Shown: positions 1 to 64,000 of the stretch, piece after piece
Numbering within the stretch: the first letter of the stretch is position 1
Layout of the letters: the number at the start of each line of letters is the position of its first letter
Assembly (NCBI GenBank): GCA_028714535.1
Contig: JAQTME010000004.1
Span: forward strand, 7,319 to 71,318
Length of the DNA stretch: 64,000 nt
Direction: 5' to 3'
Origin: Candidatus Iainarchaeum sp.
GTDB lineage: Archaea > Micrarchaeota > Micrarchaeia > Anstonellales > Bilamarchaeaceae
Translations under genes and position numbers: made by a program
The notes under the pieces: model-generated
The model's input: only the letters and a program-made list of their open reading frames with translations
Databases searched by the model: none
What the model was told of the DNA's origin: nothing

Positions 1-489
1 AACGACGACATCAAGAAGCGCATACTCATGAGCGAGGACGACCCGTTCAAGAGCCCGAACTTCCACCACCCGAGGTCCAAGTCGCGCGAGGACGTGCTCA
101 AGGAGCCCTCCATAATAGTGACCACGTCAGGCATGCTGACCGGCGGCCCTGTGATGTTCTACCTGGAGAAGCTCGGCAGCAACCCCAGGAACACAATGAT
201 ATTCGTCGGCTACCAGGCGGAAGGCACCCCGGGCAGCCGCGTCCTGCTGGGGGAGAAGGTCCTGCAGCCGAAAGACCCGCGCAGCAGGCCGATAAAGCTG
301 GGGTTGCGCGTGGAGAGCGTGCGCCTGTCAGGCCACGCCGACTTCAACGAACTGATACAGTTCGCCCACTCGGTGAAGGGATTGAAGAAGATATTCCTGA
401 TGCACGGCGAGAAGACCGACCTGCAGGCTGCGCTGGAGAAGAAATACGAGGTAATCGTGCCCAGGATGCTCGACACCTATTCCATCTGA
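1..489 (+). CDS. C-terminal fragment (5' end outside window) of a beta-CASP metallo-beta-lactamase-fold ribonuclease; reading frame open to position 1
   Basis: Tail ...SGMLTGGP...VGYQAEG...SGHADFNELIQFAHSVKGLKKIFLMHGE aligns to the C-terminus of the full aCPSF1-like protein at 32740-34644 (SGMLSGGP...VGYQSAL...SGHSDRAQLMAYI...VTMHGD). No in-frame stop upstream of 28. Confidence 0.7.
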   Translation, partial: NDDIKKRILMSEDDPFKSPNFHHPRSKSREDVLKEPSIIVTTSGMLTGGPVMFYLEKLGSNPRNTMIFVGYQAEGTPGSRVLLGEKVLQPKDPRSRPIKLGLRVESVRLSGHADFNELIQFAHSVKGLKKIFLMHGEKTDLQAALEKKYEVIVPRMLDTYSI

Positions 490-532
490 GTCCGCTGCCG
501 CTGGTTCCGGATTTAAAACAAGGGTAAAAAGC

Positions 533-3238
533 CTAAGAGAGGTCTGCGCAGTCCCTGGCGCCGGACGTGAACGGAAGGGAGCAGCTGTGCTTCGGGTCGC
601 CGCCCACATAGACGTCTATTTCGCCCTTGGTGCCGTTCGCCGTGGTCACGAGTATGTAAGTGCCCATGTTGGTGCCGTTGAACGTCTGCACGCCGATTCC
701 CTGGCCCCACACGACGCCGGTGCAGGTCTGGTTCGCCTTCGGGCCGCACCAGATGGAGACCCAGCCGACGTATCCCGGATAGAGGTCGGTGCTGCCGAAT
801 ATGGTGCACCATTCGGTGCTGCCGCCGTCATTGTTGCCGCCTCCGGTGCCTCCCACGGCTATCGGGGCAAGGCACACCGGAATCATCGGTGGCGGCCCCA
901 TGTCGACCACCGCGGCGCCCTGCAGCTGCCCGCTCGTGTTGTAGTCGGGCGCGTTGTACTGGGTGCCAGCCACGCTGTCGTTGGTGTGGCTTCCGCCCAG
1001 GCCGCCTATGAGGTCGTATATCACGTTTGTGGCGTTTATCCGAGTTGGAGTGCTGCCACGGAGGTCATATACAAGCGTTTGGAAGTACTGCGTCTTGTTC
1101 ACGCTCATCTTCGCGCTGGCCGGGTTGAACTGGCATGAGTAGTTGGGCTGGACCACTGTCACGGTGGAGTTGCACAATGCCTGGCCGCTGGTGTAGGTGA
1201 GCAGGCCCACAGAGCCGACTGGAGACGTCGGGTATGCCCAGGCGTGCGTGTTGTCGGTTTCCGCTGCTATGAACCCGCCGGATATGCCTGACCATGCCCA
1301 TGCATTGCCGGTGCAGCTTACCGTGACATTGACGCGGTTCCTGCATGTGACCGTGAACACGCCAGCCATGTTCTGGCCGACCGACGTGCTGTTGGGCTGT
1401 ATGTCGCAGTAGTATGCGTCGCCGCCCTGGTTGCTGACGTTTATGGGCGCCAGCGCGACCGCGCCGAGTATGTACGGCGGGTGGTCTCCGAAGTATGCAG
1501 CGCCCTGCAGGTCTCCCCTGCTCGGGGCCGAGGGCGCGGTGTAGGTGACGCCGTTGACGCTGTCGTTGCTTGTGTTGCCTATGAGGCCGTTGACTGTGTC
1601 GTAAGCAAAATCGTTCGGCACTATCGTTATGGTGCGGTTCGCCGCGCAATGGAGCTCGAAGTACCTCTCCTCGTCATAGGTCATGTCCGCGCGCGGCGGC
1701 ATGAAGCTGCAGTTGTATACCGTCCTGTTGACTATGTCCTCGGGATGCACCACGTTCAGCGTGGAGTTGCACGAGGCTATGGCGTTGGACGAAGTGTATA
1801 TGACGTTGCCTGTCACGTGCGGCGTGGCGTCGGAATACAGGCGCGAGTGGGTCTCGTCTGCCTCCAGGAACGTGCCTGCGAGGACTGTATCAGCAGCCCA
1901 GTTGCTGCCCACGCACGAAACCGATGCGCCTGCCAGGTCCTGGCATGCGACGTTGAACTCTGCTATCTCGCGCGGCGCCACGGTGAGCCCGGGCGGGACT
2001 ATGGTGCACGTGGCCGGTGTATCATTGATGGGCGCGGTTGCAGTGCATCTTGAGGATGCGCCGCACGCGCCTGATATGGTCTCTGCGTTGAATGTGAGCA
2101 TCGTGCCTCCTGACGCCGCGCTGGTCGTGACCAGCGTGTAGAGGTCGTCGTTCGCCCCGCTGTTGACGGTCTGGTTGAAGCCGTTGGACGGCGGGCAGAG
2201 CGAGCCGAAGCCGAGCACGCTGCACAAGGATATCGGGAACGGTATCGCGCTGAACTGCGGGTCGGAGCTCGACACGTTGAGCACGCGTATGGCGTCGGCG
2301 TTGTTGTGTATCCTTGTCCTGACCATGGTCGTGCCGGTGACGTTAGCCGTAGAGCGGCTGACGCTTATGGCCGTGGTGCTCATGCTGCAGTTGCCGCCGC
2401 TGCTGACCACGTTGATTGTGACGGTGTCAGTGGCCAGCGAGGCCGGCATGGCCGGCAGGTTCCTGCCGAAGTAATATAAGCGGTAGTAGTTGTTCGTGAG
2501 GTCGAGCGGGTGCTTTTCCAGCGCGGCGAAGCACGACACGTTGGAAAGGCTCGTCTCTATGCTGTGCGTGGTTGTCGCAGTGGCGTTTATCGTGAAGTCG
2601 ACCGGAGCCATGCTCGGGAGCGCAGAGGTGCCGCGCACTGTCGTTCCGTCGCGTACCTGGAAGGTCCCCTTGCAGAATATGTTGGCTCCGCCCTCCTTGT
2701 TGTACCAGTAGCGCGGCGTCTCGACCGTGCCGTTGTTGTAGGTCACGGGCTCGTTGTAGAACACTCCCCCGAGCGCGGTGCGGTGTGACGGGTCCTGGGT
2801 GAAGCCGTTGTTGTAGGCGAATGCCGCCTCTGTGTTATAGACAGCCGGGTCGATCCAGGCGATGTCCCTGTTGTTGGTGAGGGTTCCGGCGTTTATCATT
2901 GCCGGGCAGTAGTCGCCCGCGAGCCCGCTGCATGCCGGATAGAGCGATGCTATGTTGAGGGTTGATACTGCCCATCTCGCCGTGGTGGCCCCCGATACCC
3001 TTATGGTCGCGCCCCCGCAGACGGTGTCGCCGCTCTGCAGGTTGGCCGGGTCGCCGCTCACCACGTCGCCTGAAGCTATCGACATGTTGAAGTCCGTGAG
3101 CAGCCTCATCGTGGTGTTGAAGTTCTTGGTTGCGTCCTTCCCCTGGAAGTTGCCGCCGACGTCGGTGGCACATGCCGCCGATGCCAGCAGAATCAAAACG
3201 GAAAAGATTATGCTGAGGCTGTTTTTCATAGGTTGCAC
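533..3238 (-). CDS. Secreted Cys-rich surface (glyco)protein, 901 aa, with internal tandem repeat domains and very many N-x-S/T sequons; S-layer/adhesin-like
   Basis: N-terminal signal peptide MKNSLSIIFSVLILLASAACA. About 40 NxS/T sequons. Internal repeat ...LIGNTSNDSVNGVTYTAPS..LQGAAYFGDHPP vs ...LIGGLGGSHTNDSVAGTQYNAP..LQGAAVVDMGPPP. Start codon abuts the stop of the upstream gene (3239). Confidence 0.6.
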   Translation of the reverse strand: MQPMKNSLSIIFSVLILLASAACATDVGGNFQGKDATKNFNTTMRLLTDFNMSIASGDVVSGDPANLQSGDTVCGGATIRVSGATTARWAVSTLNIASLYPACSGLAGDYCPAMINAGTLTNNRDIAWIDPAVYNTEAAFAYNNGFTQDPSHRTALGGVFYNEPVTYNNGTVETPRYWYNKEGGANIFCKGTFQVRDGTTVRGTSALPSMAPVDFTINATATTTHSIETSLSNVSCFAALEKHPLDLTNNYYRLYYFGRNLPAMPASLATDTVTINVVSSGGNCSMSTTAISVSRSTANVTGTTMVRTRIHNNADAIRVLNVSSSDPQFSAIPFPISLCSVLGFGSLCPPSNGFNQTVNSGANDDLYTLVTTSAASGGTMLTFNAETISGACGASSRCTATAPINDTPATCTIVPPGLTVAPREIAEFNVACQDLAGASVSCVGSNWAADTVLAGTFLEADETHSRLYSDATPHVTGNVIYTSSNAIASCNSTLNVVHPEDIVNRTVYNCSFMPPRADMTYDEERYFELHCAANRTITIVPNDFAYDTVNGLIGNTSNDSVNGVTYTAPSAPSRGDLQGAAYFGDHPPYILGAVALAPINVSNQGGDAYYCDIQPNSTSVGQNMAGVFTVTCRNRVNVTVSCTGNAWAWSGISGGFIAAETDNTHAWAYPTSPVGSVGLLTYTSGQALCNSTVTVVQPNYSCQFNPASAKMSVNKTQYFQTLVYDLRGSTPTRINATNVIYDLIGGLGGSHTNDSVAGTQYNAPDYNTSGQLQGAAVVDMGPPPMIPVCLAPIAVGGTGGGNNDGGSTEWCTIFGSTDLYPGYVGWVSIWCGPKANQTCTGVVWGQGIGVQTFNGTNMGTYILVTTANGTKGEIDVYVGGDPKHSCSLPFTSGARDCADLS

Positions 3239-5191
3239 CTACTTCTTCTTCGGCTTCAGGCCGCTCAGCGGAGACTTCCCTATCTGGAAGGTGTTCTCCA
3301 CGTTCACGAACAGGCCTCCGGGCACGCGGTCTGCTTTGGCGCCGCCGATTTCCTGCGTGTAGCCCGCGCGGACGAGGAGGTCGAGCGGGAAGTCGACTAC
3401 CCTGCCGACATACCTCGTGTTGGCCGATGCCTCCAGCGTGCTCACCGCGGTCTTGAGGTTCTTCGTGGCGCTGACCGTGGCGTCGAGCTGGAGCATGAAC
3501 TTCTCGGTGGTGCGCGCGAACTGCGCAGGCGTCAGCTGGCCGCCCACCCTCAGCTCGTTCATGAGCGAGGATATCTCCGGCGTGAGCAGGGTCGTGACCC
3601 TCCAGCTGTTCTTCTCCCTAGTCGAGGCAGAGAATGTGATGTAGCCGAGCCAGTCTATGCCGCTGACCACGAGCCTGTCCTGCTCGAAGCTCATGGCAGG
3701 CCGTATCTGCCCGCCTACCTTCGCAGGCGGCAGCAGCATGAACCTGGTGCGGTCGCCTTCCGTGCCCCAGAAATTTATCTCAAGGCCGGCGAGGCTGAGG
3801 TACCACTGGTTGTAGCTCTGCGCAGGTATGTGCAGGGTGGTGCCGTCGCTGAGCAGCCTGTCTATGCCGTTGAGGCCCCAGGTCTTGTAGCCGCCGGTGA
3901 GGTTGAATTTTATCTCCATCGGCTGCCCGAAGAATCCGATTCCCTCTCCCCAGGTGCCTGTCGCCTCCACCGCGTGCCCCCTGCCGGTCAGCACCCCCCT
4001 GTCGCCGGTCGCCGTTAGCGGCGATCCCGTCGCGGTCGGGTCGTACTGCATGCGGGCGTACTGCCCGCTCATGCCGAGCATGGAATAGTGGAGCGCAAGG
4101 CCTGCGTAAAGCCCCACGGGCTGGAAGGTCATGAACCCCTTCGGCTTCTTGGTCCTGGTTATCTCGTCCTTGAACATCTGCTGGTTCTCGTCGAAGTTCC
4201 ACTGGCACTTCAGCCCGTACCTCATCGTGGTGAACGCCTTGGGGTTGGTCATCACGGTGAACAGGTTGTTTATCGCGTTGCGGAACTCCGGGTTGTTGAA
4301 CACGGTCTCGTTGCCGAGCAGCGCAAGGCCCGCGGCGAGGTTGCCGCTCTGCAATTGCTGCATGGCCGTCCTGAAGCTGCCGCTCTGCCACAGGTCGTCA
4401 GTGGACGGTATCCTGCTCAGGGCGGTGTAGAGGTCGCGGGCTGCGACCGGGGCTGCAGACGAGGACATGAAGTTCTCGTCGTTGGCCCACTGCTGCTGTA
4501 CGTTGGTGAACGACCGCATTATGTTCCGCGCGTTGTCGACGCCTGCCTTGTCCGCCAGTTCGCCTGGCGTCTGCGGGTCGCCGAACTGCCACACGGTGGA
4601 GTTCGTCCTTGCGCTGTTGACGAACAGCGCGCCCTCGTAGCGCTGCGGGGGCGGTATCAGGAGCAGCCCTTCGCTGGTTGACGACTTCGTTTTTTCGCTT
4701 ACCTGTATCTTCGTCGCTGCGCCGCGGAGCGTCAGGTTGATTTTCGCCATCTGGCCCAGGTACGCATCGTATGCATCGTATCTCGCATCGCCTGCCTTGA
4801 GGCCCTTGTCTATCTCTGAAAGCATTGTCAGGAGCGCCGTTGAATCAGCGCCTGCGTCTGCCTTGCCCGTGAGCTTGTTGGAAAGCTCTATCATCATCCT
4901 TATGTGGGCATCCTGGAGCTTTAGTATGGCCGCGTTCTTGTCCACCTTGGTGCCGGTGGTGCCCAGCGCCAGCGCTGAGTTGTAGAGTGACGTGCCTGCG
5001 ATGTCTGTTTTCGCCGGCGTGCCAGCCCACAGGAGCTTAAGCGTTTCCCATGCCTGGACCGTGTTGCGGGCGAGCTGCTGAGCGCTGTCGCTCGCGGGCT
5101 TGTAGCCCTCGCGTATCTGTGTGATCAGCTGCTGCTTCTGCGTTCCCACGTCCGTTTCCGTTTTCGGTGCGGTTTTCATCTCAGTCACCAT
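3239..5191 (-). CDS. Hypothetical 650-aa protein. N-terminal half alpha-rich; C-terminal ~330 aa with alternating hydrophobic/aromatic beta-strand pattern (beta-barrel/porin-like); no signal peptide found
   Basis: Long ORF with good protein-like composition. Stop is immediately adjacent to the start of 533-3238. C-terminal region rich in Y/W/F/G alternations (YAGLALHYSMLGM, QWYLSLAGLEINFWGT, GGLFVNVENTFQIG). Confidence 0.6.
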   Translation of the reverse strand: MVTEMKTAPKTETDVGTQKQQLITQIREGYKPASDSAQQLARNTVQAWETLKLLWAGTPAKTDIAGTSLYNSALALGTTGTKVDKNAAILKLQDAHIRMMIELSNKLTGKADAGADSTALLTMLSEIDKGLKAGDARYDAYDAYLGQMAKINLTLRGAATKIQVSEKTKSSTSEGLLLIPPPQRYEGALFVNSARTNSTVWQFGDPQTPGELADKAGVDNARNIMRSFTNVQQQWANDENFMSSSAAPVAARDLYTALSRIPSTDDLWQSGSFRTAMQQLQSGNLAAGLALLGNETVFNNPEFRNAINNLFTVMTNPKAFTTMRYGLKCQWNFDENQQMFKDEITRTKKPKGFMTFQPVGLYAGLALHYSMLGMSGQYARMQYDPTATGSPLTATGDRGVLTGRGHAVEATGTWGEGIGFFGQPMEIKFNLTGGYKTWGLNGIDRLLSDGTTLHIPAQSYNQWYLSLAGLEINFWGTEGDRTRFMLLPPAKVGGQIRPAMSFEQDRLVVSGIDWLGYITFSASTREKNSWRVTTLLTPEISSLMNELRVGGQLTPAQFARTTEKFMLQLDATVSATKNLKTAVSTLEASANTRYVGRVVDFPLDLLVRAGYTQEIGGAKADRVPGGLFVNVENTFQIGKSPLSGLKPKKK

Positions 5192-5211
5192 CTTTAGTCA
5201 CCTCATGAAGA

Positions 5212-5373
5212 TCATGCTGTGAATCCTACTGGTGATTGAGCAAAACTCTTATTAATACCCGCCGCTCCGGCTCCGAGAACAAGTGCGCTCGCCGCTGCCG
5301 CTGTGAATGCCGCGGCGGCATTGTGCGCTCCAGTTTTCTTCCCGGCTGGGTTAACCATGCTCAAACATTTCAT
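5212..5373 (-). CDS. Small Ala/Gly-rich hydrophobic peptide, 53 aa, translationally coupled inside the large-protein operon
   Basis: Strong Shine-Dalgarno GGAGGTGGGAG 3 nt before ATG (MKCLSMVNPAGKKTGAHNAAAAFTAAAASALVLGAGAAGINKSFAQSPVGFTA). Stop lies 21 nt before the ATG of the 650-aa gene. Confidence 0.45.
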   Translation of the reverse strand: MKCLSMVNPAGKKTGAHNAAAAFTAAAASALVLGAGAAGINKSFAQSPVGFTA

Positions 5374-5410
5374 TACTCCCACCTCCTTCTGATATCCACC
5401 CATGTTAGCG

Positions 5411-8400
5411 TCATTTCACTTCCTGCTGCGGCGTGACTACCACCACAGCGCGGCTCTCCGAGAACTTCACGACCCTGTCCGAGGCCGGGCTCGCCTTCTC
5501 CACCTGCTCGATATTGCCGCTCGCCTTGCCGCTGCCTATGTCGGCAATGAGGGTCAGCGTCGCCGAGACGTCCTTCAGGCTCGCTGATTTCGGCCTCGAA
5601 ACCATGGACATGTTCGCGTTAAGCGTCGCGTCCATCTCCGGCTCGTAGTCGGTCCCCTTCTTTATGCGGTAAAGCACGTCTTCAGGAGCCACCCTCCCCT
5701 TGGAGAGCTTACCGGCGTACGCCGGGCCCCTGGTCTCCACCGGCGGGGTCGGCTCTGCGCGAACCACCGCCCTGCCGATTTTCGTGCCGTCTGTCAGCAC
5801 CACGTTGTCCATCACGACGCCTATGTAGGCGTGCTCAGGGTCGCTCCTGTACGCAGGGTTGAGCAGGAACTCCTGCCCTGCCTGTTCCTGGTACCAGAAG
5901 TAATTGAACACCACCATCGCGTCCGGGTGCATCTTCGCGGCCTGGGCGTGTGTGTACGCCTTGCCCCCCTCCACCCATGTCATGTTGGTCGGGGAAGCGT
6001 ACACGAAGTGGCCCCTCGTGCGCGTGTCCTTTATTATGGCAATCGCGTCTGCCGGGACCGATGTCGTTACCGGCGTCTCAGGCAGCACCATGCCCTCGAG
6101 GTTCTTGTCGTCGAGGCTCGCCAGGGCCTGCTCTGCTGTCATTATGGACTGCACGGGCGTCATGGGCACCGAGCCGTTGAAGAGGCTGGTCCCGATTCTC
6201 ATGCCATACCTGGTGCGGAGCGCCTTGAGCTCGTCAAGCGATTCCACCGCCCTGACCACGAAATACCTCTTCGCGTCCCCTGACGTCACGAGCGTGCGGA
6301 TGGGCACCGTCGCCTTCCTGCCCGCAATCTCGACCTCTATGGACGCGGCCAGCCTCTTCTCCAGCTGCTGCAGCTTGAGATCGAGGATCTGCATGAACCC
6401 GTTGTTGATGGCGGTTATCTGCGCCTCCGGGGTCGTCGCTGCCTTGCCGTAGTTGAGGGAAATGTTGCGCATGCCTGCGGTGAACACCGATGCATCGAAA
6501 TTCCTCAGGAGCTCAGGGACGTTCTTGTCGCCGTTGAGTATCTCCTGCCTGTAGACCTCTGCAAAGAGGGCGCCCTGCGGGTATACCGGGGCGTCCAGGT
6601 GGCCCCTCTCCTGGTGGTCCACGTGCCTGTCTGCTATGGCCACGGTCGGGCTGGGCCTTGAAGCCTCGATCAGGAGCGGCTTCCTGACGACATCCGGGCT
6701 GAGCAGCCCGTAGGCGGTCATGAATGCCTGGCTCGGCGCGGGCAGCACCGGGCGCTCGAAGTCCCCTGCCCTCTTGCTGGCCAGCATCCTTATGTGGCCT
6801 GCCTCTGCGTTGCGGGCAGCCTCGACCGCCACATCACGGTCCGTCAGCTGCGCCTCTCTCATCTTGTCGAGGTCCACCTGTGCGCCCTTGGCTCCTACGC
6901 GGAGCTCAAGGACATGGCTCTTGGCGGCTTCGCTCTTGAAAAGCACTTCGTATCCTGCATGGACCTCGGTGGTGCCGAATATGGCCGGTGCGAGGAGGTG
7001 GATTGCATTCGAGGCCACGTCCCTCGCGAGGTCCGGATATGAATAGAACTGCGTGGGCCCTGCTTCAGGCACCTTGTAGCAGTGCTCGAACCTTCTCAGC
7101 GATGCGTTTATTATCTCCCTGGCCTGGCCGAACTGCTCTTTCGTCAGGTCTGCGCGGCCGATTGTGCCGGTGTTGAGTATCCATGTCTCAGCCGCCCTTG
7201 TGGCCACCATGTCCAGGGCCATGCTCCAGAGCGCGTCCGCGTATGCTATCTTGCCCTCCTTCTCCGTGGGCTGCTCCATCCCCAGCCACTTGTTCGCGGC
7301 TATGATGCGCTGGTCTGTCTGCTGGACGCCGGACGCCGACAGGAGCGAGGCTGCGGTCTGCACATAATAGCGCGCATCCTGCAGCTGCATGTCCACGTTG
7401 GCGTGGCCGGCATACTGGGCGTAGTCCTGGGCCCAGAGGGTCCAGGCGGAGTTCAGCGAAGCGAGCGTCTGCACCACTGGCTCTGTCGCCGCGTTGACCG
7501 GGGCGAACTGGTATGCTATGCGGTAGACGCCGTAGAGCGCGTCCTCCGTCATCCACCGCGGGTTGCTCATGAGCGCTGCCCTGACCTTCTTTTCCGGCTC
7601 AAGGTAGTTGCCCGTGGCGTTCCTGTACTGCGCGATGAGGAAAGTGCGGAGTTCAGGCGGGTAAAACTCATACGGGCTGATGCTCGGGTTCACCATGATC
7701 GCGGCCGCGGTGGAATATGCCTTCCACGCGTCCTGCCTTGCCGTTGCGTCCTTGCCCGCCAGGCCGTTCTGGAACGCGTAGCTCCACATGCCGACGAGGT
7801 CGCTTATGGCGCGGCTGTCCTTCATCAGTGCCTGCTCCATGTCCGCGACCTGCGTATATGAATACCTGCCCTTGGCAGTGGCGATCTGCCTGCCTACCTG
7901 TTCCAGGCGGTTGCTTGCGGCCGCCACCAGGCTGCCGCTGCCGTTGTCTACGCCTGTGCCGAGGGCGTGGTAGTACCTGTTATACTCTATTATCTTCTGG
8001 CTGTTCTTGAGCGCTTCCCCCCTGCCAGTTGCCACGGTGTTGATTCCGTCGAGTTTCTCCTGGGTGCGGAGCTGGCTGCTGTCAGGGAGCTTTTTCACTG
8101 CCTCGACGTTCCACGCCGCTATCGTCTGCAGGTTGCCCATCCTCTGCCCGAGCAGGGCCTGTTCCCTGTCGAAGATGGCGATTGCGTAGGTATACTGGCG
8201 CTTGGCCAGGTCGACATCCCCTGTGTTGAGCGTGTTCGCTGCTGTCCTGAGCGCGAAGTACATCTCCCACCTGGGCGATACCTTCATCGTCAGGCTCGAG
8301 GCGTCCGGCCTCACGCTCGCCTCGTCCTCGCTGAGCAGCCAGACGTCCGGAAGCGTCTTTATCATGCGTTCCGCGCTTGCCTTGACATCCTGCGTCCTCT

Positions 8401-9565
8401 TGGAGTCTGCAAGGATGGCGCTGAGCGTCTTGTTGAGGTCGGAAAGCTCCCGCATGAGCGGGTTGGTGCCCTCCTTGGACGCCACGCTGGCGTTGGTCAC
8501 GTCCCTGGCCGCCTTGAGGGCCAGCTGTATCGCCCTGTCTGAGTTGTATGAAGAGACGTATGTCTTGAGGTTGTCAATTGACCTGGCTGCCTGCTTCGCA
8601 TCAAGCGGCGTCGCCTGGGGCGAATTTGAAAGGTCGTAGGTCTGAAGCTCGTTGCTGATGTTGCTCTGGAGCTCGTATGCGTGGTCTCTTGCGGCTGCGG
8701 TCGGCCCGGGCGTCCTGGCGTTTCCCTCTGCCGCGCTTATTATGCGCGAGAGGTCCTGGATTATCGTTTCGATGCGTTCGCGTTCAGCCGGTGCTATCTG
8801 CGGTACTGTGACCTTGACCGGAACTGCGGTGGTGGAACTAGTCGCCTTCTTTTCTGGCGCCCGCTTCAATTCCACATATGAGCTCTCAGGGACTGCAGTG
8901 GTTGCCCTCTTTTCTGCCGGCTGCGGTATGACCGTTTTCGTTGTATCTGTCCTCGTGGGGACCTGGGTTGCCGGCGCGCTGATCGTTTTCGTCGGCGTGG
9001 ATGCGGTCATCGCAGCGCTCAGCTCCTCTCCGAACGTCGCGTTGTCGATGGCATTGTTGAGCGCCCTGTCCGTCTGCACCTTTATCCTTGCGAGCGTGAG
9101 GGTGTCGAGCCTGGCGGTTCCCGCAGGAATCGTGATGTAGTCGCTGCCCCTGCCCGTGGCGTCCTTGGCCGGGTTGTAGGGCCTCAGCGCGTCGTTGATC
9201 TGTGTGAGCGTCTTTACGAACGGGTCTCTGTATTTCGCCTTGGCTTCTGCCTCGTTTCCGGCAGGCATGCCCCGGACTTCCCTCGTCCTTGCGTACCTGT
9301 AGATAAGATTGTACTGGGTCTCGTATGTGGCCTTCAGCGAGGCCAATTCCTTCGCAGTCGTCTCCTTTTTTTCCGTCGTAACTGTTTGAGCCATGGCAAC
9401 ACCACCTGTAACGTCAAGGGCTATCGGAGCCCCAACAACTATCGCACCTACGGCGAACGCCCTGAAGGCGCGCCCGCCCGGTGTATCTCTGCCTGAATGA
9501 GAATTTAAAACTGCGTTGGTCGGATGTTTGAGTATCATTTTTCTCCCTCCTCTCTTGACAAACAT
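5411..9565 (-). CDS. Giant secreted/envelope protein, 1384 aa: N-terminal signal/TM, Thr/Pro-rich linker, long alpha-rich body
   Basis: N-terminal hydrophobic segment FRAFAVGAIVVGAPIALDVTGGVAMA. T/P/A-rich linker (TASTPTKTISAPATQVPTRTDTTKTVIPQPAEK...). TATA-like TTTATAAA about 25-30 nt upstream of ATG (leaderless). Confidence 0.65.
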   Translation of the reverse strand: MFVKRGGRKMILKHPTNAVLNSHSGRDTPGGRAFRAFAVGAIVVGAPIALDVTGGVAMAQTVTTEKKETTAKELASLKATYETQYNLIYRYARTREVRGMPAGNEAEAKAKYRDPFVKTLTQINDALRPYNPAKDATGRGSDYITIPAGTARLDTLTLARIKVQTDRALNNAIDNATFGEELSAAMTASTPTKTISAPATQVPTRTDTTKTVIPQPAEKRATTAVPESSYVELKRAPEKKATSSTTAVPVKVTVPQIAPAERERIETIIQDLSRIISAAEGNARTPGPTAAARDHAYELQSNISNELQTYDLSNSPQATPLDAKQAARSIDNLKTYVSSYNSDRAIQLALKAARDVTNASVASKEGTNPLMRELSDLNKTLSAILADSKRTQDVKASAERMIKTLPDVWLLSEDEASVRPDASSLTMKVSPRWEMYFALRTAANTLNTGDVDLAKRQYTYAIAIFDREQALLGQRMGNLQTIAAWNVEAVKKLPDSSQLRTQEKLDGINTVATGRGEALKNSQKIIEYNRYYHALGTGVDNGSGSLVAAASNRLEQVGRQIATAKGRYSYTQVADMEQALMKDSRAISDLVGMWSYAFQNGLAGKDATARQDAWKAYSTAAAIMVNPSISPYEFYPPELRTFLIAQYRNATGNYLEPEKKVRAALMSNPRWMTEDALYGVYRIAYQFAPVNAATEPVVQTLASLNSAWTLWAQDYAQYAGHANVDMQLQDARYYVQTAASLLSASGVQQTDQRIIAANKWLGMEQPTEKEGKIAYADALWSMALDMVATRAAETWILNTGTIGRADLTKEQFGQAREIINASLRRFEHCYKVPEAGPTQFYSYPDLARDVASNAIHLLAPAIFGTTEVHAGYEVLFKSEAAKSHVLELRVGAKGAQVDLDKMREAQLTDRDVAVEAARNAEAGHIRMLASKRAGDFERPVLPAPSQAFMTAYGLLSPDVVRKPLLIEASRPSPTVAIADRHVDHQERGHLDAPVYPQGALFAEVYRQEILNGDKNVPELLRNFDASVFTAGMRNISLNYGKAATTPEAQITAINNGFMQILDLKLQQLEKRLAASIEVEIAGRKATVPIRTLVTSGDAKRYFVVRAVESLDELKALRTRYGMRIGTSLFNGSVPMTPVQSIMTAEQALASLDDKNLEGMVLPETPVTTSVPADAIAIIKDTRTRGHFVYASPTNMTWVEGGKAYTHAQAAKMHPDAMVVFNYFWYQEQAGQEFLLNPAYRSDPEHAYIGVVMDNVVLTDGTKIGRAVVRAEPTPPVETRGPAYAGKLSKGRVAPEDVLYRIKKGTDYEPEMDATLNANMSMVSRPKSASLKDVSATLTLIADIGSGKASGNIEQVEKASPASDRVVKFSESRAVVVVTPQQEVK

Positions 9566-9586
9566 TACCTTATATCATTTAAAACA

Positions 9587-9600
9587 GAATAATTTATAAA
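9587..9600 (-). promoter_or_regulatory. TATA box (TTTATAAA) for leaderless transcript of the 1384-aa gene
   Basis: About 25-30 nt upstream of ATG at 9565, in an AT-rich divergent intergenic region. Confidence 0.5.
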
Positions 9601-9950
9601 GCGATGGGTATTTATCGTCGTTGCCGCCTCCCCTTTCCATACACGCATTCCCAACGCGGTTTTACGAGGTAGATAACGTAAAATCATGGTAAGATATTGC
9701 AGCAGGGGCTTATAAATATTGCAGTTTTTAGCAAAACGTGGTTTGCCAGGCCATTGCAATCCGGGCCTGCAGGATTTTGGAAAAGGCGCCCCGTTTCACT
9801 GAACCTGAGCATTTACCACAAAAAGCATAGCATTATGAACTCCTGCCAGCCAATTACCGGTTCAGGCAGAAAAAAATTCAGGTTTTCTTTATCCTCCGCA
9901 GCGAGAAAGCAAAGAAGATAATCAAAATCGAATTTTTCAAAAAGGTGAAT

Positions 9951-11186
9951 ATGAGGATGAAATTCAAGGACTTGAGCATCAGCGCCAGGACAATCGCTGC
10001 GCTTGAAGAGATGGGCTATTCTGACGCCACAGAGGTCCAGGAGAAGACGATCCCCCTGATATTGCAGGGCGAGGACCTCATGGTCCGCAGCCAGACCGGC
10101 ACAGGCAAGACGGCCGCCTTCGGGGTCGGCCTGATAGACGTCATATCCAGGGACAGGGGCAGGAAGGCCCTCATACTCGCCCCCACGCGGGAGCTGGCCG
10201 CCCAGATAACCAGCGAGCTGCGTTCCATAGCGAAGCACCACCGCCTGGAGATATTCGCGGTATACGGTGGCACGGGCATGGGCAGGCAGACCGTGCTCCT
10301 CAGGCGCGGATTCGACATCCTCGTCGCGACGCCTGGCCGCCTGCTCGACCACCTGCAGCAGGGCAATGCGCGGCTGGAATCAGTGAACTGCGTCGTCCTT
10401 GACGAGGCAGACCGCATGCTCGACATGGGCTTCAAGCCGGACATAGACCGGATACTGGGGAGGATAGGCCGGGACAGGCAGGTGCTGCTTTTTTCCGCCA
10501 CGTTCGACCCGCCCATAGTCGCCATCGCCAACAGCTACCTTTCCTCGCCGCAGTCCATAGAGGTCGGCCCTGTGGGCAAGGTTGAGAAGATAGACGAGGA
10601 GTTCATACGGCTGAGCAGGGCGCAGAAGCTCGACAAGCTCAAGGAGATACTCAAGCGCGAGCCGATGTCACGGACGCTCGTCTTCGTCGGCTCCAAAAGG
10701 GCCGTGGAGGGCGTCTGCAAGAAGCTGAACGCGGACGGCATCGACGCCCAGTTCATCCACGGGGGCAGGAGCCAGAACCAAAGGGAGCGCGCGGTGCGCG
10801 GCTTCCAGGAGGGCTCATTCAGGATACTAGTCGCCACCGACGTCGCGGCGCGCGGCCTCCACATAGACGACATCTCCCACGTCATCAACTACGACCAGGC
10901 GGATTCCACAGACATGCACACGCACCGCATCGGCAGGACCGGCCGCATGGGCAAGGGCGGGAAGGCCATCACGTTCGTGGAGACCGACCCGCTGCCGAAA
11001 GTCCAGAGGGGCAGGTTCAACCGCGGCGGCTTCGGCCATCAGCAGGGCGGATACGGGCGGCCTTCGCATGAGGGCCACGCCCAGCACGGGCGCGATCACG
11101 AATCTTCCGGGCAGCACGGCGCGCATTCATCCTCGGGCTACAGGAACCGGCCGAGGGACCGCAGGCACCGCGAGCAGCGCCGTTAG
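9951..11186 (+). CDS. DEAD-box ATP-dependent RNA helicase with Gly/Arg/His-rich C-terminal tail
   Basis: Motifs GTGKT (Walker A), DEAD (VLDEADRML), SAT (FSAT), HRIGRTGR. ORF frame opens with GTG at 9945; first ATG at 9951 (alternatively 9957). Tail RGGFGHQQGGYGRPSHEGH...RDRRHREQRR. Confidence 0.85.
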   Translation: MRMKFKDLSISARTIAALEEMGYSDATEVQEKTIPLILQGEDLMVRSQTGTGKTAAFGVGLIDVISRDRGRKALILAPTRELAAQITSELRSIAKHHRLEIFAVYGGTGMGRQTVLLRRGFDILVATPGRLLDHLQQGNARLESVNCVVLDEADRMLDMGFKPDIDRILGRIGRDRQVLLFSATFDPPIVAIANSYLSSPQSIEVGPVGKVEKIDEEFIRLSRAQKLDKLKEILKREPMSRTLVFVGSKRAVEGVCKKLNADGIDAQFIHGGRSQNQRERAVRGFQEGSFRILVATDVAARGLHIDDISHVINYDQADSTDMHTHRIGRTGRMGKGGKAITFVETDPLPKVQRGRFNRGGFGHQQGGYGRPSHEGHAQHGRDHESSGQHGAHSSSGYRNRPRDRRHREQRR

Positions 11187-12232
11187 GCCGCCCACAGGAA
11201 TCTTCCGGCCAACAGGCCGGCTATGACTGTAAATGCGAATATCAGCAGGACGTACACGAGCGTTTCCCTGTTGCCCATTATCTTCCTGACGACGAGGATG
11301 CTCGGAAGGGAGATGACCGGGTCGGCAAGCATGTATGCAAGGAGCGGGCCCTTCGCCATGCCCAAATCCAGGAACATCCTCGCCATGGGGACCTCCACGA
11401 GCGTTGGGAAGTATACGAATATGCCGAACAGGACCGGAATCACCACGGCCAGCAGGGAGTTGTCCCCGACATACGCAGGAATCAGGTCCGGCGGCATGAC
11501 CGCGCGTATCATCCCTGATGCAAAAACGCCGATGATGAGCAGCGGGGCGATGGTCCTGGCAAATCCCCATGTCTCATACATCCAGCTGCTTACTTCTTCC
11601 TTTGTGAACTGGCGGGACGAAATCCACCAGGTAAGAACTATCAGTCCTATCACTAGGGGATATTTTACCGAATCCTCGCTGATTCTCGTGCCGACCAGCA
11701 GGATGCCGATGAGGGCGCCGAAGAGGTAGATTAATCTCCTGGTATCAGCGCCATCAGCGTGTTTCATGAACGCATCCGTCTCTGCCTTCTTCTCATCATG
11801 GTCGGTCATTTTCGAGATTATGAAGCCTATGATGACAGCGAAAGCTATGGAGAAGATTATCCTCGCAAGGGCGAAATCCCATCCTATGAGGCTGCCCGTG
11901 TAGAGGATGGCCATGATGTTCGTGGCCGGGGCCGTGTAAAGGAAGGCGATGGCAGGGCCGATGCCCGCCCCGCCTTTCCGTATGCCGGCGAAAAGGGGCA
12001 GGACGGTGCAGGAACAGACGGCCAGGAGGAGCCCGGCAACGACCGCGATGGGATAGGCGACGTGCTTCGGCGACTCCTTCCCGAGGTAGGGGAGGAGCAT
12101 GGCCTTTGGAATCAGGGCTGACATGGCGCCAGCGATGAAAAAAGCAGGCACAAGGCAGAACAGCGTATGCGCCAATACGTAGTCGTATATGGCCGCAAGG
12201 CCGGCCAGAAGCAAAACCGAAACGTCCATCAT
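11183..12232 (-). CDS. Multi-pass membrane permease of the DUF318/COG0701 type, commonly paired with ArsR and a thioredoxin-like protein
   Basis: About 10 predicted TM helices. Operonic with the two genes below on the same strand with 1-4 nt overlaps/gaps. Confidence 0.6.
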   Translation of the reverse strand: MMDVSVLLLAGLAAIYDYVLAHTLFCLVPAFFIAGAMSALIPKAMLLPYLGKESPKHVAYPIAVVAGLLLAVCSCTVLPLFAGIRKGGAGIGPAIAFLYTAPATNIMAILYTGSLIGWDFALARIIFSIAFAVIIGFIISKMTDHDEKKAETDAFMKHADGADTRRLIYLFGALIGILLVGTRISEDSVKYPLVIGLIVLTWWISSRQFTKEEVSSWMYETWGFARTIAPLLIIGVFASGMIRAVMPPDLIPAYVGDNSLLAVVIPVLFGIFVYFPTLVEVPMARMFLDLGMAKGPLLAYMLADPVISLPSILVVRKIMGNRETLVYVLLIFAFTVIAGLLAGRFLWAA

Positions 12233-12471
12233 ACCGCCTTGCTTCTGATGAGGCTGACGAGGTACTCCATGGTCGGGAGCATCCCGCTTAGGATCACTTT
12301 CCCGTCAAGTATGAGCGCAGGCGTGGAAACGATGCCCATCTCTATCAGGCGGCTGACGTCGTATGTGTGCTCCACTTCCGCCTTGAGGCCAAGCATCGAT
12401 ATGGCCTCCCTGACCCGTTTTTCCAGTTCGTTGCATTTGCGGCATCCGTTGCCTACGACTTCGAATTTCAT
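12229..12471 (-). CDS. Thioredoxin-fold redox-active disulfide protein (CxxC), 80 aa
   Basis: MKFEVVGNGCRKCNELEKRV... with GCRKC active-site-like motif. The ORF track extends further upstream, but the MKFEV start gives the canonical small thioredoxin-like size. Confidence 0.6.
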   Translation of the reverse strand: MKFEVVGNGCRKCNELEKRVREAISMLGLKAEVEHTYDVSRLIEMGIVSTPALILDGKVILSGMLPTMEYLVSLIRSKAV

Positions 12472-12472
12472 G

Positions 12473-12721
12473 TTACCACGTGCTTGCCTGGGCGAACGCC
12501 TTTTTTCCCAACGGCGAGAGCGAGTACAGGCGTTTCGCCCCGTCCTTGCGCATGCCCACAAGGCCTGCCCGGTGGAGGATTTTGAGATGCGACGAAACGG
12601 TCGGCTGCGTCTTCCTCACCAAACCGGGCAGGACACAGGCGCACAGCTCGCGCCTGCCGAGGGCCCTCATGAGGGAAACCCTCGTCCGGTCAGCAAGCGC
12701 CTTCAAAATATCGACGTTCAT
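12473..12721 (-). CDS. ArsR/SmtB-family HTH transcriptional regulator
   Basis: LADRTRVSLMRAL...ELCACVL...QPTVSSHLKILHRAGLV: wHTH with metal-sensing Cys pair. Confidence 0.75.
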   Translation of the reverse strand: MNVDILKALADRTRVSLMRALGRRELCACVLPGLVRKTQPTVSSHLKILHRAGLVGMRKDGAKRLYSLSPLGKKAFAQASTW

Positions 12722-12819
12722 AAATATTTATCTGCATCTATATATTTAATCCTTGCCATCTCCTGCGACAATTCCAAAAAGACAAGGAGCTTGCATTTTT
12801 TCGCGCAGCGAAAAAATTA

Positions 12820-12913
12820 GCAAGAAAATGCAGAGGAAGAGATTCGAACTCTCGAACGGACTAACCGACCAGGCCCTGAACCTGGCGCCTTTGACCACTC
12901 GGCAACCTCTGCG
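12820..12913 (-). tRNA. tRNA-Leu(CAG), class II with long variable arm
   Basis: Minus strand GCAGAGG-TT-GCC..GGC-G-CCAGG-TTCAGGG-CCTGG-variable arm-GAGAG-TTCGAAT-CTCTT-CCTCTGC-A. Acceptor halves perfectly complementary. Followed by T-run plus hairpin (TTTTTTCGC-GCA-GCGAAAAAA) as terminator. Confidence 0.85.
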
Positions 12914-13035
12914 AACGAACGTGAGCTGAGGTTTGACGGTCGGAATGCCGACCGGCTACACCTCTGCATGAAAATTTCCTGCAGTTTGACTAGGATAAAT
13001 TTTCAATCAAACTTCATGAGGTAGTTCTTAAATTA

Positions 13036-14325
13036 CTATTCCTCGAGTTTCCCGAATTCTATCGGCTGCCTGGTGAAGACGCTGGTGCCCGAGGGCACGT
13101 TGCGGTTCACGACGACGCCTGAATGGACCTGGCAGTCCGCGCCGATGCTCTTGCCGGGCATGGTGCAGGACAGCACGCCGAATTTCGTGTTGTCTCCGAC
13201 GAACACACCGAGCTTCTTCCTGCCGGAGTTCACCCAGCCCTTCTCGGTCATCACGAGCACGTTGTTGCCGTCGAACCTGTAGTTAGCGACCTGGGTCCCA
13301 GCGCCGAAATTCACCCCTTCCCCGATCACGCTGTCGCCGATGTACGAAAGGTGCTTCGCGTTGACATGGCCGAGCAGTATGCTGCTTTTTACCGTCGTCC
13401 CGCTCCCTATGGAGCAGTTCCTGCCTATGGAGTTGAAGCCGCGGAGGTAGGCGTTCGGGCCGATGACCGTGCCTGCGCCGATGTACGCGCACCCCTCCAC
13501 GTAGCTGTTGATTATCTTCGCGCCGTCCTCCATGATGACCTTGCCGTTTATCGTGGAGTTCTCTATGTCGCCTTCGGCGGTCCGAAGGCGAGCATGCTCG
13601 CGGTCCGCGGACCGCGACATCACTCCTGTGCGCGCCTCCATGGTGGAGAGCACGTGCTCGTTGGCCTCGAGCAGGTCCCAGGGGTATGCGATGTCGCGCC
13701 AATACCCGTCGACAACGACGCCCTTGGCGCCAGTGAAAAGGCTGACCAGCTCGTACTCGCCCCGTTCCGATTTGCCGAGCGACTTCAGTTCGCCGAAAAT
13801 GGTCGGCTCCATGCAATAGACCGAGAGGTTGGCCAGGTCGCTCTTCGGGTGCTTGGGCTTCTCCTCGAAAAGGCTCACTTTCCCGCCCGACAGCTCCACC
13901 ACCCCGTATTCGTGCGGGTTGGCGACCTTCTTCAATGCGAGCGTGATGCCGCCGCCGTGCGCGGCGATGACCTTCTTTATGACGGACGAGTCGGTCACGA
14001 TGTCGCCTGCGAGAGCCACGAACGTGTCGCCTATCTCGTCCCTGGCCGCGAGCAGCGCCGCGCCGGTGCCGTTCTCGGCCCCCTGTTCCACGAACTTCAG
14101 CTTCACGCCCACGTAGTTTTTTGAGAAATATTCTATCATCTTCTCCTTCATGTGGCGGACCACTATCACAGCGTCGGTGATGCCCGCCTTCCTGGCCTCG
14201 TCGAGCAGGTGGTGCAGTATGGGCCGGCCTGCCACCGGGAGCATCGCCTTCGGCCTCGTCTCGGTCAGCGGCCTGAGCCGCTTGCCCTCGCCGGCCGCCA
14301 ATATCACCGCTTTCATGACCATCAT
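13036..14325 (-). CDS. Bifunctional sugar-1-phosphate nucleotidyltransferase / left-handed beta-helix acetyltransferase (GlmU-like)
   Basis: N-terminal nucleotidyltransferase motif AVILAAGEGKRLRPLT. C-terminal hexapeptide-repeat region (IGxxxxIG repeats). Confidence 0.8.
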   Translation of the reverse strand: MMVMKAVILAAGEGKRLRPLTETRPKAMLPVAGRPILHHLLDEARKAGITDAVIVVRHMKEKMIEYFSKNYVGVKLKFVEQGAENGTGAALLAARDEIGDTFVALAGDIVTDSSVIKKVIAAHGGGITLALKKVANPHEYGVVELSGGKVSLFEEKPKHPKSDLANLSVYCMEPTIFGELKSLGKSERGEYELVSLFTGAKGVVVDGYWRDIAYPWDLLEANEHVLSTMEARTGVMSRSADREHARLRTAEGDIENSTINGKVIMEDGAKIINSYVEGCAYIGAGTVIGPNAYLRGFNSIGRNCSIGSGTTVKSSILLGHVNAKHLSYIGDSVIGEGVNFGAGTQVANYRFDGNNVLVMTEKGWVNSGRKKLGVFVGDNTKFGVLSCTMPGKSIGADCQVHSGVVVNRNVPSGTSVFTRQPIEFGKLEE

Positions 14326-14566
14326 TCCCAGCCGACGTTTTTAAAATAATGCCAGTTCAACCGGTTAAAGAGCATAATGTTTTATAAATTATAACATACA
14401 TATATTACCACTATGCTCTACACGAAAACATTGGCGCACCGGAATGGCGCCGCCGAAAGGCCGCAAATCAGGAAGAAACTCTGCTATCTGAACGCCGCCG
14501 CGCCCGCTTCGCCTGAGCGTAAGCCCCGAGGCTAAGATTTTTTAACAAGCCCGTCTACTATATTAT

Positions 14567-15607
14567 ATGCTTGACAAGAAAAAGATAGACGGCTTATTAT
14601 CTGATTACAAAGGATTCAGGATAGCGACCATCTGCTCCCACTCCTCGCTCCAGATATTCAGGGGCGCGCGCGAGGAGGGCATAAAGACCATCGGCATCGT
14701 CCAGAAGGACAAGCGCAAGCTGTACGAGTCGTTCCCCCGCGGCTGCCCGGACGAATTCCTGGAAGTCGACAGCTATGCAGACGTCCCGTGGAAGGAGCTC
14801 GCCGCGAGGAACGCGATAATAATCCCGCACGGCTCGTTCGTGGAATACGTCGGAGAGGAGTTCGACGACCTGCCCCTCCCGGTCTATGGCAACCGCAGGA
14901 GCATAAGCTGGGAACGGGAAAGGGACAAGATGCTCTCCTGGATAAGGAAGGCAGGCATAAAGACCCCGAAGATATACACTCCGGACAAGATAGACAGCCC
15001 GGTGATGGTGAAATTCCCAGGGGCCAAGGGCGGTCGCGGCTACCTCATCGTCCGCTCAGAGGAGGAGTTCAGGCAGAAGGTCAAGAATCAGGAATGCGTC
15101 ATACAGGAGTTCATCATAGGCGTGCGCGCCTACCCGCACTATTTCTTCAGCCCCTTCAGGGACAAGGGATATGCGACGAAGCACGGCGAGCTGCAGCTCC
15201 TGGGCGTGGACCGGCGCGTGGAGAGCAGCGCCGACGAGATAGCCCGCGCGGTGTCCATAGGCATGAAGCCGCGCATGGCGTTCACCGTCATAGGCAACGA
15301 GCCCATGGTGCTCCGCGAGTCGCTCCTCTACGAGTACATGGAGATCGGCAGGAAGATAAGCGAGACCTCGTTCGACCTTTTCGGCGGCCTGACCGGGCCG
15401 TTCTGCGTGGAGACCATAATCACAGAGGAGCTCGAGATATACGCCTTCGAGGTCAGCGCGCGCATAGTCGCGGGCACCAACCTGTACCCGGACGGCTCGC
15501 CCTATTCCGTATATTACTATAACGAGCCAATGAGCACGGGCCGCAGGATAGCGCGCGAGCTCAAGCACGCCGCCAAGCTGGGCAAGCTCAAGGAGATCGT
15601 GTATTGA
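14567..15607 (+). CDS. purP: 5-formaminoimidazole-4-carboxamide ribonucleotide synthetase (archaeal PurP)
   Basis: N-terminal IATICSHSSLQI signature and ATP-grasp-like body. TATA-like TTTTTTAAC about 25 nt upstream of ATG (leaderless). Confidence 0.75.
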   Translation: MLDKKKIDGLLSDYKGFRIATICSHSSLQIFRGAREEGIKTIGIVQKDKRKLYESFPRGCPDEFLEVDSYADVPWKELAARNAIIIPHGSFVEYVGEEFDDLPLPVYGNRRSISWERERDKMLSWIRKAGIKTPKIYTPDKIDSPVMVKFPGAKGGRGYLIVRSEEEFRQKVKNQECVIQEFIIGVRAYPHYFFSPFRDKGYATKHGELQLLGVDRRVESSADEIARAVSIGMKPRMAFTVIGNEPMVLRESLLYEYMEIGRKISETSFDLFGGLTGPFCVETIITEELEIYAFEVSARIVAGTNLYPDGSPYSVYYYNEPMSTGRRIARELKHAAKLGKLKEIVY

Positions 15608-15608
15608 C

Positions 15609-16301
15609 ATGGAAAAGGACCATGTGCCGAAGCATATCGCAATAATACCTGACGGCAACCGCCGTTGGGCGAGGAAGAAGGGCATCAGCAGGCAGGAGGG
15701 CTACGCCATAGGCATCCGGAAGATAGGCGACGTGCTGAAATGGTGCAAGGCTAACGGCGTCCACATGCTCACCATGTGGGGCTTCTCCATGGACAACTTC
15801 AAGCGCGACCCAAAGGAGATAGAAGGGCTGTTCGGGCTCTTCAAGGAGAACCTGAAGAAGGCGATAGAGAGCGACGACCGTAACAAGGACGAGCTGCGCG
15901 TGCGCTTCTTCGGCAGGCTGCACATGTTCCCGAGGGAAATACAGCAGATGATACGCAAGGCCGAGGAGGTCAGCGGGAAGAACCAGAAATACCAGCTCAA
16001 CCTCCTGCTCTCCTACGGCGGCAGGGAAGAAATCGTGGACGCGGTCAACCACCTGATAGCCGAGGGCAGGACCGAGGTGGACGAGGACGCCATAAGCCGC
16101 CACCTCTATACGCACGGTCTCCCCGACCCGGACCTGATAATACGGACGTCGGGCGAGCAGAGGCTCTCGGGCATGATGCCGTGGCAGTCATGCTACAGCG
16201 AGTTCTATTTCTGCAAAAAGCTCTGGCCAGACTTCTCGAAAAATGATTTCGACGCCGCGCTGAAGGAATACGCAAGGCGCAGGAGGCGCTTCGGGAAATG
16301 A
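15609..16301 (+). CDS. uppS: cis-prenyltransferase (undecaprenyl/dolichyl diphosphate synthase, UppS family)
   Basis: HIAIIPDGNRRWA motif. Start 1 nt after the purP stop. Confidence 0.85.
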   Translation: MEKDHVPKHIAIIPDGNRRWARKKGISRQEGYAIGIRKIGDVLKWCKANGVHMLTMWGFSMDNFKRDPKEIEGLFGLFKENLKKAIESDDRNKDELRVRFFGRLHMFPREIQQMIRKAEEVSGKNQKYQLNLLLSYGGREEIVDAVNHLIAEGRTEVDEDAISRHLYTHGLPDPDLIIRTSGEQRLSGMMPWQSCYSEFYFCKKLWPDFSKNDFDAALKEYARRRRRFGK

Positions 16302-16894
16302 AAAAGGCGGTTTCGGCAGCAATCCTCGCAGGCGCGCTGCTGCTTGTGCTGCTGCTCGTGGCATTCTTCTGGCCGAAGGCGGGCAGCCGGTGGGATGACG
16401 GCTTCACCGCGTCAATGGCAGGCAAGTCCTATTACGAAAATTTCGACTGCACCTGCATCGGCTTCGCCGCGCCGCAGATGAACTGCCTGTCCTGCACGCA
16501 ATACACGGATTGCTACGGAATCCCGGTGTCGTGCACGTCGGCATGCAGAAAAGAGATAAACGGGACATGGGAGGACGTCTCCTGCAGCGCCGGCACCGCT
16601 TACCCGAGGGGCAAGGAATCGTGCGAGGCGCAGGGAGGGCGCTGGGGGCCCATAGGGCTCTCCCCGGAGCCCGTGTGCGTCATGCCGACGAAGGACGCAG
16701 GCAAACTATGCTGGGACTCCAGCCAGTGCGAGGGCGCCTGCGTGGCTGACCTGGCGCAATGGCAGTATGACCTGCTGGTGAAGGCCCACACGCCCATACT
16801 GACGGCCGGCACCTGCACGGCGTCCAACGCCGGCGTGGGCTGCAACGCCTACGTGGAAAACGGAGTGGTCAACGGCATCCTCTGCGTCGACTGA
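16298..16894 (+). CDS. Membrane-anchored, extracellular Cys-rich protein (about 20 Cys), hypothetical
   Basis: N-terminal TM anchor AAILAGALLLVLLLVAFFW. Start overlaps the uppS stop (ATGA). Confidence 0.55.
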   Translation: MKKAVSAAILAGALLLVLLLVAFFWPKAGSRWDDGFTASMAGKSYYENFDCTCIGFAAPQMNCLSCTQYTDCYGIPVSCTSACRKEINGTWEDVSCSAGTAYPRGKESCEAQGGRWGPIGLSPEPVCVMPTKDAGKLCWDSSQCEGACVADLAQWQYDLLVKAHTPILTAGTCTASNAGVGCNAYVENGVVNGILCVD

Positions 16895-17034
16895 TGGCGA
16901 AGGCGCCGGGCGCAGAAGGCGCTTCGGCAAATGATTGCGGCGAAGGGCGCAACGCCTGCCTAACCTTTTAAACCTCGTCGCGTAAAAAGAATATCCCTTC
17001 GTCCGAGTGGTCGAAGTTTGTTACGGGGTTATCA

Positions 17035-17121
17035 ATTTGGCCTTCGGCCAAATCTAACCCCTGTGTTCATGGGGTTATGCGCTTGGCCTTTTCGGTCAAG
17101 TTCAACCCCATTCGCTACGCT
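17035..17121 (+). repeat. Two tandem hairpins, each beginning with GGGGTTAT (copy of the tRNA-Trp 5' octamer), directly upstream of tRNA-Trp
   Basis: GGGGTTA..ATTTGGCC-TTC-GGCCAAAT..TAACCCC and ATGGGGTT...AACCCCAT. Units about 45 nt apart. Confidence 0.7.
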
Positions 17122-17124
17122 CAT

Positions 17125-17255
17125 GGGGTTATGGCGTAATGTTGCAATGTCAACGCGCAGCCTGGTAGCGCGGCAGTCTCCAGATCTCTCCCGGCACGCG
17201 CCGGGAATTGTAGCCGCGAAAACTGCATGTCGGAGTTCAAATCTCCGTGACCCCA
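17125..17255 (+). tRNA. tRNA-Trp(CCA) with canonical anticodon-loop intron (~37 nt) and an apparent additional 21-nt insert between positions 9 and 10
   Basis: GGGGTTA-TG-[gcgtaatgttgcaatgtcaac]-GCGC-AGCCTGGTA-GCGC-G-GCAGT-CTCCAG[intron]A-ACTGC-ATGT-CGGAG-TTCAAAT-CTCCG-TGACCCC-A. All stems pair. Exon total is 73 nt. Confidence 0.7.
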
Positions 17256-17322
17256 ATTTGTTTTGCTAATTTTCGCTTGCGCGAAAATCGCAAAACCACT
17301 ATAAATAGGCAAAAGAAAAAAC

Positions 17323-18183
17323 GTGATTGACATGAAAAACTGGATTGTGCTCATACTGGCGACATTGCTGCTGTTCGGATGCGTAAACCCGCCGCAGCCG
17401 CCTGCGAACGTGACGGGCCCGCCGCCGGTCATGAATAACGCCACCCCCGCAGCCAATGCCACGCTTAAGCCGATCCCCGCAGACTCCAGCGTGGACGTCG
17501 GCGACACGGTCTGGGCCGACTACACGCTGCGCGTGGACGGCAAGGTCACAGACACGAGCAACGCCACGCTGGCGAACGAGTCGGGCATATACAGCAGGAT
17601 GCGCGCCTACGAGCCGTTCGAGTTCGAGGTCCAGTTCAACAAGGGCCTCATAGACGGCTTCATCATCGGCGTCATAGGTATGAGGGTGAACGAGACGCAG
17701 ACCTTCTACGTCGACCCTGCAAGGGGCTACGGCCCGTACGACCCGGCAAAGGTCATCAAGGTGCAGCGCTACTATAATACGAGCCTCTACGAAACGATTC
17801 CGGCCTCCTACTTCATCCAGCAGGGAATCACCAACCTCACCACCGGGACGACATTCTCCACCTCCAGCGGCATCATGACCTCGGTGTTCAACATCAGCGG
17901 GGACAACGTCACGCTTTTCTACATCCTGCAGAAGGGGCAGAAGGTGAGCTATGCCGGCGTGCCGGCGACGGTGCTGTCGGTACACAACTATACCGCGGTG
18001 CTTGAATACGACCTCCAGGAAAACATGACCTACTCGCTCCCGAACCCAAGCACCGGCGTGCCGACCCGCTACACGGTCATCGGCAAGGACAACGACTCCA
18101 TAACCCTGGACGGCAACCACCAGCTGGCCAACAAGACGCTCGAATTCACGGTTACGGTCGTGAGGGCCGAGCGCCCATCGTGA
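17323..18183 (+). CDS. Secreted lipoprotein with FKBP-type peptidyl-prolyl cis-trans isomerase domain
   Basis: Signal plus lipobox-like LLFGC. FKBP core GDTVWADYTLRVDGKV...FEFEVQFNKGLIDGFIIGVIGMRVNETQTFYVDPARGYG. Confidence 0.7.
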   Translation: MIDMKNWIVLILATLLLFGCVNPPQPPANVTGPPPVMNNATPAANATLKPIPADSSVDVGDTVWADYTLRVDGKVTDTSNATLANESGIYSRMRAYEPFEFEVQFNKGLIDGFIIGVIGMRVNETQTFYVDPARGYGPYDPAKVIKVQRYYNTSLYETIPASYFIQQGITNLTTGTTFSTSSGIMTSVFNISGDNVTLFYILQKGQKVSYAGVPATVLSVHNYTAVLEYDLQENMTYSLPNPSTGVPTRYTVIGKDNDSITLDGNHQLANKTLEFTVTVVRAERPS

Positions 18184-18201
18184 CCTGGAACGGTTTTTGA
18201 C

Positions 18202-20853
18202 ATGGAATGGCATGCGGTCCCGCAGGAAAGCGCCATGAAGCGCCTGGGCGCCGCAGAGGGCGGGCTTAGCGCCGAAGAGGCGGCGAAGCGGCTGGGGGAG
18301 CACGGCCCGAACAGCATAGCGATAGAGCGGAAAATCTCCGCGCTGCACATCTTCGTCAGCCAGTTCAAGAACCTCCTCATAGTGCTCCTGCTGCTCGCCG
18401 CGCTCGTCTCGCTCGGGCTCAGCTTCATCAACCCGGAGGAGGCCGAGCTGCTGGACGCGCTGCTGATTTTCGCCATAGTCATCGCCAACGCGGTGCTTGG
18501 CTTCGCGCAGGAATACAAGGCCGAGAAGTCCATAGAGGCGCTCACCAGGATGGCGGCGCCGCTGGCATCGGTCATGCGCGGCGGCAGGGAAGTCGAAATC
18601 CGTTCCGAGGATGTCGTGCCAGGCGACATCCTGCTCCTGCTCGAGGGCGACAAGGTCGCCGCCGACGCAAGGCTCATCGAATGCTTCTCCATATACGCGG
18701 ACGAGTCCATGCTCACCGGCGAGAGCGTGCCGGCGCACAAGTCCCCGGGAGTGCTTCCGAAGGAAACGCCGCTGGCAGAAAGGGACAACATGGTGTACAT
18801 GAACTCGGTGATAACCCGCGGCAAGGGCACGGCCGTCGTTGTCCACACCGGGCTGAAGACCGAGATGGGGAAGATAGCCAAGGAGATATCCGAGGCGCCC
18901 GAGAAGGTCACGCAGTTCCAGCTGGAGATAGGGGACATAAGCAAGAAGGTGTCGATACTGGTCGTCGTCATGCTGGTGATAATCTCCGTCACAGAATTCC
19001 TCATGCGCACCGGCGACCTGCTCTTCATATTCATGGCCGCAGTGGCCCTTGGCGTCGCCGCAATCCCGGAAGGCCTTCCGGCGGTCGTCACCCTCGCGCT
19101 CTCCATAGCGACCAACCGCATGCTCAGGCAGAACGCGCTCATGAGGCGGCTCTCCACCATACAGGACCTGGGCTCGGTCAACGTCATCTGCACTGACAAG
19201 ACAGGCACCCTGACCGAGAACGTGATGACCGTCACGAAGATGTGCTTCGACGGCAGGCACGTGGAGGTCGGCGGCCGGGGCCTGGACCTGCACGGCAGCT
19301 TCGTCCCGCAGCCCGAGCGCAACGAGTTCGAGATGCTCCTGCTCTGCGGCGTGCTCTGCAACGACGCGCGGCAGGTGGAAACGGACGGGGCCATGAAATT
19401 CAAGGGCGACCCGACCGAGATCGCGGTCCTCATCCCGGCATACAAGGCAGGCCTTGACGTGGACGGCCTGCGCAGGCGATGGAAGCGCGTGGGCGAGGTT
19501 CCGTTCTCATCGGAGCGCAAGCTCATGTCCACTGCGAACAGCGACGGCAGGCGCACATACACATTCGTGAAGGGCGCGCCGGAGGTGCTCCTCTCGCGCT
19601 GCACCCACATCAACGAGCGCGGCACGCCCAGGGAGATGACCGGGAAGGACAGGAAGGAGGTGCTGGAGCACAACCGCGCGCTCGCATCGCACGCCCTGCG
19701 CGTCCTCGGCTTCGCGTACAAGGAAAGCCCCGCGTCCATGGACGAAACGGAAATGGAGAACGGGCTGGTCTTCCTCGGCCTGATGGGCATGAAGGACCCG
19801 CCCAGGGCTGGCGTGAAAGAAGCCGTAGAAGACTGCAGGAAGGCCGGCATACGCGTGATTATGATAACCGGCGACAACCGCTACACCGCCGAGGCCGTGG
19901 GCCGCGAGCTGGGCTTCTCCGGCGCCGCGGTGACCGGCGACGAACTGGACAAACTGTCGGAGGCGCAGTTCGCCAAGGCCGTGGAAAAAACGGACATCTA
20001 CGCGCGCACGTCCCCGAAGCACAAGGTCCAGCTGCTCAGGGCCCTGCAGGCCAACGGCCACATAGTGTGCATGACAGGCGACGGCGTCAACGACGCCGCG
20101 GCCATAAAGAACTCCGACGTCGGAATCGCCATGGGCATACGCGGAACCGAGGTCACCAAGCAGGCCAGCGACATAATCGTGCTGGACGACAACTTCATCA
20201 CCATCCGCAACGCCATAGCAGAGGGCCGGGGCACGTTCGACAACATCCGCAAGTTCGTGGCATACATGCTCGGCGCGAACATATCAGAGGTGCTCATAGT
20301 GTTCATCGCGACAGTGGCCGCGCTCGGCATATCGCCGAAAATCGCCATACAGCTGTTGTGGATAAACCTCGTGACCGACGGCGTCCCAGCGGTCGCCATG
20401 GGCGTGGACCCGCCGGCGAAGGGCATCATGCAGCGGCCGCCCAGGAAAAAGGGCGAGCGCATGGCTGACACGGACACGATGTACTTCCTGGGCTCCATCG
20501 GATTTGCGGCCACGGTTGCGCTCCTGCTGCTCTACGCCTTCTACATGGGCGCCGAGGGCGCGATGAAGGCCTATTCCATACTGTTCACGTCGTTCGTGGT
20601 CCTGGAGATGCTCACTGTATACGCGGTCCGCTGGAGGTACGGCACGGACATCCTCTCCAACATCTGGCTCCACGCCGCGGTCGCCTCGTCGCTCATCCTC
20701 CAGCTCGCGCTGCTCTATACCCCGCTCAACTCGCTTTTCGGCATAGTGCCGCTCTCGCTGCAGGACTGGGCCGGCATAACAGCCGCCATGGCGGGCTACC
20801 TCGCGCTCGTGGCTGCCGCGCTCAGGCTGGAGCCGCTGGTAATAAGGAAATAA
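18202..20853 (+). CDS. P-type ATPase, type IIA (Ca2+-transporting-like)
   Basis: DKTGTLT phosphorylation motif, TGDN, MTGDGVNDAAAIK, about 10 TM segments. Confidence 0.85.
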   Translation: MEWHAVPQESAMKRLGAAEGGLSAEEAAKRLGEHGPNSIAIERKISALHIFVSQFKNLLIVLLLLAALVSLGLSFINPEEAELLDALLIFAIVIANAVLGFAQEYKAEKSIEALTRMAAPLASVMRGGREVEIRSEDVVPGDILLLLEGDKVAADARLIECFSIYADESMLTGESVPAHKSPGVLPKETPLAERDNMVYMNSVITRGKGTAVVVHTGLKTEMGKIAKEISEAPEKVTQFQLEIGDISKKVSILVVVMLVIISVTEFLMRTGDLLFIFMAAVALGVAAIPEGLPAVVTLALSIATNRMLRQNALMRRLSTIQDLGSVNVICTDKTGTLTENVMTVTKMCFDGRHVEVGGRGLDLHGSFVPQPERNEFEMLLLCGVLCNDARQVETDGAMKFKGDPTEIAVLIPAYKAGLDVDGLRRRWKRVGEVPFSSERKLMSTANSDGRRTYTFVKGAPEVLLSRCTHINERGTPREMTGKDRKEVLEHNRALASHALRVLGFAYKESPASMDETEMENGLVFLGLMGMKDPPRAGVKEAVEDCRKAGIRVIMITGDNRYTAEAVGRELGFSGAAVTGDELDKLSEAQFAKAVEKTDIYARTSPKHKVQLLRALQANGHIVCMTGDGVNDAAAIKNSDVGIAMGIRGTEVTKQASDIIVLDDNFITIRNAIAEGRGTFDNIRKFVAYMLGANISEVLIVFIATVAALGISPKIAIQLLWINLVTDGVPAVAMGVDPPAKGIMQRPPRKKGERMADTDTMYFLGSIGFAATVALLLLYAFYMGAEGAMKAYSILFTSFVVLEMLTVYAVRWRYGTDILSNIWLHAAVASSLILQLALLYTPLNSLFGIVPLSLQDWAGITAAMAGYLALVAAALRLEPLVIRK

Positions 20854-20894
20854 CGCGCCGGAATCGCAGCAAGGCTTAAAAAACTCAGGGGCGT

Positions 20895-21674
20895 ATGGTT
20901 GCCATGCGCCGACAACCTCCAAAACGCAAAGCCAAGCAGCCGCGCCGGAAGCCGCCGAAGCCCGAAGCGAACCGGCAAACCGAGCGGGTGTCGACCGGCA
21001 TCCCGGGCCTCGACGCGCTCATAGAGGGCGGGTTCGTGAGGAACAGCACGGTCCTGGTGCGCGGCGACACGGGGACCGCGAAGACGCTTTTCTGCATCCA
21101 GTACCTCTACGAGGGCGCCCTGGCAGGCGAGCCGGGCGTGTTCATAAGCTTCGCGGAATCCCGCGAGGCCATATACGAGCATGGCAGGAAATTCGGCTGG
21201 GACCTGGACGCCCTGGCGAGGAAGGGCCTGTTCGAGGTCATACGCTACGACCCGCACGAAGTCGTCAAGATAATGCAGGAGGGCGGCGGCCTCATTAGGG
21301 ACACCATCGAGTCGAAGGCGGCTAAGCGGCTGGCCATAGACTCGCTGAGCGCCTACGAGCTGTTTTTCGAGAACAAGTACAAGTCCAACCAGTCCGTCCT
21401 GAGCCTTTTCGAGCTGCTGAAGAAATGGAATGTCACGGCCATGGTGACGTCGGAGATGCCAGTGAGCCTGACAAACGAGACAAGGGACCGGCTCGGCTTC
21501 CTGACCGAGGGCATACTGAACCTCTACCACCTGAGGAGCCACGCAGAACGCCTCCGCGCCCTGGAGATACTCAAGATGAGGGACACCAACCACAATGAGG
21601 GGCTGTACCATTTCACGATTGAAAAAACAGGCCTGAGGGTGCGCGGGAGGCTGAGCGGCTTTGGCAGGGAGTAG
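20895..21674 (+). CDS. KaiC/RecA-superfamily ATPase, ArlH(FlaH)-like, with Lys/Arg/Pro-rich N-terminal tail
   Basis: GIPGLDALIEGGFVRNSTVLVRGDTGTAKT Walker A. Overlaps the start of the downstream vWA prepilin by 14 nt. Confidence 0.7.
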   Translation: MVAMRRQPPKRKAKQPRRKPPKPEANRQTERVSTGIPGLDALIEGGFVRNSTVLVRGDTGTAKTLFCIQYLYEGALAGEPGVFISFAESREAIYEHGRKFGWDLDALARKGLFEVIRYDPHEVVKIMQEGGGLIRDTIESKAAKRLAIDSLSAYELFFENKYKSNQSVLSLFELLKKWNVTAMVTSEMPVSLTNETRDRLGFLTEGILNLYHLRSHAERLRALEILKMRDTNHNEGLYHFTIEKTGLRVRGRLSGFGRE

Positions 21675-23904
21675 GGCGGCCCAGGCGAGCACAGAGTTCA
21701 TCTTCATCCTAGCGATATCGATGGTCGTCATAACCATAATCATGGTCCTGGCGCAGCAGCAGATAACCACAGTGCAGAAGCAGAAGGACTCAGCAGACGC
21801 GCAGAACGCGGTCCTGGACCTGAGCGCGGCGGCCAAGGAGGTCTATGCCCAGGGCGAGGGGTCAAGGAAGCAGGTGTTCATACGGCTGCCGGGCAGCTAC
21901 GAGCCGGGCGGCTCGTCCATAGGCGCCCGGTCCATACAGATACGGGCGGCCGGCACGGATTACGTGGCAGTGGAGAACTTCAACCTGCGCGGCTACCTGC
22001 CCGCCACCTCCGGAGGCCACTGGGTGTGGGTCACGTCCGAGGGCAGCAGGGTGCGCATAGGGCTCGCGATGATGGAACTCGACAGGAACCGCATATACCT
22101 GGTCATGAACAGGAACACCACTGCGACGGCGCCGTTCTCAGTGACCAACGCGTGGATACGCAGCATAAACGTTACGACCGCGGTGCGGTGGGATGCAACC
22201 GACGTCACAATGGACGGCGTGCCGTCCGGGTTCCAGCTCAACGTCGACAGCAGCAATATGATAACCGCGCATTTCACCGCAGGCGCAGATGCCGGCGGCA
22301 TCTACATGGGCGAGATAGAGCTGAATGCGAGCGACGGCCAGGGGGCAACCGAAAGCGCCGAAGTGCCGGTGACCGTCTACGTCGTCGGCTACACTGCGCC
22401 TGAAAAGGACCTCCTGGGCCCGGTGATAACGGCCATCTACCAGGACCCCGCTCCAGCCATAGTATACGAGCCTCTGGCGATAATACTGACCGCGACAGAC
22501 GAGCAGGCCGGCAACAACAGCATCAGGGACTGCGAGATGGACGCAGACCAGGCCGGAAACTGGCAGGTGATACTGCCCGTGGACGGCGCCTACGATCAGC
22601 CCACCGAAACCGCCATGCACAATTACACGGCCGGGTTCTCCTGGGGCGTGCACAGCATCCGGGCGCGGTGCACCGACGTCATGAACAACACCGGGCCGAC
22701 GGCATTCTATTACTTCAACGTGACCCAGTCAGACATGCTCGGGCCTATCGTGACGAACCTGACGCACACCGAATATCCGACGACCCTGTCTAACATCACC
22801 GCGAGCGCCATAGCGACGGACGTATACACGGGCGGCAGCAACATCGCGAGCTGCCAGGTGAAGGTCGATACCGGCGCATGGCACAACGCCACCCCTATGG
22901 ACGGGCTGTACGACTCCCCTTCGGAGAACGTCAGCTATAACGCAGGCCAGCTGGCGCCCGGCTACCATACCATATACTGGCAGTGCGTGGACGTCCTGGG
23001 CAACGCCGGCGGCACCTACAACGACAGCTTCGGCGTCGTGGACGTGGACCTCATGCTCGTCCTGGACCAGTCCTACTCCATGGACGCGTTCGTGACCAGC
23101 TCGTCGAGCTCCACGGTCGTCGAGACGACCAACACCGGGTTCACGCGCCTGAAGAACATAACGATACCGGCCAAGAACGGCAACCTGGCCAACCTCTCCA
23201 CCGAGATAAAGGCAGACGTCAGCGGGTGCACGGCCTACTACGAGGCGAGGATAAACGGCGTGGTGGTGGCAAGCGGCAACCGCACGTCCACCAGCTACGG
23301 CACCATCGCCGCCAGCATAAACGTATCGCAGTTCACTGCGCCGTTCGACGTCGCGCTCTACATGAAGCGCAGCCCGACCGCGAACTGCAAGGTCAGCAAC
23401 CAGCTGCTCTCGCTCCAGCAGGCGCCCAAGAAGATAACCGCCTCGCAGGATGCGGCAAAGACGTTCCTCAACGCCATAGACTCGTCCAACCAGGCCGGGC
23501 TGGTCACCTTCAGCGCCTCTGCGACCCTGAGCAAGCAGCTCGCCGCGATGACCGAGGCGAACAAGACGGCGCTCAAGGCCGCGATAGACGTGGTAAGCTA
23601 CGGCTTCAGCACCTGCCTGGAGTGCGGGCTGAAGACAGGCGCGGACGAGCTGACGTCCGCCAGGGGCAGGCCCGCAGCCACCAGGGTCATCGTGATGCTC
23701 ACGGACGGAATGAGCAACTCCGGCGACCCGGTCGCCGGCGCGGTCTACTGCAGGGACCGCGACGTGACCGTCTACACGATCGGGTTCGGCAACGACGTGA
23801 ACGACACCGAGCTGACCAACATCGCCCTGCTCACCCACGGCGAATACTACTTCGCGCCGAATGCGGAGACGCTCATGGACATATTCATGAACATAGGCAA
23901 GTGA
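21661..23904 (+). CDS. Giant prepilin-like protein, 747 aa: class III signal peptide-like N-terminus plus C-terminal von Willebrand factor A domain (TadG/PilY1-like tip adhesin candidate)
   Basis: N-terminus ...RAAQASTEFIFILAISMVVITIIMVLA. vWA with MIDAS DxSxS (LVLDQSYSMD), ...LVTFSASA..., VMLTDGMSNSGD, VYTIGFGND. Confidence 0.65.
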   Translation: MAGSRAAQASTEFIFILAISMVVITIIMVLAQQQITTVQKQKDSADAQNAVLDLSAAAKEVYAQGEGSRKQVFIRLPGSYEPGGSSIGARSIQIRAAGTDYVAVENFNLRGYLPATSGGHWVWVTSEGSRVRIGLAMMELDRNRIYLVMNRNTTATAPFSVTNAWIRSINVTTAVRWDATDVTMDGVPSGFQLNVDSSNMITAHFTAGADAGGIYMGEIELNASDGQGATESAEVPVTVYVVGYTAPEKDLLGPVITAIYQDPAPAIVYEPLAIILTATDEQAGNNSIRDCEMDADQAGNWQVILPVDGAYDQPTETAMHNYTAGFSWGVHSIRARCTDVMNNTGPTAFYYFNVTQSDMLGPIVTNLTHTEYPTTLSNITASAIATDVYTGGSNIASCQVKVDTGAWHNATPMDGLYDSPSENVSYNAGQLAPGYHTIYWQCVDVLGNAGGTYNDSFGVVDVDLMLVLDQSYSMDAFVTSSSSSTVVETTNTGFTRLKNITIPAKNGNLANLSTEIKADVSGCTAYYEARINGVVVASGNRTSTSYGTIAASINVSQFTAPFDVALYMKRSPTANCKVSNQLLSLQQAPKKITASQDAAKTFLNAIDSSNQAGLVTFSASATLSKQLAAMTEANKTALKAAIDVVSYGFSTCLECGLKTGADELTSARGRPAATRVIVMLTDGMSNSGDPVAGAVYCRDRDVTVYTIGFGNDVNDTELTNIALLTHGEYYFAPNAETLMDIFMNIGK

Positions 23905-23909
23905 GCGCC

Positions 23910-24293
23910 ATGAAAGCCCAGATCTCATCCGAATTCATGGTCGTATTCTCGGCCCTGGTCCTGATATTCGTGGTCGTGTTCACCCTGTACTCGGGCGGCA
24001 GCCTCAACCTCTTCCAGGCAGAGGGCTCTGTCGCGGCCATGCGCAACGCGAACGCGGTCGCGGCCGCGCTGAACTACGCCTACCTGGCAGGCGACGGCGC
24101 CAGCTACTCGTTCACGCCCGCGAGGGTGGCGAGCGACGAGAACATAACCATATCCGACTACGCCGTCTCGTCGGAGCGGCCGCACGCCTATGCCGCGGCG
24201 CCGCTGCTCGACGGCAGCATAAACGCCAGCTCGATAGGCCGTGGGCCTGTGCTCATAACCAACAACGGAGGGGAACTCGATATCAGCGGCTGA
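23910..24293 (+). CDS. Minor prepilin-like protein (class III signal peptide), 127 aa
   Basis: MKAQISSEFMVVFSALVLIFVVVF: KxQ-xSxEF plus hydrophobic stretch, same architecture as the major pilins. Confidence 0.6.
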   Translation: MKAQISSEFMVVFSALVLIFVVVFTLYSGGSLNLFQAEGSVAAMRNANAVAAALNYAYLAGDGASYSFTPARVASDENITISDYAVSSERPHAYAAAPLLDGSINASSIGRGPVLITNNGGELDISG

Positions 24294-24312
24294 CCCAGGC
24301 AGAAGAGGAGCC

Positions 24313-24867
24313 TTGGCGACTGATGCGGGATGCCGCACAAAGCGGCAGGGCCCCGCATCCCGATTCCACAAGGGCCAGGTCTGGTCGCTGGATTTCACCA
24401 TGGGCCTGCTGGCGCTGCTGTTCGTGCTGGCGCTCTTCATGCTCCTGTGGAACAGCATCGCGATGAGGTGGAACTCCGCGGGGAGCCAGGCCTCGATGGA
24501 GGCGAGCGCGTTCTTCGCCTCGGAATCCCTGCTGGCCACGCCCGGCGAGCCAGAGGGCTGGGAGATGCTCCCGCACATAGACGCCAACGTGAGCGCGCTC
24601 GGCCTCGTCAACGGCCGCAACGAGCTGAACAGGATGAAGCTCGACAAGCTCGTGGCAGAGAATGCGACCGCCTATTCCACGATAAAGGCGCGGCTCGGGC
24701 TGCAGCGCTACGAGCTCGGCATGCGCATCACGGACCTTTCCGACAACGTGATATACTACGAGTTCGGCAAGTTCAGCGGCACGCTGAACAACTCGCTGAA
24801 GTTCGAGCGCTTCGGCATACTGGACGGCGCGCCGGTGCTGGTGCACATGGAGGTGTGGGGCGGATGA
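24313..24867 (+). CDS. Minor prepilin-like protein (class III signal peptide-like KGQVWSLDF + TM); true start may be internal
   Basis: ...RFHKGQVWSLDFTMGLLALLFVLALFMLLW. Stop overlaps the next start (ATGA). Confidence 0.5.
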   Translation: MATDAGCRTKRQGPASRFHKGQVWSLDFTMGLLALLFVLALFMLLWNSIAMRWNSAGSQASMEASAFFASESLLATPGEPEGWEMLPHIDANVSALGLVNGRNELNRMKLDKLVAENATAYSTIKARLGLQRYELGMRITDLSDNVIYYEFGKFSGTLNNSLKFERFGILDGAPVLVHMEVWGG

Positions 24868-25271
24868 GGGGGTTCGCAATCACGCTGGACGCGGTCATAG
24901 CGCTGTCGTTCTTCCTGTTCGCGATGCTGCTGATGTCGGGCCAGACATACCAGCCCATGGCCCCGGGCAGCATCTACCTGAAGCAGCTGACCCTGGACAC
25001 GCTGGCCGTGCTGGAGAAGACCGGCAGGCTCGGCCGGGCGCTTGACGGCAACAACAGCGGGGTGGAGGAGGTGCTCGAGGCGACGCCGAAGCTGGCGTGC
25101 ATCCAGCTCTCCATACTGGACAGCGAAGGGAACCCCGCCGCCGTGCTCGCCAAAAACGACTGCAACGAGACAGGCGGCCTGGACATGCAGGTCGTATCGA
25201 GGCCGGTGCTGCACAACGGCATCATGTACGTCGTGAGGTCAGAGTCCTGGCTCAGGAAGGAGCCGGAGTGA
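24864..25271 (+). CDS. Minor prepilin-like protein, 135 aa
   Basis: MRGFAITLDAVIALSFFLFAMLLM. Start ATG at 24864 overlaps the previous stop. Confidence 0.6.
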   Translation: MRGFAITLDAVIALSFFLFAMLLMSGQTYQPMAPGSIYLKQLTLDTLAVLEKTGRLGRALDGNNSGVEEVLEATPKLACIQLSILDSEGNPAAVLAKNDCNETGGLDMQVVSRPVLHNGIMYVVRSESWLRKEPE

Positions 25272-25428
25272 AAATCATGCACAGGAGGAAAATTTCAGCC
25301 GCTGGTTTGTCTAGGTTCAGCCTAATGAAGTTTTATGATGGCAAGGAGCGCAGCGCGCTCCTTGACTGTCGTGGAATGCATGGCATTCCACTCCAAATTT
25401 TATCAGAAGTAACCAGGAGGAAAATTTC

Positions 25429-26259
25429 ATGCGTGGATTCGTGATAACCCTGCTGTCGGTGAGCCTCATACTGGTGCTCGTGGTGCTCACCATGTCGCTG
25501 CGCAGCGCGCACCTGGGCACCGAAAGGGCGCTGCTGGAGCCGCTGCCGCTGCTATACGCGGCGTTCCTGCTGGACGACGCGGCCTACGAGTTCAACTCCA
25601 TCGTCGGCCCTTCCATGTCGTTCAGCCAGGGGAACGGCAGCATGAACGTCACCGTCGCGGACACGCTGCACGCGGCCAACCATTCCGCCGCGGTCCTGGC
25701 CTACGGCACGTTCCTCGAAAGCGAGGTCGCCGGCAGGACCTCCAGCAACATAACCACGAACCTGAGCAACATAAGCGGCGGGGCCATGAGGGTCTTCATA
25801 AACGAGGATTACGTGTATCTGAACAACCACAGCAGCGGCGAGGTGCTATTCACCCGGGCCGGCGGCACCAACGCCACGTCGTACGAAATCAACTTCACCG
25901 TATACAGCATCAGGCAGAACATCACGCATATGGATTTCAACTCCAGCGGCACGCTCAACGTCACCATACGCTACACGGACCTGAACGGCACCGGCACAGA
26001 GCAGGGCAGCGTGTTCCCGGGCCAGGCCAACCAGTTCGTCGTCGGATACCCCAACGGGACCAGCATGGCCGTGACCGTCGGGCTGGCCGGGGGCGAGCCG
26101 GGCTCGCTCAGGATGGAGGGGGGCGGCGCATACGCTGATTTCGCATGGACGGCCGCCCTGCCGCGGCTCGACCCGTCGAAAAGGCGCGGCTACGCGTACG
26201 ACGCCACCATCGAATACGTGCAGGGGGCCGTGGCGAAGCGCACGCGGTTCGGCAAATAG
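25429..26259 (+). CDS. Prepilin-like protein, 276 aa
   Basis: MRGFVITLLSVSLILVLVVLTMSL. AGGAGG RBS 8 nt upstream. N-x-S/T-rich extracellular part. Confidence 0.6.
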   Translation: MRGFVITLLSVSLILVLVVLTMSLRSAHLGTERALLEPLPLLYAAFLLDDAAYEFNSIVGPSMSFSQGNGSMNVTVADTLHAANHSAAVLAYGTFLESEVAGRTSSNITTNLSNISGGAMRVFINEDYVYLNNHSSGEVLFTRAGGTNATSYEINFTVYSIRQNITHMDFNSSGTLNVTIRYTDLNGTGTEQGSVFPGQANQFVVGYPNGTSMAVTVGLAGGEPGSLRMEGGGAYADFAWTAALPRLDPSKRRGYAYDATIEYVQGAVAKRTRFGK

Positions 26260-26274
26260 GCGGCTGCCGCGCGC

Positions 26275-26784
26275 CTAGGATTCGCCTGCCTTTTTCAGGA
26301 CATTGGCCAGCGTGTTCAGCCGCGCATCCTTTATCCCAACATACAACGGGTGCAGCAGGTAGAGGGTCGCGGCCGCTACGATTCCCCAGCCATAGCTCTC
26401 TGGTATGGCAGGGGCAACGTTCAATCCCATGATGGACGCATCGTACAATGCCATGGTGAGCAATACGCCAGCCCCCGCCAGGACGGACGCGAACGCATGT
26501 GCAATCATGGCCTTGTGCATCTTATTTACTGTGGAAATGGCTTTTTGCAGCAGGCCCTGCTCTTGACCGAACTGCTCCTTCACGTGCTCCATCTTTTTGC
26601 GCATGATGTTTTCCAGGATGCCGCTGCCAAGGGTCCCGAAGGGCTTCTTCCCGCTGCGCCTGAGCGCGATGGCGATATCCATTGCATCCACGAGCGGCTG
26701 CCCCGCCTTCGTGCTCCAATCTTTTCTGCCCGTATCGACTTTGCCTAGAACCTGCCCGACTACGCGCCTCGTCATGAATCCCAT
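26275..26784 (-). CDS. Hypothetical membrane protein (2 C-terminal TM helices), encoded antisense between the two pilus operons
   Basis: Protein-like composition. TATA-like TTTATAAGTATAT about 30-45 nt upstream. Confidence 0.45.
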   Translation of the reverse strand: MGFMTRRVVGQVLGKVDTGRKDWSTKAGQPLVDAMDIAIALRRSGKKPFGTLGSGILENIMRKKMEHVKEQFGQEQGLLQKAISTVNKMHKAMIAHAFASVLAGAGVLLTMALYDASIMGLNVAPAIPESYGWGIVAAATLYLLHPLYVGIKDARLNTLANVLKKAGES

Positions 26785-26933
26785 GTTATCATCCCCTGGC
26801 AGTTCTGTGTGTGATAATGTTTATAAGTATATGCAACTGTGACTGCTGCGCGGGCGCCCCAGCCGCATAATCCCTGCGTTTGCGCACCAGCGGCTACAAT
26901 TAATTTTTAAACAACGCAGGAGATGGGTTTGAC

Positions 26934-28664
26934 ATGGCCATAGAAACGAAGATAGACGACATGGTCCGGTTCATCCAGCAGAAGGGGAAGGCGAACTTCA
27001 GGGACATCGCCAGGAACCTCTCATGGAGCGAGCAGGCAGTGGAGAAGGTCGCGCTCATACTGGAGAAGGCGGGCATGGCGAAGACGCACTATCCCCTGAA
27101 CATGGTGGAGCGCCCGTGGATGTCCATCATCGCGGTGCAGCCGGCCAAGGAGCGCGTGCAGGCGCCAGGGAAGCAGCTTGACGCCTACGGCATCGCGGTC
27201 AAGGGCCACGTGCTCGGCTCGGTCACCATAGTGGATTCCGAAGCCGAGAAGAGGCCGGTATATAATATACTGCTGCCCGAGGCCACCCCCTACACCCGCG
27301 CATACCTGGAGCACCTCAAGGAGGACGTCTCCAGGAAGCTGGCTGTGGCAGAAGAGGAGAAGGGGACCGAGGACGTGGATAAGAACTTCCTCATCAGGCA
27401 CGAGGCCATATCCGGGGCTATCGCCAAGGACCTGGGCCCGGACGACAAGACGCTGGACACGCTCACGGACATAACCCTGCACGAGATGTACGGCCTCGGC
27501 GAGCTGGAGGCTCTCATAGGCGACACGAACCTGGAGGAGATAGTCATAAACTCGGCCGCGGTGCCGGTCGCGGTCTACAGCAGGAAGCGCGGCTGGCTCA
27601 AGACCAACGTCACCATGGCCAGCGAGTCGGACATCGAGAACTACGCCCAGCAGATAGCGCGCAAGGTTGGCAGGCAGATAAGCACGCTCAACCCGGTGCT
27701 GGACGCGCACCTGGGGACCGGCGACCGCGTCAACGCGACGCTCTACCCGATATCGTCGCACGGCAACACCATCACGCTGCGCCTTTTCGCGCGCAACCCC
27801 TGGACCATAGTGAGCTTCATAAAGCCCGAGGTCAACGCGATGACGCCGGACATGGCCGCGCTGCTCTGGCAGGCCATGCAGTACGAGATGAACGTGCTGG
27901 TGGCCGGGGGCACGGCGAGCGGGAAGACGAGCGCGCTCAACGGCCTCGTCGCGCTGGTCCAGCCGTTCCAGAGGATACTCACCATAGAGGACACCCGCGA
28001 GCTCATGCTGCCGACCTACCAGTGGAACTGGATACCGATGATAACGAGGCTGCCCAACCCCGAGGGCCTGGGCGAGGTGACAATGCTCGACCTGCTCGTG
28101 AACGCGCTGAGGATGAGGCCGGACCGCATAGTCATGGGCGAGATACGGCGGAAGCGCGAGGCGGAGGTCCTGTTCGAGGCCATGCACACGGGCCACAGCG
28201 TATACTCCACCATGCACGCGGACACCGGCGCGCAGGTGCTCAAGCGGCTCGTCGAGCCGCCCATAGAGGTCCCGGCCGCCGAGGTCGAGGACCTCCACCT
28301 GGTCCTGGTGCAGTTCAGGGACAGGCGCAAGAACGTGCGGCGCACGCTCGAATTGTCCGAGGTCGTCTCCGGCGCGTCAGGGCCGGAGCTCAACCACCTC
28401 TACAGCTGGAAGGCGAGGAGCGACACGTTCCAGCTCCTCAGGCCGCCGCACCGCTACCTTGAGGAGCTCAACCTCCACACCGGGCTCACCGAGAGCGAGG
28501 CGCTGGAGGACCAGAAGGGCAAGGCAGCCATACTCACATGGATGGAAAAGAACAGGCTGGAGAACATAGAGGACGTGGGCAGGGTCATGAAGATATACTA
28601 CTCGGACCCGGACTCGATAACGCAGGCGGCGGAGAAGGGCACCGCGCCGTCAAAGGTGCTTTGA
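26934..28664 (+). CDS. Type II/IV secretion-system ATPase (TadA/FlaI/PilB-like pilus assembly ATPase) with ~130-aa N-terminal extension
   Basis: Walker A VLVAGGTASGKTSALNGL, Asp/His boxes, Walker B. TATA-like AATTTTTAAA about 25 nt upstream. Confidence 0.85.
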   Translation: MAIETKIDDMVRFIQQKGKANFRDIARNLSWSEQAVEKVALILEKAGMAKTHYPLNMVERPWMSIIAVQPAKERVQAPGKQLDAYGIAVKGHVLGSVTIVDSEAEKRPVYNILLPEATPYTRAYLEHLKEDVSRKLAVAEEEKGTEDVDKNFLIRHEAISGAIAKDLGPDDKTLDTLTDITLHEMYGLGELEALIGDTNLEEIVINSAAVPVAVYSRKRGWLKTNVTMASESDIENYAQQIARKVGRQISTLNPVLDAHLGTGDRVNATLYPISSHGNTITLRLFARNPWTIVSFIKPEVNAMTPDMAALLWQAMQYEMNVLVAGGTASGKTSALNGLVALVQPFQRILTIEDTRELMLPTYQWNWIPMITRLPNPEGLGEVTMLDLLVNALRMRPDRIVMGEIRRKREAEVLFEAMHTGHSVYSTMHADTGAQVLKRLVEPPIEVPAAEVEDLHLVLVQFRDRRKNVRRTLELSEVVSGASGPELNHLYSWKARSDTFQLLRPPHRYLEELNLHTGLTESEALEDQKGKAAILTWMEKNRLENIEDVGRVMKIYYSDPDSITQAAEKGTAPSKVL

Positions 28665-28673
28665 GGTTTCGAA

Positions 28674-29570
28674 ATGGCCGAGGACAAGATACTGCTCATG
28701 CTCGTCTCGCAGCGCCGGATGTTCCAGCTCGGGCGGAGGTTCCGCGGGCTGGGGCGGCTGCTGGGCGCGGCCAACCCGCGCATGGGCTCCATACTCGCCA
28801 AGCTGAAGCTCGACCTGGAGCCCGAGGGCTATGCCATGGGCGCGTTCGCCTCCGGCCTGGCGTACGGCCTGATGTTCTTCCTCCTCGCGGCCGCGGTGCT
28901 GTGGGTGCGCTACCACGACACGGCCAAGATGTGGCCGGAGTCGCTCGCCATCGGCCTGCTGGTCTGGCTCATCACGTTCATGTTCCTCATGATGTACCCG
29001 GGCATCATGATGAGGAAGATCGCGGCCAAGGAGAGCAACGACCTGCTCTTCGCCCTGCGCGAGATGATGGTGGACATAGACGGCGGCGTGCCGCTTTTCG
29101 ACTCCATGAAGAACGTCGCGTCCGGCGACTACGGCTACGTCTCCAGGGACCTGGGGACCGTGGTCAAGCAGATAGAGCGCGGCATCCCGGACCGCATGGC
29201 GCTCAGGGAGCTTGCCGTGCGCACCGAAAGCGAGCTGATGAAGCGCTCGCTCTGGCAGATGGTCAACGCGCTGGAAAGCGGCGCCAGCCTGGGCACTGCG
29301 CTCAGCGCCATAGTCCAGTCCATAGAGAGCTACATGTACCGGGACATAAAGAACTACTCGTCCAACCTCAATTTCCTCATGCTGATATACATGCTGGCGG
29401 CCACGGTGGTGCCGTCGCTGGGCATAACGTTCCTCGTGCTGCTCTCGGCCTTCAGCGGGCTGGGGGTCAGCTTCACCACGCTCCTGCTGCTGCTCGGCAT
29501 CTCGGTGCTGGCGCAGGCGATAATGATAGGGTACATGCATTCGACGAGGCCCGAGACGTTCGGGGGATGA
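28674..29570 (+). CDS. TadC/FlaJ-like (GspF-family) polytopic membrane platform protein 1
   Basis: Several TM helices flanking cytoplasmic helical domain. Immediately follows the ATPase. Confidence 0.7.
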   Translation: MAEDKILLMLVSQRRMFQLGRRFRGLGRLLGAANPRMGSILAKLKLDLEPEGYAMGAFASGLAYGLMFFLLAAAVLWVRYHDTAKMWPESLAIGLLVWLITFMFLMMYPGIMMRKIAAKESNDLLFALREMMVDIDGGVPLFDSMKNVASGDYGYVSRDLGTVVKQIERGIPDRMALRELAVRTESELMKRSLWQMVNALESGASLGTALSAIVQSIESYMYRDIKNYSSNLNFLMLIYMLAATVVPSLGITFLVLLSAFSGLGVSFTTLLLLLGISVLAQAIMIGYMHSTRPETFGG

Positions 29571-29573
29571 CCG

Positions 29574-30884
29574 ATGAAGAAGGGTACAAGGCCGCGGAAG
29601 GGCGTTGCGCCGGAGCCGGCAGCCCGGCCCAGGGCGCGGCCCGCCCCCTATGCCCCGCCGCCGGCCGCCGAGCTGGAGCTGACTGACTGGCCCGCCCCTT
29701 CGCCCAAGTCCATGGCGCCCAAGCCGCCTGTGCCCGCTGCCAATGCCCCTGCGCGCCCGCTCTCCGGCGGCCTGCTCCATTCCCTGTTCTCAAGGCAGAA
29801 GCCGGTCCCCCCTCCGGCCGCCCAGAAGCCCGCAGCCCCGAAGCCCGCACCGCAGAAGAAGGCGCCAGGCGAGCCTGGCATGTGGCGCATCTACCGCAGG
29901 TTCAGCAGCGTGCTGCCGGCCTCGATGACGACCGGCCTGGAGCGGAAGATGCGCTTCGCTGGCATAGACCCGGGCATGAACACCATCCTGCTTGGCCGGA
30001 CGCTGATGGTGTGCTTCCTCTCGGGCATGCTGCCCCTGATGCTCTACCTCGCGGTGCTCAACCCGCTCGCCACGCCTACCACGACGCTCACCGCAATCGC
30101 GCTCTTCCTGGGCGGCTCTGTCGCCTCGCTCATACTGTCATATCTCTGGCTGTACTTCACGGTGGTCGACCGCGCGGCCATGGTGGAGCGGCTCCTGCCC
30201 GACTTCCTCTCGCTCGCGGTCTCCAACCTCAGGGCCGGCATGACGCCCTACGTGGCGTTCGTCCATGCGGCGCGGCCGGAGTTCGGCGCCTTCCACGACT
30301 CGGTCATGCTGTCCATGGCGAGGATGGGCGGCAAGGTGTCCATCGCGGACGCGCTCGTATATGTCTCAGGCGACTTCGACTCCGGCATCCTGCGCAGGAC
30401 CGTGACCCTGTTCGCCAAGGGCGTGCGCTCGGGCGGCCAGCTCGTGAGGCTCCTCAACTCCAGCGCCGAGGAGGTCCGCCGCATCCACGACCTGCGGGCG
30501 GAGCTCATCTCGTCCACGCGCACCTACTCGATATTCCTGGCGTTCATAGTCGTCGCCATCATGCCGTTCCTGCTGTCCGTGTCGCTGAATTTCGTCACGG
30601 TGTTCGTGAGCCTCCAGGTCGATACCAGCGGCATGGACGTGGGGGCGGCCGCGCTGCCCAGCTTCACGGGCAAGATACTCATCACCGCGGACGACATGTA
30701 CAACATCTCGCTGATAACCCTGGTGGTCATAGACCTGCTGGTCTCGATACTCATGGGCATCGTGGACAGGGGCAAGGCCATATACGGCATAAAGAACTTC
30801 CCGGCGCTCCTCGCCCTTTCCCTGCTCTCGTTCTTCATCGCCAAGGCCATAATCGGCTCCTTCCTGGCCGGCTTCATGGTATGA
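29574..30884 (+). CDS. TadB/TadC/FlaJ-like membrane platform protein 2 with ~100-aa Pro/Ala-rich N-terminal low-complexity extension
   Basis: N-terminus PEPAARPRARPAPYAPPPAAE...KPAAPKPAPQKKAP, then TadC-like TM/cytoplasmic-domain architecture. Two platform genes, as in EpdJ/EpdK or TadB/TadC. Confidence 0.65.
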   Translation: MKKGTRPRKGVAPEPAARPRARPAPYAPPPAAELELTDWPAPSPKSMAPKPPVPAANAPARPLSGGLLHSLFSRQKPVPPPAAQKPAAPKPAPQKKAPGEPGMWRIYRRFSSVLPASMTTGLERKMRFAGIDPGMNTILLGRTLMVCFLSGMLPLMLYLAVLNPLATPTTTLTAIALFLGGSVASLILSYLWLYFTVVDRAAMVERLLPDFLSLAVSNLRAGMTPYVAFVHAARPEFGAFHDSVMLSMARMGGKVSIADALVYVSGDFDSGILRRTVTLFAKGVRSGGQLVRLLNSSAEEVRRIHDLRAELISSTRTYSIFLAFIVVAIMPFLLSVSLNFVTVFVSLQVDTSGMDVGAAALPSFTGKILITADDMYNISLITLVVIDLLVSILMGIVDRGKAIYGIKNFPALLALSLLSFFIAKAIIGSFLAGFMV

Positions 30885-30910
30885 TGCCGCCGGCCCGGCG
30901 GCATGGCAAA

Positions 30911-30923
30911 TCTTTTTAAACTA
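30911..30923 (+). promoter_or_regulatory. Pilin promoter box ATCTTTTTAAACT (copy 1); same motif at 31461-31473 for copy 2
   Basis: Conserved 10-13-mer at an equivalent distance upstream of both pilin ATGs. Confidence 0.55.
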
Positions 30924-30950
30924 GCCGGAGATTGCACTACGGTGAAATTA

Positions 30951-31406
30951 ATGATTAAGAAAGGACAAGTTTCGACAGAATATCTGGTCATATTGGCCAT
31001 AGTCCTCGTCGTTGCCCTCGTGGTCGTCTACCTGGTAGGCGGCTTCGCCGGCATGGGCGTAGGAACCATGGAAACCCAGAGCATGCAGGCATGGGGCACC
31101 GCGGCACCGCTCGCAATGACGAGCTGGAAGCAGAGCGGCACCTCGTTGCAGCTCGAGATTCAGAACAACGACGTAGACACGCTGGTCCTCACGGCTGTAT
31201 CCATGGACGGCGCATCGGTCGGCTTAGCGGCCAATACGACGTTCACGAGCGGCGAGAAGAAGGTAATCACTGTGACGACCGCGACAACCTGCGGCGCTGC
31301 AGGCACTGCGTTCACACACGAGAACGTGGTGCTCACCTACAACAAGGGCCAGATAACCGGCAAGACGCAGACCGGCGTGAGGCCCATTGTAGGCAAGTGC
31401 TCCTGA
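30951..31406 (+). CDS. Major pilin (class III signal peptide; Epd/Flp-like), copy 1
   Basis: MIKKGQVSTEYLVILAIVLVVALVVVYL. Conserved promoter box ATCTTTTTAAACT about 30 nt upstream. Followed by T-rich terminator. Confidence 0.75.
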   Translation: MIKKGQVSTEYLVILAIVLVVALVVVYLVGGFAGMGVGTMETQSMQAWGTAAPLAMTSWKQSGTSLQLEIQNNDVDTLVLTAVSMDGASVGLAANTTFTSGEKKVITVTTATTCGAAGTAFTHENVVLTYNKGQITGKTQTGVRPIVGKCS

Positions 31407-31450
31407 ATCCGGTTTTTTTTATTTTATATTCTTTTTTCCCTTTTCCAGCC
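31407..31450 (+). terminator. T-rich archaeal terminator after pilin copy 1
   Basis: TTTTTTTTATTTTATATTCTTTTTTCCCTTTTCC. Confidence 0.55.
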
Positions 31451-31504
31451 CTGGCTGCATATCTTTTTAACCTGCGGCTAGCTTATCTTCATTGAGGGAG
31501 TCAT

Positions 31505-31954
31505 ATGTCAAAAGGACAGGTTTCAACGGAATATCTGGTCATACTGGCCATCGTCCTCGTCGTTGCCCTTGTGGTCGTCTACCTGGTAGGCGGCTTCGCC
31601 GGCATGGGCGCAGGGACCATGGAGACCCAGAGCATGCAGGCCTGGGGCACGGCGGCGCCGTTCGCCATCACCATCCTGAAGCAGAGCGGCACGACGCTGG
31701 AGCTGGAGATGAGGAATAACGACGTCAGCACCCTGGTCCTCACTGACATATCCATGGACGGCGCGTCCGTGTTCTCCTCGAACACCACGTTCACCAGCGG
31801 CGAGAAGAAGGTCGTGACCGCGACCGTGGTCACCGCATGCGGCGCTGCCGGCAGCGACTTCAGCCATCAGAACGTGATAATGACCTACAACAAGGGCCAG
31901 ATAACCGGCAAGACCCAGGTCGGCGCAAGGCCGCTCATGGGCAAGTGCTCCTGA
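31505..31954 (+). CDS. Major pilin (class III signal peptide), copy 2, tandem paralog of copy 1
   Basis: MSKGQVSTEYLVILAIVLVVALVVVYL. First ~110 nt nearly identical to copy 1 at the DNA level. Own promoter ATCTTTTTAACCT and SD GAGGGAG. Followed by hairpin GGGAGAA..TTCTCCC plus T-run. Confidence 0.75.
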   Translation: MSKGQVSTEYLVILAIVLVVALVVVYLVGGFAGMGAGTMETQSMQAWGTAAPFAITILKQSGTTLELEMRNNDVSTLVLTDISMDGASVFSSNTTFTSGEKKVVTATVVTACGAAGSDFSHQNVIMTYNKGQITGKTQVGARPLMGKCS

Positions 31955-32019
31955 CCTCCACATTCATTTAAAAAGATTATGAGGGAGAATAGGATATCAG
32001 CTCGTTCTCCCGTGATTTT

Positions 32020-32661
32020 ATGCATGACGAAGACAGTCCAAAGCAGAAGGGGGTTCAGACAGGGACCACTACGGTGGGCCTCGTCTGCAAGGACGGCATC
32101 GTCCTGGCCAGCGACAGGAGGGCCACCATGGGCTACCTCATCGCCAGCAAGGACATAGACAAGATATATCCCATAAGCGACAACCTCGCGATGACCATAG
32201 CCGGCGGCGTGGGCGACGCCCAGACGCTCATCCGGTGGATGAACTCCGAGGTGAAGCTCTACGAGCTCAAGCACGAGAAGGCCATGAGCGTGGAGGCCGC
32301 GGCCGTCCTGCTTTCCAACATACTCGTACAATACAAGTACTACCCCTTCTACGTCCAGCTGCTGCTGGGCGGGGTGGACGAGAGGCCGAGGCTGTTCTCC
32401 ATCGACATGCTCGGCGGCATAACCGAGGAGAAGGTGACCTCGACCGGCAGCGGCTCCCCGGTCGCCTACGGCGTCCTCGAGGAGCTTTACGCGGAGGAGC
32501 GCGACATAGAGGCGAACCTGCCGGTGGCCGCCAAGGCAATCAGCGCGGCCATGAGGCGCGACGCGGCGACGGGCGAGAGGGTCGACCTGGTGACCGTCAC
32601 CAGGGCCGCCGGCTTCAAGAGATACGACAAGGAAGAAGTGAAGAAGATACTGCATTCCTGA
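32020..32661 (+). CDS. psmB: Proteasome subunit beta (with propeptide; Thr1 at G|TTTVG)
   Basis: GTTTVGLVCKDGIVLASDRRAT... canonical Ntn-hydrolase N-terminus. Confidence 0.9.
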   Translation: MHDEDSPKQKGVQTGTTTVGLVCKDGIVLASDRRATMGYLIASKDIDKIYPISDNLAMTIAGGVGDAQTLIRWMNSEVKLYELKHEKAMSVEAAAVLLSNILVQYKYYPFYVQLLLGGVDERPRLFSIDMLGGITEEKVTSTGSGSPVAYGVLEELYAEERDIEANLPVAAKAISAAMRRDAATGERVDLVTVTRAAGFKRYDKEEVKKILHS

Positions 32662-32739
32662 ATGTGAGCCAGCGTTTTTGTTTTTACCGGATTTACGGCT
32701 TTCGTTTTTCATCTCCCCATACTTACGCAATCCATCGAG

Positions 32740-34644
32740 GTGTTTTGTTTGCACTATAAGGACATAGTCAAGAAAATCAGCGAGATAATGCCGCACGACT
32801 GCGAGGTGACCAAGGTGGAGCCCGAGGGCCTTTCCACGGTCATCTACATCAGGAACATACGCTCCTTCTATTCGAACGAGCGGCTCATCAAGGAGCTGGC
32901 CAGCGCGCTCAAGAAGAAGGTCACCATCCGCGTGGACCCGTCCGCGCTCATGAAGGTGGAGGAGGCCAAGGCTGCCATAGAGGCGCTTGTGCCCAAGGAG
33001 GCGGACGTGCGCGGCATAGTGTTCGTGCCCGAGATGTGCGAGGTGCACATCGAGGCGATAAAGCCGGGCCTCGTCATAGGCAAGGGCGGCTCGACGCTCA
33101 AGGAGATCATGCTCCGCACGGGCTGGGCGCCGATAACCCTGCGCGCGCCGACGATGCCGTCGTCCACGCTGGACGGCGTCAGGAAAATCACGGTCATGGA
33201 GGCCGCGGAGCGCAAGAAGTTCCTGGTCAACATAGGCAAGAAGATATGCCAGCCCGCGCCTTCGGGCGACTGGATACGCGTGATGGCCCTGGGCGGCTTC
33301 AGGGAGGTCGGCAGGTCCTGCCTGCTGGTCCAGACGCCGCACAGCAAGGTGCTCATCGACGTCGGCGTGAACCCTGCCACCGGCGACCCGACCAAGGCGT
33401 ACCCGTACCTCAACCTCACGGGCTTCTCGCTCTCCGATTTAGATGCGGTCGTCATAAGCCACGGGCACATGGACCACATGGGCTTCCTGCCCTACCTGTT
33501 CGCATACGGCTACGACGGCCCGGTCTACTGCACGCCGCCGACGAGGGATTTCATGGTGCTCCTCCAGCAGGACTACCTGAACCTCTGCAAGAGGGCGTTC
33601 AACATCGACCCGCCATACACGAAAAAGGACATCTACAAGGAGCTGCGCAACGTGATAACCGTGGACTACGAGGAAGTGGTCGATATCACGCCCGAGATAA
33701 AGATGACGCTCTACAACGCGGGCCACATACTCGGCAGCGCCAGCGTCCACCTGCACATCGGCGAGGGCGCGCACAACCTCGTGTATTCCGGCGACATCAA
33801 GTTCGGCTTCACGCGCCTTTTCGACCCCTCGACGACGCGGTTCCCGCGGCTGGAGACCCTGTTCATAGAGAGCACCTACGGCGGCAGGAACGACATCTCC
33901 ATCAACCGCTTCGACAGCGAGAAGCGGCTCACAGACATCATAAGGGAGACCATGGCCAAGCGCGGCAAGGTGCTCATACCCGTGTTCGCCGTGGGCAGGT
34001 CGCAGGAAATCATGCTCGTGCTCGAGGAGATGGCCAGGCGCGACCCGGACTTCAACGTCCCGCTCTACATAGACGGCATGGTGCTGGAGGCGTCCGCGAT
34101 ACACACCGCGTACCCGGAATACCTGCGCGAGCAGCTCCAGAGGCGCATACTGTCCGACCGCAGCCCGTTCGAATCGCCGCTGATAAAGGTGGCGAAGGGC
34201 GCGAGCAAGGAGGAGATAATCAACGGCGAGCCCGCGATAATCCTCGCCCCGTCCGGCATGCTGTCCGGGGGCCCGTCCTACGAATACCTCAAGCTCATGG
34301 CCGACGACCCCAAGAACACGCTGGCGTTCGTCGGCTACCAGAGCGCGCTGTCGCTCGGCTCGAAGATACAGCAGGGCATGAAGGAGGTCCCTGTCCTGGG
34401 CGACGACGGCAAGATGCGCACGCTGAACGTCAACATGCGCGTCGAGACGGCCGAGGGCTTCTCAGGCCACAGCGACCGCGCGCAGCTGATGGCGTACATA
34501 AAGAACCTGCGGCCCATCCCGGAGCGCATCGTGACGATGCACGGCGACTGGGGCAAGACCGAGGAGCTCGCGCGTTCCGCGGGCATGATGATGCACAAGG
34601 ACTCGCGCTCCCTCGCTGATTTGGAAGCCATCCGGCTCCGCTGA
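32740..34644 (+). CDS. aCPSF1/FttA: KH-domain + metallo-beta-lactamase + beta-CASP ribonuclease (archaeal transcription termination factor)
   Basis: N-terminal KH region, HxHxDH (ISHGHMDHMG), beta-CASP motifs, C-terminal HGD. Conserved psmB neighbourhood. Confidence 0.85.
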   Translation: MFCLHYKDIVKKISEIMPHDCEVTKVEPEGLSTVIYIRNIRSFYSNERLIKELASALKKKVTIRVDPSALMKVEEAKAAIEALVPKEADVRGIVFVPEMCEVHIEAIKPGLVIGKGGSTLKEIMLRTGWAPITLRAPTMPSSTLDGVRKITVMEAAERKKFLVNIGKKICQPAPSGDWIRVMALGGFREVGRSCLLVQTPHSKVLIDVGVNPATGDPTKAYPYLNLTGFSLSDLDAVVISHGHMDHMGFLPYLFAYGYDGPVYCTPPTRDFMVLLQQDYLNLCKRAFNIDPPYTKKDIYKELRNVITVDYEEVVDITPEIKMTLYNAGHILGSASVHLHIGEGAHNLVYSGDIKFGFTRLFDPSTTRFPRLETLFIESTYGGRNDISINRFDSEKRLTDIIRETMAKRGKVLIPVFAVGRSQEIMLVLEEMARRDPDFNVPLYIDGMVLEASAIHTAYPEYLREQLQRRILSDRSPFESPLIKVAKGASKEEIINGEPAIILAPSGMLSGGPSYEYLKLMADDPKNTLAFVGYQSALSLGSKIQQGMKEVPVLGDDGKMRTLNVNMRVETAEGFSGHSDRAQLMAYIKNLRPIPERIVTMHGDWGKTEELARSAGMMMHKDSRSLADLEAIRLR

Positions 34645-34658
34645 AGCGCGCGGCGCGG

Positions 34659-35135
34659 CTATTTTTTCTTCTTCTCCAGCTCCCGCTCAACTTCATTGCG
34701 CTCCCACGGGTAGACGACCCACGCCGTCGTGGAGCCGATGAAGTAGTCCGGCTTGAATATGGAATCCGGCTTGTAGTGGATGGTGGCGACCTTGACCTCC
34801 TTCGCGCCCTTGCGCAGCACGTAGTCCTTGGCCACGGCCAGGCTCCTGCCGGTGTCTGCGATGTCGTCGACGATGAGCACCCTCTTCCCCTTGATGTCCA
34901 TTGTCAGGTCCTGGCTTATGACCGGGAAGTCGCTGGGCTTGCCCATGGCCTTGTAGAACGATATGCCCAGGATGCCCATGGCGTTCACGCCCAGCAGGTC
35001 TGACAGCACCCTTGCAGGCACCAGCCCACCCCTGGATATGCCCACTATGAAGTCAGGCCCGTAGCCGCGCGCCTTGGCGGCAAGCTCCTCGCAATACGCT
35101 ATGGTCGCATCCCAATTCAGCCTCAGCAGGTCCAT
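34659..35135 (-). CDS. Phosphoribosyltransferase (hypoxanthine/guanine PRTase-like)
   Basis: PRPP-binding motif VLIVDDIADTGRSL. Start chosen at MDLLRLNWD; the ORF track extends spuriously upstream. Palindromic TATA AACCTTTAAAAGGTT about 35 nt upstream. Confidence 0.7.
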   Translation of the reverse strand: MDLLRLNWDATIAYCEELAAKARGYGPDFIVGISRGGLVPARVLSDLLGVNAMGILGISFYKAMGKPSDFPVISQDLTMDIKGKRVLIVDDIADTGRSLAVAKDYVLRKGAKEVKVATIHYKPDSIFKPDYFIGSTTAWVVYPWERNEVERELEKKKK

Positions 35136-35214
35136 GTCATCTCCCTCGATGGCAACAGGTCGCCAACCTTTAAAAGGTTTTCTGATGTATAGGTTCAAAA
35201 CCCAAGGTGTGCAA

Positions 35215-35304
35215 AATGATCCCAATGAGAATCGATGACGAAGAAGAATGGGAAGACGACGACTTCGACGAGGAGGAGTGGGACGAGGAAGAAGAGGAAG
35301 AGTA
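35215..35304 (+). CDS. Micro-ORF encoding a 29-aa hyper-acidic peptide (MIPMRIDDEEEWEDDDFDEEEWDEEEEEE)
   Basis: ATG..TAG uninterrupted frame; 22 of 29 residues D/E, with two Trp. Lies between the HPRT promoter and a tRNA. No independent support. Confidence 0.25.
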
Positions 35305-35367
35305 GCCCCCGCCCTGTTTTTGCCTTTTAGAACAGTTTTTAATCCGCTTATCCTAATTTTCATCCAC

Positions 35368-35527
35368 GGGCCCGTGGCGCAGCCAGCCCTGCCTGCCGTT
35401 GTGAGCAGCCAGGGCCTGTTATGGATAGCGCAGCAGCCTTCTATTATGGGACGATGAAGCCCCGCCGGGGCGCATTTTCCCAAAAGGAGCAAGCTGACGG
35501 TCGTGGGTTCAAATCCCGCCGGGCCCG
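35368..35527 (+). tRNA. tRNA-Arg(TCT) with two introns: ~37-nt D-loop intron and ~48-nt anticodon-loop (37/38) intron
   Basis: GGGCCCG-TG-GCGC-AGCC[37 nt]TGGATA-GCGC-A-GCAGC-CTTCTA[48 nt]A-GCTGA-CGGTC-GTGGG-TTCAAAT-CCCGC-CGGGCCC-G. Exons sum to exactly 75 nt. Intron 1 forms helix-bulge-helix-like CCCTG.CTGC...GCAG..CAGGG. Confidence 0.65.
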
Positions 35528-36547
35528 TGAATACTTAAGCCGCACAGTAGGGGCTGGGGCGAAGTGAACGGAGTTCACAACGCACCGGGCCCGTTTTTGT
35601 TTCCCTAACTCGCGCCATAGGCGCTCGTGGGAAACGAGGCGATGCTGCCGGTTTTGTTTGGTGCTTTGCATCACATGAGGAGAAGCCCGACCGCCCAGGG
35701 GTAGCCCATGTGGGCCATCTCAAGGGCAACGTTGATGATGAACGTGTCCCTGTCAATCCTGTGGTCATGCTTGTAGCTCCACTCAGCCATGGCGTTGTGG
35801 ACCATCCGCACGCCGTTCCACTTCAGGTAGAATGTCTTGTGCCTGTTATAGAATTCCCGGTATCTCATGTTCACGAGCAGGCTGCGGCTGGCGACAAGCC
35901 TGCCTGCGACTTCCCTAATCTCGCCATATTCAAACAACGCGCTGGCCTCCGGGCTGAACAGGCCGTCGAGGCGCATCCTCATGCCTTTGGCGACCGCGCC
36001 TTCAATGTCGGCCAAGTCCGGCTGCCTGTCCCCGCTGAAACATGAAGTGATTGCCGTTTCGATGTCGTTTCCGATGAAATTGGCAGCCGCGGCCATGAGT
36101 ATGCTTCTCAGCGCCCCCTCCCTCGCCGCAGTGCACCGCTCCAGGTTGCTGGCAGCCCCGAGCGCGGCAGTCCAGAGCCTGCCCGTGCCCTTCGTCTCGT
36201 ATTCCATGGCCCATTTGAGCCGCCTATCCACCTTTTTCGCCACGCTCTTTTCGTATGTGAGCGGCAGGCCCATGTAAGCGGCCGTCTTGTATGCGCCGAA
36301 TGCCACGCATGCCCTTACCTTCATCCTCTGGGCCAGCGTCCCTTCGGGCACGGGCCTGAGCCCTCCCATCGCAAGAGTGATTGCCATGCAATTATGTTAA
36401 GTGCGACTATTTTAAAATCCGTGCCGGACGCAGGAAAGAGCCGGGCCCGATTTCCTTATCCCAGCCTTAAGGCCGTAGCTTGCCCTCAAGAGAATTCGGG
36501 CAAGAAGTGGGCGAGCAGGGCGAGGTCACATCGGGCCCGTTTTTGTT
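35519..36547. repeat. Four direct copies of the tRNA-Arg 3' terminus core CCGGGCCCG (at 35519, 35587, 36441 and 36533; two extended as CGGGCCCGTTTTTGTT), bracketing the 238-aa gene
   Basis: Exact 16-mer CGGGCCCGTTTTTGTT at 35586-35601 and 36532-36547. 9-mer CCGGGCCCG also at 36441-36449 and at the tRNA end. Confidence 0.65.
35671..36387 (-). CDS. Hypothetical alpha-helical protein, 238 aa, in lower-GC islet
   Basis: Long ORF with protein-like composition. Flanked by direct repeats CGGGCCCGTTTTTGTT. Confidence 0.5.
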   Translation of the reverse strand: MAITLAMGGLRPVPEGTLAQRMKVRACVAFGAYKTAAYMGLPLTYEKSVAKKVDRRLKWAMEYETKGTGRLWTAALGAASNLERCTAAREGALRSILMAAAANFIGNDIETAITSCFSGDRQPDLADIEGAVAKGMRMRLDGLFSPEASALFEYGEIREVAGRLVASRSLLVNMRYREFYNRHKTFYLKWNGVRMVHNAMAEWSYKHDHRIDRDTFIINVALEMAHMGYPWAVGLLLM

Positions 36548-36563
36548 CACTGGCCTGATTGTC

Positions 36564-37304
36564 TCAGTGTTTCTGTGCGCGGATGAGATCCTTGACTTTT
36601 CCCACGTCGGCGTCAGGGACTTCCGCCAACACTCCGAGCACATGGCGCGTTGTCAGATATGCAAAAATGCCATGATTGGCGAGAGTGTCACCGTATGCCT
36701 TGATGTTGCGGACCAGAAGGCCCACGTAGGCCCCCTCATCCCTATTCAGGTATCTGGAAGACGGGTGTTCGTACGCAAGTGCCTCATCGCCGCAGGGGAC
36801 GGTGGTTCCCCCATACGGAATGCCCCAGCCGGACTTGCCGGGGAATTCTGTGATCGGGATCAGCTTGTTTTCCAGGATATCCAGATAGATGCTTTTCCCT
36901 CCTTTCACGAAATTGGCAGAACTCAACCCAAAGGCGACAATCGCAATGTCTTTTTCATTCTTGTACGTGCCGGTCGCAAAAACAATATCCTGGCTGCCGG
37001 GGCTCTTAAAAACGATTTCGCTGCCGAATTTTGTGCCTGGTTTTTCGTAAGCGATGAAACCGTCGACCGCAAAAGGAGGCAGCTGCTTCCAAGCCGTGCT
37101 CCTGATATCGAGCAATTCGTTCGCCACTGTGTGTGACATGACAGTCAGCTTCGTTTCGTGCTTTTTGTTGAATCTTTCCACCATGGGGTGCGCGTCGAAA
37201 AGCCTGGTAGTATTGTCACCCCTGAGAACCAGGAAGTTTTTGCACTGGCGGTCTGAGAGCCTGAACGACGCTATCCTATCCCCATAAACCTGCTTTCTGG
37301 CCAA
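36564..37304 (-). CDS. Hypothetical protein, 246 aa, lowest-GC gene in the window (~50%)
   Basis: Preferred over the overlapping +strand ORF 36480-37136, whose product is Arg/Cys-rich and looks antisense. Confidence 0.5.
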   Translation of the reverse strand: MARKQVYGDRIASFRLSDRQCKNFLVLRGDNTTRLFDAHPMVERFNKKHETKLTVMSHTVANELLDIRSTAWKQLPPFAVDGFIAYEKPGTKFGSEIVFKSPGSQDIVFATGTYKNEKDIAIVAFGLSSANFVKGGKSIYLDILENKLIPITEFPGKSGWGIPYGGTTVPCGDEALAYEHPSSRYLNRDEGAYVGLLVRNIKAYGDTLANHGIFAYLTTRHVLGVLAEVPDADVGKVKDLIRAQKH

Positions 37305-37480
37305 AATATCACCTGAGCGCTATTGTTTGTTGAGTATCATGCAGCAATATACTTAAATATGTATCTTTTAACACAAAATGGCGGCGGAATGCCCGGTCAC
37401 GCGCCGCGCCGGTCATGCTTTTTAATATCTTGCCCCCCACATCACATCAGGAAACTGATTTTTCACATACGGTGATTGTC

Positions 37481-37726
37481 ATGGCCATGGAAGTGAAGGA
37501 CATAAGCAATATGGTGGAGACCCTGGTGAACGATAGCACCATCCCGAAGAACATACGCAAGGCGCTCCTGGAGGCGAAGACGCGGCTTGACAGCGGCGAG
37601 GACAAGGGAGTCAAGGTCAGCGCCGCCATCTACCTCATCGAGTCCATCAGCGACGACATCAACATGCCGTCACATGCGCGCACCCAGATATGGGCCATAA
37701 TGAGCGCCCTGGAATCCCTGGCCTGA
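37481..37726 (+). CDS. UPF0147-family small conserved archaeal protein
   Basis: ...PKNIRKALLEAKTRL...NMPSHARTQIWAIMSALESL matches the family hallmark (PRNIRRAA...MPxYARTxIWNI). Confidence 0.6.
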   Translation: MAMEVKDISNMVETLVNDSTIPKNIRKALLEAKTRLDSGEDKGVKVSAAIYLIESISDDINMPSHARTQIWAIMSALESLA

Positions 37727-37730
37727 TTCC

Positions 37731-39161
37731 ATGCTCGGCGAACTCGCGGAAAAGGGCGTGAGGGTGACCGTCGAGGCAGAAGAGCTCCTGAAATCAAGGG
37801 AGGCGGACCTGGAACTCATAGTGAAGCTCATCGGCCTGCAGAAGCCGCTGATTTCAAAGGAGGACGTGGAGTCGCTGCTGAAGCCGCCGGAGCTGCGGCC
37901 CGTGGAAGTGGTGCCGGCAGCGGCGTTCGCGCCGCTGGCGAAGGAATTCTCGTCCGATATAAGGCTCAACCACACCCTGGACGTGACAGGCAAGTCCCGC
38001 ACCAGGGGCGAGGTGGAGAACTTCATAAGCTATTTCCGCAACAGGTACGAGCGCCTGTCGCGCATGCTGCGCAGGAACGGCACCGTCCAGACCGACCTGG
38101 CGGACGTCCGGAAGCGCCTCAACGAGCGCGTCCGCGTGGTGGTGCTCATCTCGGACAAGAAGGAGACCAAGAAGGGCAACCTGCTTTTCGAGGTGGAGGA
38201 CATGACCGGCTCGTTCAAGGTCGTGGTCTCCCAGTCCAGGTACAACGAGAAGATACTCGACAAGGCGCGCGGCGTCATACTGGACGACGTGGTCGCCATA
38301 ACCGGCAAGGTGCTCGAGCCATACATCATAGCGGAGGAGATAGAATGGCCTGACCTGCCGGTGGTGCGCGAGAAGAGCCGCTCGGAGAACGACGTCGCCA
38401 CCGCCTACCTGTCGGACATCCATTTCGGCAGCAGGTATTTCCTCGAGAAGAAGCTCCAGTCCTTCGTCGAGTGGCTGCACGGCAGGGGCGAGGCCAGGGA
38501 ACTCGCCGGCAAGGTGAAATACCTGGTGATAGCCGGCGACGTGGTGGACGGCATAGGGGTCTACCCCAACCAGGAGAAGGAGCTGCTGGTCAAGGACATA
38601 CACCAGCAATACGCCATGTTCGACGATTTCATAGCCAGCCTGCCGGACTACATAGAGGTCATAGCAGCGCCCGGCAACCACGACGCGGTCCGCCGCGGCG
38701 AGCCCCAGCCGGCCCTTGGCAAGGACCTGGTTTCCTCTGACATTACCCTGGTCGGCAACCCGTCGTCCCTGTCGCTGGAGGGCGTGAAGCACCTGGTCTA
38801 CCACGGCACGTCCATCGACTCCATGATATCCAGCATCCCGGGCACGGCCTACGCGCACCCGGAGAAGGTGATGGTGGAATACCTGAAGCGGCGCCACCTC
38901 TCGCCGATATACGGCGGCAACCTGATAATCCCGGAGAACATAGACTACATGGTCATAGACGAGCCGCCGGACGTGTTCCACTGCGGCCACGTGCACAAGA
39001 ACGGGTACGTGCAGTACCGCAACACGCTGGTCATAAATTCGGGCACGTTCCAGGACCGGACGGATTTCCAGGTCAAGCAGGGCCACGTGCCCACCCCCGC
39101 GCTCGTCCCGGTGTATGAGATGAAGCACGGGCGCCTCCGCACCCTGGACTTCAACTACTAA
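37731..39161 (+). CDS. polB1: DNA polymerase II (PolD) small subunit DP1 (calcineurin-like phosphoesterase)
   Basis: VIAGDVVDG, GNHD, HCGHVH metallophosphatase motifs plus N-terminal DP1 domain. Confidence 0.8.
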   Translation: MLGELAEKGVRVTVEAEELLKSREADLELIVKLIGLQKPLISKEDVESLLKPPELRPVEVVPAAAFAPLAKEFSSDIRLNHTLDVTGKSRTRGEVENFISYFRNRYERLSRMLRRNGTVQTDLADVRKRLNERVRVVVLISDKKETKKGNLLFEVEDMTGSFKVVVSQSRYNEKILDKARGVILDDVVAITGKVLEPYIIAEEIEWPDLPVVREKSRSENDVATAYLSDIHFGSRYFLEKKLQSFVEWLHGRGEARELAGKVKYLVIAGDVVDGIGVYPNQEKELLVKDIHQQYAMFDDFIASLPDYIEVIAAPGNHDAVRRGEPQPALGKDLVSSDITLVGNPSSLSLEGVKHLVYHGTSIDSMISSIPGTAYAHPEKVMVEYLKRRHLSPIYGGNLIIPENIDYMVIDEPPDVFHCGHVHKNGYVQYRNTLVINSGTFQDRTDFQVKQGHVPTPALVPVYEMKHGRLRTLDFNY

Positions 39162-39249
39162 AAGCGCAGGTTGCGCCCGTAGGATAACTTTATAAATTTA
39201 AACCGCATATCCCGTGTAACGGTGAACCACGTTCATCAACGGTGATCGA

Positions 39250-39507
39250 ATGGCCAAATATCTTATAGCAAGGCAACTCTCTGGGAAAAAGATCGTGACC
39301 AATGACGGCGAGGACTTCGGAAGGCTTGTGGACCTCAATGTGAACGAGGTGAGCGGCAAGATAGAGACGCTCATAATCGAGCCCAACCCTGACAGCGAGA
39401 CGGCCTCGAAGATGAAAAGGGAAGACGGCATGGTGAATGTCGCCTATGAGAGCGTCCTCGCAGTAGGCGATTTCATAATCGTCGAAAAGAGGAACATGTC
39501 CTACTAA
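39250..39507 (+). CDS. PRC-barrel domain protein
   Basis: ...KIVTNDGEDFGRLVDLNVNEVSGKIETLIIEP... typical archaeal PRC barrel, 85 aa. Confidence 0.65.
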   Translation: MAKYLIARQLSGKKIVTNDGEDFGRLVDLNVNEVSGKIETLIIEPNPDSETASKMKREDGMVNVAYESVLAVGDFIIVEKRNMSY

Positions 39508-39512
39508 TTTTT

Positions 39513-40154
39513 ATGTTTTCCTATATCGCAGGCATCGACGAGGCAGGCCGGGGGCCGGTGATAGGGCCCCTTGTCGTCTGCTGCGCATTTTGCAACCGTG
39601 ACGACGAGAAGCTTCTCAGGAAATTCGCATCCAAGGATTCCAAGCAGCTCACTGCCGCGCAGCGCGAGGAGGCATACGCGAAATTGCGCTCGTTCTGCAC
39701 GTTCCGCTGGGTGGAGATAAGCGCGGCCGACCTGAACAAGCTGATGAAGAAGATGTCGCTGAACGACATAGAGGCCAAGGTCATGGCGGACCTGGCCAAG
39801 AAGCTGGACGAGAACAGCGACCTCATGATAGACATGCCAGACCGCTATTCCTGGACGTTCCGCAGGCGCATGGAGAAATTCGGCATAAAGCGGTTCGAGG
39901 CCGAGCACAAGGCCGACGAGAACTACCCCATAGTCGCCGCAGCGTCAATCTGCGCCAAGATAATCAGGGACCACAAGATAGACGAGATACGGGCTGCCAC
40001 GTGCGACTTCGGCAGCGGGTACCCGTCGGACCAGAAGACAATCGCCGCGCTCAAGGACAAGGCCAGGCTGGAGATGCTCCGCCCGTTCATCCGCGAGCGC
40101 TGGAAGACCCTGGACAACCTGAAACAACGGAAATTGTTCGAGGGCGAAGAGTAG
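39513..40154 (+). CDS. rnhB: Ribonuclease HII
   Basis: IAGIDEAGRGPVIGPLVV... catalytic DEAG motif. Confidence 0.85.
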   Translation: MFSYIAGIDEAGRGPVIGPLVVCCAFCNRDDEKLLRKFASKDSKQLTAAQREEAYAKLRSFCTFRWVEISAADLNKLMKKMSLNDIEAKVMADLAKKLDENSDLMIDMPDRYSWTFRRRMEKFGIKRFEAEHKADENYPIVAAASICAKIIRDHKIDEIRAATCDFGSGYPSDQKTIAALKDKARLEMLRPFIRERWKTLDNLKQRKLFEGEE

Positions 40155-40186
40155 CGGAAAGGGAAAATAAAGAAAAGATTTTTCCT

Positions 40187-40921
40187 TCAGCCCGTGCTGT
40201 TGCTCGTGACCACCACGCGGCCGGTCGCGGAGCGCTGCGTGGTCGAGTAGTACGTGCAGTCCATCTCCTGGCCGAGCGTGACCGTCGCCGCCTGGTTTAT
40301 CGCCAGCACGCGCGTGTCGAACACCTGCTTGCCTTCCAGGAAGCACGTCGCTGACATGGGGAAGGCGCCTGTGTTGGTGAAGGTTATGCTGTCGCCGACC
40401 TTCGCGTTGACCTCGGACGGCGTGTAGACGAAGCTGTTTATGGTCACTTCGTAGCTGGCAGGCACGTAGACCGCCGGCTTCTCGGACTCCACCGTGAACG
40501 AGACCGTCTTCTCGATCGCCGGGATATACTTCGTCCTGTCGTTGTTGAGCAGCTCGACCTTCACCGTGTGCGCGCCCGGCGCGAGGTTAGCCATGGTGTA
40601 GGTCCTGGTGCTCACCGTCGCGGGCTGGCCGTCATCCACGGTCACCCTGAAGTGGCCCTCGCCCTTCTTCGCAGCCCCTCCTGGCGGCTTGAGCGCCAGG
40701 TTCTGGTAGCTGAGCGTCAGCGTGACGTCGCCTGTGCTGCCGGCTATCGTTGCCACCTGCCCCGGCGTCGGGCTTGCGATGGTGAACGTCGGCGTCTTGA
40801 CGACCTCGACTGGCGCAGGCGTCTCGTTGGTGACGTTCTGCGCGGGCTGGCCCCCCAGTGTGCAGCCAAAAAGAAGGATGGATGCCATGACAAGTCCGAA
40901 CATGACGAGCTTCGGTTGCAT
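40187..40921 (-). CDS. Secreted lipoprotein with Ig-/cupredoxin-like beta-sandwich domains, hypothetical
   Basis: Signal plus LLFGC lipobox-like motif. Beta-rich repeats. Confidence 0.5.
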   Translation of the reverse strand: MQPKLVMFGLVMASILLFGCTLGGQPAQNVTNETPAPVEVVKTPTFTIASPTPGQVATIAGSTGDVTLTLSYQNLALKPPGGAAKKGEGHFRVTVDDGQPATVSTRTYTMANLAPGAHTVKVELLNNDRTKYIPAIEKTVSFTVESEKPAVYVPASYEVTINSFVYTPSEVNAKVGDSITFTNTGAFPMSATCFLEGKQVFDTRVLAINQAATVTLGQEMDCTYYSTTQRSATGRVVVTSNSTG

Positions 40922-40961
40922 TATGGTGCTTCTCCGGCTGGCTTAAAATACATATCGCCTC

Positions 40962-41612
40962 GTGATTATCCGCATGATAAAAGGCGTCCTTTTCGACTTC
41001 GACGGCGTGGTGGTCCAGTCCGAAGCCCTCCACAAGGAGACCTTCCTGGAGCTGCTCGCGCCCTACGGCGTTTCCGTGTCAGAGGAACGCTGGTACAGGG
41101 AGTTCGCAGGGACCGGCTCGCGGCACATATTCGAAACGCTCGTCAGGGAGAACGGCATAAAGGCCGACGTGGGCGCGCTGGTCGAGCAGCGCAAGAGTAT
41201 ATACGAGGCGCGGGTGCGCCAGGGCGCGCTGAAAGAAACGCCGGGCGTGCGCGAGTTCCTCTCGCTGCTCAGGAAAAAGGGCATAAAGACCGCAATCGTG
41301 TCAGGGAGCCACAGGAGCAACGTCGCCGCAGCCCTGTCCGTGCTCCATCTGGGCGGCCTTTTCGACGTGATAGTCAGCGGCGACGACCTGGCCGAGAGGA
41401 AGCCGTCGCCAGCGCCGTTCCTGCACGCCGCGAAGCTGCTCGGCCTGAAGCCGCAGGACTGCGTGGCGGTGGAGGACTCTGTGTCCGGCTGCGCCTCCGC
41501 GAAAGCCGCGGGCATGCGCCTCGTCGTCGTCCAATCCCCCGCGAGCAAGGATTTATATGGCTACGATGCGATAATAGATGACTTTTCGGAGTTTCCGCTC
41601 GGGATGTTTTGA
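40962..41612 (+). CDS. HAD-superfamily hydrolase (beta-phosphoglucomutase-like subfamily)
   Basis: Motif I FDFDGVV, motif III K, motif IV GDDLAER...VEDSVSG. Confidence 0.75.
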   Translation: MIIRMIKGVLFDFDGVVVQSEALHKETFLELLAPYGVSVSEERWYREFAGTGSRHIFETLVRENGIKADVGALVEQRKSIYEARVRQGALKETPGVREFLSLLRKKGIKTAIVSGSHRSNVAAALSVLHLGGLFDVIVSGDDLAERKPSPAPFLHAAKLLGLKPQDCVAVEDSVSGCASAKAAGMRLVVVQSPASKDLYGYDAIIDDFSEFPLGMF

Positions 41613-41613
41613 C

Positions 41614-42789
41614 ATGATTAAGCTTGAGCTGGACCGGAAAAAGCGCTCTCTGTCCGTGAAGGAGCCGGCCGACGTCTCCTCGCTGCAGAACGGCTTTTAC
41701 GGCCAGATGAAGAAAGGGATAATATACCTCGCCCCAGAGGAAGCGCTCTACATAATGGACATAAGGAACGGGCGCTGCTTCGACGAGGTGGGCAACGAAT
41801 ACTCCTTCAATTCGGTCGCCGCGCTGTTCCTGAAGATAAAGAAGCTGCTGGCCCGCTACCTCACGTATAAGGACTATCGCGACAAGGGGCTGATACTCCG
41901 CGATGCGAAAGAGGCGGAAGGCGGCTACGGGCGCACGGTGCTCAAGAAATACGCGGGCGGCTCGTTCAAGTTCGACTCGTTCGCCTTCGAAGGGCTTTTC
42001 TTCCCGCAGGACTTATTGACGCTGGTCGACGACGAGAAGGTTGGCAAGGAACTCTACGAGCGGTATTGGATAGGCCAGTTCGGCACCTACAAGGCTGCGC
42101 ACCGCGGCCGCATATCCAAGCTGGACGTGTATGAGACGATTTTCCTGCTCAAGCACGGCGGCCTGCACCTTACGAATGCGAAGCTGCACGACGTCGAGAA
42201 GACGGCGCGCAAGCGCATAAAGTTCTTCGACGACATGTACCTCGTCTACGAGGACTGGAGGCGCAGGGGCTACGTGGTCAAGACCGGCTTCAAGTTCGGC
42301 ACCCATTTCAGGATATACTTCCCGGGCGCGTCGCCCGTCCGCGCAGAGGACGAATGGATGCACTCCAGGCACGTGATACACAACTTCCCCAGGAAGCACA
42401 AGCTGCTCATCTCGGAATGGGCGCGCGCCATCCGCGTGGCGCACAGCGTGAAGAAGACGTTCATACTGGCGATTCCGGGCAAGAAGGCCGCCATAAAGGT
42501 CGACCCGAAGAAGCCGCGGCTTGACTTCCTGCTCTACCACCGCCGCAAGGACGGCATAGAGACGCCGAAGGACGGCACGCCGCGCTACCTGATGTACTCG
42601 CTCACCGAGGACGAATATATCGGCGGCGAGGGGCTGGCCGAGGCGCTCGCGGAGGCCAGGCATTACGGCCTGGAGATGATGATGGCCATAAGCGACAGGG
42701 AGAGCAGCGTCACATACTACATAATCAAGGAGATCGAGCTCCCGGGGAGCGAATACGAGTACTATGAAATTGAGTGGTTGCAACCTTAG
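41614..42789 (+). CDS. endA: tRNA-splicing endonuclease with two tandem EndA-like units (alpha2/epsilon2-type architecture), 391 aa
   Basis: C-terminal catalytic unit GYVVKTGFKFGTHFRIY...HSRHV...K. Upstream degenerate repeat unit. Start chosen at MIKLELD just after the HAD stop. Confidence 0.65.
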   Translation: MIKLELDRKKRSLSVKEPADVSSLQNGFYGQMKKGIIYLAPEEALYIMDIRNGRCFDEVGNEYSFNSVAALFLKIKKLLARYLTYKDYRDKGLILRDAKEAEGGYGRTVLKKYAGGSFKFDSFAFEGLFFPQDLLTLVDDEKVGKELYERYWIGQFGTYKAAHRGRISKLDVYETIFLLKHGGLHLTNAKLHDVEKTARKRIKFFDDMYLVYEDWRRRGYVVKTGFKFGTHFRIYFPGASPVRAEDEWMHSRHVIHNFPRKHKLLISEWARAIRVAHSVKKTFILAIPGKKAAIKVDPKKPRLDFLLYHRRKDGIETPKDGTPRYLMYSLTEDEYIGGEGLAEALAEARHYGLEMMMAISDRESSVTYYIIKEIELPGSEYEYYEIEWLQP

Positions 42790-42852
42790 CAACCACTGCC
42801 GGCCAAAAGCAGCGCTTTTGACGGTCGAATGATACAACCATGGGTGAATGAC

Positions 42853-43128
42853 ATGCCGATAAGAGCGAGCCATATACTGGTGAAGGACGAGCAGGCGGCC
42901 AAGAAGCTGCTTTACGAGCTCCAGGCAGGGGCGAACTTCGCGATGCTGGCGAAGAAGCACTCCATGTGCCCGAGCGCCGAGCAGGGCGGGGACCTGGGCT
43001 TCTTCGACAAGGGGCAGATGGTGAAGGAATTCGAGGATGCGGCGTTCTCCGCGTCGGTCGGCGTTCCCGTCGGCCCTGTGAAGACGCAGTTCGGCTACCA
43101 CCTCATCCTGGTGACCGCCAAAAGGTAG
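42853..43128 (+). CDS. Parvulin-type (PpiC) peptidyl-prolyl cis-trans isomerase
   Basis: IRASHILVKDE...GGDLGFF..GQMVKEFEDAAF...GYHLILV. Confidence 0.75.
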   Translation: MPIRASHILVKDEQAAKKLLYELQAGANFAMLAKKHSMCPSAEQGGDLGFFDKGQMVKEFEDAAFSASVGVPVGPVKTQFGYHLILVTAKR

Positions 43129-43212
43129 GATTTACGCCGTAAAACCTCTTGTTTACCTGCCAAAACACAACCGATAGCCTTTTAATGTATTTGTTTCATA
43201 AATTGTATTGGT

Positions 43213-43806
43213 GTGTATATGGGATGGGTAAAATCCGCTTCAATACTTTTCATGCTGCTCTGCTCCAGCTTCGCCGCCATACTCGAATCAGGCGATTCTG
43301 GCGTGCAGTTCGCTGCTGACGTCTCGGCCGCCAAGTGCGCCGAGGCAGGCGTGCAGGCGGTTTACCTGTGCTCAGGCAACGTCGTGCGCGTGGTTTCCGC
43401 CGACGGCAGCGCGTTCTACAAGCCGGAAGGCAAGATAGTGCGCTGCGCCAACGTGGCCCCGTCGCAGATGGGCGCCGAGTGCATGCAGATGATGACCCCG
43501 AACTACTGCCCTGTCAAGGCCGACTGCGGCGTGTCCAACGCCACCGCGACCTTCCCCGGCAACACCACCAACGCTTCCACGGCGCAGGTAAGGGACCTCA
43601 GTTCGCCTTCTGTGCCGGCAGTCACGCCTGTGAAGGCGTCCGCCAAGCCCCTTGCAGAATCAAAGAAAACCGACATCGTCATACCTGCTGCGGCTCCGAG
43701 CTCGTTCGAGTTCTCCATGGACTCGCTCGCCATAGTCGTGCTCCTGCTGGGCGCGGTTTCGGTCGGCGTGCTGTTCACGATGTTCAAGAACAGCATATCG
43801 GAGTAA
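43213..43806 (+). CDS. Secreted protein with C-terminal TM anchor, hypothetical
   Basis: Signal ASILFMLLCSSFAAILE. C-terminal LAIVVLLLGAVSVGVLFTMF plus short tail. Confidence 0.5.
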   Translation: MYMGWVKSASILFMLLCSSFAAILESGDSGVQFAADVSAAKCAEAGVQAVYLCSGNVVRVVSADGSAFYKPEGKIVRCANVAPSQMGAECMQMMTPNYCPVKADCGVSNATATFPGNTTNASTAQVRDLSSPSVPAVTPVKASAKPLAESKKTDIVIPAAAPSSFEFSMDSLAIVVLLLGAVSVGVLFTMFKNSISE

Positions 43807-43875
43807 ATCCCCTTTTTCCGCTTTATTTTCCAGCGCCAGCGATGCCTATTTATACCTCATTCCAGAACTCCCCCC

Positions 43876-46434
43876 ATGAACGGCAAGAGCCCCCCCGTCC
43901 TGAGCAGCCAGGAGCTGGTATGCCTGCCGATGAAGGAACTGCTGTCCAGGCTGGGCGCCTCGGTTGACGGCCTGAGTGCCAAGGACGCCCACAAGCACCT
44001 CCACCTGTACGGACATAACGAGCTGGCCAAAAAGGAGAGGAAATCGCCCATACTGGCGTTTTTGGCGTATTTCAACAACCCGCTCATCCTCATCCTGCTC
44101 GCCGCAGGCGCAGTGGCAGGGTTCCTCGGCGAGATTGTCGAGGCAATCACCATATTCATCATGGTCCTGCTCAGCGTGGTCCTGAGCTTCGTGCAGGAGC
44201 ACCGCGCGGAACGGGCCGCAGAGGACCTCAGGAAGCGCGTGGCGACCACCGCCACCGTCCTCAGGGACGGCGTGAAGCACGAGATCCACCTCAACACCAT
44301 CGTCCCAGGCGACGTCGTCTTCCTCTCCGCAGGCGACATCGTGCCTGCGGACGCGCGCATAATCGAGGCAAAGGACCTGTTCGTGGACCAGGCGGCGCTC
44401 ACGGGCGAATCCTTTCCCGCGGAGAAGCAGCCTGAGCCGCTGAAGAGCGACTGCGTGGCAGAGGTCACGGAATGGAGGAACTACCTGTTCATGGGCACGT
44501 CCGTCGTGAGCGGGACCGCGACCGCGCTCATAGTGCGCACTGGCGGCCGGACCCAATACGGCGAGACAGTGAAGCTGGCCATGGAGAAGCGGCCTGAGAC
44601 CGAGTTCGACCGCGGGCTGAGGCAGTTCGGCTACCTCATCATGCAGGTGACCATCATCCTGGTGGTGTTCGTCTTCATAGTCCTCGCGCTGCTCAAGCAC
44701 GACGTGCTGGAATCGGTGCTGTTCGCGCTGGCGCTTGCAGTCGGGCTGACGCCAGAACTGCTGCCCATGATAGTGTCCATAAACCTGTCCATGGGCGCGG
44801 TCGCCATGTCAGGGAAGAAGGTCATCGTGAAGCGGCTCTCCTCAATCCACAACTTCGGCGCCATGGACGTGCTCTGCTCTGACAAGACAGGCACGCTCAC
44901 CGAGAACCGCGTGACGCTCATCATGCACGTGGACCTGAAAGGCAAGGACAATGCCAGGGTGCTTGAATACTCCTTCGTCAACAGCGCCTTCCAGACCGCG
45001 GTGAAAAGCCCGCTGGACCTGGCGGTCATGGCCCATGACAAGAAGGTTGATGCGTCGGGCTACAGGAAGATAGACGAAATCCCTTTCGACTTCAACCGCA
45101 GGCGCAGTTCCGTCGTCGCCTGGAAGGGGAAGCAGAAGCTGCTCATAACCAAGGGCGCGCCAGAGGACATAGCGAAGGTGTGCGACCGTTACGAGCTGGA
45201 GGGGAAGGTTTCCACCCTGACCGGCAAGGTGAGGGCTGCCATGGACGGCAAATACAGGCAGATGAGCATGGACGGCTACCGCGTGCTGGGCATCTGCTGC
45301 AAGGAAGTGGACGGCGGCAGGCTCACCGCCAGGGACGAGCAGAGCATGACCTTCCTGGGCTTCATAGCGTTCATAGACCCGCCCAAAGCGAGCGCGCGCG
45401 AGGCCGTCGACGAGCTGGAGCGGGACGGCATAATGTTCAAGATACTGACCGGCGACAGCGACCTGGTCACCAGGAAGACGTGCGAGCAGCTCGGCATAAG
45501 GATAACCGGCCTCGTGACCGGCGCCGATGTCTCCGCCCTGAACGACGACGCGCTCGCCCGCGTGGTGGAGAAGGCCAACATATTCGCGCGCGTGACGCCC
45601 GCGCAGAAGAACCGCATACTCCACGCGCTGAAAGGCAACAACCACGTGGTCGGGTTTTTGGGCGACGGAATAAACGACGCGCCGTCCATGCGCGTCGCGG
45701 ACGTGAGCATGTCGGTTGAGAACGCAGTGGACGTTGCTAAGGAATCCGCCGACATCATATTATTGCAGAAGGACCTGCGCGTGCTCGAGCAGGGCGTGCT
45801 CGAGGGCAGGAAGACGTTTGGCAACACGATGAAATACATCATGATGGGCGTCAGCTCCAACTTCGGCAACATGCTCTCCGTGGCCGTCGGCTCGCTGTTC
45901 CTGCCGTTCCTGCCCATGCTTCCCATACAGATTTTGCTGAACAACCTGCTCTACGACTTCTCCGAGACCACGATTCCCACCGACAACGTGGACAAGGAGT
46001 ACATCCAGAAGCCCCGCCGCATGAAGGTGGAATACATACGCAGGTTCATGCTGTTCTTCGGCCCGATAAGCTCCATCTTCGACATCCTGACCTACCTGGT
46101 CATGCTTTTCGTGTTCAATGCCACGGCGCCCGTGTTCCAGACCGCCTGGTTCGTCGAGTCGCTCTGCACGCAGACGCTTATCATATTCGCCATAAGGACG
46201 AGGAGGATACCGTTCCTGTCCAGCCTGCCCAGCGTGCCCCTGGCGCTGAGCAGCATCGGCGTGGTCGCGCTTACGCTGATACTGCCGTTCACGCCGCTCG
46301 CTGCGGTCTTCGAGTTCGCAGTCCTGCCGGTGCAGTTCTTCGCCATCCTCGCAGGGTTCGTGGTCGCCTACCTCATCCTGGTGGAAATGATGAAATGGTG
46401 GTTCTACAGGAAATACGCAGAGCTCGCGGAATGA
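43876..46434 (+). CDS. mgtA: Mg2+-importing P-type ATPase (MgtA family)
   Basis: DKTGTLT, TGDS, GDGINDAPSM, N-terminal HLHLYGHNEL. About 10 TM helices. Confidence 0.8.
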   Translation: MNGKSPPVLSSQELVCLPMKELLSRLGASVDGLSAKDAHKHLHLYGHNELAKKERKSPILAFLAYFNNPLILILLAAGAVAGFLGEIVEAITIFIMVLLSVVLSFVQEHRAERAAEDLRKRVATTATVLRDGVKHEIHLNTIVPGDVVFLSAGDIVPADARIIEAKDLFVDQAALTGESFPAEKQPEPLKSDCVAEVTEWRNYLFMGTSVVSGTATALIVRTGGRTQYGETVKLAMEKRPETEFDRGLRQFGYLIMQVTIILVVFVFIVLALLKHDVLESVLFALALAVGLTPELLPMIVSINLSMGAVAMSGKKVIVKRLSSIHNFGAMDVLCSDKTGTLTENRVTLIMHVDLKGKDNARVLEYSFVNSAFQTAVKSPLDLAVMAHDKKVDASGYRKIDEIPFDFNRRRSSVVAWKGKQKLLITKGAPEDIAKVCDRYELEGKVSTLTGKVRAAMDGKYRQMSMDGYRVLGICCKEVDGGRLTARDEQSMTFLGFIAFIDPPKASAREAVDELERDGIMFKILTGDSDLVTRKTCEQLGIRITGLVTGADVSALNDDALARVVEKANIFARVTPAQKNRILHALKGNNHVVGFLGDGINDAPSMRVADVSMSVENAVDVAKESADIILLQKDLRVLEQGVLEGRKTFGNTMKYIMMGVSSNFGNMLSVAVGSLFLPFLPMLPIQILLNNLLYDFSETTIPTDNVDKEYIQKPRRMKVEYIRRFMLFFGPISSIFDILTYLVMLFVFNATAPVFQTAWFVESLCTQTLIIFAIRTRRIPFLSSLPSVPLALSSIGVVALTLILPFTPLAAVFEFAVLPVQFFAILAGFVVAYLILVEMMKWWFYRKYAELAE

Positions 46435-46486
46435 GTTAGAAAAAAAGAAAGGGCCGATGGTGGCCGGCCCGGGAAAACATGAAAAA

Positions 46487-46720
46487 TCAGACGACGATGA
46501 TTCCGTGCACCAGGCAACGCGGTTTCCCGCTGTTGCCTGCAGCGAATGTCTGCTGCGGCGTCTTTCCGCCGTATTCAAGTTCCGTCCAGGGCCTGTTCTG
46601 GCTCCTGTCAAATGCGCCCGGCAATCTTGCATGGCCGTTGTGCCTTGCCCTTATCGTTTCCTCACGCCTTTGGATCGCTATCTGCTGCTTTGTTAATGGT
46701 CTCAAGTCGTAGCATACCAT
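46487..46720 (-). CDS. Small hypothetical protein (77 aa) with own TATA box
   Basis: ORF preceded about 40 nt upstream by TTTATATATA and a 14-bp palindrome ATTCCTATAGGAAT. No recognisable family. Confidence 0.3.
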   Translation of the reverse strand: MVCYDLRPLTKQQIAIQRREETIRARHNGHARLPGAFDRSQNRPWTELEYGGKTPQQTFAAGNSGKPRCLVHGIIVV

Positions 46721-46998
46721 CTGTAATCACCTGTTAATCCATTCTGGAAATTCCGCTATTTATATATTTCTGACAAAAATATTCCTATAGGAATATCAAG
46801 AAGGCGGCTTACGGCACTGGATGTCGTGCTCATGGAAAACGGGCCAGTTGTGAAATCCGCGGATTTCACTTCCGTCCCGATTCTCGTGAGGGCTGGCGCC
46901 AAGGCTGAAGCTAATGATGAGGAGAATCGGGCCCGGTGCGTTCATGGACGGCGATCCGTCCATGTGCACCCGGCCCTAACGTGCTGCTTATGTCTTCA

Positions 46999-47073
46999 CG
47001 GGCCCGGTGAGATTTGAACTCACGACCTTCGTCTTAGGAGGACGTCGCTCTATCCAAGCTGAGCTACGAGCCC
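46999..47073 (-). tRNA. tRNA-Arg(CCT), intron-less
   Basis: GGGCTCG-TA-GCTC-AGCTTGGATA-GAGC-G-ACGTC-CTCCTAA-GACGA-AGGTC-GTGAG-TTCAAAT-CTCAC-CGGGCCC-G. TATA GTTTATAAATTC about 30 nt upstream. Confidence 0.8.
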
Positions 47074-47138
47074 GCAATACGTCGTAACGGCATTTATGCC
47101 TGCATGAATTTATAAACTGTTTTCAGCTTCTTTACCCC

Positions 47139-47918
47139 ATGAGCCTACGCCTCGCCGAGCTTATCTCATCCTCCGTTGAAAAGGCCCTTGAGGACCGGGT
47201 AGCCGTGGCCTTCTCGGGCGGCGTGGACTCGACTACCATCGCGGCCATAGCCAGGAAGCATGCCACTGTGGAATTGTTTTCCGCGGGCACCCCCGGCAGC
47301 GAGGACCTGGAATACGCCGTAAAGGTCGCCGCGTCGCTCTGCCTGCCCCTGCACCGTGTCATACTCGACCAGCAGTGCATCCTTGACGCGTACGCGCAAT
47401 GCCATGCCATGCTCCCCATGGACCTGCTGAAGCTCGAGATACTCGTGCCTGTCTACCGCGTCGCCGAGGCCGCGGCCAAGAAGGGCCACAAGGTGCTTCT
47501 TTTCGGCTCAGGCGCCGAAGAGCTGTTCGTCGGCTATGAACGCTACTACGCGTACAGGGAAGAGGGCAAGGACCTCGACGCGCTGCTCAGGGACGAGTTC
47601 AGGACCCTGCCCCAGCGCGACATCGGCTGGGTGAAGAAGGTCTGCCGGAAGTTCGGCATCGAGGCGCGCTTCCCGTTCTACGTGCCTGAGCTGGCCAGGT
47701 TCATGTTCTCCATACCGCTCGACGAGCGCATGGACTGCAGGGAGCTGAAGAAGGGCATCCTGCGCGAGGCGGCAAAGATGCTCGGCGCGCCGGAGCTTGC
47801 CGTCGGCAGGAAGAAGAAGGCCATGCAGTACGGCTCGGGCGTGCACAAGATAATCATGGGCAACTCGGAAGCAATCAACCGGGATTTTGCTGTTTTGCAG
47901 CCTCAATCACGTTGCTGA
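47139..47918 (+). CDS. PP-loop ATP pyrophosphatase family protein (asparagine synthase C-domain-like)
   Basis: SGGxDS motif (AFSGGVDSTT) and AsnB-like LFGSGAEELFVGYERY. Confidence 0.6.
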   Translation: MSLRLAELISSSVEKALEDRVAVAFSGGVDSTTIAAIARKHATVELFSAGTPGSEDLEYAVKVAASLCLPLHRVILDQQCILDAYAQCHAMLPMDLLKLEILVPVYRVAEAAAKKGHKVLLFGSGAEELFVGYERYYAYREEGKDLDALLRDEFRTLPQRDIGWVKKVCRKFGIEARFPFYVPELARFMFSIPLDERMDCRELKKGILREAAKMLGAPELAVGRKKKAMQYGSGVHKIIMGNSEAINRDFAVLQPQSRC

Positions 47919-48711
47919 TGAGCATCGCCACGGTCATCGGGCCGACGCCGCCCGGGACGGGCGTGCAGTTCGCCTTCTTTATCACGCCGTCGAAATCGAC
48001 GTCCCCGACGGTCTTTTCGCCCACCTTGTTCGTGCCCACGTCCACCACGTAAGCGCCTTCCTTCACCATGTCCGCCTTTATCAGGCCTGCGGAACCTGCC
48101 GCGGCGATTAGTATGTCCGCTTTTTTCGTATGCTCCGCGAGGTTCTTCGTCTTGGAATGGCAGATGGTGACCGTCGCGTCCTTCTGGAGGAGCATGAAGG
48201 CCAGCGGCTTGCCGACTACGTTGCCCCTGCCGACCACCACCGCTTCCGCCCCAGCCAGCTTCACGCCGTAGTGCTCAAGCAGGCGTATGATGCCCGCGGG
48301 AGTCGCAGGGAGGAAGCCAGGGGAGCCCAGGAACATCCTGCCCATGCTCGTGGGCGTCCATCCGTCCACGTCCTTCCTGGGGTCTATCGCATCTACGATT
48401 TTGGAATAGTCCATGTGCTTCGGGATTGGTGCCTGGACGATGAAGCCGTCCACGTTCTTGTCCTTGTTGAGCTTCTTGACGAGTGCGAGCAGCTCCTCCT
48501 CGGTCGCACTTTCGGGGAGCTTCTCAAGCCTGGCGAGCACGCCGGTGGACATCGCCTTCTCCATCTTCTTCCTGACGTAGATCTCTGACGCGGGGTCGTT
48601 CCCGACCAGGACGATGGCGAGGGACGGCTTGCGCTTCATGCCGGCGACGGCGGCCTTGGCCGTCTCGAGCAGCGCGGCTGCCGGTTCCCTTCCCGAGAGA
48701 ACTTTATACAT
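47875..48711 (-). CDS. folD: Bifunctional methylene-THF dehydrogenase / methenyl-THF cyclohydrolase (FolD)
   Basis: ...VGRGNVVGKPLAFMLLQKDATVTICHSKT... Rossmann and catalytic motifs. Start chosen at MYKVLSG; the ORF track extends 41 aa further. Confidence 0.8.
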   Translation of the reverse strand: MYKVLSGREPAAALLETAKAAVAGMKRKPSLAIVLVGNDPASEIYVRKKMEKAMSTGVLARLEKLPESATEEELLALVKKLNKDKNVDGFIVQAPIPKHMDYSKIVDAIDPRKDVDGWTPTSMGRMFLGSPGFLPATPAGIIRLLEHYGVKLAGAEAVVVGRGNVVGKPLAFMLLQKDATVTICHSKTKNLAEHTKKADILIAAAGSAGLIKADMVKEGAYVVDVGTNKVGEKTVGDVDFDGVIKKANCTPVPGGVGPMTVAMLISNVIEAAKQQNPG

Positions 48712-48773
48712 AAGGAACCTCTGGTGGATTGCTAATATATTCCTATCTCCGTTTCGTCTAAACGAGAATAAAA

Positions 48774-48945
48774 TGGGCCTGCGGAGATTAGTTCGAACCT
48801 TTTGAGATTCAGTTTTTGGTGCAGCTTTTCCCAAAAAGGTGCATTGAACTCCGGACCTACGGCTTTCCTAGGTCGCCAGTCGTACAGACTGTATTAGAAC
48901 GTGTCATATAAGACCGTCGCTCTAACCGAGCTGAGCTACAGGCCC
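48774..48945 (-). tRNA. tRNA with anticodon TAT (Ile-UAU-like) carrying two introns: 42-nt anticodon-loop (37/38) and 55-nt T-loop (58/59) intron
   Basis: GGGCCTG-TA-GCTC-AGCTCGGTTA-GAGC-G-ACGGT-CTTATA[42]A-GCCGT-AGGTC-CGGAG-TTCAA[55]AT-CTCCG-CAGGCCC-A. Exon lengths sum to exactly 75 nt and all stems pair. Confidence 0.6.
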
Positions 48946-49009
48946 ATCATCTCTGAATAAGCCGATAAACGTTTTTAAAAGGAATGCCGAAGGCCGTTTC
49001 AGCGGGCCC

Positions 49010-50059
49010 TCACGTCTTTATTTTGTGGCGGTATTTGATGTACGTCGCGTAATCTATGTACTTCTTCTTGCCGACGTAGTCCAGGGTCCTCGGCGCCTTC
49101 TTCCGCGCCGCGTCTATCCTGTCCGTTACGCTGATGGCGAACGAGTCGCTGCCAGCCCCGGAGCCGAATGAAGTGACCAGTATCTTCTGCCCTGCCTTCG
49201 CCTCGTCAAGGACCGCTGTAAGCCCAAGCGGCGAAGCGCCTGAATAGGTGTTGCCCACCATCGGAGTCAATAGCCCGACCTTCAATTTCTCCAACGGCAC
49301 GCCCAGCTGCTTCCCTGCCTCAAGCGGGAACTTGCCGTTCGGCTGGTGGAACACCACGTAATCATAATCAGCTATCTTCGTGCCGGTCTTCTCCAGCAGC
49401 CCCTTCGTGGCGCTCAGGACGTGCTTGAAATACGCCGGCTTTCCTGTGAACCTGCCGCCGTGCGTCGGGTAGTCAGCCAGCTGCCGCCTCCAGAAGTCAG
49501 GCGTATCAGTAGTGAAGGAAAATGTCGCCTCGACGATGGCGAGCGACTCCTTCTCAGGGCCTGCGATGAACGCGGCGCCGCCTGACGCTGCCGAGTATTC
49601 AAGCGCATCGCCCGGCCTGCCCTGCGCGGTATCAGCGCCGATGGCCATGCCGTAGGGAATCATCTTCGCGTCGACCATGGCAAGGACTATCTGCAGCCCT
49701 GCGGTCCCTGCCTTGCAGGCGAACTCCAAATCAGCCGCAGTAAGATTGGGCGTGGCGCCGAGCGCCTCTGCGACCATGGTCGCGGTCGGCTTCACCGCGT
49801 AGGGGTGCGATTCGCTCCCCACGTAGAGCGCGCCGAGCTTCTGCGGGTCCAATCCCGCGCGCGCGAGCGCGTTCCTGCCTGCCTCCACCGCGATGGTTGT
49901 GGTGTCCTCGTCTATGCCGCCCACCGCCTTCTCTATGATGCCCAGGCCGCTTTCTATGCGGTCCGTGTCCTCGCCCCATACCTTGGCGATGTCCTCGGTC
50001 TTGATCCTGTAAATCGGAACGTAAGCTCCATAACCGACTATTCCTGCCATAGTAATCAC
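49010..50059 (-). CDS. Hydroxymethylglutaryl-CoA synthase (archaeal mevalonate pathway)
   Basis: Thiolase-fold. Catalytic Cys in [11 protein letters not shown]-terminal GSGAGS. Confidence 0.8.
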
Positions 50060-50158
50060 AAACCAACGTTTCTGACAGAGCCACAGGACCCACCGCTTCG
50101 CGGTTCCCCCGTGGCAGCCTGCAAGGTTCCTCTTAGGCAGAGGCCTTTCTCCTGCCCT

Positions 50159-50884
50159 CTACTTCTTCTTTTTTCTTTTTAAAGGTGGCGCAGTTTCCTC
50201 GCTTTTACGGCTACTGACGAAGAACGAGTAGGCAAGCCATGCCAGGACCGCAACCCCTATTATCGCCACGATGGCCCCTGCGTTCAGCTCGCTGCTCTTT
50301 ATCACGATGGGCTGCCTTGCGGCAAGCACGTCCACCAGGTTGAACTTCACCACGTTTCCGTTAATCACGCCGGTGACGTTGCCTGCGGACGCCGCAGTCG
50401 GAGTCATCTGCATGTTCACGGTATAGTCAAGGTTCACCTTGAGCAGCCTGAGCGCTGCCACGCTCTCGCTGTTGTCAGCCGAGAGGTCCAGCGGCGGCGA
50501 CGGAGCGCCTCCGGACGACACATTGGCCCCGGCGAGCACCCTGTCCAGGTCGGCTGCGAAAACGTCGTTGGGGACCTGGCTTATCACGAGCGTGTAGGTT
50601 ATGAACGGAAAGCCGTCCTCCTTCACGAACGTGTAATATCCTGAGTTGGGCGTGAAACGCTCGGTAATCGTCATCTTCTGGCCGTCGAGCGAGCACTGCA
50701 CGCTGGACATCATTTCGCACGCCTGGGCTACGGCGGGCATGGATACAACGCCCGAAAAGACCGAGAGGTCCTGCGTCTTGACTATCACTGAGCTGCCGTC
50801 GGACGCAACCGTCTGCACGTAGCTCTGGTCGAACGCCCCGCTCGCCAGGGCGGCGAGCACCAGGAAGACGATGATGTTTCTCAT
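50159..50884 (-). CDS. Secreted surface protein with C-terminal TM anchor and poly-Lys tail, hypothetical
   Basis: Signal MRNIIVFLVLAALASGA. C-terminal AIVAIIGVAVLAWLAYSFFV...KRKKKK. Confidence 0.5.
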   Translation of the reverse strand: MRNIIVFLVLAALASGAFDQSYVQTVASDGSSVIVKTQDLSVFSGVVSMPAVAQACEMMSSVQCSLDGQKMTITERFTPNSGYYTFVKEDGFPFITYTLVISQVPNDVFAADLDRVLAGANVSSGGAPSPPLDLSADNSESVAALRLLKVNLDYTVNMQMTPTAASAGNVTGVINGNVVKFNLVDVLAARQPIVIKSSELNAGAIVAIIGVAVLAWLAYSFFVSSRKSEETAPPLKRKKKK

Positions 50885-50926
50885 GGCAATGCCTACTCAG
50901 AAAGGGAATAAAAACCCGCTTTTTCA

Positions 50927-52423
50927 TCAGACGCCGGAAAAAATGAGATGCATCGTGGCCTTGGCTTCCCGTATCTGCCTGGCGCTCAGCTGCATGGTCT
51001 TCTTGCCGTCAGGCGCGTCCACGATGTCCGGTCCATTCTCTATGTCGTAAATCCTTTCAGGGAGCTTCGCCTGCTTCTGCATGCCCAGGGGTATCGGAGG
51101 CATGACGCCAGTGGCTTTCTTCACGATTTTAGGGAACTTGCCCGGGTCCGCGGTCTCGTATATGACCGACAGTATCCTTGAGTTCTCCAGCGTCGCTCCG
51201 GTGATGGCGAGCGACCTCTCAAGGGCCATGTAGCCGACTGCGCCGTGCGGGTCGAGCAGCACCTTGTATTTTTGATATGCCTCTGCCATGGCAGGGTAAT
51301 GCTCCGGCTTGGTCACGGATACGGCAGTGATGTCCATGTTCATCAGCTCTAGGTCCGGCGCGACATCAATCACGCCCTTCTGCACCTTGCCGCCCTCCAC
51401 CCTGTCGAACATGTGCCCGCCGTAGAAGTGCACGAGCCGGGCGAGATTGTTGGGGTGGCCGACGTCCATGGCCGACGACGGGTTTTCCACTCCGTCGCGC
51501 GCCTCGTACGTGCCGGTCTGGAGGTAGTCCAGGAATCCCCGGTTCCCGTTCAGCGCGCAGATGATGTCAAGCACCGGCAGCCCCATCTCCTTCGCAAGGA
51601 TGGTGCCCATCATGTCGCCGAAGTTGCCTGACGGTATGGACGCGACGAACGGCTCCGTGCCGTTCGCAATCCTTGAATAGGCGTAGAACGGGTAGACCGC
51701 CTGCGGGAGCAGCCTGCCAAGGCTTATGGAGTTCGCCGAGCCGAAACGCTCGGGGTCGTCCGAAAGCAACTGTGCGAATCTCCTGTCGTTGAGCAGGCAT
51801 TTCACGATGTCCTGGCAGTTGTCGAAGTTGCCGTTGACCGCCACAGCATGGACGTTGCGCCAGAGCGTGGTCATCTGCCTCCTCTGGCCCTCCCTTATTT
51901 TGCCTTTGGGGTAGAAAATCACCACATCTACGTTCTCAAGCCCTTGGAGCGAGTGTCCCAGCGCGCCGCCGGTGTCGCCGCTGGTCGCTATCAGTATTGT
52001 CTTTCTCCTGCCACTGATGCCCAGGAAATGGTCGAGCACCACGCCGTAGAACCTGCCTGCGTAGTCCTTGAAGGAGTAGGTCGGGCCCTTTGTCAGCCAC
52101 AGTATGTGCGCCCTGCCTGCCAGATGCTGCATCTCCACGCTTATTATCCCGGGGTCGTAGGCCTTTTCCATGAGCTTCGCGAGCGTGGCCGGCTCTATCT
52201 CGTCCTTCAGGTACGGGGTGAGCACTGCGGTGGCGATTTGCGCATAGTTCATGCTCTTCATTTCCCCTATCTGGCTGGGCGACAGCTTCGGGACGTCCTG
52301 CCTGTCTATCATGTAGAGGCCGTAATTCGGCGCCTGGCCGTCCATGAGCGCCTTCTGGAAAGTGACCTTCAGGTTCCTGTCGTTCGTGCTGTGGAAAAGC
52401 ATCTGCTTCTGGAGAGTCTTCAT
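50927..52423 (-). CDS. thrC: Threonine synthase (long form, PLP-dependent)
   Basis: N-terminal domain signature plus PLP-lysine region. Confidence 0.75.
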   Translation of the reverse strand: MKTLQKQMLFHSTNDRNLKVTFQKALMDGQAPNYGLYMIDRQDVPKLSPSQIGEMKSMNYAQIATAVLTPYLKDEIEPATLAKLMEKAYDPGIISVEMQHLAGRAHILWLTKGPTYSFKDYAGRFYGVVLDHFLGISGRRKTILIATSGDTGGALGHSLQGLENVDVVIFYPKGKIREGQRRQMTTLWRNVHAVAVNGNFDNCQDIVKCLLNDRRFAQLLSDDPERFGSANSISLGRLLPQAVYPFYAYSRIANGTEPFVASIPSGNFGDMMGTILAKEMGLPVLDIICALNGNRGFLDYLQTGTYEARDGVENPSSAMDVGHPNNLARLVHFYGGHMFDRVEGGKVQKGVIDVAPDLELMNMDITAVSVTKPEHYPAMAEAYQKYKVLLDPHGAVGYMALERSLAITGATLENSRILSVIYETADPGKFPKIVKKATGVMPPIPLGMQKQAKLPERIYDIENGPDIVDAPDGKKTMQLSARQIREAKATMHLIFSGV

Positions 52424-52468
52424 GCAGACTGATATCCTGCGAAGTGTTTAAAAATGCGATTTTGAGTT

Positions 52469-53386
52469 TTACCTTCGCGCAAGATAGTCTGCGGCCATGG
52501 CCCTGATGCCGTCCTCAAGGCGCCTGGGCGAGAACCCGAGCTCTTTCCTCGCCTTCGAGCAGTCGAAAGCGCGGTCAAAGGCGAGCACGCTGATGTGCTC
52601 GCCGGTGAAGGATGGCTTTTTCCCGCCCAGATGATAGGCGAATTCGCGGAATGATGCGAGCATGAGCGCCATGAACGTGGGAATGGTCCCTGCCGGCGCA
52701 GGGACGCGGAGCTCCCTTGCGGCGATGGCGTATATCTCCTTTTGCGTCAGCGGCTCGCCTGCGATGACATAGGTCCCCCTGCCGTGCGTCATCGCCGATG
52801 CCACCGCATCGGCAGCGTCTACGACGTGCACGAACGGTATGCGGTTGCTGCCATTTCCTATGATGCGCATGCCGCCCTTCTCAATCATGCCGAGCACGCG
52901 GTAGTAGTCCTGGAACTGCGGGCCGTAGAGCGTGCCTATGCGCAGTATCACGTGGTTCTGGTGCGCGGCAACTATTTTTTCAGCGTCGTATTTGGAGCGT
53001 GCATATGCAGAGTCAGGGCGTGTCTCTGTCCTCTCGCTTGCGGGGATTTCAGCCAGTTTTTTCCCATAGACCGAGACCGAGCTGGAGAACACGATGCGGC
53101 ACGCCTTGGGCAGTGCATCCACGATGCGCCTGGTCAGCTCGACGTTGGCTTCCTGCATCCTGCCCGCTTCCGTCGTGTCTACGGAGCCTGCGATGTGGAT
53201 GACGCACGCAGCGTCACGGAATATGCGCTTCAGCTGTTCGGAAGAGAAGTCGGTTATTATCTCGTTCTTCAGGCCTGACGGCTTCCTGACCAGCGGTATC
53301 GCCCCGGTTTCGGCAAGGACCGTGCCCCCGAGCCTGCCGGTCGCGCCGGTGATATAAGCCCTAGTGAGCGGCATATTTCCTACCAA
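52469..53386 (-). CDS. NAD-dependent epimerase/dehydratase family (SDR) protein
   Basis: TGATGRLG Rossmann motif. YxxxK present. Confidence 0.7.
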   Translation of the reverse strand: MVGNMPLTRAYITGATGRLGGTVLAETGAIPLVRKPSGLKNEIITDFSSEQLKRIFRDAACVIHIAGSVDTTEAGRMQEANVELTRRIVDALPKACRIVFSSSVSVYGKKLAEIPASERTETRPDSAYARSKYDAEKIVAAHQNHVILRIGTLYGPQFQDYYRVLGMIEKGGMRIIGNGSNRIPFVHVVDAADAVASAMTHGRGTYVIAGEPLTQKEIYAIAARELRVPAPAGTIPTFMALMLASFREFAYHLGGKKPSFTGEHISVLAFDRAFDCSKARKELGFSPRRLEDGIRAMAADYLARR

Positions 53387-54971
53387 TCTCCTCCAGTTTC
53401 CTGTCGATGCGCTTCTCTGCCTCCAGCCGCCCGAGCGAGTATTCCTTCATGTCCATGAATTTCATGCCTGAGGCGAGCAGCGGATGGACATTCCCAATCT
53501 GGCTGAACATCTCCTGGGCCATGCGCCTGTAGTCTATGTGGCCCTGCATCGCGCTGCGCAATTCGAGCAGGTGGTACGCCTCGCGCAGGTTGAACGTCAT
53601 GTGCCACCTGATATTATAGGCAAGAGGCACCACGTATTGCGCCTCCTTCGGATGTTCGGATGCGATCTCGTCGTAGGCGTCCGCAGCGAACGCCATGGCA
53701 TCGCGGAACTCCCTTTCGCATCCCGCCTCTGCCACCTCCGGCGGCATCTTGTAGCCCAGGTATGGCGTCAGCAATTGCCGCTGCTGCGTGAGCACCCTGT
53801 GCCTGTGCATGTCCCTGTACGCGCCGTAGTTGCCGCATATCTCGAACGTGTAGTATGCCTGCTCGAACGCGCGGCCTGGCTTCTGCCTGCGGTTCTCGCG
53901 CTCGTTGATATATGCCTTGATGACCGTTTCCTTCTCCTCGCGGCTCATCTTTCCCACAATCGCCTCAATCTCCTTCATGGGCTTGAGCAGGTACGGGTAG
54001 AGCGCTGCCGTGATTATCTTCTTTTCCGCATCCCTGTCATAATCGACTAAAACCACTGATTCGGTGCCGCTGGCCCCTGCGTATTTCGCGGCCAGCTTCT
54101 CCATCTGCCCGCGCACGCGCCTGTAGAATCCCTGCATCGCCACGCCGTTCTTGTCATTAGCGCGCTTCACGAACGAGGGGATGTGCGTCGCGAGCTCTGC
54201 CTGCATCATGCCTGCGAGCTCGCGCATCTCCACCAAATCGTCAGCGTACATTTTCGTGAGAAGGTACTCGTATGCGCGCCCGTCGCCGAAGAACCCCATG
54301 TTCGTGAGCGTTGCCGCGGGCAATAATCCGCGCAGCAGGTCGCAGGTCTTCGCGCGCACGCTTGCGGCATAGGCGCGGTCCGAAGCCTGTGCGTCCTTCG
54401 GCTGCTTTTCCATTACGAATTTTGATACCCGCGGTATCAGGTCGGCGTAGGTCTGGAAGCACTTGTCGCACGCCTTCGTGTATAGCGGCGCGAATTCCGA
54501 CGCCATCAGCGTCTTCTCGCGCAGGTACGGCCATGTGCCGTCCGGGCGCTTCACGTCGAAATAGACGTAGCGCGTGGATTTCTCGAGCGGGGAGAGCCCG
54601 ATGCGCGCGTCCTCGAGCGCCTTGGTCGCGATTATCGATATTTCCTCGATGGCGATGTGCGCGCCCGCGAGCTCCGCGACGCTGTCGTCGCCATAGCCCA
54701 CCAGGACGCGGTCGTAGAACTCCTCTGCCTTCCTGGTCTGGACGACGCTGCCTGCGGGCGTCGCGTCGCCGAGCATCTCCTTCATGCCCAGCTCCGGGGA
54801 CAGCATGAACTCGTCGAGCAGCACGCGCCGCAGGCTCTTCGGGCTGCGGCTGTAGCGCGAGAAAAGCGCGCCCTTCACGACCTCGGGCAGGTTGGTCAGC
54901 ACGAACACCGGCCTGTCAAGGTTGCTCACGTAGGGCTGGAGCAGCTTCCGCTCCTCTTCTGTGAATTCCAT
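53361..54971 (-). CDS. ThyX-family (flavin-dependent thymidylate synthase-like) protein, unusually long (536 aa) with ~300-aa insertion
   Basis: N-terminal ...ALFSRYSRS (ThyX RVS region), then YTFEICGNYGAYRDMHRHR (cf. FTFHVKAPIFVARQWFRHR), then NIRWHMTFNLREAYHLLELRSAMQGH (cf. [25 protein letters not shown]). Confidence 0.55.
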   Translation of the reverse strand: MEFTEEERKLLQPYVSNLDRPVFVLTNLPEVVKGALFSRYSRSPKSLRRVLLDEFMLSPELGMKEMLGDATPAGSVVQTRKAEEFYDRVLVGYGDDSVAELAGAHIAIEEISIIATKALEDARIGLSPLEKSTRYVYFDVKRPDGTWPYLREKTLMASEFAPLYTKACDKCFQTYADLIPRVSKFVMEKQPKDAQASDRAYAASVRAKTCDLLRGLLPAATLTNMGFFGDGRAYEYLLTKMYADDLVEMRELAGMMQAELATHIPSFVKRANDKNGVAMQGFYRRVRGQMEKLAAKYAGASGTESVVLVDYDRDAEKKIITAALYPYLLKPMKEIEAIVGKMSREEKETVIKAYINERENRRQKPGRAFEQAYYTFEICGNYGAYRDMHRHRVLTQQRQLLTPYLGYKMPPEVAEAGCEREFRDAMAFAADAYDEIASEHPKEAQYVVPLAYNIRWHMTFNLREAYHLLELRSAMQGHIDYRRMAQEMFSQIGNVHPLLASGMKFMDMKEYSLGRLEAEKRIDRKLEEIGRKYAAH

Positions 54972-54975
54972 CCGA

Positions 54976-56199
54976 TTACCCGAGAAGCGCCTTGAGCGCG
55001 CCGACGAGCTGCGGCCTGCCCGCGACGATCTTCGCGACCACGGCCGCGAACCTGCCGTCCATGACGTCCTTCAGGTCGTTGTCGTTCAGCACGCCGAATA
55101 TGTGGTTCATGTCGTCGTCGCCGAGGTTCTCCATGACCTTGCGCAGGGCCAGCTTCTTCTCAAGGTCCTTGCCCAGGCCCGCGCGCCACGGAACCTCGTA
55201 GCTCTTGTACAGGAAGTCGCGCGAGAGGTCCTTCTTCTTCAGCGCCTCGACCGCTGCGTTGCCCGCGAGGATGCCTGTTTCCATCGCTATCGCGATGCCG
55301 CCGCCGTGTATCGGGTCCACCTGCTTCGCGGCGGTGCCGATGACCATGCAGTTGTCCTTCACGAACTCGCTTATCGGCGCGCCCACTGATATCACGCCGC
55401 CGAAATCCAGCAGCGTGCTCGCATCCCTCAGCTGGCTGTTCCCTTCTATGTAGCTCTCAAGCAGCGCCTTCGGGTCCGCGCCCTTCATGCCGTTCTTCTC
55501 GCCGTTGGTCACGTTGCCGCCTATGCCGATGCCCACGTTCGCCTTCCTGTCGGCCTTGGGGAATATCCAGACGTAGCCGCGCGGCGCTATCTTGTTGCCG
55601 AAATACAGTTCAATCAGGTTCTCGTGGTCGTACGGCTTCATCTCGTACTGGTAGCATGTGTCGACGTCGTAGAGCTGGTGCACGGTCTTGAAGCCCATCT
55701 GGCGGGCCATCATGGACTCCATGCCCTCGGCCGATACTATGAGCGGCGCGCGCACCTCGTACGGCTCGCGCCCGCCATGGGCTATCTTAAGCCCGTTCGG
55801 CTTTCCCTTCGCGTCCTTCAATACCTCGGTGGCGCGGGTGTAAGTGTGGACCTTCGCGCCCTTGGCGACAGCCAGCTCCGCGAGCCACTTGTCGAAGCAT
55901 TTGCGCTCGAGCACCCAGCCGCGGGTGTCCTTGTTCTTCCAGGTTATGGACTTGCCGTTCGGCGCAATCACCTTTGCGCCGAGCACGGGCGTGGAATAGC
56001 ACTGGCGGGGCAGGTCCAATCCCTTCTTTATCACTTCCCCCTCGCCCAGGCCCTCGCCGCAGCGCACAGGGACGCCGATTTCCCTGCGCTTGTCTATGAC
56101 GAGCACGTCGAGGCCCGCCCCCGCGGCGATGCGCGCGAACGTGGAGCCCGCCGGCCCGCCCCCTATGACTATGGCGTCGTGGTCGTATTCCATAAACAT
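54976..56199 (-). CDS. Geranylgeranyl reductase family FAD-dependent oxidoreductase (digeranylgeranylglycerophospholipid reductase-like)
   Basis: DAIVIGGGPAGS FAD-binding motif. Start chosen at MFMEYDHD; the ORF track extends 62 aa upstream. Confidence 0.75.
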   Translation of the reverse strand: MFMEYDHDAIVIGGGPAGSTFARIAAGAGLDVLVIDKRREIGVPVRCGEGLGEGEVIKKGLDLPRQCYSTPVLGAKVIAPNGKSITWKNKDTRGWVLERKCFDKWLAELAVAKGAKVHTYTRATEVLKDAKGKPNGLKIAHGGREPYEVRAPLIVSAEGMESMMARQMGFKTVHQLYDVDTCYQYEMKPYDHENLIELYFGNKIAPRGYVWIFPKADRKANVGIGIGGNVTNGEKNGMKGADPKALLESYIEGNSQLRDASTLLDFGGVISVGAPISEFVKDNCMVIGTAAKQVDPIHGGGIAIAMETGILAGNAAVEALKKKDLSRDFLYKSYEVPWRAGLGKDLEKKLALRKVMENLGDDDMNHIFGVLNDNDLKDVMDGRFAAVVAKIVAGRPQLVGALKALLG

Positions 56200-56408
56200 T
56201 ACCTCTTTGCCGGAAGGTCCTTGGGGTCCTTCACGCCCTTGTAGAGCCGTATCACGTTGGCCGGGCACGCCCTCACGCATATGCCGCAGTCTATGCACTT
56301 CTCCGGGAAGTGCTGCATCCGCGTCCCGATTACCTCTATGGCGTTCACCGGGCACACCGAAGAGCACCCGACGCACAGTATGCATCCTTCGTGCTTTATC
56401 GTTATCAT
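56199..56408 (-). CDS. 2x[4Fe-4S] ferredoxin
   Basis: Two CxxCxxCxxxCP motifs. Stop overlaps the GGR start. Confidence 0.75.
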   Translation of the reverse strand: MITIKHEGCILCVGCSSVCPVNAIEVIGTRMQHFPEKCIDCGICVRACPANVIRLYKGVKDPKDLPAKR

Positions 56409-56448
56409 AGTCTCTCCCTTCCGAAATATCAAGGCGAAACGTTTTTGT

Positions 56449-56976
56449 CTATGCCTGTTTCCTCTCTTTAAGCATTTCCACGAGCGCCTCCCCGAATTCG
56501 CCGGCGCTGTGCGGCCCGTCGGCCGTGAGTATGTGGCCGTCCTGCACCACGGGCTTCTTCCAGTATGCGGCCCCGGCGTTCCTCAGCGCCTGTATGGCAG
56601 GCATGTCCGGGAAGACCGTGGCGTTCCTCTCCCTGAGCACGCCGGCCTTGGCGAGCGTTAGCGGCCCGAGGCATATGGCCGCGACAATCCGCTCCATCTC
56701 GCTGGCCCTGGAGACCAGCTCGCGGACGTCCTTGTTTTCCGCAAGCGCAGCCGCGCCTGGCCCGCCGACTATCACTATGCAGTCGAAGAACCCGGGATTC
56801 GCCTCGTAAGCCGCCATGTGCGGCTGTATGGTAAGCCCCTTCATCCCGGTGGCCTTGGCCCTGGTGATGCTTGCTATCTTGACGTTGTGGCCCGCCTTCT
56901 CCAGTATCTCCTTCGGCACGAGGAACTCCTCGTCCCGGAAGCCGTTCTGGGCGACGACCATGAGCACGTTTGCCAT
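56449..56976 (-). CDS. DJ-1/PfpI-family protein
   Basis: ...AAICLGPLTLAKAGVL... nucleophile-elbow Cys. Confidence 0.7.
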   Translation of the reverse strand: MANVLMVVAQNGFRDEEFLVPKEILEKAGHNVKIASITRAKATGMKGLTIQPHMAAYEANPGFFDCIVIVGGPGAAALAENKDVRELVSRASEMERIVAAICLGPLTLAKAGVLRERNATVFPDMPAIQALRNAGAAYWKKPVVQDGHILTADGPHSAGEFGEALVEMLKERKQA

Positions 56977-57080
56977 GCCAGGGCTTCGTATCGAACATTT
57001 TTTTACCTATCGTCTCCTGCCGAAGGGGGGCTACGTCGCCTTTATTTACCTTGCCTTTTCAGTATCCTCGGTGATGGTTA

Positions 57081-57512
57081 ATGGCTTTGGACATAAAGAA
57101 GTGTTTTGACGCGTCGCTGATGCCCGCGGCAGTTGTGATTGCCATCGGCATACTCGCAACGCTCGTCGGGCGGTTCGTGCCCACGCTGGCGTGCGTGCTG
57201 GGCCTGCCGGTCATGCTGGCCGGGCTCATCGTGCTCGCATGGGCGGGCTACCGCGCAGTCAAGGAAATGCGCATGGACATAATAGGCGCTGCCGTGACAG
57301 GCCTCCTTGCCGGGCTGATAGCCGCCCTTGTCGGCGGAATCATAAGCCTCCTGCTGATGATAGTGCTCGGCGCTGCAGGGACAGGCGCTGCCGGCGTCGC
57401 CCTGTTCGATGTCGTGGCCATACTCGGCCTCGTCATAGGCACGGTGGTCGGGGCAGTCGAAGGCGCCGTCTGCGGCGCAGTCGGCGGCTTCGTGGCCAAC
57501 ATGAAGAAGTAG
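57081..57512 (+). CDS. Small Gly-zipper-rich integral membrane protein, hypothetical
   Basis: Four hydrophobic segments rich in GxxxG/AxxxG. Confidence 0.5.
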   Translation: MALDIKKCFDASLMPAAVVIAIGILATLVGRFVPTLACVLGLPVMLAGLIVLAWAGYRAVKEMRMDIIGAAVTGLLAGLIAALVGGIISLLLMIVLGAAGTGAAGVALFDVVAILGLVIGTVVGAVEGAVCGAVGGFVANMKK

Positions 57513-57573
57513 CGCGGTTCGGGCTTGCGGGCGACCGCAAGCCTTTTTATTCTCTTTATTCCTACAATCATCC

Positions 57574-58434
57574 ATGTTTCTCGTGAGCCCTAATTTCCCA
57601 GAGATAGCACAGCCTAGCATCGAGTTCAAGACGTTCCCGGACGGCGACTCCTACGCGCGCATAAACGACATAGAGAAATGCCAGGGCGAGGACGTAATCC
57701 TCTTCCACAGGCTGTACCCAAAGCAGAACACGGCCATATTCAACGCGTCCCAGATACTGCACACGCTCAAGCGCGTGGGCGCCCGCGTGACGCTGGTGTC
57801 GCCCTACCTGCCCTACGCCAGGCAGGACAAGACGTTCCTGATGGGCGAGGCGCTCTCGGCCCAGGTCCTGTGCAAGCTGCTGGCCGACTTCGGCGTGGTC
57901 AAGCTCGTCACCGTGGACTGCCATTTCCTCAAGAAGGAGGGCGAGTCCGAATACGTCCACCTGAAAATCCACAACACCAGCGCCAACAAGCTGCTGGTGG
58001 AGCACGCCAGGAAGAAGGTCGGGCTTGAGCAATTGGAGGTCATATCGCCTGACCAGGGCGCCAACTACCTCGTCTCCGAGTTCGGCGGGAAGAGCATGAG
58101 CAAGGTGCGCGGCGACTACGACAAGGGCAAGGGCGAGGAGGCGTACCGTTCCGTGCAGAAGATAGAGCGCGGGTTCGACGTCAAGGGCAAGAACGTGCTC
58201 ATACTCGACGACATGATAGCCACCGGCAGCACCATGATAAAGGCGGTGGAGAACGTGAAGAAGGGCGGGGCCCGGAAAGTTTTATGCGCTGCCACCCACG
58301 GCTTCTTCCTCAACGACTCGCTCGCGAAGCTGAAAAGCATCTCAGACGGCGTCTTCACCGCGAATTCCATACCCAACGAGGTCGCGGAAGTCGACATCGT
58401 CCCGCTGTTGAAGAAAGAGGCAGGCGTCCAGTAG
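57574..58434 (+). CDS. prs: Ribose-phosphate pyrophosphokinase (PRPP synthetase)
   Basis: PRPP-binding VLILDDMIATGSTM. Confidence 0.85.
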   Translation: MFLVSPNFPEIAQPSIEFKTFPDGDSYARINDIEKCQGEDVILFHRLYPKQNTAIFNASQILHTLKRVGARVTLVSPYLPYARQDKTFLMGEALSAQVLCKLLADFGVVKLVTVDCHFLKKEGESEYVHLKIHNTSANKLLVEHARKKVGLEQLEVISPDQGANYLVSEFGGKSMSKVRGDYDKGKGEEAYRSVQKIERGFDVKGKNVLILDDMIATGSTMIKAVENVKKGGARKVLCAATHGFFLNDSLAKLKSISDGVFTANSIPNEVAEVDIVPLLKKEAGVQ

Positions 58435-59781
58435 CTAGCCCTTCGCTATCTTCTCGTATTCCTTCGCCAGCTTCTGCGCCTTCGCTTCCGTCGTCGCCTC
58501 TGCGAACACGCGCACGTACGGTTCCGTTCCGGAGGCGCGCACGATGACCCAGGAATCCCTGAAGTTCACGCGCACCCCGTCCACATTGACATGGGCGAGC
58601 CTGTTCTTTTCGGCGTATGCGCGCACGCGCGCGACGAGCTCCTTTTTCCCTTTCGCATCAGCACCAATCTTCAGCTTCACGTTGCAATACGCCGGCACGT
58701 CCTTCAGCCAGGCGCTGAGCGGCTTTTCGCACAATGCCTCCGCCAGCTTCGCGGCAGTCATGAACCCGTCCTTTGCCATGCCCAGTTCCGGCCAGATGAC
58801 GCCTCCGACCTCCTCGCCGCCCATGGCAGCGCCTTCCATCCCCTCGCACAGCGCAGGCGCGCCTATGGCTGTGTAGCGCACCTTCGCGCCGCATTTTTTG
58901 GCAACGTCCTCCACTGCCCTGCTGGTGGCGACGGTAGTGACGACATCGCCCTTCAATTTCCCGCCGGCCGCCTTCCACAGTATCGAGAGCGCATAGACCC
59001 TGTCGCCTATCACGTAATTGCCCTTCTCGTCCACGAAGATGACGCGGTCGCCGTCCCCGTCCCAGGCGATTCCTGCGTCCGCGCCGCTGCTTTTCACCGC
59101 CGCAATCAGCTCCTTCACGTTCGCCTCCGTGGGCTCTGACGGCCGCCCCGGGAACCTGCCGTCAGGCTGCCCGTTCAGCGGCACCACGTCGCAGCCCAGG
59201 TCCCTGAGGAGCGGCAGTGCGATGAACACAGCAGTCCCGTTGCCGCAATCCGCGATGATTTTCGGCCTGCGCTTCCTTATCTTTCCTGCGTCAACGAGCG
59301 CTTTTATCGCGGCAGCGTGGTCTGCGGCCGCATTATCATATCTCGTGGCCCTGCCCGTTCCGTTCCCGGCCCTGCCCATGAGCTTCTCTATCTCAAGGCC
59401 GCGCGCGGCCGATATCGCGATCCCGTTCCCGTCCACTGCCTTCAGGCCGTTATACTGCGGCGGGTTGTGGGACGCGCTTATTATGATGCAGCCCGCAGCG
59501 CCAAGCCTCTTCACCATGTATTCGGCTGTCGGCGAGCTCGCGATGCCTATGTCTATGGCGTCGCAGCCAGCTTTTGAGAGCCCTGCCAGCACCGCGGCGA
59601 GGTACGTTTCGCCGGTCAGCCTGCAGTCGCGGGCTACGATTATTTTGGCAGTGCCCTTCTTGCCCTGGCGTGCGGCCCCCTCTGCCAGGTAGAGGCCCGT
59701 CGCCTGGGCGATGCGCTGCGCCAGCCCTGGAGGGAGCTCCTCAAACGTGCCGCGCACGCCGTTCGTCCCGAAATAAGCCAT
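58435..59781 (-). CDS. Phosphohexomutase (phosphoglucosamine/phosphomannomutase family)
   Basis: Active-site SASHNP motif, Mg-binding DGDGDR. Confidence 0.85.
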   Translation of the reverse strand: MAYFGTNGVRGTFEELPPGLAQRIAQATGLYLAEGAARQGKKGTAKIIVARDCRLTGETYLAAVLAGLSKAGCDAIDIGIASSPTAEYMVKRLGAAGCIIISASHNPPQYNGLKAVDGNGIAISAARGLEIEKLMGRAGNGTGRATRYDNAAADHAAAIKALVDAGKIRKRRPKIIADCGNGTAVFIALPLLRDLGCDVVPLNGQPDGRFPGRPSEPTEANVKELIAAVKSSGADAGIAWDGDGDRVIFVDEKGNYVIGDRVYALSILWKAAGGKLKGDVVTTVATSRAVEDVAKKCGAKVRYTAIGAPALCEGMEGAAMGGEEVGGVIWPELGMAKDGFMTAAKLAEALCEKPLSAWLKDVPAYCNVKLKIGADAKGKKELVARVRAYAEKNRLAHVNVDGVRVNFRDSWVIVRASGTEPYVRVFAEATTEAKAQKLAKEYEKIAKG

Positions 59782-59832
59782 ATGATGTGAGTTCGTTCAT
59801 GGATTTTAAATTGGTTGCGATAAACTCCCCTC

Positions 59833-60396
59833 ATGGAAATAGAGGTCCTGCGCCTCGGCCACAGGCTCCCGAGGGACGAGCGCATATCCACGCACGTCGC
59901 CCTGGTCGCCCGTGCGTTCGGCGCGCGCTCCATCACATACAGCGGCCAGCACGACTCAAGCCTTGAAACCAGCGTGGCGCGCATCTGCGACGCATGGGGC
60001 GGCAGCGCATCCGGCGCGCCATTCACCATAGCATACGAAAAAGCATTCGGGCAGTTCATAAAAAGGAAGAAGCGCGACGGCTTCGCCATCCTGCACCTGA
60101 CGATGTACGGGCTGCCGCTTCCGCAGGTGCTGCCAGAGGCGAAAAAGGCGCAGAAACTCCTGATTATCGTGGGCGCAGAGCAGGTGCCGCGCGAGGTGTA
60201 TGAGCTCGCCGACTTCAACGTCTCGGTCACGGGCCAGCCGCACAGCGAGGTCGCCGCCCTTGCGATTACGCTTGACCGCCTCATGGACGGGAAGGAGCTG
60301 CTCGCCACTGGCCCGGGCGCGCCGGATTTCAGGGGGAAGCTGCGCATAGAGCCTTCGGCAAAAGGCAAGAAAGTCGCCAGGATACAATCTATATAA
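59833..60396 (+). CDS. tRNA (cytidine56-2'-O)-methyltransferase aTrm56 (SPOUT)
   Basis: N-terminus VLRLGHRLPRDERISTHVALVARAFGA matches the Trm56 hallmark. Confidence 0.75.
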   Translation: MEIEVLRLGHRLPRDERISTHVALVARAFGARSITYSGQHDSSLETSVARICDAWGGSASGAPFTIAYEKAFGQFIKRKKRDGFAILHLTMYGLPLPQVLPEAKKAQKLLIIVGAEQVPREVYELADFNVSVTGQPHSEVAALAITLDRLMDGKELLATGPGAPDFRGKLRIEPSAKGKKVARIQSI

Positions 60397-60429
60397 ATCC
60401 TAACGGTGTGATGTAGCCACGGTGTTCAT

Positions 60430-60822
60430 ATGGACTGGAAAGGCATACGGTTCTACAAGGTAGAGGCGGAAAGCAGCAGGGACGAGAACTTCACTTCGGT
60501 GGCCGTCAACCTGGACGTCACTGGCATGAAGCCGAGCGGCGGCGACCTGCGCATCGATTTCTCATACTCCGTGAACTACCAGCCCGGCGTGGCCAGGCTG
60601 AGATTCGACGGCTATACTATAATCGGCGCCAGCAAGGCAGAACTCGACAGGATAGAGAAGGACTGGAAGAAGGACAAGACGCTGCCCAAGTCGCTGGCCG
60701 AGCCGCTCATCAACGTCATCTCGTTCAATGCTGAGACTAACGGCGTGCTGATAGCGAAGGCGATAAACATCGTCCCCCCGTTGCTCGCGCCGAAGATAGA
60801 GATAGGGGCCCCCAAGAAATAG
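60430..60822 (+). CDS. Hypothetical protein, 130 aa
   Basis: ORF with protein-like composition. No family recognised. Confidence 0.4.
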   Translation: MDWKGIRFYKVEAESSRDENFTSVAVNLDVTGMKPSGGDLRIDFSYSVNYQPGVARLRFDGYTIIGASKAELDRIEKDWKKDKTLPKSLAEPLINVISFNAETNGVLIAKAINIVPPLLAPKIEIGAPKK

Positions 60823-60863
60823 CCTGTGGCGTCCCTTCCTGTTCAAAAATCTCCCGCGCGCCC

Positions 60864-63800
60864 TCAGAATTCCGCGCCTATCTTGAAGTTGGCGCGCCAG
60901 TTCACCCTGACGTCCTTGCCCTCTGCGGTTTCAGTCGTCAGGGTGCCTATCGAAAAGTCAGCTGATGCGGCCGGGTTCATGAGCATGGACCTGTTCGAGA
61001 GCATCCACGCCTTCATGGTGTATTCCACGCCTGCGGTGAGCGAATAGTCCGCCCTGAACATGCCCTCCTTCGCGGACTCCCAGTACTGGGTGCCGAGCTG
61101 CCCGGTCAGGCTGCTGTTTGACGTGAGCCAGTTGAGGCCCGCGTTCGCATCCCACTGGAGCGCCTCGCCGTAGGCCGCGCGGAGCAGCTCCTGGTTCTGG
61201 TGTATGAACGAGCCCGAAGCGAACACGTTGGCCAGCCTGAAGCCCGCCTTGTCCGAGTATGGCATGGTGAATATGACGCCGGCTATGCCCTCCTGCTGGT
61301 CCAGCCGCTTGGCCTCGTCCTTCAGGTAATCGGTGCTGAAGCTCGTCGCAGCGCCGAGCGTCCACCTGCTGCCGAGCGGCACGCTGACGCCCGCATGCCA
61401 TCCTTCGGCCAGCTCCTTTATCCGCCCGCCGCCTATGGACAGCTCCAGGACCGGGCTCCTGAGCCTGAATTCCCCTATGCCCGGGAAGTGCGCCTCGCCG
61501 CTGAACTTCGTCCTCGGCAGCGGCGTGAGCTCTGCTATGCCGCCTATTATCGGTATGGTCCTCTTGTCCCGCGACATGACGTACGCCCTGAGCCCAACAT
61601 CCGCCACGTCGTAGCTCAGCGGGGTCCAGTCGAAGTTCATGAATGCCGCGCCCTTGTCGTTCAGGACGTCCCATCCGGTGCCTGCCTCAAGGCCGAGCTG
61701 GTTCGTTATCGACCTGCGCACGCCTGCCGAAACCAGCGCCTCGCGCACCGACCTCTGCCCTGCCTGCGTGCCGGCCTGGCCTGCCTGCGCGGCATAGGTC
61801 CGCAGCCACTGCGCCGAGTCCGTGCCGAGCGTGACGTTGTTGTTCGCGTCGATCGTGATGCCTGACCCTGCGGGCGCGCCGCTGGTCGTGAGCAGCTCGA
61901 AGAGCCTCTGCCTCGCCTGGACGTTGGCGCCGACCGACCTGAGCGTGCCGCTGAGCCCGAGGTTCTGGTCATAGAACGCCTGGGCCTCCTGGCTCAGCAC
62001 CGTGACCTGGGACTGCGACTGCGTCGTCTCCGTGAATGTCTTGATGAGCGTTGATGCGACCATGCCGTTGAGCATGTCCCTGCTCACGCCGTAGATCTTC
62101 CCGCCCTCCAGGGCCTCCCTGCCTGTTTCGGCCTCCCTCAGGAGCCTGCCGAGGCCGAAGCCGCCGTAGCGCACGCCCATGTAGTCGCGGCCGAACATGT
62201 GGTTCACTATCGCCGCGCCCTGCAGGTCGTCAGCCGTCATGTTCTTCGCAAGGCCGATGAAGCTGCGCACTTCGGTGTCGTTGTTCTTCAGGTATGAGAA
62301 TTCGCCGTAGAACCTGCTCTTGCCGTCCGCCTCCACGCGGACATTCTCGGCAGTGAGCCTCCCCACCCAGAACGACCGCTTGTCAGGCATGAAGCGCCCG
62401 AACGCGCCCGCGGCCCTTCCGCCGCGCGTCTGCTCGTAATCGGCGTAGCCGCCCCACTTTCCGACCTGCGCCGCGGCGCCGGCCCCCTGGAACTGGTCCC
62501 AGGCGGTGTAGTCGCTGGTCCACGGCCCCGAGAAAAGCACCGCGCCGTCCATCTGCGCGAGCGCATCGCCTGTGCGCACCCCTGCGCCGCCATAGAGCCT
62601 CTGCATCGGCCTTTCGAACGCCTCTGCGTACAGGATGGCGGCCTGTTCCTCTGAAAGCGTCGCCGCGTCTGAAAGTATGAAGCTGCCGTTGGCCATGCGC
62701 TGGTAGGCGTGCGCGGTGAGGCTGACCTCGCCCTTGGCGTTCTCGTTGCGCCTGAAAAGCATGAACGTCTCGGCGCCCTTGGGCGCGATGGCAGAGAATA
62801 CGCTGCCTATGGTCTCCAGCCGCGTGCCGGCCTGCTCGAAGTCGAAGCTGCCTGTGTTGACGTTGTAGTTCTGCGACGTGCGCAGGTTCTGCAGTTCCAT
62901 GCTGCCCACCTGCCTGGTCTGGACGCCCATGCCCTCGCTTATGCTGTAGCTCGCCCTGGCGTTGGTTGTCGCCCCTTCCCTGGCCAGGTTTGAGGCGACG
63001 TTTATCGTCGTGGTCGTGTTGTCGCTGGTCCTTGCCCCGGTCGTCTTGTTGAGCGCGTATTCGTGGTCAGTCGTCGTGTTGCCGTAGACGTTGGCGGCTA
63101 TCCACCTGCCCACCGGCGGCAGGTCTGGCGCCAGGTCCCCTATGTTCCTGAGCAGGATGGGCATGTTGAGGTACGGCAGCGGCAGGTTCACGCTGCCCTC
63201 CACCATGGGCTTGCCCATGAAGATGCCCATCACGCGCAGGAAAGCCGGCGCGCCCGTGGCGGCCTCGACGAGCGCAGGCCCCCTTGCGACCTGCAGTATG
63301 CCAGTGCTGGCCCATTCCTCATAGACCCTTTTCGGCACGCGCACGCGTATGTTCGCGGACAGCAGGAATATTTCGGCGAATTTCGGGTCCTCGGCCGGAG
63401 TCCTCACCCTGACGTCGTAGCCCTGCTCCCTCCCGGCCGCCTGGATGGCGGTTATGTCGGTGAACAGCTTCGCGAGCCTGTCCGGCAGGGTGCTGTAATA
63501 CTCGATGAGCAGATTCTGGTAGTCCCCGTTCACGAACATCTGGCTGGAGCCCGCGATGAAGCTCGCGATTGCCGCTATCGACGCGTCGTCGTAGTTCCCC
63601 AGCAGCTTGTCGCCGATTGTCGCGAGCAGCATGGACGCGTAGGGCGCGGGAAGCGCGGACAGCTCGTTGATGAGCGCGCACACCTTGGCCATCTCCGCCT
63701 CGTTGCCCACCAGCATCCCGGACCAGTTCCTGCCATAGTGCTGCCTGAGCAGGCCGTATATGCCGTAGGCGTACTCGAGCTGGATGTTCCCGAACGCCTG

Positions 63801-64000
63801 CCTCGCCTTTGTCGCGAGTTCCTGCCTGGACTCCTTCAGGAGCCTCTCGCCCGAGAGCGTCGGCGCGGTTGCCGACAGCGCCGAGATGTGCCTGTCTATG
63901 TCGGATGTGAACCCGTTCCTGAACGCGATGAATTCCCTGTCCTTGCCCATGGCCTCGTATCTCGCCCTGAGCGCATCTACGTGGTCCACGCCGGTCGCGG
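60864..64000 (-). CDS. Giant envelope protein (more than 1041 aa; N-terminus outside window) with C-terminal beta-barrel-like region ending in ...VRVNWRANFKIGAEF
   Basis: Continuous ORF to the window edge. C-terminal ~250 aa with alternating hydrophobic/aromatic strands. Terminal Phe with hydrophobic residues at -3, -5, -7, -9. Confidence 0.6.
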   Translation of the reverse strand, partial: ATGVDHVDALRARYEAMGKDREFIAFRNGFTSDIDRHISALSATAPTLSGERLLKESRQELATKARQAFGNIQLEYAYGIYGLLRQHYGRNWSGMLVGNEAEMAKVCALINELSALPAPYASMLLATIGDKLLGNYDDASIAAIASFIAGSSQMFVNGDYQNLLIEYYSTLPDRLAKLFTDITAIQAAGREQGYDVRVRTPAEDPKFAEIFLLSANIRVRVPKRVYEEWASTGILQVARGPALVEAATGAPAFLRVMGIFMGKPMVEGSVNLPLPYLNMPILLRNIGDLAPDLPPVGRWIAANVYGNTTTDHEYALNKTTGARTSDNTTTTINVASNLAREGATTNARASYSISEGMGVQTRQVGSMELQNLRTSQNYNVNTGSFDFEQAGTRLETIGSVFSAIAPKGAETFMLFRRNENAKGEVSLTAHAYQRMANGSFILSDAATLSEEQAAILYAEAFERPMQRLYGGAGVRTGDALAQMDGAVLFSGPWTSDYTAWDQFQGAGAAAQVGKWGGYADYEQTRGGRAAGAFGRFMPDKRSFWVGRLTAENVRVEADGKSRFYGEFSYLKNNDTEVRSFIGLAKNMTADDLQGAAIVNHMFGRDYMGVRYGGFGLGRLLREAETGREALEGGKIYGVSRDMLNGMVASTLIKTFTETTQSQSQVTVLSQEAQAFYDQNLGLSGTLRSVGANVQARQRLFELLTTSGAPAGSGITIDANNNVTLGTDSAQWLRTYAAQAGQAGTQAGQRSVREALVSAGVRRSITNQLGLEAGTGWDVLNDKGAAFMNFDWTPLSYDVADVGLRAYVMSRDKRTIPIIGGIAELTPLPRTKFSGEAHFPGIGEFRLRSPVLELSIGGGRIKELAEGWHAGVSVPLGSRWTLGAATSFSTDYLKDEAKRLDQQEGIAGVIFTMPYSDKAGFRLANVFASGSFIHQNQELLRAAYGEALQWDANAGLNWLTSNSSLTGQLGTQYWESAKEGMFRADYSLTAGVEYTMKAWMLSNRSMLMNPAASADFSIGTLTTETAEGKDVRVNWRANFKIGAEF

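What the first reader, a model, noticed from the sequence alone, without database searches (positions are those of the whole stretch)
35519..37304. Direct repeats of the tRNA-Arg 3' end bracket a lower-GC islet of two uncharacterised genes
The palindromic core CGGGCCCG of the tRNA 3' terminus recurs three more times downstream, twice extended as the exact 16-mer CGGGCCCGTTTTTGTT flanking the 238-aa gene. The two genes (238 and 246 aa, no recognisable family) have visibly lower GC than their surroundings (about 50-55% versus about 65%). The pattern resembles nested att-site duplications left by integrative elements targeting a tRNA gene, with cargo that could be defence or toxin-like. No integrase gene remains, so these would be remnants.
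Basis: partly seen in the sequence, partly recalled or inferred. Interest (0 to 1): 0.55.

Follow-up and report, generated by a model that had tools for sequence, protein, structure and literature searches.

The report
Gene-insertion hot spot behind tRNA-Arg
In this DPANN archaeon the repeated CGGGCCCG motifs are the ends of small conserved hairpin modules that trail tRNA-Arg genes, and the stretch they mark is a recombination hot spot where two lineage-specific genes of unknown function were inserted; it is not a clear remnant of an integrated virus or plasmid.

Summary
An intron-split tRNA-Arg(UCU), missed by ARAGORN and by Rfam at its gathering threshold, ends in CGGGCCCG. That 8-mer recurs three times downstream, twice as the exact 16-mer CGGGCCCGTTTTTGTT flanking the 238-aa gene.

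- **The 16-mer.** It is the tRNA's last 8 nt plus its oligo-T terminator.
- **The downstream copies.** Each is the 3' end of a conserved, hairpin-forming trailer module (A or B). The same modules follow the window's second tRNA-Arg(CCU) with no cargo, and follow tRNAs in related metagenomes.
- **Module A.** It mimics the tRNA's acceptor/T-stem minihelix.
- **Module B.** It shows compensatory base changes across 13 copies.

In 15 related loci the tRNA-Arg to UPF0147 gap is 26-1426 nt; here it is 1953 nt.
- **Gene 1.** Normal GC, dN/dS about 0.5, shared with two to three close relatives, and bracketed by tRNA-end copies.
- **Gene 2.** It has the lowest GC3 in the window and is absent at this site in all relatives. 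It is not bracketed, and it belongs to a widespread uncharacterised family seen in DPANN genomes.

No integrase, mobile-element, defence or toxin signature was found. The two inverted tRNA-Arg genes also bound a recurrent 11.5-kb inversion. Module function remains unknown.

The parts
35368..35527 (+). tRNA-Arg(UCU) gene with two introns (35385-35421 in the D-loop; 35444-35491 at position 37/38). Its 3' end is CCGGGCCCG, which is acceptor positions 66-72 plus discriminator G.
   Evidence: Not called. The spliced sequence is called tRNA-Arg(tct) by ARAGORN. Sub-threshold Rfam tRNA hit. BHB central helices CUUC/GGAG and GCAG/CUGU read from the sequence. The orthologous intron-containing gene lies at the same place in relatives.
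35528..35593 (+). Trailer module A: a 23-nt linker followed by a hairpin (35551-35592). The hairpin's 3' strand copies a tRNA-Arg 3' end (CCU-type, ...GCACCGGGCCCG) and its 5' strand copies acceptor 1-7 plus T-stem 49-51. This copy has an imperfect middle stem.
   Evidence: Homologous to the trailer of tRNA-Arg(CCU), E 1e-16. Folds on its own with z = -3.6. Copies also in L044, L018 and L023.
35586..35601 (+). First copy of the 16-mer CGGGCCCGTTTTTGTT, which is the end of module A plus an oligo-T terminator.
   Evidence: GGCCCGTTTTTGTT is also found at module ends in L001/2, L023, L024 and L054/55.
35599..35636 (.). Hairpin H (GTTTCCC...GGGAAAC), lying between two T-runs in the tRNA terminator region and the gene-1 3' region.
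   Evidence: Read from the sequence. Conserved in L001 with compensatory changes GCGCC/GGCGC to GTGCC/GGCAC.
35671..36387 (-). Gene 1, 238 aa. Predicted all-alpha, no known family. TATA-like TTTTAAAATA at 36408-36417, about 26 nt upstream of the ATG (an inferred leaderless promoter).
   Evidence: Only two homologues (72-77% identity), always next to UPF0147. dN/dS 0.42-0.51. GC3 0.79. AF2 pLDDT 51 and no fold match.
36440..36449 (+). Exact copy of the tRNA's last 10 nt (GCCGGGCCCG). It is the right boundary of the gene-1 segment and the 5' boundary of module B.
   Evidence: The same boundary occurs in L003.
36442..36539 (+). Trailer module B, a degenerate copy in which hairpin P2 is lost.
   Evidence: Homologous to module B of the CCU locus. 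Covariance-model hit of 89 bits. The fold lacks P2.
36532..36547 (+). Second copy of the 16-mer, which is the end of module B plus an oligo-T terminator.
   Evidence: GGCCCGTTTTTGTTCAATGG in L054 nearly matches GGCCCGTTTTTGTTCACTGG here.
36564..37304 (-). Gene 2, 246 aa. TTG start preceded by AGGTGAT. A low-GC3 member of a widespread uncharacterised family.
   Evidence: Homologues and family size: (412 clusters with E <= 1e-3). GC3 0.64. Absent at this site in every relative examined.
36454..37411 (.). Segment with no counterpart in the close relatives L001/L002 (module B body, terminator, and the gene-2 cassette).
37481..37726 (+). UPF0147 gene, the conserved right-hand anchor of the variable interval. 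The PolD small subunit (DP1) follows at 37731-39161.
46999..47073 (-). tRNA-Arg(CCU), inverted relative to the UCU gene.
46836..46998 (-). Intact modules A (46998-46928) and B (46935-46840), then TTTT. They are contiguous and carry no cargo.
   Evidence: The same tRNA-A-B order occurs in MAG locus L044.

Best explanation
**What the repeats are.** CGGGCCCG is the palindromic 3' acceptor end of the archaeal tRNA-Arg genes. In this Iainarchaeum-like DPANN lineage, tRNA genes are often followed by one to several short trailer modules.
- Module A is a linker plus a hairpin that reproduces the tRNA's own acceptor/T-stem minihelix.
- Module B is a hairpin (P1) formed by the tRNA end plus its trailer, then a second hairpin (P2), then another copy of the tRNA end.
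- Every module ends in a copy of the last 6-13 nt of the tRNA. The last copy is followed by the tRNA's oligo-T terminator, which is why the exact 16-mer appears twice.

**How the locus works.** These reiterated tRNA-end/terminator copies make the interval between tRNA-Arg and UPF0147-DP1 a recombination hot spot. Single-gene cassettes, always on the strand opposite the tRNA, are inserted, lost or swapped there.

**The inversion.** The 11.5-kb segment between the two inverted tRNA-Arg genes flips between relatives.

**State of this window.**
- Gene 1 arrived first. It is shared with close relatives, bracketed by tRNA-end copies, and came with a CCU-type module A.
- Gene 2 is a later, separate acquisition of a divergent family member.

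**Shown versus inferred.** Shown: the anatomy, the conservation and covariation of the modules, the empty sites, the inversion, and the composition. Inferred: that recombination at the repeated copies did the inserting (by a trans-acting site-specific recombinase or by short homology), and that the modules act as RNA in pre-tRNA 3' processing or termination.
For: **Anatomy**
- The trailers of the two tRNA-Arg genes are homologous.
- Module A copies fold alone into the same linker-plus-minihelix shape, with z scores of -3.6 to -6.4. The middle stem covaries with each genome's tRNA: GGUGC/GCACC, GACGC/GCGUC and GAGGC/GCCUC.
- Module B: 13 copies with E < 1e-5, all directly 3' of tRNAs or of another module. 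Pairing is 91.6%, and 9 of 20 pairs show double changes. The covariation score is 0.272 against 0.120 in shuffles (0 of 500 shuffles reach it), and slid controls score far lower.
- Copies behind a tRNA ending in ...CCCA end in CCCA and carry an internal UGGG.

**Hot spot**
- tRNA-to-UPF0147 spacing is 26-177 nt in 9 relatives, 367-1426 nt in 6, and 1953 nt here.
- The cargo differs between loci (gene 1; 180 aa in L015; 161 aa in L013; 219 aa in L033; 187 aa in L001) and is always on the opposite strand.
- Cargo is bracketed by tRNA-end copies in the window, L003 and L033.

**Inversion and turnover**
- Both configurations are seen in relatives. Module A at the UCU locus carries the CCU-type CAC signature.
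- Module turnover is fast among close relatives of the CCU locus.

**Composition and selection:**
Against: - No recombinase was identified, so the agent of insertion is unknown.
- Gene 2 and the L015 cargo lack a second bracketing copy.
- The structure counts come from an alignment fitted to the model.
- G·U (4) versus A·C (6) mismatches give no strand asymmetry, so RNA-level function is not demonstrated.
- Modules are patchy even among close relatives, and the two copies in this islet are degenerate. That fits selfish or decaying DNA as well as a functional RNA.
- All comparison loci are metagenome contigs or MAGs, and no transcript data exist.
Confidence: 0.55

Rival explanations
1. The copies are attL/attR duplications left by successive integrations of viruses or plasmids into tRNA-Arg. 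The elements then decayed, leaving two cargo genes and no integrase.
For: - Empty sites in relatives.
- Exact 10-nt and 16-nt direct repeats bracket gene 1. A 36-nt repeat does so in L003, and bracketing also occurs in L033.
- The uniform orientation of six different cargo genes suggests directional insertion.
- Gene 2 has low GC3.
- Archaeal integrases prefer tRNA 3' ends, tRNA-Arg(TCT) is a favoured target, and att can be as short as 13 bp (PMC8371274).
- Integrase-driven inversions between tRNA genes are known (PMC5495485).
Against: - No integrase fragment or mobile-element hallmark was seen in the variants examined.
- The copies are parts of conserved modules present without cargo and behind another tRNA.
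- Precise excision leaves no 60-100-nt scar, and independent deletions would not give the same module boundaries.
- IMG/VR scans for modules A and B gave only chance hits.
- Gene 2 is not bracketed, and in the two family members examined its relatives lie among ordinary chromosomal genes.
Confidence: 0.25
2. The modules are small selfish repeats (MITE- or REP-like) that home to tRNA 3' ends and duplicate the target. The cargo genes are unrelated insertions nearby.
For: - Patchy presence among close relatives.
- Tandem arrays in L044 and L024.
- Degenerate copies in this islet.
- A terminal copy that always matches the local tRNA end would be what target duplication produces.
- Extra perfect hairpins are inserted into some copies.
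Against: - No terminal inverted repeats.
- No copy seen away from a tRNA or module end in about 400 kb searched.
- The internal complement of the tRNA end also tracks the tRNA, which target duplication cannot produce.
- No transposase is associated. The IS200-type gene in L001 has unrelated ends.
Confidence: 0.15
3. The repeats are only generic terminator motifs or a chance recurrence of a GC-rich palindrome.
For: - The TTTTTGTT half is a terminator-type T-run that also follows tRNA ends in relatives.
- In 100 shuffles the 8-mer reached 8 matches once.
Against: - Seven of the eight copies sit at the two tRNA-Arg loci, and none follows any other gene in the window.
- The surrounding 66-100 nt are homologous between loci and genomes.
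Confidence: 0.03
4. Modules A and B are 3'-terminal tRNA introns, removed by the splicing endonuclease so that the last copy becomes the mature 3' end.
For: - This genome has many non-canonical tRNA introns and a 403-aa EndA.
- The terminator follows the last copy rather than the tRNA body.
Against: - A bulge-helix-bulge search found no consistent motif at module borders. However, the strict version of that search also failed to list the two genuine introns, so it is a weak test.
- The palindrome gives an uninterrupted 8-bp helix without bulges.
- The tRNA is already complete without the modules.
Confidence: 0.02

Closest known systems
tRNA-gene integration sites of archaeal tyrosine-recombinase elements (SSV-type, pT26-2/pTN3-type and SNJ2-type integrases; attL/attR direct repeats; tRNA gene fragments)
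   Same: - The site is the 3' end of a tRNA gene, and tRNA-Arg(UCU) is a favoured target.
- Direct repeats of the tRNA end bracket strain-specific genes.
- Relatives have empty sites.
- Inversions have tRNA genes at their breakpoints (PMC8371274, PMC5495485, PMC9897764).
   Different: - No integrase, whole or split, and no other element genes.
- The units are single genes of about 0.9 kb.
- The identity blocks are 10-16 nt and lie mostly at or after the discriminator base.
- The repeated copies belong to conserved structured modules that exist without any cargo.
Recombinase-less small gene modules flanked by short host-recombinase sites, such as the pdif/Xer modules of Acinetobacter plasmids and integron cassettes with attC (from my own knowledge; not tested here)
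   Same: Single-gene cassettes in uniform orientation, bounded by short structured or palindromic sites, with no recombinase inside the module.
   Different: - No XerA/dif-like 11-6-11 site and no IntI were identified.
- The site here is derived from a tRNA 3' end.
- Only one or two cassettes occur per locus.
tRNA acceptor/T-arm minihelices and tRNA-like processing signals, which are substrates of RNase P, tRNase Z and the CCA-adding enzyme (from my own knowledge)
   Same: - Module A's hairpin reproduces acceptor positions 1-7/66-72 and the first T-stem pairs of the resident tRNA.
- It has an unpaired discriminator base.
- It sits in the same transcription unit, before the T-run.
   Different: - One internal mismatch.
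- The T-loop is replaced by a variable hairpin.
- No evidence of processing or CCA addition.
- No Rfam family matches.

Membership tests
Integrated mobile element at a tRNA gene (att-flanked island) | A direct repeat of part of the tRNA gene at both borders of the inserted DNA. | tested here: met
   GCCGGGCCCG at 35518-35527 and 36440-36449. The 16-mer at 35586 and 36532. This holds for gene 1 only; gene 2 has no right-hand copy.
Integrated mobile element at a tRNA gene (att-flanked island) | An integrase/recombinase gene, intact or split at the borders, or other element hallmark genes. | tested here: not met
   - Both proteins and three cargo proteins of relatives have no Pfam, NCBIfam, PHROG or PADLOC match.
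- No other ORF of 60 aa or more with coding signals lies in 35528-37480.
- The gene-1 model has no fold match, but the model is low-confidence.
Integrated mobile element at a tRNA gene (att-flanked island) | Unoccupied site in related genomes. | tested here: met
   26-177 nt between tRNA-Arg and UPF0147 in 9 relatives. L026 has the tRNA, module B and UPF0147 only.
Integrated mobile element at a tRNA gene (att-flanked island) | Composition different from the host genome. | tested here: inconclusive
   Gene 2 has GC3 0.64, the lowest in the window. Gene 1 has GC3 0.79, which is normal.
Integrated mobile element at a tRNA gene (att-flanked island) | A matching attP on a free virus or plasmid. | tested here: not met
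   Two IMG/VR pattern scans for modules A and B gave only unrelated chance hits. This was an exact-pattern search only, so distant elements would be missed.
Oligo-T (archaeal) transcription terminator | A T-run directly after the 3' end of the transcribed RNA gene, of a type seen at other genes. | tested here: met
   TTTTTGTT follows the last tRNA-end copy. T-runs follow tRNA ends in L007, L008, L010, L011 and L029. The CGGGCCCG half is not generic.
Archaeal BHB tRNA intron | Two 3-nt bulges separated by a 4-bp helix at the two borders. | tested here: not met
   - Met for the two introns inside the tRNA, by hand.
- Not met at the borders of modules A or B in seven loci.
- That strict script also missed the two genuine introns, so the negative result is weak.
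MITE / IS200-IS605-derived palindromic element | Terminal inverted repeats or subterminal hairpins, with copies dispersed at many target sites. | tested here: not met
   No terminal inverted repeats in the sequences. All 13 strong covariance-model hits are directly 3' of tRNAs or of another module.
Any described RNA family (Rfam 15) | A covariance-model match. | tested here: not met
   Nothing for modules A or B at the gathering threshold or at E <= 5.
Defence or toxin-antitoxin system | A match to known defence or TA protein families, or a two-gene operon architecture. | tested here: not met
   - No PADLOC or Pfam match.
- The two genes have separate promoters and different histories: gene 2 is absent where gene 1 is present.

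The most novel reading that the evidence does not exclude
The trailer modules would be a previously undescribed class of tRNA-linked RNA elements in DPANN archaea. They are acceptor-stem/minihelix mimics that co-evolve with the tRNA they follow, are co-transcribed with it, and are handled by the tRNA-end machinery (RNase P, tRNase Z, CCA-adding enzyme). Possible roles are as processing or termination devices, or as decoys for tRNA-targeting integrases or nucleases. As a side effect they would create a cassette-capturing, invertible hot spot.
Probability: 0.25. Interest if true: 0.7.

Novelty: new variant of a known kind. Interest (0 to 1): 0.45.

Why it matters
tRNA genes are the classic landing sites for mobile DNA, and short tRNA-end repeats are routinely read as att scars. 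Here the repeats instead belong to conserved, covarying hairpin modules that copy the acceptor end of the tRNA they follow.

If these modules are functional RNAs, they add a new element to archaeal tRNA gene anatomy, in a lineage already known for extreme tRNA gene disruption. Even if they are not functional, they explain three things. Tiny DPANN genomes can shuffle single ORFan genes at this site. An 11.5-kb segment flips between relatives. And intron-split tRNAs with their trailers are invisible to standard annotation.

Tried and rejected
1. **Standard tRNA finders.** ARAGORN (with and without its intron option) and Rfam at gathering threshold do not find the UCU tRNA. It was resolved by manual splicing.
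2. **Structure prediction.**
   - Both proteins had only three-sequence alignments and gave poor models: pLDDT 51 and 36.
   - Foldseek against the PDB for gene 1 gave nothing with E < 0.8.
3. **Protein family searches.** The gene-2 family profile against PDB sequences and Pfam found nothing. PADLOC, PHROGs and NCBIfam found nothing significant for five cargo proteins; PHROGs gave only marginal matches with E about 0.05.
4. **Module A/B patterns in IMG/VR.** Chance matches only.
5. **Modules as BHB introns.** No consistent motif at the borders, though the strict script also missed the genuine introns.
6. **Modules as C/D-box sRNAs, K-turns, integron attC sites, casposon or MITE ends, or IS200/IS605 ends.** All were checked by eye against the sequences, and the defining boxes or terminal repeats are absent.
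7. **A protein reading of modules A/B on the opposite strand.** A 63-codon ORF exists at the CCU locus. I rejected it because an indel breaks the frame between the two loci.
8. **G·U versus A·C asymmetry as a way to assign the functional strand.** Uninformative, 4 versus 6.
9. **An apparent dN/dS of 2.9 for UPF0147.** This was my own frame error. With the correct frame it is 0.06-0.11.
10. **The σ70/hairpin terminator scan.** It does not flag the modules because their loops are too long.
Full report
**Source and setting.** Both ORFs match, at 100% identity, hypothetical proteins of a MAG named Candidatus Iainarchaeum sp., a DPANN archaeon. The window is 60.4% GC. It carries archaeal markers next to the finding: UPF0147, the PolD small subunit (DP1), aCPSF1 and a 403-aa tRNA-splicing endonuclease.

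**The observation.**
- CGGGCCCG occurs 8 times against 3.25 expected. Seven copies lie at two places: 35367/35520/35586/36442/36532 and 46928/46999.
- The 16-mer CGGGCCCGTTTTTGTT is exact at 35586 and 36532.
It is nevertheless real.
- 35368-35527 is a tRNA-Arg(UCU) with a 37-nt D-loop intron and a 48-nt intron at position 37/38.
- Both introns have bulge-helix-bulge geometry, read: central helices GCAG/CUGU and CUUC/GGAG.
- The spliced 75-mer is called tRNA-Arg(tct).
- The GC claim holds only for gene 2 (52.6% GC, GC3 0.64, the lowest among ORFs with a coding-like GC3 pattern). Gene 1 is ordinary (60.0% GC, GC3 0.79).

**What the repeats are.** The window's second tRNA-Arg (CCU, 46999-47073, minus strand) is followed by the same kind of sequence.
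- BLAST aligns its trailer to the UCU locus in two blocks. Module A (about 66-71 nt) aligns to 35528-35593 with E 1e-16. Module B (about 98 nt) aligns to 36442-36547 with E 2e-8.
- At the CCU locus the order is tRNA-A-B-TTTT with nothing in between.
- At the UCU locus it is tRNA-A-TTTTTGTT-[hairpin H, gene 1, its promoter]-B-TTTTTGTT-gene 2.
- Every CGGGCCCG downstream of a tRNA is therefore the last 8 nt of a module.
- The T-run after it is the tRNA's terminator. T-runs directly follow the tRNA end in relatives that lack modules. GGCCCGTTTTTGTT recurs at module ends in L001/2, L023, L024 and L054/55.

**Module A.**
- Five copies (window ×2, L044, L018, L023) fold on their own into one shape: a 22-23-nt leader, then a long hairpin GGGCC / one mismatch / 5 bp / internal loop / variable stem-loop. 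Their z scores are -3.6 to -6.4.
- The 3' strand is a copy of the tRNA's T-stem end plus acceptor strand plus discriminator. The 5' strand equals acceptor positions 1-7 fused to T-stem positions 49-51.
- The 5-bp stem changes together with the resident tRNA: GGUGC/GCACC, GACGC/GCGUC and GAGGC/GCCUC.
- The apical stems share no sequence, but each is perfectly paired. In the L044 and L018 copies the stem is closed by GAAA and UUCG.
- This is a mimic of the tRNA's acceptor/T-arm minihelix.

**Module B.**
- A covariance model built from seven copies finds 13 copies with E < 1e-5 in about 400 kb of related loci. All are directly 3' of a tRNA or of another module.
- Pairing is 91.6%. Nine of 20 pairs show changes on both sides. 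The covariation score is 0.272 against 0.120 in shuffles (0 of 500 reach it), and slid controls are far lower. The caveat is that the alignment was fitted to the model.
- Copies behind a different tRNA (3' end ...GGCCCA; anticodon UAU by eye) end in ...CCCA and carry an internal UGGG instead of CGGG. The module therefore tracks the tRNA it follows.
- L054 has a compensatory P2 stem (GUGGAAUCC/GAUUCCAC).
- Tandem arrays occur in L044 and L024.
- Turnover is fast. At the CCU locus, a relative at 92% identity in the adjacent Asn-synthase-like gene keeps only the P1 hairpin, and one at 90% has no module.
- In the islet itself both modules are degenerate: A has an imperfect middle stem and B has lost P2.
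- No Rfam family matches either module.
- G·U versus A·C counts (4 versus 6) do not tell which strand is selected, or whether the selection acts on RNA at all.

**The locus in relatives.**
- Thirty DP1-anchored metagenome loci, plus loci found through the two proteins and through the Asn-synthase-like neighbour of tRNA(CCU), give the context.
- The conserved order is aCPSF1, a phosphoribosyltransferase (PRT), small acidic-peptide ORFs, tRNA-Arg, UPF0147, DP1.
- The tRNA-to-UPF0147 gap is 26-177 nt in nine loci, 367-1426 nt in six, and 1953 nt here, the largest.
- L026 is the closest relative with this region on its contig (DP1 85% identical). It has tRNA-B-UPF0147 only.
- Other loci hold unrelated ORFans: 180 aa in L015, 161 aa in L013, a 219-aa secreted protein in L033, and 187 aa plus an IS200-type transposase in L001.
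- All six different cargo genes lie on the strand opposite the tRNA.

**Gene 1.**
- It has only two homologues (72-77% identity), always next to UPF0147.
- Its dN/dS is 0.42-0.51, against 0.06-0.25 for its neighbours.
- Relative to L026, the gene-1 segment (35528-36449, 922 nt) is bracketed by exact copies of the tRNA's last 10 nt.
- In L003 gene 1 is bracketed by a 36-nt repeat with 2 mismatches, made of the tRNA end plus the first 27 nt of B.
- In L033 a different cargo gene is bracketed by GTCGGGCTCG|TTTTT and GCGGGCCCG|TTTTTT.

**Gene 2.**
- Gene 2 and the B body (36454-37411) have no counterpart in L001/L002. Gene 2 has no right-hand repeat.
- It is a divergent member (at most 45% identity) of a family with 412 clusters at E <= 1e-3.
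- In two other DPANN genomes its relatives lie among housekeeping genes.

**Inversion.**
- Relatives show two arrangements. One is PRT-tRNA(UCU)-UPF0147-DP1...EndA...tRNA(CCU, inverted)-AsnS, as in the window and at least ten loci. The other is AsnS-tRNA(CCU)-UPF0147-DP1, as in L008, L009, L053, L003 and L033.
- This is what recombination between the two inverted tRNA-Arg genes, 11.5 kb apart here, would produce.
- It also explains why module A at the UCU locus carries the CCU-type ...CACCGGGCCCG end.
- Integrase-driven inversions between tRNA genes are documented in Thermococcus (PMC5495485).

**Function of the proteins.** Unknown.
- There are no Pfam, NCBIfam, PADLOC or PHROG matches, and for the gene-2 family no PDB sequence matches.
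- AF2 models are poor: gene 1 is predicted all-alpha with pLDDT 51, and gene 2 mostly beta with pLDDT 36.
- Foldseek found nothing for gene 1.
- Both genes have plausible archaeal expression signals, read. Gene 1 has a TATA-like box about 26 nt upstream of its ATG. Gene 2 has AGGTGAT before its TTG start.

**Verdict.**
- The data do not show decayed proviruses. They show reiterated tRNA-end copies that belong to conserved trailer modules, and a hot spot around them where single genes come and go and a segment inverts.
- Whether a trans-acting recombinase uses these copies as att sites remains open. Short archaeal att sites exist (13 bp for SNJ2), and tRNA-Arg(TCT) is a favoured target (PMC8371274).
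- What the modules do, if anything, also remains open. RNA-seq and wider genome scans could settle both questions.

Noticed in passing
window 48767-48945 (-) and about 17125-17255 (+): Two more multi-intron tRNA genes that ARAGORN and Rfam do not report. By eye, one has anticodon UAU with introns after position 37 and in the T-loop. The other looks like tRNA-Trp(CCA), with a D-arm intron and an anticodon-loop intron.
   Followed up: partly
window 35368-47073; loci L008, L009, L053, L003, L033 versus L010-L013, L015, L018, L026: The roughly 11.5-kb segment between the two inverted tRNA-Arg genes (UPF0147, DP1, RNase HII, EndA and others) occurs in both orientations among relatives. This is a recurrent inversion with tRNA-Arg 3' regions as breakpoints.
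   Followed up: yes
window 35216-35305 (+); L010, L011, L012, L013, L015, L019, L028: A 29-aa extremely acidic ORF (MIPMRIDDEEEWEDDDFDEEEWDEEEEEE) with an AAGGTG ribosome-binding site lies just upstream of tRNA-Arg. It is conserved in relatives in one to three tandem copies.
   Followed up: no
window 17250-17300; D-loop introns of tRNA-Arg in L010, L011, L015; tRNA flanks in L028, L044, L018: A family of near-perfect hairpins of the type GTTTTGC-TAATTTTCGC...GCGAAAAT-CGCAAAAC, along with many other 8-10-bp perfect hairpins. They occur both right after tRNA genes and inside tRNA introns and trailer modules of this lineage.
   Followed up: no
L044 636-882 (-) and L024 1-180: Tandem arrays of near-identical B-type modules behind a tRNA: three or more units, each ending in a copy of the tRNA 3' end plus a T-run.
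   Followed up: partly
L001 1695-2147: An IS200/IS605-type Y1 transposase and a 187-aa ORFan lie next to the gene-1 homologue, in place of the tRNA. The IS ends are unrelated to modules A and B.
   Followed up: partly
window 41578-42789 (+): The tRNA-splicing endonuclease is unusually long (403 aa, with two catalytic-domain matches). That fits the many non-canonical tRNA introns seen here.
   Followed up: no
window 30903-31406 and 31505-31954 (+): Two tandem paralogous genes with identical class-III (pilin/archaellin-like) signal peptides (KGQVSTEYLVILAIVLVVALVVVYLVGG).
   Followed up: no

Follow-up and report, generated by a model that had tools for sequence, protein, structure and literature searches.

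In most archaea, the AUA codon is read by tRNA-Ile(CAU) in combination with TiaS and agmatidine. In the archaeal bulge-helix-bulge (BHB) motif, two 3-nt bulges on opposite strands lie across a 4-bp helix, and the cut is made after the second nucleotide of the bulge; this motif is designated hBHBh', and hBH and BHL are recognized as relaxed forms of it. The closest described relatives of the gene reported here are found in the ARMAN archaea: in three ARMAN lineages tRNA-Ile(UAU) is present, and tRNA-Ile(CAU) and TiaS are absent (PMC3239211). In ARMAN-2 (Candidatus Micrarchaeum acidiphilum), T-loop introns are located at 53/54 and 59/60 (Fujishima et al. 2011, PMC3239211). The splicing endonuclease (EndA) of ARMAN-2 is of the epsilon2 type, in which the alphaN, alpha, and betaC units are contained in a single polypeptide, and its loop GTYKVSEH with the lysine K161 leads to broad substrate specificity (PMC3488258). 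In vitro, this enzyme cuts the 37/38 intron of pre-tRNA-Ile(UAU) (PMC3239211; PMC3488258) as well as a relaxed T-loop intron at 59/60 (PMC3239211). Multi-intron tRNA genes are also known in Thermoproteales and other Crenarchaeota, with introns at, for example, 20/21, 45/46, 53/54, 56/57, and 59/60 (PMC4090602, PMC8450103). Nanoarchaeum equitans and Korarchaeum cryptofilum have tRNA-Ile3(UAU) in place of tRNA-Ile2(CAU) and agmatidine (PMC8450103). In eukaryotes, the intron of tRNA-Ile(UAU) is known to have a role in folding or modification of the precursor.

The present gene lies on the minus strand of the window, that is, the whole stretch of 64,000 nucleotides that was analysed. With a probability of roughly 0.88, we consider that it gives a functional tRNA-Ile(UAU) with BHB introns at 37/38 and 58/59, which would be processed by an epsilon2-type endonuclease and would decode AUA. 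Since the ARMAN lineages are known for tRNA-Ile(UAU), the lack of TiaS, and T-loop introns, the gene belongs to a known kind: it is a new example of the already described disrupted tRNA genes of Micrarchaeota that are serviced by the epsilon2 endonuclease.

The similarity to ARMAN-2 is close. Both belong to the same phylum and have a UAU tRNA for AUA decoding with a canonical intron, T-loop introns, multiple introns per gene, and an endonuclease of the epsilon2 type encoded in the genome. However, the intron of the ARMAN-2 tRNA-Ile(UAU) is 25 nt long and has a strict motif (PMC3239211), whereas the corresponding intron 1 in the window is 42 nt long and relaxed. In addition, no T-loop intron is described for the ARMAN-2 tRNA-Ile(UAU), whereas in the window the T-loop intron is in tRNA-Ile itself. 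Its position, 58/59, is one nucleotide 5' of the ARMAN-2 site 59/60. Because of this position, a shifted T-stem is needed to form the BHB, and the motif borrows G53 from the T-stem.

In the multi-intron genes of Crenarchaeota, as in the present one, introns with a BHB or a relaxed BHB occupy non-canonical sites, with a maximum of three in one gene; related introns are found at different sites, and the EndA has broad specificity. The lineages differ, and so do the enzymes: the crenarchaeal EndA is an (alpha-beta)2 enzyme with a Crenarchaea-specific loop, whereas that of the window is an epsilon2 enzyme with an ARMAN-type loop. N. equitans and K. cryptofilum also represent other lineages, and no T-loop intron is described for their tRNA-Ile3(UAU). 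The eukaryotic tRNA-Ile(UAU) gene is, like that of the window, interrupted at the anticodon loop and the T-arm with BHB-like motifs; it differs in having three introns, and its intron-dependent pseudouridylation has been studied experimentally.

A first-pass annotation of this DNA had called T-loop introns rare and the anticodon UAU uncommon in archaea. For Archaea overall both statements hold. For ARMAN/Micrarchaeota, however, T-loop introns have already been reported and the UAU anticodon is a known feature (PMC3239211); among the matches listed in the genome scan described below, tRNA-Ile(UAU) is widespread in DPANN MAGs. With the present locus, the ARMAN-2 picture, in which the epsilon2 endonuclease is linked to heavy disruption of tRNA genes and UAU-based AUA decoding, is extended to an uncultured Micrarchaeota clade with a G+C content of ~60%.

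Organization of the gene

The tRNA gene and its surroundings are organized as follows.

49010-50059, minus strand: HMG-CoA synthase, archaeal, flanking the tRNA-Ile gene
48972..48980, minus strand: TATA-like A/T-rich box TTTTAAAAA, 27-35 nt upstream of tRNA position 1
48774..48945, minus strand: tRNA-Ile(UAU) gene, 172 nt, three exons and two introns, from ARAGORN on the spliced 75-mer
48907..48945, minus strand: exon 1, 39 nt, Sprinzl positions 1-37 with 17a and 20a; 5' strand of the acceptor stem, D-arm, 5' strand of the anticodon stem, and C32-A37 of its loop
48908-48910, minus strand: anticodon UAU, in exon 1
48865..48906, minus strand: intron 1, 42 nt, at the canonical 37/38 site, relaxed BHB
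48844..48864, minus strand: exon 2, 21 nt, positions 38-58, comprising A38, the 3' strand of the anticodon stem, the variable loop AGGUC, the 5' strand of the T-stem (CGGAG), and UUCAA of the T-loop
48789..48843, minus strand: intron 2, 55 nt, separating A58 and A59 of the T-loop, from junction enumeration, BHB, and covariation
48774..48788, minus strand: exon 3, 15 nt, positions 59-73; A59 U60, the 3' strand of the T-stem (CUCCG), the 3' strand of the acceptor stem (CAGGCCC), and A73
48767..48773, minus strand: T-rich stretch TTTTATT, directly after A73
47875-48711, minus strand: folD, flanking the tRNA-Ile gene on the other side

On the minus strand, the gene reads GGGCCTGTAGCTCAGCTCGGTTAGAGCGACGGTCTTATA / 42 nt / AGCCGTAGGTCCGGAGTTCAA / 55 nt / ATCTCCGCAGGCCCA. 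The exons of 39, 21, and 15 nt add up to 75 nt; two extra residues in the D-loop mean that base 39 of exon 1 corresponds to Sprinzl position 37. CCA is not encoded, and the discriminator base is A73. When the introns were removed in silico, ARAGORN recognized the resulting 75-mer as tRNA-Ile(tat) with a regular cloverleaf, in which all four stems are paired and the anticodon loop is CUUAUAA. This agrees with the first-pass annotation, which had proposed a two-intron UAU tRNA with exons of 75 nt in total and all stems paired.

The unspliced locus gave no match with ARAGORN and no match with Rfam, either at the gathering thresholds or at E<=1. Two of the four tRNA genes in the 64-kb window were missed by standard finders, and a second tRNA gene with two introns, for Trp, is present in the same window. 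ARAGORN and Rfam are blind to genes of this type, so that DPANN MAGs annotated in this way seem to be without an AUA decoder, and without other tRNAs too.

Judging from the sequence, the minus strand of 48774-48945 is a real tRNA-Ile(UAU) gene with two introns, presumably removed by protein splicing, the second of which is in the T-loop. The spliced tRNA is of class I, and its isotype is predicted to be Ile from the anticodon and the homology to intron-less tRNA-Ile(UAU) genes only. The TATA-like box is kept in two of the neighbouring orthologues (L001 and L003, see below) and might serve as the promoter of the tRNA-Ile gene. The TTTTATT stretch after A73 is likely an archaeal transcription stop.

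Other bounds of the anticodon-loop intron would lead to a different tRNA. When the T-loop intron was removed and ARAGORN was run with the -i option, the result was a tRNA-Asn(att) whose intron has 23 nt and whose variable arm is long. This parse requires an anticodon stem of 4 bp and a variable arm of 24 nt, and it is supported by no orthologue; the intron-less relatives have the anticodon loop CUUAUAA. Such a tRNA is hardly credible. A fold giving the anticodon CAT had also been considered in the first-pass annotation; no choice of splice junction gives CAU.

Exon junctions in orthologous genes

The FolD protein of the window is 100% identical to the NCBI MAG protein MDD5340041.1, and its named relatives include Candidatus Bilamarchaeum (class Micrarchaeia, DPANN). 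Four orthologous loci (L001-L004; loci are designated by L and a number) were reached via contigs encoding FolD proteins 96% and 91% identical to that of the window. The gene order of HMG-CoA synthase, tRNA, and folD is kept in these four loci. Their exons and intron 1 are identical to those of the window; substitutions and paired insertions or deletions are found in intron 2.

Species-representative genomes were scanned with the 5' exon pattern and the TAT anticodon, which gave at least 119 loci. Many of the matches listed came from CPR bacteria and DPANN archaea. Among these listed matches, several Micrarchaeota have an intron-less tRNA-Ile(UAU) gene, the 37/38 intron is present in most genes of Woese-, Pace-, and Nanoarchaeota, and T-loop introns are also found in L087, L056, L097, and L111. 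The 5' exon of L094, from a MAG labelled Candidatus Micrarchaeota, is identical to that of the window. In the intron-less genes L052 and L081, 71 of the 75 positions match the spliced 75-mer (by reading), with a compensatory change in the acceptor stem among the differences.

A metagenome scan with the 5' exon, in which the sequence of exon 1 was fixed except for three D-loop bases left free, gave 41 more loci; in all, 42 distinct gene sequences were obtained, one of them incomplete. These 42 orthologous versions have one to three introns at 37/38, 45/46, 53/54, 58/59, and 59/60. Some of them have introns at both 53/54 and 59/60, and some have an extra intron at 45/46, with a maximum of three per gene. 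L133 and L156 have a T-arm without an intron. The 42 versions represent a compact natural data set on the gain, loss, and shift of BHB introns.

For each gene, all ways to remove one or two inserts downstream of position 45 were enumerated. All 41 complete genes reduce to one mature T-loop, UUCAAAU. Furthermore, the predicted exon 2 plus exon 3, AGCCGTAGGTCCGGAGTTCAAATCTCCGCAGGCCCA, is present uninterrupted, letter for letter, in L133. Together with the match to the intron-less genes of Micrarchaeota, this uninterrupted junction indicates that the predicted gene structure is far beyond chance.

In the window, as in L001, L144, and L139, the sequence at the T-loop junction is ambiguous between 57/58 and 58/59. 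A cut at 57/58 would give the same mature RNA from another cleavage site. However, L164, L126, and L143, which carry the same intron family as the window, permit 58/59 only, and in the 3-4-3 geometry of the splice motif both cuts fall after the second bulge nucleotide at 58/59 only. The 57/58 site is very improbable on these grounds, and the junctions of the three orthologues are in line with the 55-nt intron at 58/59 that the first-pass annotation had placed there.

The site 59/60 has more precedent. It is the usual T-loop site, the equivalent in the T-arm of 37/38, and it has been reported for tRNA-Cys and tRNA-Pro of ARMAN-2 (PMC3239211). Many orthologues of the present gene carry a 59/60 intron, and in eight of them the junction of this intron can be placed at 59/60 only (L130, L151, L132, L142, L129, L161, L094, and L150). 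If the window intron were also at 59/60, the mature T-loop would be UUCAAUU. In that case, the intron bases opposite U54-A57 would be AACU, which are unpaired, and near-identical orthologues would differ in the mature loop, UUCAAUU in the window versus UUCAAGU in L001. With 58/59, all members of the family have the loop UUCAAAU after splicing, and their central helix is paired completely. A position of the window intron at 59/60 is accordingly highly improbable, and the site is taken as 58/59 below.

Splice motif of the T-loop intron

Intron 2 fits a 3-4-3 BHB at 58/59, with A57 A58|U and U A|A59 as the two bulges. Its helices are composed of the following segments.

48846..48849, minus strand: central helix, exon strand G53 U54 U55 C56, 100% paired in 12 orthologues
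48791..48794, minus strand: central helix, intron strand GAAC, replaced by GGAC or GGAT in orthologues; the bulge U A|A59 comes next
48834..48842, minus strand: inner helix h', 5' strand GCACCUUUU, intron nt 2-10
48795..48803, minus strand: inner helix h', 3' strand AAAAGGUUC, pairing with intron 2 nt 2-10

The inner helix has nine pairs, with one C.U mismatch in the window. The outer helix, consisting of A52-U60, G51-C61, and G50.U62, is the T-stem slipped by two nucleotides and has 3 bp. The strict motif competes with the native T-stem. As an alternative, the native T-stem can form together with a widened 3' bulge.

Comparison of 12 orthologues supports the motif. Eight of the nine pairs in the inner helix are changed on both sides, and 86% of the inner-helix cells are paired. 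The two bulge nucleotides of the intron that precede the 3' site are free to vary. In L001, one nucleotide was lost from each strand of the inner helix, so that the register was kept. For the BHB overall, in an alignment that was built around the proposed structure, 91.1% of the cells are paired versus 79.5% in shuffles (0 of 500 as high). When the partner was slid by 1-3 columns, this value fell to 31-60%.

The calculated energies do not point to the motif. For the T-arm region, the strict BHB gave -4.7, the form with the native T-stem -8.0, and the minimum free energy (MFE) fold -15.7 kcal/mol. The MFE folds of the precursor use pairings other than the BHB motifs. Because MFE folding does not recover these motifs, the structural support rests on comparison and not on energy.

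The first-pass annotation had described a palindrome in the 55-nt intron, GGTTCGAACC, which did not stand; the actual palindrome is GTTCGAAC, of 8 nt, at 48791-48798. The 10-mer GGTTCGAACT is an imperfect palindrome. A function of the palindrome as a site was considered and rejected: only its GAAC half is conserved in the orthologues. As far as the alignment indicates, the palindrome is incidental, being made up of the GAAC intron strand of the central helix and a non-conserved neighbour.

Splice motif of the canonical intron

The outer helix of intron 1 is the anticodon stem. In the central helix, C32-G, U33.G, U34-A, and A35-U are formed with the intron strand TAGG; U36 A37|U and A A|A38 make up the bulges. 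In this lineage, a single G-C pair constitutes the inner helix and is followed by the hairpin CAGTC/GACTG. The motif is classified as relaxed because the inner helix is almost absent. In most of the 32 distinct orthologous versions of intron 1, the inner helix has 3-5 bp. All 32 have the complement of C32-A35, then two nucleotides, then A38. This shared pattern at the 3' end corroborates the earlier assignment of a 42-nt intron after position 37.

A C/D box guide has box C (RUGAUGA) and box D (CUGA) flanking the guide, and in Haloferax such a guide is borne by the intron of pre-tRNA-Trp. An intron-borne C/D box guide was rejected for the present gene: box C is missing from both introns, and intron 2 has a CUGA that is not conserved (CGGA in L003).

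Splicing endonuclease and proposed AUA decoding

A gene for a splicing endonuclease is located ~6 kb from the tRNA-Ile gene.

41578..42789, plus strand: EndA, three-unit epsilon2 type, 403 aa, with Pfam PF01974 and PF02778

Residues 16-403 of this EndA align in one stretch to residues 5-387 of the ARMAN-2 EndA (PDB 4FZ2), over the full length, with E=3.9e-127 and 48% identity. With all other solved EndAs, the match is limited to its central catalytic unit. The loop corresponding to the specificity loop of the ARMAN-2 enzyme is GTYKAAHR, in which the K161 lysine is conserved. By analogy with the ARMAN-2 enzyme, the window EndA is expected to be the enzyme for both introns of tRNA-Ile(UAU).

The following pathway may be proposed. 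The tRNA-Ile gene would be transcribed from its own TATA-like promoter into a precursor of ~172 nt plus leader and trailer. The epsilon2-type endonuclease (41578-42789) would then cut after the second nucleotide of each 3-nt bulge. The two BHB introns would be removed by the archaeal protein splicing machinery, with an RtcB-type ligase joining the exons, and CCA would be added to the spliced tRNA-Ile afterwards. An RtcB family match was looked for with Pfam scans, and none was found among the 51 ORFs of the 64-kb window. The mature tRNA, having the T-loop UUCAAAU, would read AUA and would replace the combination of tRNA-Ile(CAU) and TiaS/agmatidine. In the 64-kb window, no CAU tRNA was found with ARAGORN or Rfam, and no match to a TiaS-like family was found among the 51 ORFs. 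As in the ARMAN lineages, TiaS is probably absent.

It could be argued that the locus is a decaying pseudogene which has collected insertions and gives no working tRNA. The failure of standard tRNA finders and the fact that the BHB folds are not those of minimum energy would be in accordance with this. However, in the 41 orthologues the T-arm and the 3' exon are unchanged or compensatorily changed, in contrast to the introns, which differ in their sequence, length, and number. Compensatory changes keep the splice motif, the TATA-like box upstream is conserved, and a matching broad-specificity endonuclease is encoded in the window, where there is no other AUA decoder within 64 kb. A pseudogene seems extremely improbable in view of these observations, which favour a working gene for tRNA-Ile(UAU).

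Complementarity between intron 1 and the D-arm

Apart from the splice motif, intron 1 contains a segment complementary to exon 1.

48893..48901, minus strand: intron 1 nt 6-14, CGUUCUAAU, complementary to the 3' side of the D-arm, GUUAGAGCG, at 48918-48926
48890-48892, minus strand: ACA, after intron 1 nt 6-14

The segment can pair with G19-G26, and this helix is present in the MFE fold of the whole precursor. When at least 7 consecutive base pairs were required between nt 3-18 of the intron and the 3' side of the gene's own D-arm, such complementarity is found in 10 of the 25 archaeal tRNA-Ile(UAU) genes with a 37/38 intron among the matches listed. In shuffles, 0.81 was expected on average, with a maximum of 4 in 1000; three control exon segments gave 1, 0, and 0. 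Some pairs are compensated: U20a-A in the window, L097, L056, and L016 corresponds to C-G in L036, L064, L087, and L089, and G26-C in most of the genes corresponds to A26-U in L016. ACA or AUA occurs at intron nt 15-17 in five lineages. Selection, quasi-palindrome correction at the DNA level, and shared descent are candidate origins of this complementarity.

For topological reasons, the helix between the intron and the D-arm cannot coexist with the cloverleaf and the BHB; it would therefore be an alternative fold of the precursor only. In a model of this hairpin, the D and anticodon stems would be unfolded, and U33-A37 would be placed in a T-loop-like loop above ~12 bp. By analogy with eukaryotic tRNA-Ile(UAU), such a fold could be the gate or the guide for a modification of U34 that depends on the intron, for example to pseudouridine; it could instead be a checkpoint for folding or splicing. 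The distance from U34 to the ACA of the intron is 17 nt, the same spacing as from U55 to A73 of ACCA. At this stage, an argument from this spacing for a mimic of the T-arm or of H/ACA would be numerology. It seems rather doubtful that, in Micrarchaeota and several other archaeal lineages, the canonical tRNA-Ile(UAU) intron carries a conserved antisense to the D-arm with a role beyond interruption. If functional, the pairing would be the first hint that an archaeal tRNA-Ile(UAU) intron plays a part in folding or modification of the precursor.

Apparent relocation of the T-arm intron

The family of 58/59 introns comprises those of the window, L001-4, L144, L153, L139, L143, and L126. Members of this family can be aligned from end to end with the 53/54 intron of L094, L150, L134, and L149, which means that the same intron is located 5 nt apart in orthologous genes. 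The introns of L143, TTGCGCTTTTTTAGGAAAAAAGCGCCCAAAAAACGGGCGTGCTAAAAAGCGCAGAACCG, and L134, TTGCGCTTTTTGGAAAAAAGCGCCCAAAAAACCCGCTCGTAAAAAGCGCACCGAAA, differ mainly in the last ~6 nt, where the intron forms the central helix with the exon. From this alignment, the T-arm intron appears to have moved by 5 nt, from 53/54 to 58/59, by retargeting of its 4-nt complement in the central helix. A separate 33-nt intron at 59/60 is also present in the genes with the 53/54 copy.

Intron positions in the T-arm

Among orthologous tRNA-Ile(UAU) genes, including the two-intron gene of the window (48774-48945, - strand) and loci from other assemblies (L-numbers), one intron family occupies two sites of the T-arm that are only 5 nt apart.

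Sites of the intron family in tRNA-Ile(UAU) genes
53/54: L094, L150, L134, L149
58/59: window, L143, L139 and others

The 53/54 and 58/59 copies diverge chiefly at their terminal, exon-pairing bases. This placement looks like intron sliding or relocation. T-loop introns are also found at 59/60 in the orthologues L162, L128, L159, L151, L125, L132, L142, and L124. These are 79-150 nt long and consist of repeated GTTTCC/GGAAAC-like units, which form long imperfect hairpins; they make up a family distinct from that of the T-loop intron in the window.

Complementarity between the canonical intron and the D-arm

Near its 5' end, the canonical intron (37/38) is complementary over 7-10 bp to the 3' side of the D-arm of the same tRNA.

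Intron-D-arm pairing in the window
48893-48901 with 48918-48926, - strand

Of 25 genes, 10 show this complementarity, whereas 0.8 would be expected. Besides the window, it is present in L016, L036, L056, L064, L083, L087, L089, and L097, with compensatory differences from lineage to lineage. In several lineages, ACA or AUA directly follows the complementary stretch of the intron.

Distribution of the tRNA-Ile(UAU) gene

The scan with the tRNA-Ile(UAU) 5'-half pattern gave at least 119 loci (L005-L123); the real total is higher. Among the matches listed, tRNA-Ile(UAU) with the archaeal-like pattern is common in CPR/Patescibacteria and in certain MAGs of Streptomyces, Ignavibacteria, and Gammaproteobacteria. 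Three MAGs labelled Methanosarcinales (L056, L097, and L111) carry tRNA-Ile(UAU) with both 37/38 and T-loop introns. Reading of the sequence by eye revealed a neighbouring tRNA in each, which in L097 and L111 seems to contain an intron in its T-loop. Such a gene style seems unusual for Methanosarcinales, and therefore these bins may be misassigned or chimeric.

In L003, whose FolD is 91% identical to that of the window, a fragment of 90 aa that carries a zinc-ribbon domain of the Cas12f1/TnpB-like kind (PF07282) lies between the tRNA and folD (1621-1893). Because of this insertion, the spacer has grown to ~400 nt, compared with ~60 nt without the fragment.

Other features of the window

41578-42789, + strand: tRNA splicing endonuclease, three-unit epsilon2-type, 48% identity to ARMAN-2 EndA (PDB 4FZ2)
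17125-17255, + strand: tRNA-Trp(CCA), multi-intron
533-9565 and 60864-63989, - strand: four very large ORFs (901, 650, 1384, and 1041 aa)
35231-35297, + strand: weak similarity to sR53, a C/D box sRNA family

The endonuclease gene is located 6 kb from the two-intron tRNA-Ile(UAU). The tRNA-Trp(CCA) gene has a 37-nt intron at 37/38 and a D-loop insert of ~19-21 nt. It was not called by ARAGORN, and for detection with Rfam (40.7 bits) one has to go below the default filters. It is a second hidden multi-intron tRNA; therefore, of the four tRNA genes that the window contains, two are disrupted. The four large ORFs gave no Pfam match at E<=1e-5. The sR53 match is weak (26.4 bits against a gathering score of 49, E=0.06), and this segment may be an archaeal C/D sRNA that has escaped annotation.

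Follow-up and report, generated by a model that had tools for sequence, protein, structure and literature searches.

Does a tiny symbiotic archaeon make a porin-like β-barrel, a type of protein that archaea are not supposed to have? Transmembrane β-barrels are held to mark the outer membranes of bacteria and the organelles derived from them, and to our knowledge no archaeal transmembrane β-barrel has been characterised. The question was raised by the C-terminus of a giant open reading frame at the end of the window, a stretch of 64,000 nucleotides of Candidatus Iainarchaeum DNA. Because the predicted barrel resembles those of outer membrane proteins (OMPs) and belongs to an archaeon, it may point to a second membrane that has gone unnoticed or to a pore inserted into the cell of a host. 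The answer bears on whether some DPANN/ARMAN-type archaea are diderm, a point on which the interpretation of old cryo-EM data is disputed, on how DPANN symbionts breach or bridge the membranes of their hosts, and on whether membrane proteins of the β-barrel type can arise and be assembled in the absence of Omp85. It is directly accessible to experiment, since the 300-aa domain is small enough for expression, refolding and bilayer tests.

The stop codon of the giant reading frame was located at positions 60864–60866, and the frame left the window at its end. The fragment encoded in the window was 100% identical to a protein of a Candidatus Iainarchaeum MAG, P0001 (NCBI 'hypothetical protein PHV13_02290 [Candidatus ainarchaeum sp.]'). 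The complete protein was composed of 1568 aa, which bears out the word "giant" used in the initial annotation. From the N- to the C-terminus, it would consist of a signal-peptide-like segment, about 800 aa of α-helices, a β-rich region of about 340 aa, a module of about 90 aa and a 16-stranded barrel. The features of the locus are listed in Table 1. In the model of the whole fragment, calculated with AlphaFold2 (AF2), the helices comprised residues 6–188, with pLDDT values of 70–85 over residues 10–150. The strands of the middle region had pLDDT values below 50 in the same model. The motifs GGRIYGVS and QFQGAG of the middle region were strongly conserved (invariant columns in alignments A1 and A2), and the barrel HMM matched this region weakly within the same protein, at fragment residues 342–397. 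Residues S13 and R17 of the helix preceding the barrel were invariant in alignment A3. The mature protein contained no hydrophobic transmembrane helix. Most relatives carried an R/K-rich, signal-like N-terminus followed by a hydrophobic segment of about 15 aa. No in-frame N-terminal hydrophobic segment was present in P0007 (locus L010), P0008 (L006) or P0001 as annotated, and export of the window copy is therefore only putative.

Table 1. Coordinates of the giant gene, the predicted parts of its product and the neighbouring gene, in window positions
Feature	Position	Strand	Remarks
Giant gene with predicted barrel, 3' two-thirds	60864..64000	-	1044 codons and stop inside the window; 5' end outside
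End of the long N-terminal α-helical region	63429..63998	-	Fragment residues 1–190
Middle β-rich region, Gly- and aromatic-rich	62079..63101	-	Fragment residues ~300–640
~90-aa α/β module	61770..62048	-	Fragment residues 651–743; pLDDT 71–87
Pre-barrel helix with conserved LVSAGVR motif	61698..61763	-	AF2 domain model H2-23; pLDDT 50–66
Predicted 16-stranded antiparallel β-barrel, porin-/OMP-like	60867..61697	-	
Last strand, β-signal-like tail KDVRVNWRANFKIGAEF	60867..60917	-	Phe at terminus
Gene of 130-aa soluble protein	60430..60822	+	Convergent with barrel gene; 41-bp gap

The giant protein ended in ...VRVNWRANFKIGAEF, with Phe as the last residue, Gly at position -4 and hydrophobic residues at positions -1, -3, -5, -7, -9, -11, -13 and -15, exactly as the tail had been read at the outset. 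Such a tail, with alternating hydrophobic residues followed by F, W or Y, corresponds to the C-terminal β-signal of OMPs. Among the 51 non-overlapping ORFs of the window, the giant ORF alone combined hydrophobic residues at all eight in-phase positions with none at the seven out-of-phase positions and a terminal aromatic residue; just three of the 51 ended in F, W or Y at all. The C-terminal domain was aligned from 20 sequences with 20–62% identity to the window sequence. The C-terminus was exactly F or W in 16 of these, and the remaining four had a short extension beyond an aligned F, I or L. Five members of the family had the terminal aromatic residue missing or followed by an extension, and the Gly at -4 was not conserved across the family.

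The AF2 model of the C-terminal domain was based on an alignment of 20 sequences and gave a pLDDT of 85.5 and a pTM of 0.71, with 16 up-and-down strands in the last 277 residues. All five models of the domain reached a pLDDT of at least 70. The separate model of the whole fragment, with an alignment depth of 11 sequences, contained the same barrel strands with pLDDT values of 60–82; its mean pLDDT of 51 was too poor for the domain packing or the middle β-rich region to be interpreted. In most strands, the hydrophobic fraction across the family was 0.55–0.76 on one face and 0.08–0.4 on the opposite face, which was polar or charged, and residues W, Y or F were located near the strand ends. The stretch of about 250 aa of amphipathic strands proposed earlier was thus recovered in the predicted strands, of which strands 10 and 11 showed almost no hydrophobic alternation. 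The composition of the barrel was OMP-like, with 11% Gly, 11% aromatic residues and no Cys. Foldseek searches with both models returned outer membrane barrels only, including 16-stranded porins, OmpM1, SlpA and autotransporter β-domains, with TM-scores against real porins of only 0.3–0.46. The prediction of an OMP-like 16-stranded β-barrel for the C-terminal ~280 aa, with a conserved aromatic residue at its end, is thus of good confidence. From the same prediction, the barrel would be closed and would turn its hydrophobic side outward, in agreement with the closed antiparallel transmembrane β-barrel of even strand number that is characteristic of OMPs.

The family comprised about 20 sequences, all of them giant proteins, and every member with a checkable locus or source came from Micrarchaeota/Iainarchaeota. 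An HMM search of 1.84 billion representatives yielded 14 of them and no homologue outside this clade. The identity between sub-branches was about 30%, and with its duplications and insertions of modules the family is narrow and fast-evolving. Neither the barrel nor the whole protein matched a known family in Pfam, NCBIfam, PDB phmmer or PDB hmmsearch. Sequence homology to a family of the Pfam MBB clan, a further characteristic of OMPs, was likewise absent; the best Pfam hits per member at E ≤ 10 were below threshold and confined to single members (MipA, 0.035; Omptin, 0.19). No S-layer domain (e.g. TIGR01564/TIGR01567 or PF05123-type) was matched by Pfam or NCBIfam in the target or in full-length P0001. 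Literature searches returned no account of this family, nor of β-barrel membrane proteins in Micrarchaeota/Iainarchaeota.

An OMP-like fold and a β-signal-like tail are bacterial hallmarks, and they would be expected if the gene had come from a bacterium, whether as a contaminant of the MAG or by the recent horizontal transfer of a gene for an outer membrane protein. Many archaeal-only markers within the window argue against this origin (aTrm56, archaeal GlmM, FttA, PurP, PolD DP1, a proteasome subunit and class III signal pilins), as the initial annotation had already held. The giant gene was syntenic with Trm56/GlmM in the window and in eight distinct related loci, and the 130-aa ORF, aTrm56, archaeal GlmM and PRPP synthase stayed neighbours on independent contigs from different samples. 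Its GC3 of 0.878 was native, compared with 0.79–0.91 in the housekeeping genes. Furthermore, the exhaustive HMM search reached its 14 members and no bacterial OMP family, and a genome scan matched Micrarchaeota MAGs only. By GC3 and conserved synteny, the giant gene is native and archaeal; contamination or recent horizontal transfer is ruled out by synteny, marker genes and GC3, and is effectively refuted.

The giant gene and the 130-aa ORF faced each other with their 3' ends. The two are therefore convergent, and the supposed divergence of the giant gene from an envelope operon is not supported. The 650-aa protein of that operon, to which a functional relationship had been suggested, is encoded by the ORF at 3239–5191, which lay on the same strand as the giant gene, at a distance of 56 kb, and showed no similarity to the target. 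BLASTP of the ORFs at 533–3238, 3239–5191 and 5411–9565 against the target, the operon partners and the ORFs of 12 related loci returned nothing. The module HMM found no match in the 650-aa ORF or in its neighbours of 901 and 1384 aa, and none of the three had a homologue in any related locus. The proposed link was rejected.

The 130-aa gene adjoined the barrel gene in the window and in seven distinct related loci, was at most two genes away in two more, and was duplicated in L003; it was thus beside or close to the barrel gene in all cases examined. Its family consisted of 47 clusters, all annotated as 'hypothetical'. An identification as SecB (PF02556), suggested by eye from the pattern of the sequence, was discarded: seven members gave no Pfam match at E ≤ 10, a PDB profile search gave no match, and hhalign against the E. 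coli SecB sequence gave a probability of 0.3%. A likeness to SecB was retained as a speculation on role and not on family. The cytoplasmic 130-aa protein is a putative dedicated partner of the giant protein, possibly a chaperone or an assembly factor. With the module HMM, the ~90-aa module was also found at the C-terminal ends of giant proteins from the same operon-like clusters in related loci; its BLASTP matches were L001_1162, L001_1661 and L001_1637; it was missing from the P0009–P0011 branch, as a gap in alignment A1. In L001, the barrel gene was located within an operon-like, same-strand cluster of Pfam-less giants that carry the module, with an upstream order of giant, 100-aa, giant and 319-aa genes. 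The upstream part and the operon of the window gene would correspond to those of its relatives. Large GDSL lipases adjoined the barrel gene in L009 and L011, two loci distant from each other.

A scan of 38 of the 51 window ORFs revealed no Omp85, POTRA or other outer membrane biogenesis gene, and none occurred among the called genes of ten related loci; we know of no Omp85 or BAM in Archaea. A diderm cell plan has been reported as a possibility for ARMAN/Micrarchaeota (PMC8871954), and the single cultivated Micrarchaeon examined had one membrane and an S-layer (bioRxiv 10.1101/2021.04.28.441871). DPANN archaea are obligate ectosymbionts and form cell–cell contact structures of unknown protein composition (PMC11329633, PMC11291902). 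For Altiarchaeales, a distant PopA-like barrel has been mentioned in passing as a possibility (PMC12228718).

The giant protein is probably, if by no wide measure, an envelope protein restricted to one small DPANN clade (Micrarchaeota/Iainarchaeota), with a lipid-embedded, porin-like barrel. The barrel would anchor a surface apparatus of several proteins, form its pore, or do both. The unfolded protein would be exported across the cytoplasmic membrane, and the barrel would then fold into a second lipid layer, which may be the archaeon's own outer membrane-like layer or the membrane of a host, with roughly even chances for the two. The space back to the cell would be bridged by the long N-terminal helices together with the partner giants that carry the module. 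Membrane embedding, the choice of membrane, export and the roles of the partners are here read from predicted structure and gene context. A broader proposal is put forward more tentatively. The clade may make true transmembrane β-barrels that are independent of bacterial OMP families, or diverged from them beyond recognition, and that are assembled without Omp85/BAM. This would mean either a lipid outer membrane of its own with its own assembly route or a host-membrane pore of a DPANN–host cytoplasmic bridge, with the 130-aa neighbour and the module giants as dedicated assembly or structural partners.

A sub-case of the membrane-embedded barrel, with a different biology, treats it as a weapon rather than an envelope component. 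The DPANN cell would carry the giant protein on its surface, and on contact the barrel would insert into the host membrane, forming a pore or tether through which the symbiont could take up metabolites or lipids. The contact structures of DPANN ectosymbionts (PMC11329633, PMC11291902) and the monoderm, S-layered cell of the only cultivated Micrarchaeon examined (bioRxiv 10.1101/2021.04.28.441871) are consistent with host insertion, as are the narrow, fast-evolving family, the GDSL lipases beside the barrel gene in L009 and L011, the clusters of several giant, secreted-looking proteins and the lack of an insertase gene in the scanned window ORFs and related loci. Nevertheless, it is unlikely: there is no known precedent for a monomeric 16-stranded barrel that, as part of a tethered giant, inserts itself into the membrane of another cell, known β pore-formers are built from oligomers, and the conserved C-terminal aromatic residue is more typical of machinery-assisted OMP assembly. 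Furthermore, the locus occupies a conserved core-chromosome position beside housekeeping genes.

The domain could also lie outside lipid, as a module of an S-layer- or sheath-like lattice, as a soluble barrel that holds a lipid or ligand, or as an AF2 artefact of the alternating pattern. Protein lattices are the normal archaeal envelope, and the shallow alignments behind the models of the domain (20 sequences) and of the fragment (11), the mean pLDDT of 51 for the whole fragment, the modest TM-scores to porins (0.3–0.46), the absence of OMP sequence homology and the weak amphipathicity of strands 10 and 11 point in this direction. The scores of the domain model and of all five models argue against it, as do the Gly- and aromatic-rich, Cys-free composition and the conserved terminal aromatic residue; with 16 strands, moreover, a barrel would be too wide for its hydrophobic face to be buried inside. 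A location outside lipid is considered quite unlikely.

The giant protein had neither the POTRA domains and PF01103 barrel nor the L6 motif of the Omp85/TpsB proteins (BamA, TamA, FhaC, Sam50 and Toc75). TonB-dependent transporters differ in having 22 strands with a plug and a TonB box, and the structural match to them covered a barrel arc only; no plug, TonB box or TonB-dependent transporter Pfam was matched in the giant protein. A looser likeness was found to the type V autotransporters (EspP, Hbp), which also have a large N-terminal passenger, a helix and an aromatic-ended C-terminal barrel, and autotransporter β-domains were among the Foldseek matches (2qom, 3aeh). However, 16 strands were predicted instead of 12, the passenger was α-helical and not a β-helix, and PF03797, the family of the 12-stranded type Va barrel with a linker helix in its lumen, was not matched; no evidence placed the pre-barrel helix (pLDDT 50–66) in the pore. 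Among archaea, Ignicoccus Ihomp1/Imp1227 and the Altiarchaeum outer-envelope proteins are likewise tied to a second envelope layer, although Ihomp1 is a small α-helical pore protein and not a β-barrel.

The general 16-stranded porins of Gram-negative outer membranes (OmpF/OmpC/PhoE, V. cholerae OmpT, VhChiP, Neisseria PorB and Omp32) were alike in the predicted strand number and antiparallel up-and-down topology, in the amphipathic strands, in the Gly- and aromatic-rich, Cys-free composition and in the aromatic-ended last strand. Sequence identity to them was 4–14%, with no detectable homology and no Pfam match. General porins are stand-alone proteins of about 340 aa, whereas the predicted barrel makes up the final fifth of a protein with 1568 aa, and it belongs to an archaeon without a known outer membrane, LPS or BAM. 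In overall build, the giant protein was like the tether-porins of diderm Terrabacteria, OmpM of Veillonella (Negativicutes) and SlpA of Deinococcus, which combine a long N-terminal stalk, α-helical or coiled-coil, with a porin-type barrel at the C-terminus; OmpM1 has 16 strands, and the structural matches 8byt/8bys and 8ae1/7zgx came from OmpM/SlpA. It differed in having no SLH or any other peptidoglycan-binding domain, a far larger N-terminal region (~1270 aa), the extra β-rich region and the 90-aa module. The likeness to OmpM/SlpA, drawn by analogy, is architectural and not one of homology, and the role proposed for the giant protein is the same as theirs, the bridging of two envelope layers.

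The 1044-residue fragment encoded at the end of the window was 100% identical to a 1568-residue NCBI entry from an 83-kb contig, 'hypothetical protein PHV13_02290 [Candidatus ainarchaeum sp.]' (P0001), whose source genus is placed in the DPANN phylum Iainarchaeota. The C-terminal end of the protein (...VRVNWRANFKIGAEF) had hydrophobic residues at alternate positions from -1 to -15, Gly at -4, and Phe as the last residue, exactly as the initial annotation had described. Only three of the 51 non-overlapping ORFs of the window ended with Phe, Trp, or Tyr, and the target was the sole ORF that combined a terminal aromatic residue with hydrophobic residues at all eight in-phase and none of the seven out-of-phase positions. 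The tail was conserved in the family. In a 20-sequence alignment, the C-terminal residue was exactly Phe or Trp in 16 members, and the other four carried short, mostly Lys-rich tails beyond the aligned Phe, Ile, or Leu. An additional member, encoded in the related locus L011, ended with ...LLNM.

Matches to the target fell into only 11 clusters (5.8 billion searched), and a Pfam domain was present in none of the matching proteins. Ten of the 11 were 1568–1787 residues long, and the eleventh, P0006, had 1000 residues and started only at the middle region of the family. When 1.84 billion representatives were searched exhaustively with an HMM of the last 300 residues, 14 proteins were found; the newly found distant relatives were mostly giants of 1656–2420 residues whose extreme C-terminus carried the domain, and three shorter proteins of 295–392 residues were also obtained. 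Among GTDB species, scanned with one genome each, three loci were found, all in 'Candidatus Micrarchaeota archaeon' MAGs. Pfam, NCBIfam, and PDB sequence and profile searches with the whole protein and the barrel domain gave no matches, and Pfam at E ≤ 10 returned only sub-threshold MipA (0.035) and Omptin (0.19), each in one member.

The AlphaFold2 model of the whole fragment (1044 residues, 11-sequence alignment) was poor overall, with a pLDDT of 51. Its confident parts were the N-terminal helices (residues 10–150 of the fragment), an alpha/beta module of ~90 residues (residues 670–741), and long antiparallel strands at the C-terminus (residues 815–1042, pLDDT 60–82). The last 300 residues, modelled with a 20-sequence alignment, gave a mean pLDDT of 85.5 and a pTM of 0.71, and were composed of a low-confidence helix (residues 2–23 of the domain) followed by 16 up-and-down strands. 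Structural matches, with sequence identities of 4–13% throughout, included MtrB, FhaC, BamA, and a TOC subunit. Foldseek searches with both models also matched outer membrane barrels exclusively, with E-values of ~1e-4 and TM-scores of 0.3–0.46. The Foldseek matches included chitoporin, OmpT, AlgE, PgaA, CymA, Omp32, PorB, OmpM1, SlpA, and the beta-domains of EspP and Hbp.

In most barrel strands, family-wide, one face was 0.55–0.76 hydrophobic with Trp, Tyr, or Phe close to the strand ends, and the opposite face was polar or charged (0.08–0.4 hydrophobic). The barrel contained 11% Gly and 11% aromatic residues and was free of Cys, and no segment of the mature protein was hydrophobic enough for a transmembrane helix. 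We infer from the model that the barrel is closed with its hydrophobic face outward, because the width of a 16-stranded barrel would not allow that face to be buried in the interior.

The N-terminus of most relatives was composed of a stretch rich in Arg and Lys (e.g. SRFKNF), a hydrophobic segment of ~15 residues, and a conserved NIN...MA motif, an arrangement that looks like a signal peptide or an N-terminal anchor. An in-frame hydrophobic segment was absent from the relatives in loci L006 and L010, and the annotated start of P0001 was at the same point as theirs. The 5' end of the P0001 gene lies beyond the window, and this copy may be exported. The motif following the segment, G-x-N-I-N-x-F/L...N...M-A, was found in P0002–P0005, P0009–P0012, P0014, P0016, and P0018–P0020, and the gene models of P0001, P0007, and P0008 begin at or just before the position of its Met. 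The motif may act in processing or sorting, or it may mark alternative starts.

The N-terminus was followed by ~800 residues of helices, a beta-rich region rich in Gly and aromatic residues, the 90-residue module, and the barrel. The beta-rich region, in which the AlphaFold2 pLDDT was below 50, held GGRIYGVS, QFQGAG, and WGGYxDYE, the motifs with the highest conservation in the family. At 62808–62975 of the window (fragment residues 342–397) and in the equivalent parts of the L001, L003, and L009 proteins, this region gave weak secondary matches to the barrel HMM, which hint at beta-hairpin repeats or at another or a larger barrel. The 90-residue module was absent in the P0009–P0011 branch, whereas the proteins of L003 and L010 had it duplicated elsewhere in the chain. 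Giants without Pfam domains that are encoded just upstream of the barrel gene, two in L001 (1162 residues, L001:28–3534, and 1661 residues, L001:3957–8954) and one in L011, also ended with the module, which thus behaves as a mobile docking domain would. The barrel gene of L001 was the last of a same-strand cluster encoding proteins of 1162, 100, 1661, 319, and 1637 residues.

Coordinates and strands of the target and of other features in the window
Feature	Position	Strand	Remarks
Target ORF, 3' part	60864–64000	minus	1044 codons, runs off window; stop 60864–60866
~90-residue alpha/beta module	61770–62048	minus	consensus ...AQxFYDQN...ARQxLYxLLTS...GITVDxNNxVTLG...WLxTY
130-residue protein	60430–60822	plus	convergent with target, 41-bp gap
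KaiC-like ATPase	20895–21674	plus	probable pilus/adhesion locus
747-residue VWA-domain protein	21661–23904	plus	probable pilus/adhesion locus
T2SSE ATPase	26934–28664	plus	probable pilus/adhesion locus
Two T2SSF proteins	28674–29570, 29574–30884	plus	probable pilus/adhesion locus
Two class III signal-peptide pilins	30903–31406, 31505–31954	plus	probable pilus/adhesion locus; C-termini near-identical
beta-CASP/RMMBL protein	28–489	plus	5'-truncated, at window start
Full FttA/aCPSF1 with KH domains (beta-CASP/RMMBL)	32740–34644	plus	
Two P-type cation ATPases	18202–20853, 43876–46434	plus	

The initial annotation placed the gene divergently from an 'envelope operon' and related it to a 650-residue protein encoded there. 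Both claims proved wrong: a 130-residue ORF abuts the target tail to tail, and the 650-residue ORF (3239–5191) lies 56 kb away on the same strand as the target. The supposed operon consisted of three consecutive ORFs of 901, 650, and 1384 residues (533–9565, minus strand) without a Pfam or NCBIfam match, and none was similar to the target, the 90-residue module, or any ORF of 12 related loci.

The 130-residue protein of the window has homologues that directly adjoined the barrel giant of seven distinct related loci, including the most divergent L008, L009, and L011, and that lay within two genes of it in two more. The small-protein family was near the barrel gene in every locus examined and often also beside Trm56, with which it may be co-transcribed in the window (same strand, 34-bp gap). 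It comprised 47 clusters, all 'hypothetical' and without a Pfam domain, and was as narrow as the giant family. The protein is presumably cytoplasmic, because a hydrophobic segment was absent. A SecB-like chaperone, suspected from the sequence pattern, was unsupported by Pfam, PDB profile search, and hhalign. The genomic association suggests that the protein is a dedicated partner of the barrel giant. Together with the module-bearing giants, it forms a well-supported set of putative partners that takes the place of the operon claim. In L003, a second copy of 126 residues followed a second giant of 1656 residues (12485–17455), which was not matched by the barrel HMM. The first 143 residues of this giant were 98% identical to residues 42–184 of the adjacent barrel protein (6855–11903) and the remainder was unrelated, which points to recent partial duplication or gene conversion of the N-terminal region. 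GDSL-family lipases of 738–839 residues, encoded immediately upstream of the barrel gene in two distant loci (L009:5735–7951 and L011:1335–3854), may be lipid-modifying partners; the corresponding upstream stretch of the target lies beyond the window, which shows no lipase gene of this kind.

The window encoded aTrm56, archaeal GlmM, FttA/aCPSF1, PurP (DUF1246/DUF1297), the PolD small subunit, a proteasome subunit, KaiC-like ATPases, and class III signal-peptide pilins with T2SSE and T2SSF partners, the last in a probable archaeal type IV pilus/adhesion locus (20895–31954, plus strand). The GC3 of the target was 0.878, compared with 0.79–0.91 in housekeeping genes, and on independent contigs from different samples its homologues were neighboured by the 130-residue ORF, Trm56, GlmM, PRPP synthase, DJ-1, ferredoxin, and GGR. 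Bacterial contamination or recent bacterial transfer is therefore excluded for practical purposes. The two beta-CASP/RMMBL proteins probably represent the aCPSF paralogues that archaea usually have. Long minus-strand ORFs antisense to the first P-type ATPase (e.g. 17299–19293 and 18069–19877) are most likely spurious, owing to the GC content of 60%.

As far as prediction goes, the OMP-like reading of the C-terminus in the initial annotation is supported, and a genuine lipid-embedded, porin-like barrel is the best-supported reading. The main rival, a domain outside any membrane or over-reading of the alternating pattern by AlphaFold2, for which the shallow alignment speaks, is improbable. A lipid-embedded barrel would anchor a giant, mostly helical envelope protein, possibly serve as a pore too, and may work together with the module-sharing giants and the 130-residue partner. 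Since the predicted strand number is even, both barrel ends would lie on the side of chain arrival, and the gap that separates the cytoplasmic membrane from a second lipid layer would be occupied by the ~1270 residues of the N-terminal part.

That layer may be either the archaeon's own outer membrane or the membrane of a host. The former is favoured by the first descriptions of ARMAN-type archaea as double-layered or diderm (PMC8871954), by the conserved terminal aromatic residue, which is typical of machinery-assisted assembly, and by the stable core-genome position of the locus. Insertion into a host membrane would fit the DPANN lifestyle, the rapid divergence of the giant family, the large lipases that L009 and L011 encode beside the barrel gene, and the lack of an insertase in the 38 of 51 window ORFs scanned and in the called genes of 10 related loci. 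It is also favoured by the sole cultivated Micrarchaeon examined, which had one membrane and an S-layer (bioRxiv 10.1101/2021.04.28.441871), although the homologue searches returned no giant-family member carrying its name. The barrel prediction is surprising and bears on the mechanism of host contact and on how the envelope of DPANN archaea is built, which is disputed, and the 300-residue domain allows it to be tested directly.

Full-text literature searches gave no account of the giant family, nor of any membrane protein of the beta-barrel type from Micrarchaeota or Iainarchaeota; the closest was a remark in passing that Altiarchaeales may have a distant relative of PopA (PMC12228718). By prediction, the domain resembles OMP barrels in both fold and beta-signal, but it has no sequence membership in any OMP family. 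The 12 strands and PF03797 that define autotransporters, to which the architecture bears a looser likeness, were not found, nor were the POTRA domains and PF01103 of Omp85/TpsB proteins. The domain should not be filed in any known family. The architecture is like that of the OmpM/SlpA tether-porins, and what is new is that the predicted transmembrane beta-barrel occurs in an archaeon and is joined to a giant helical protein that has partners of its own.
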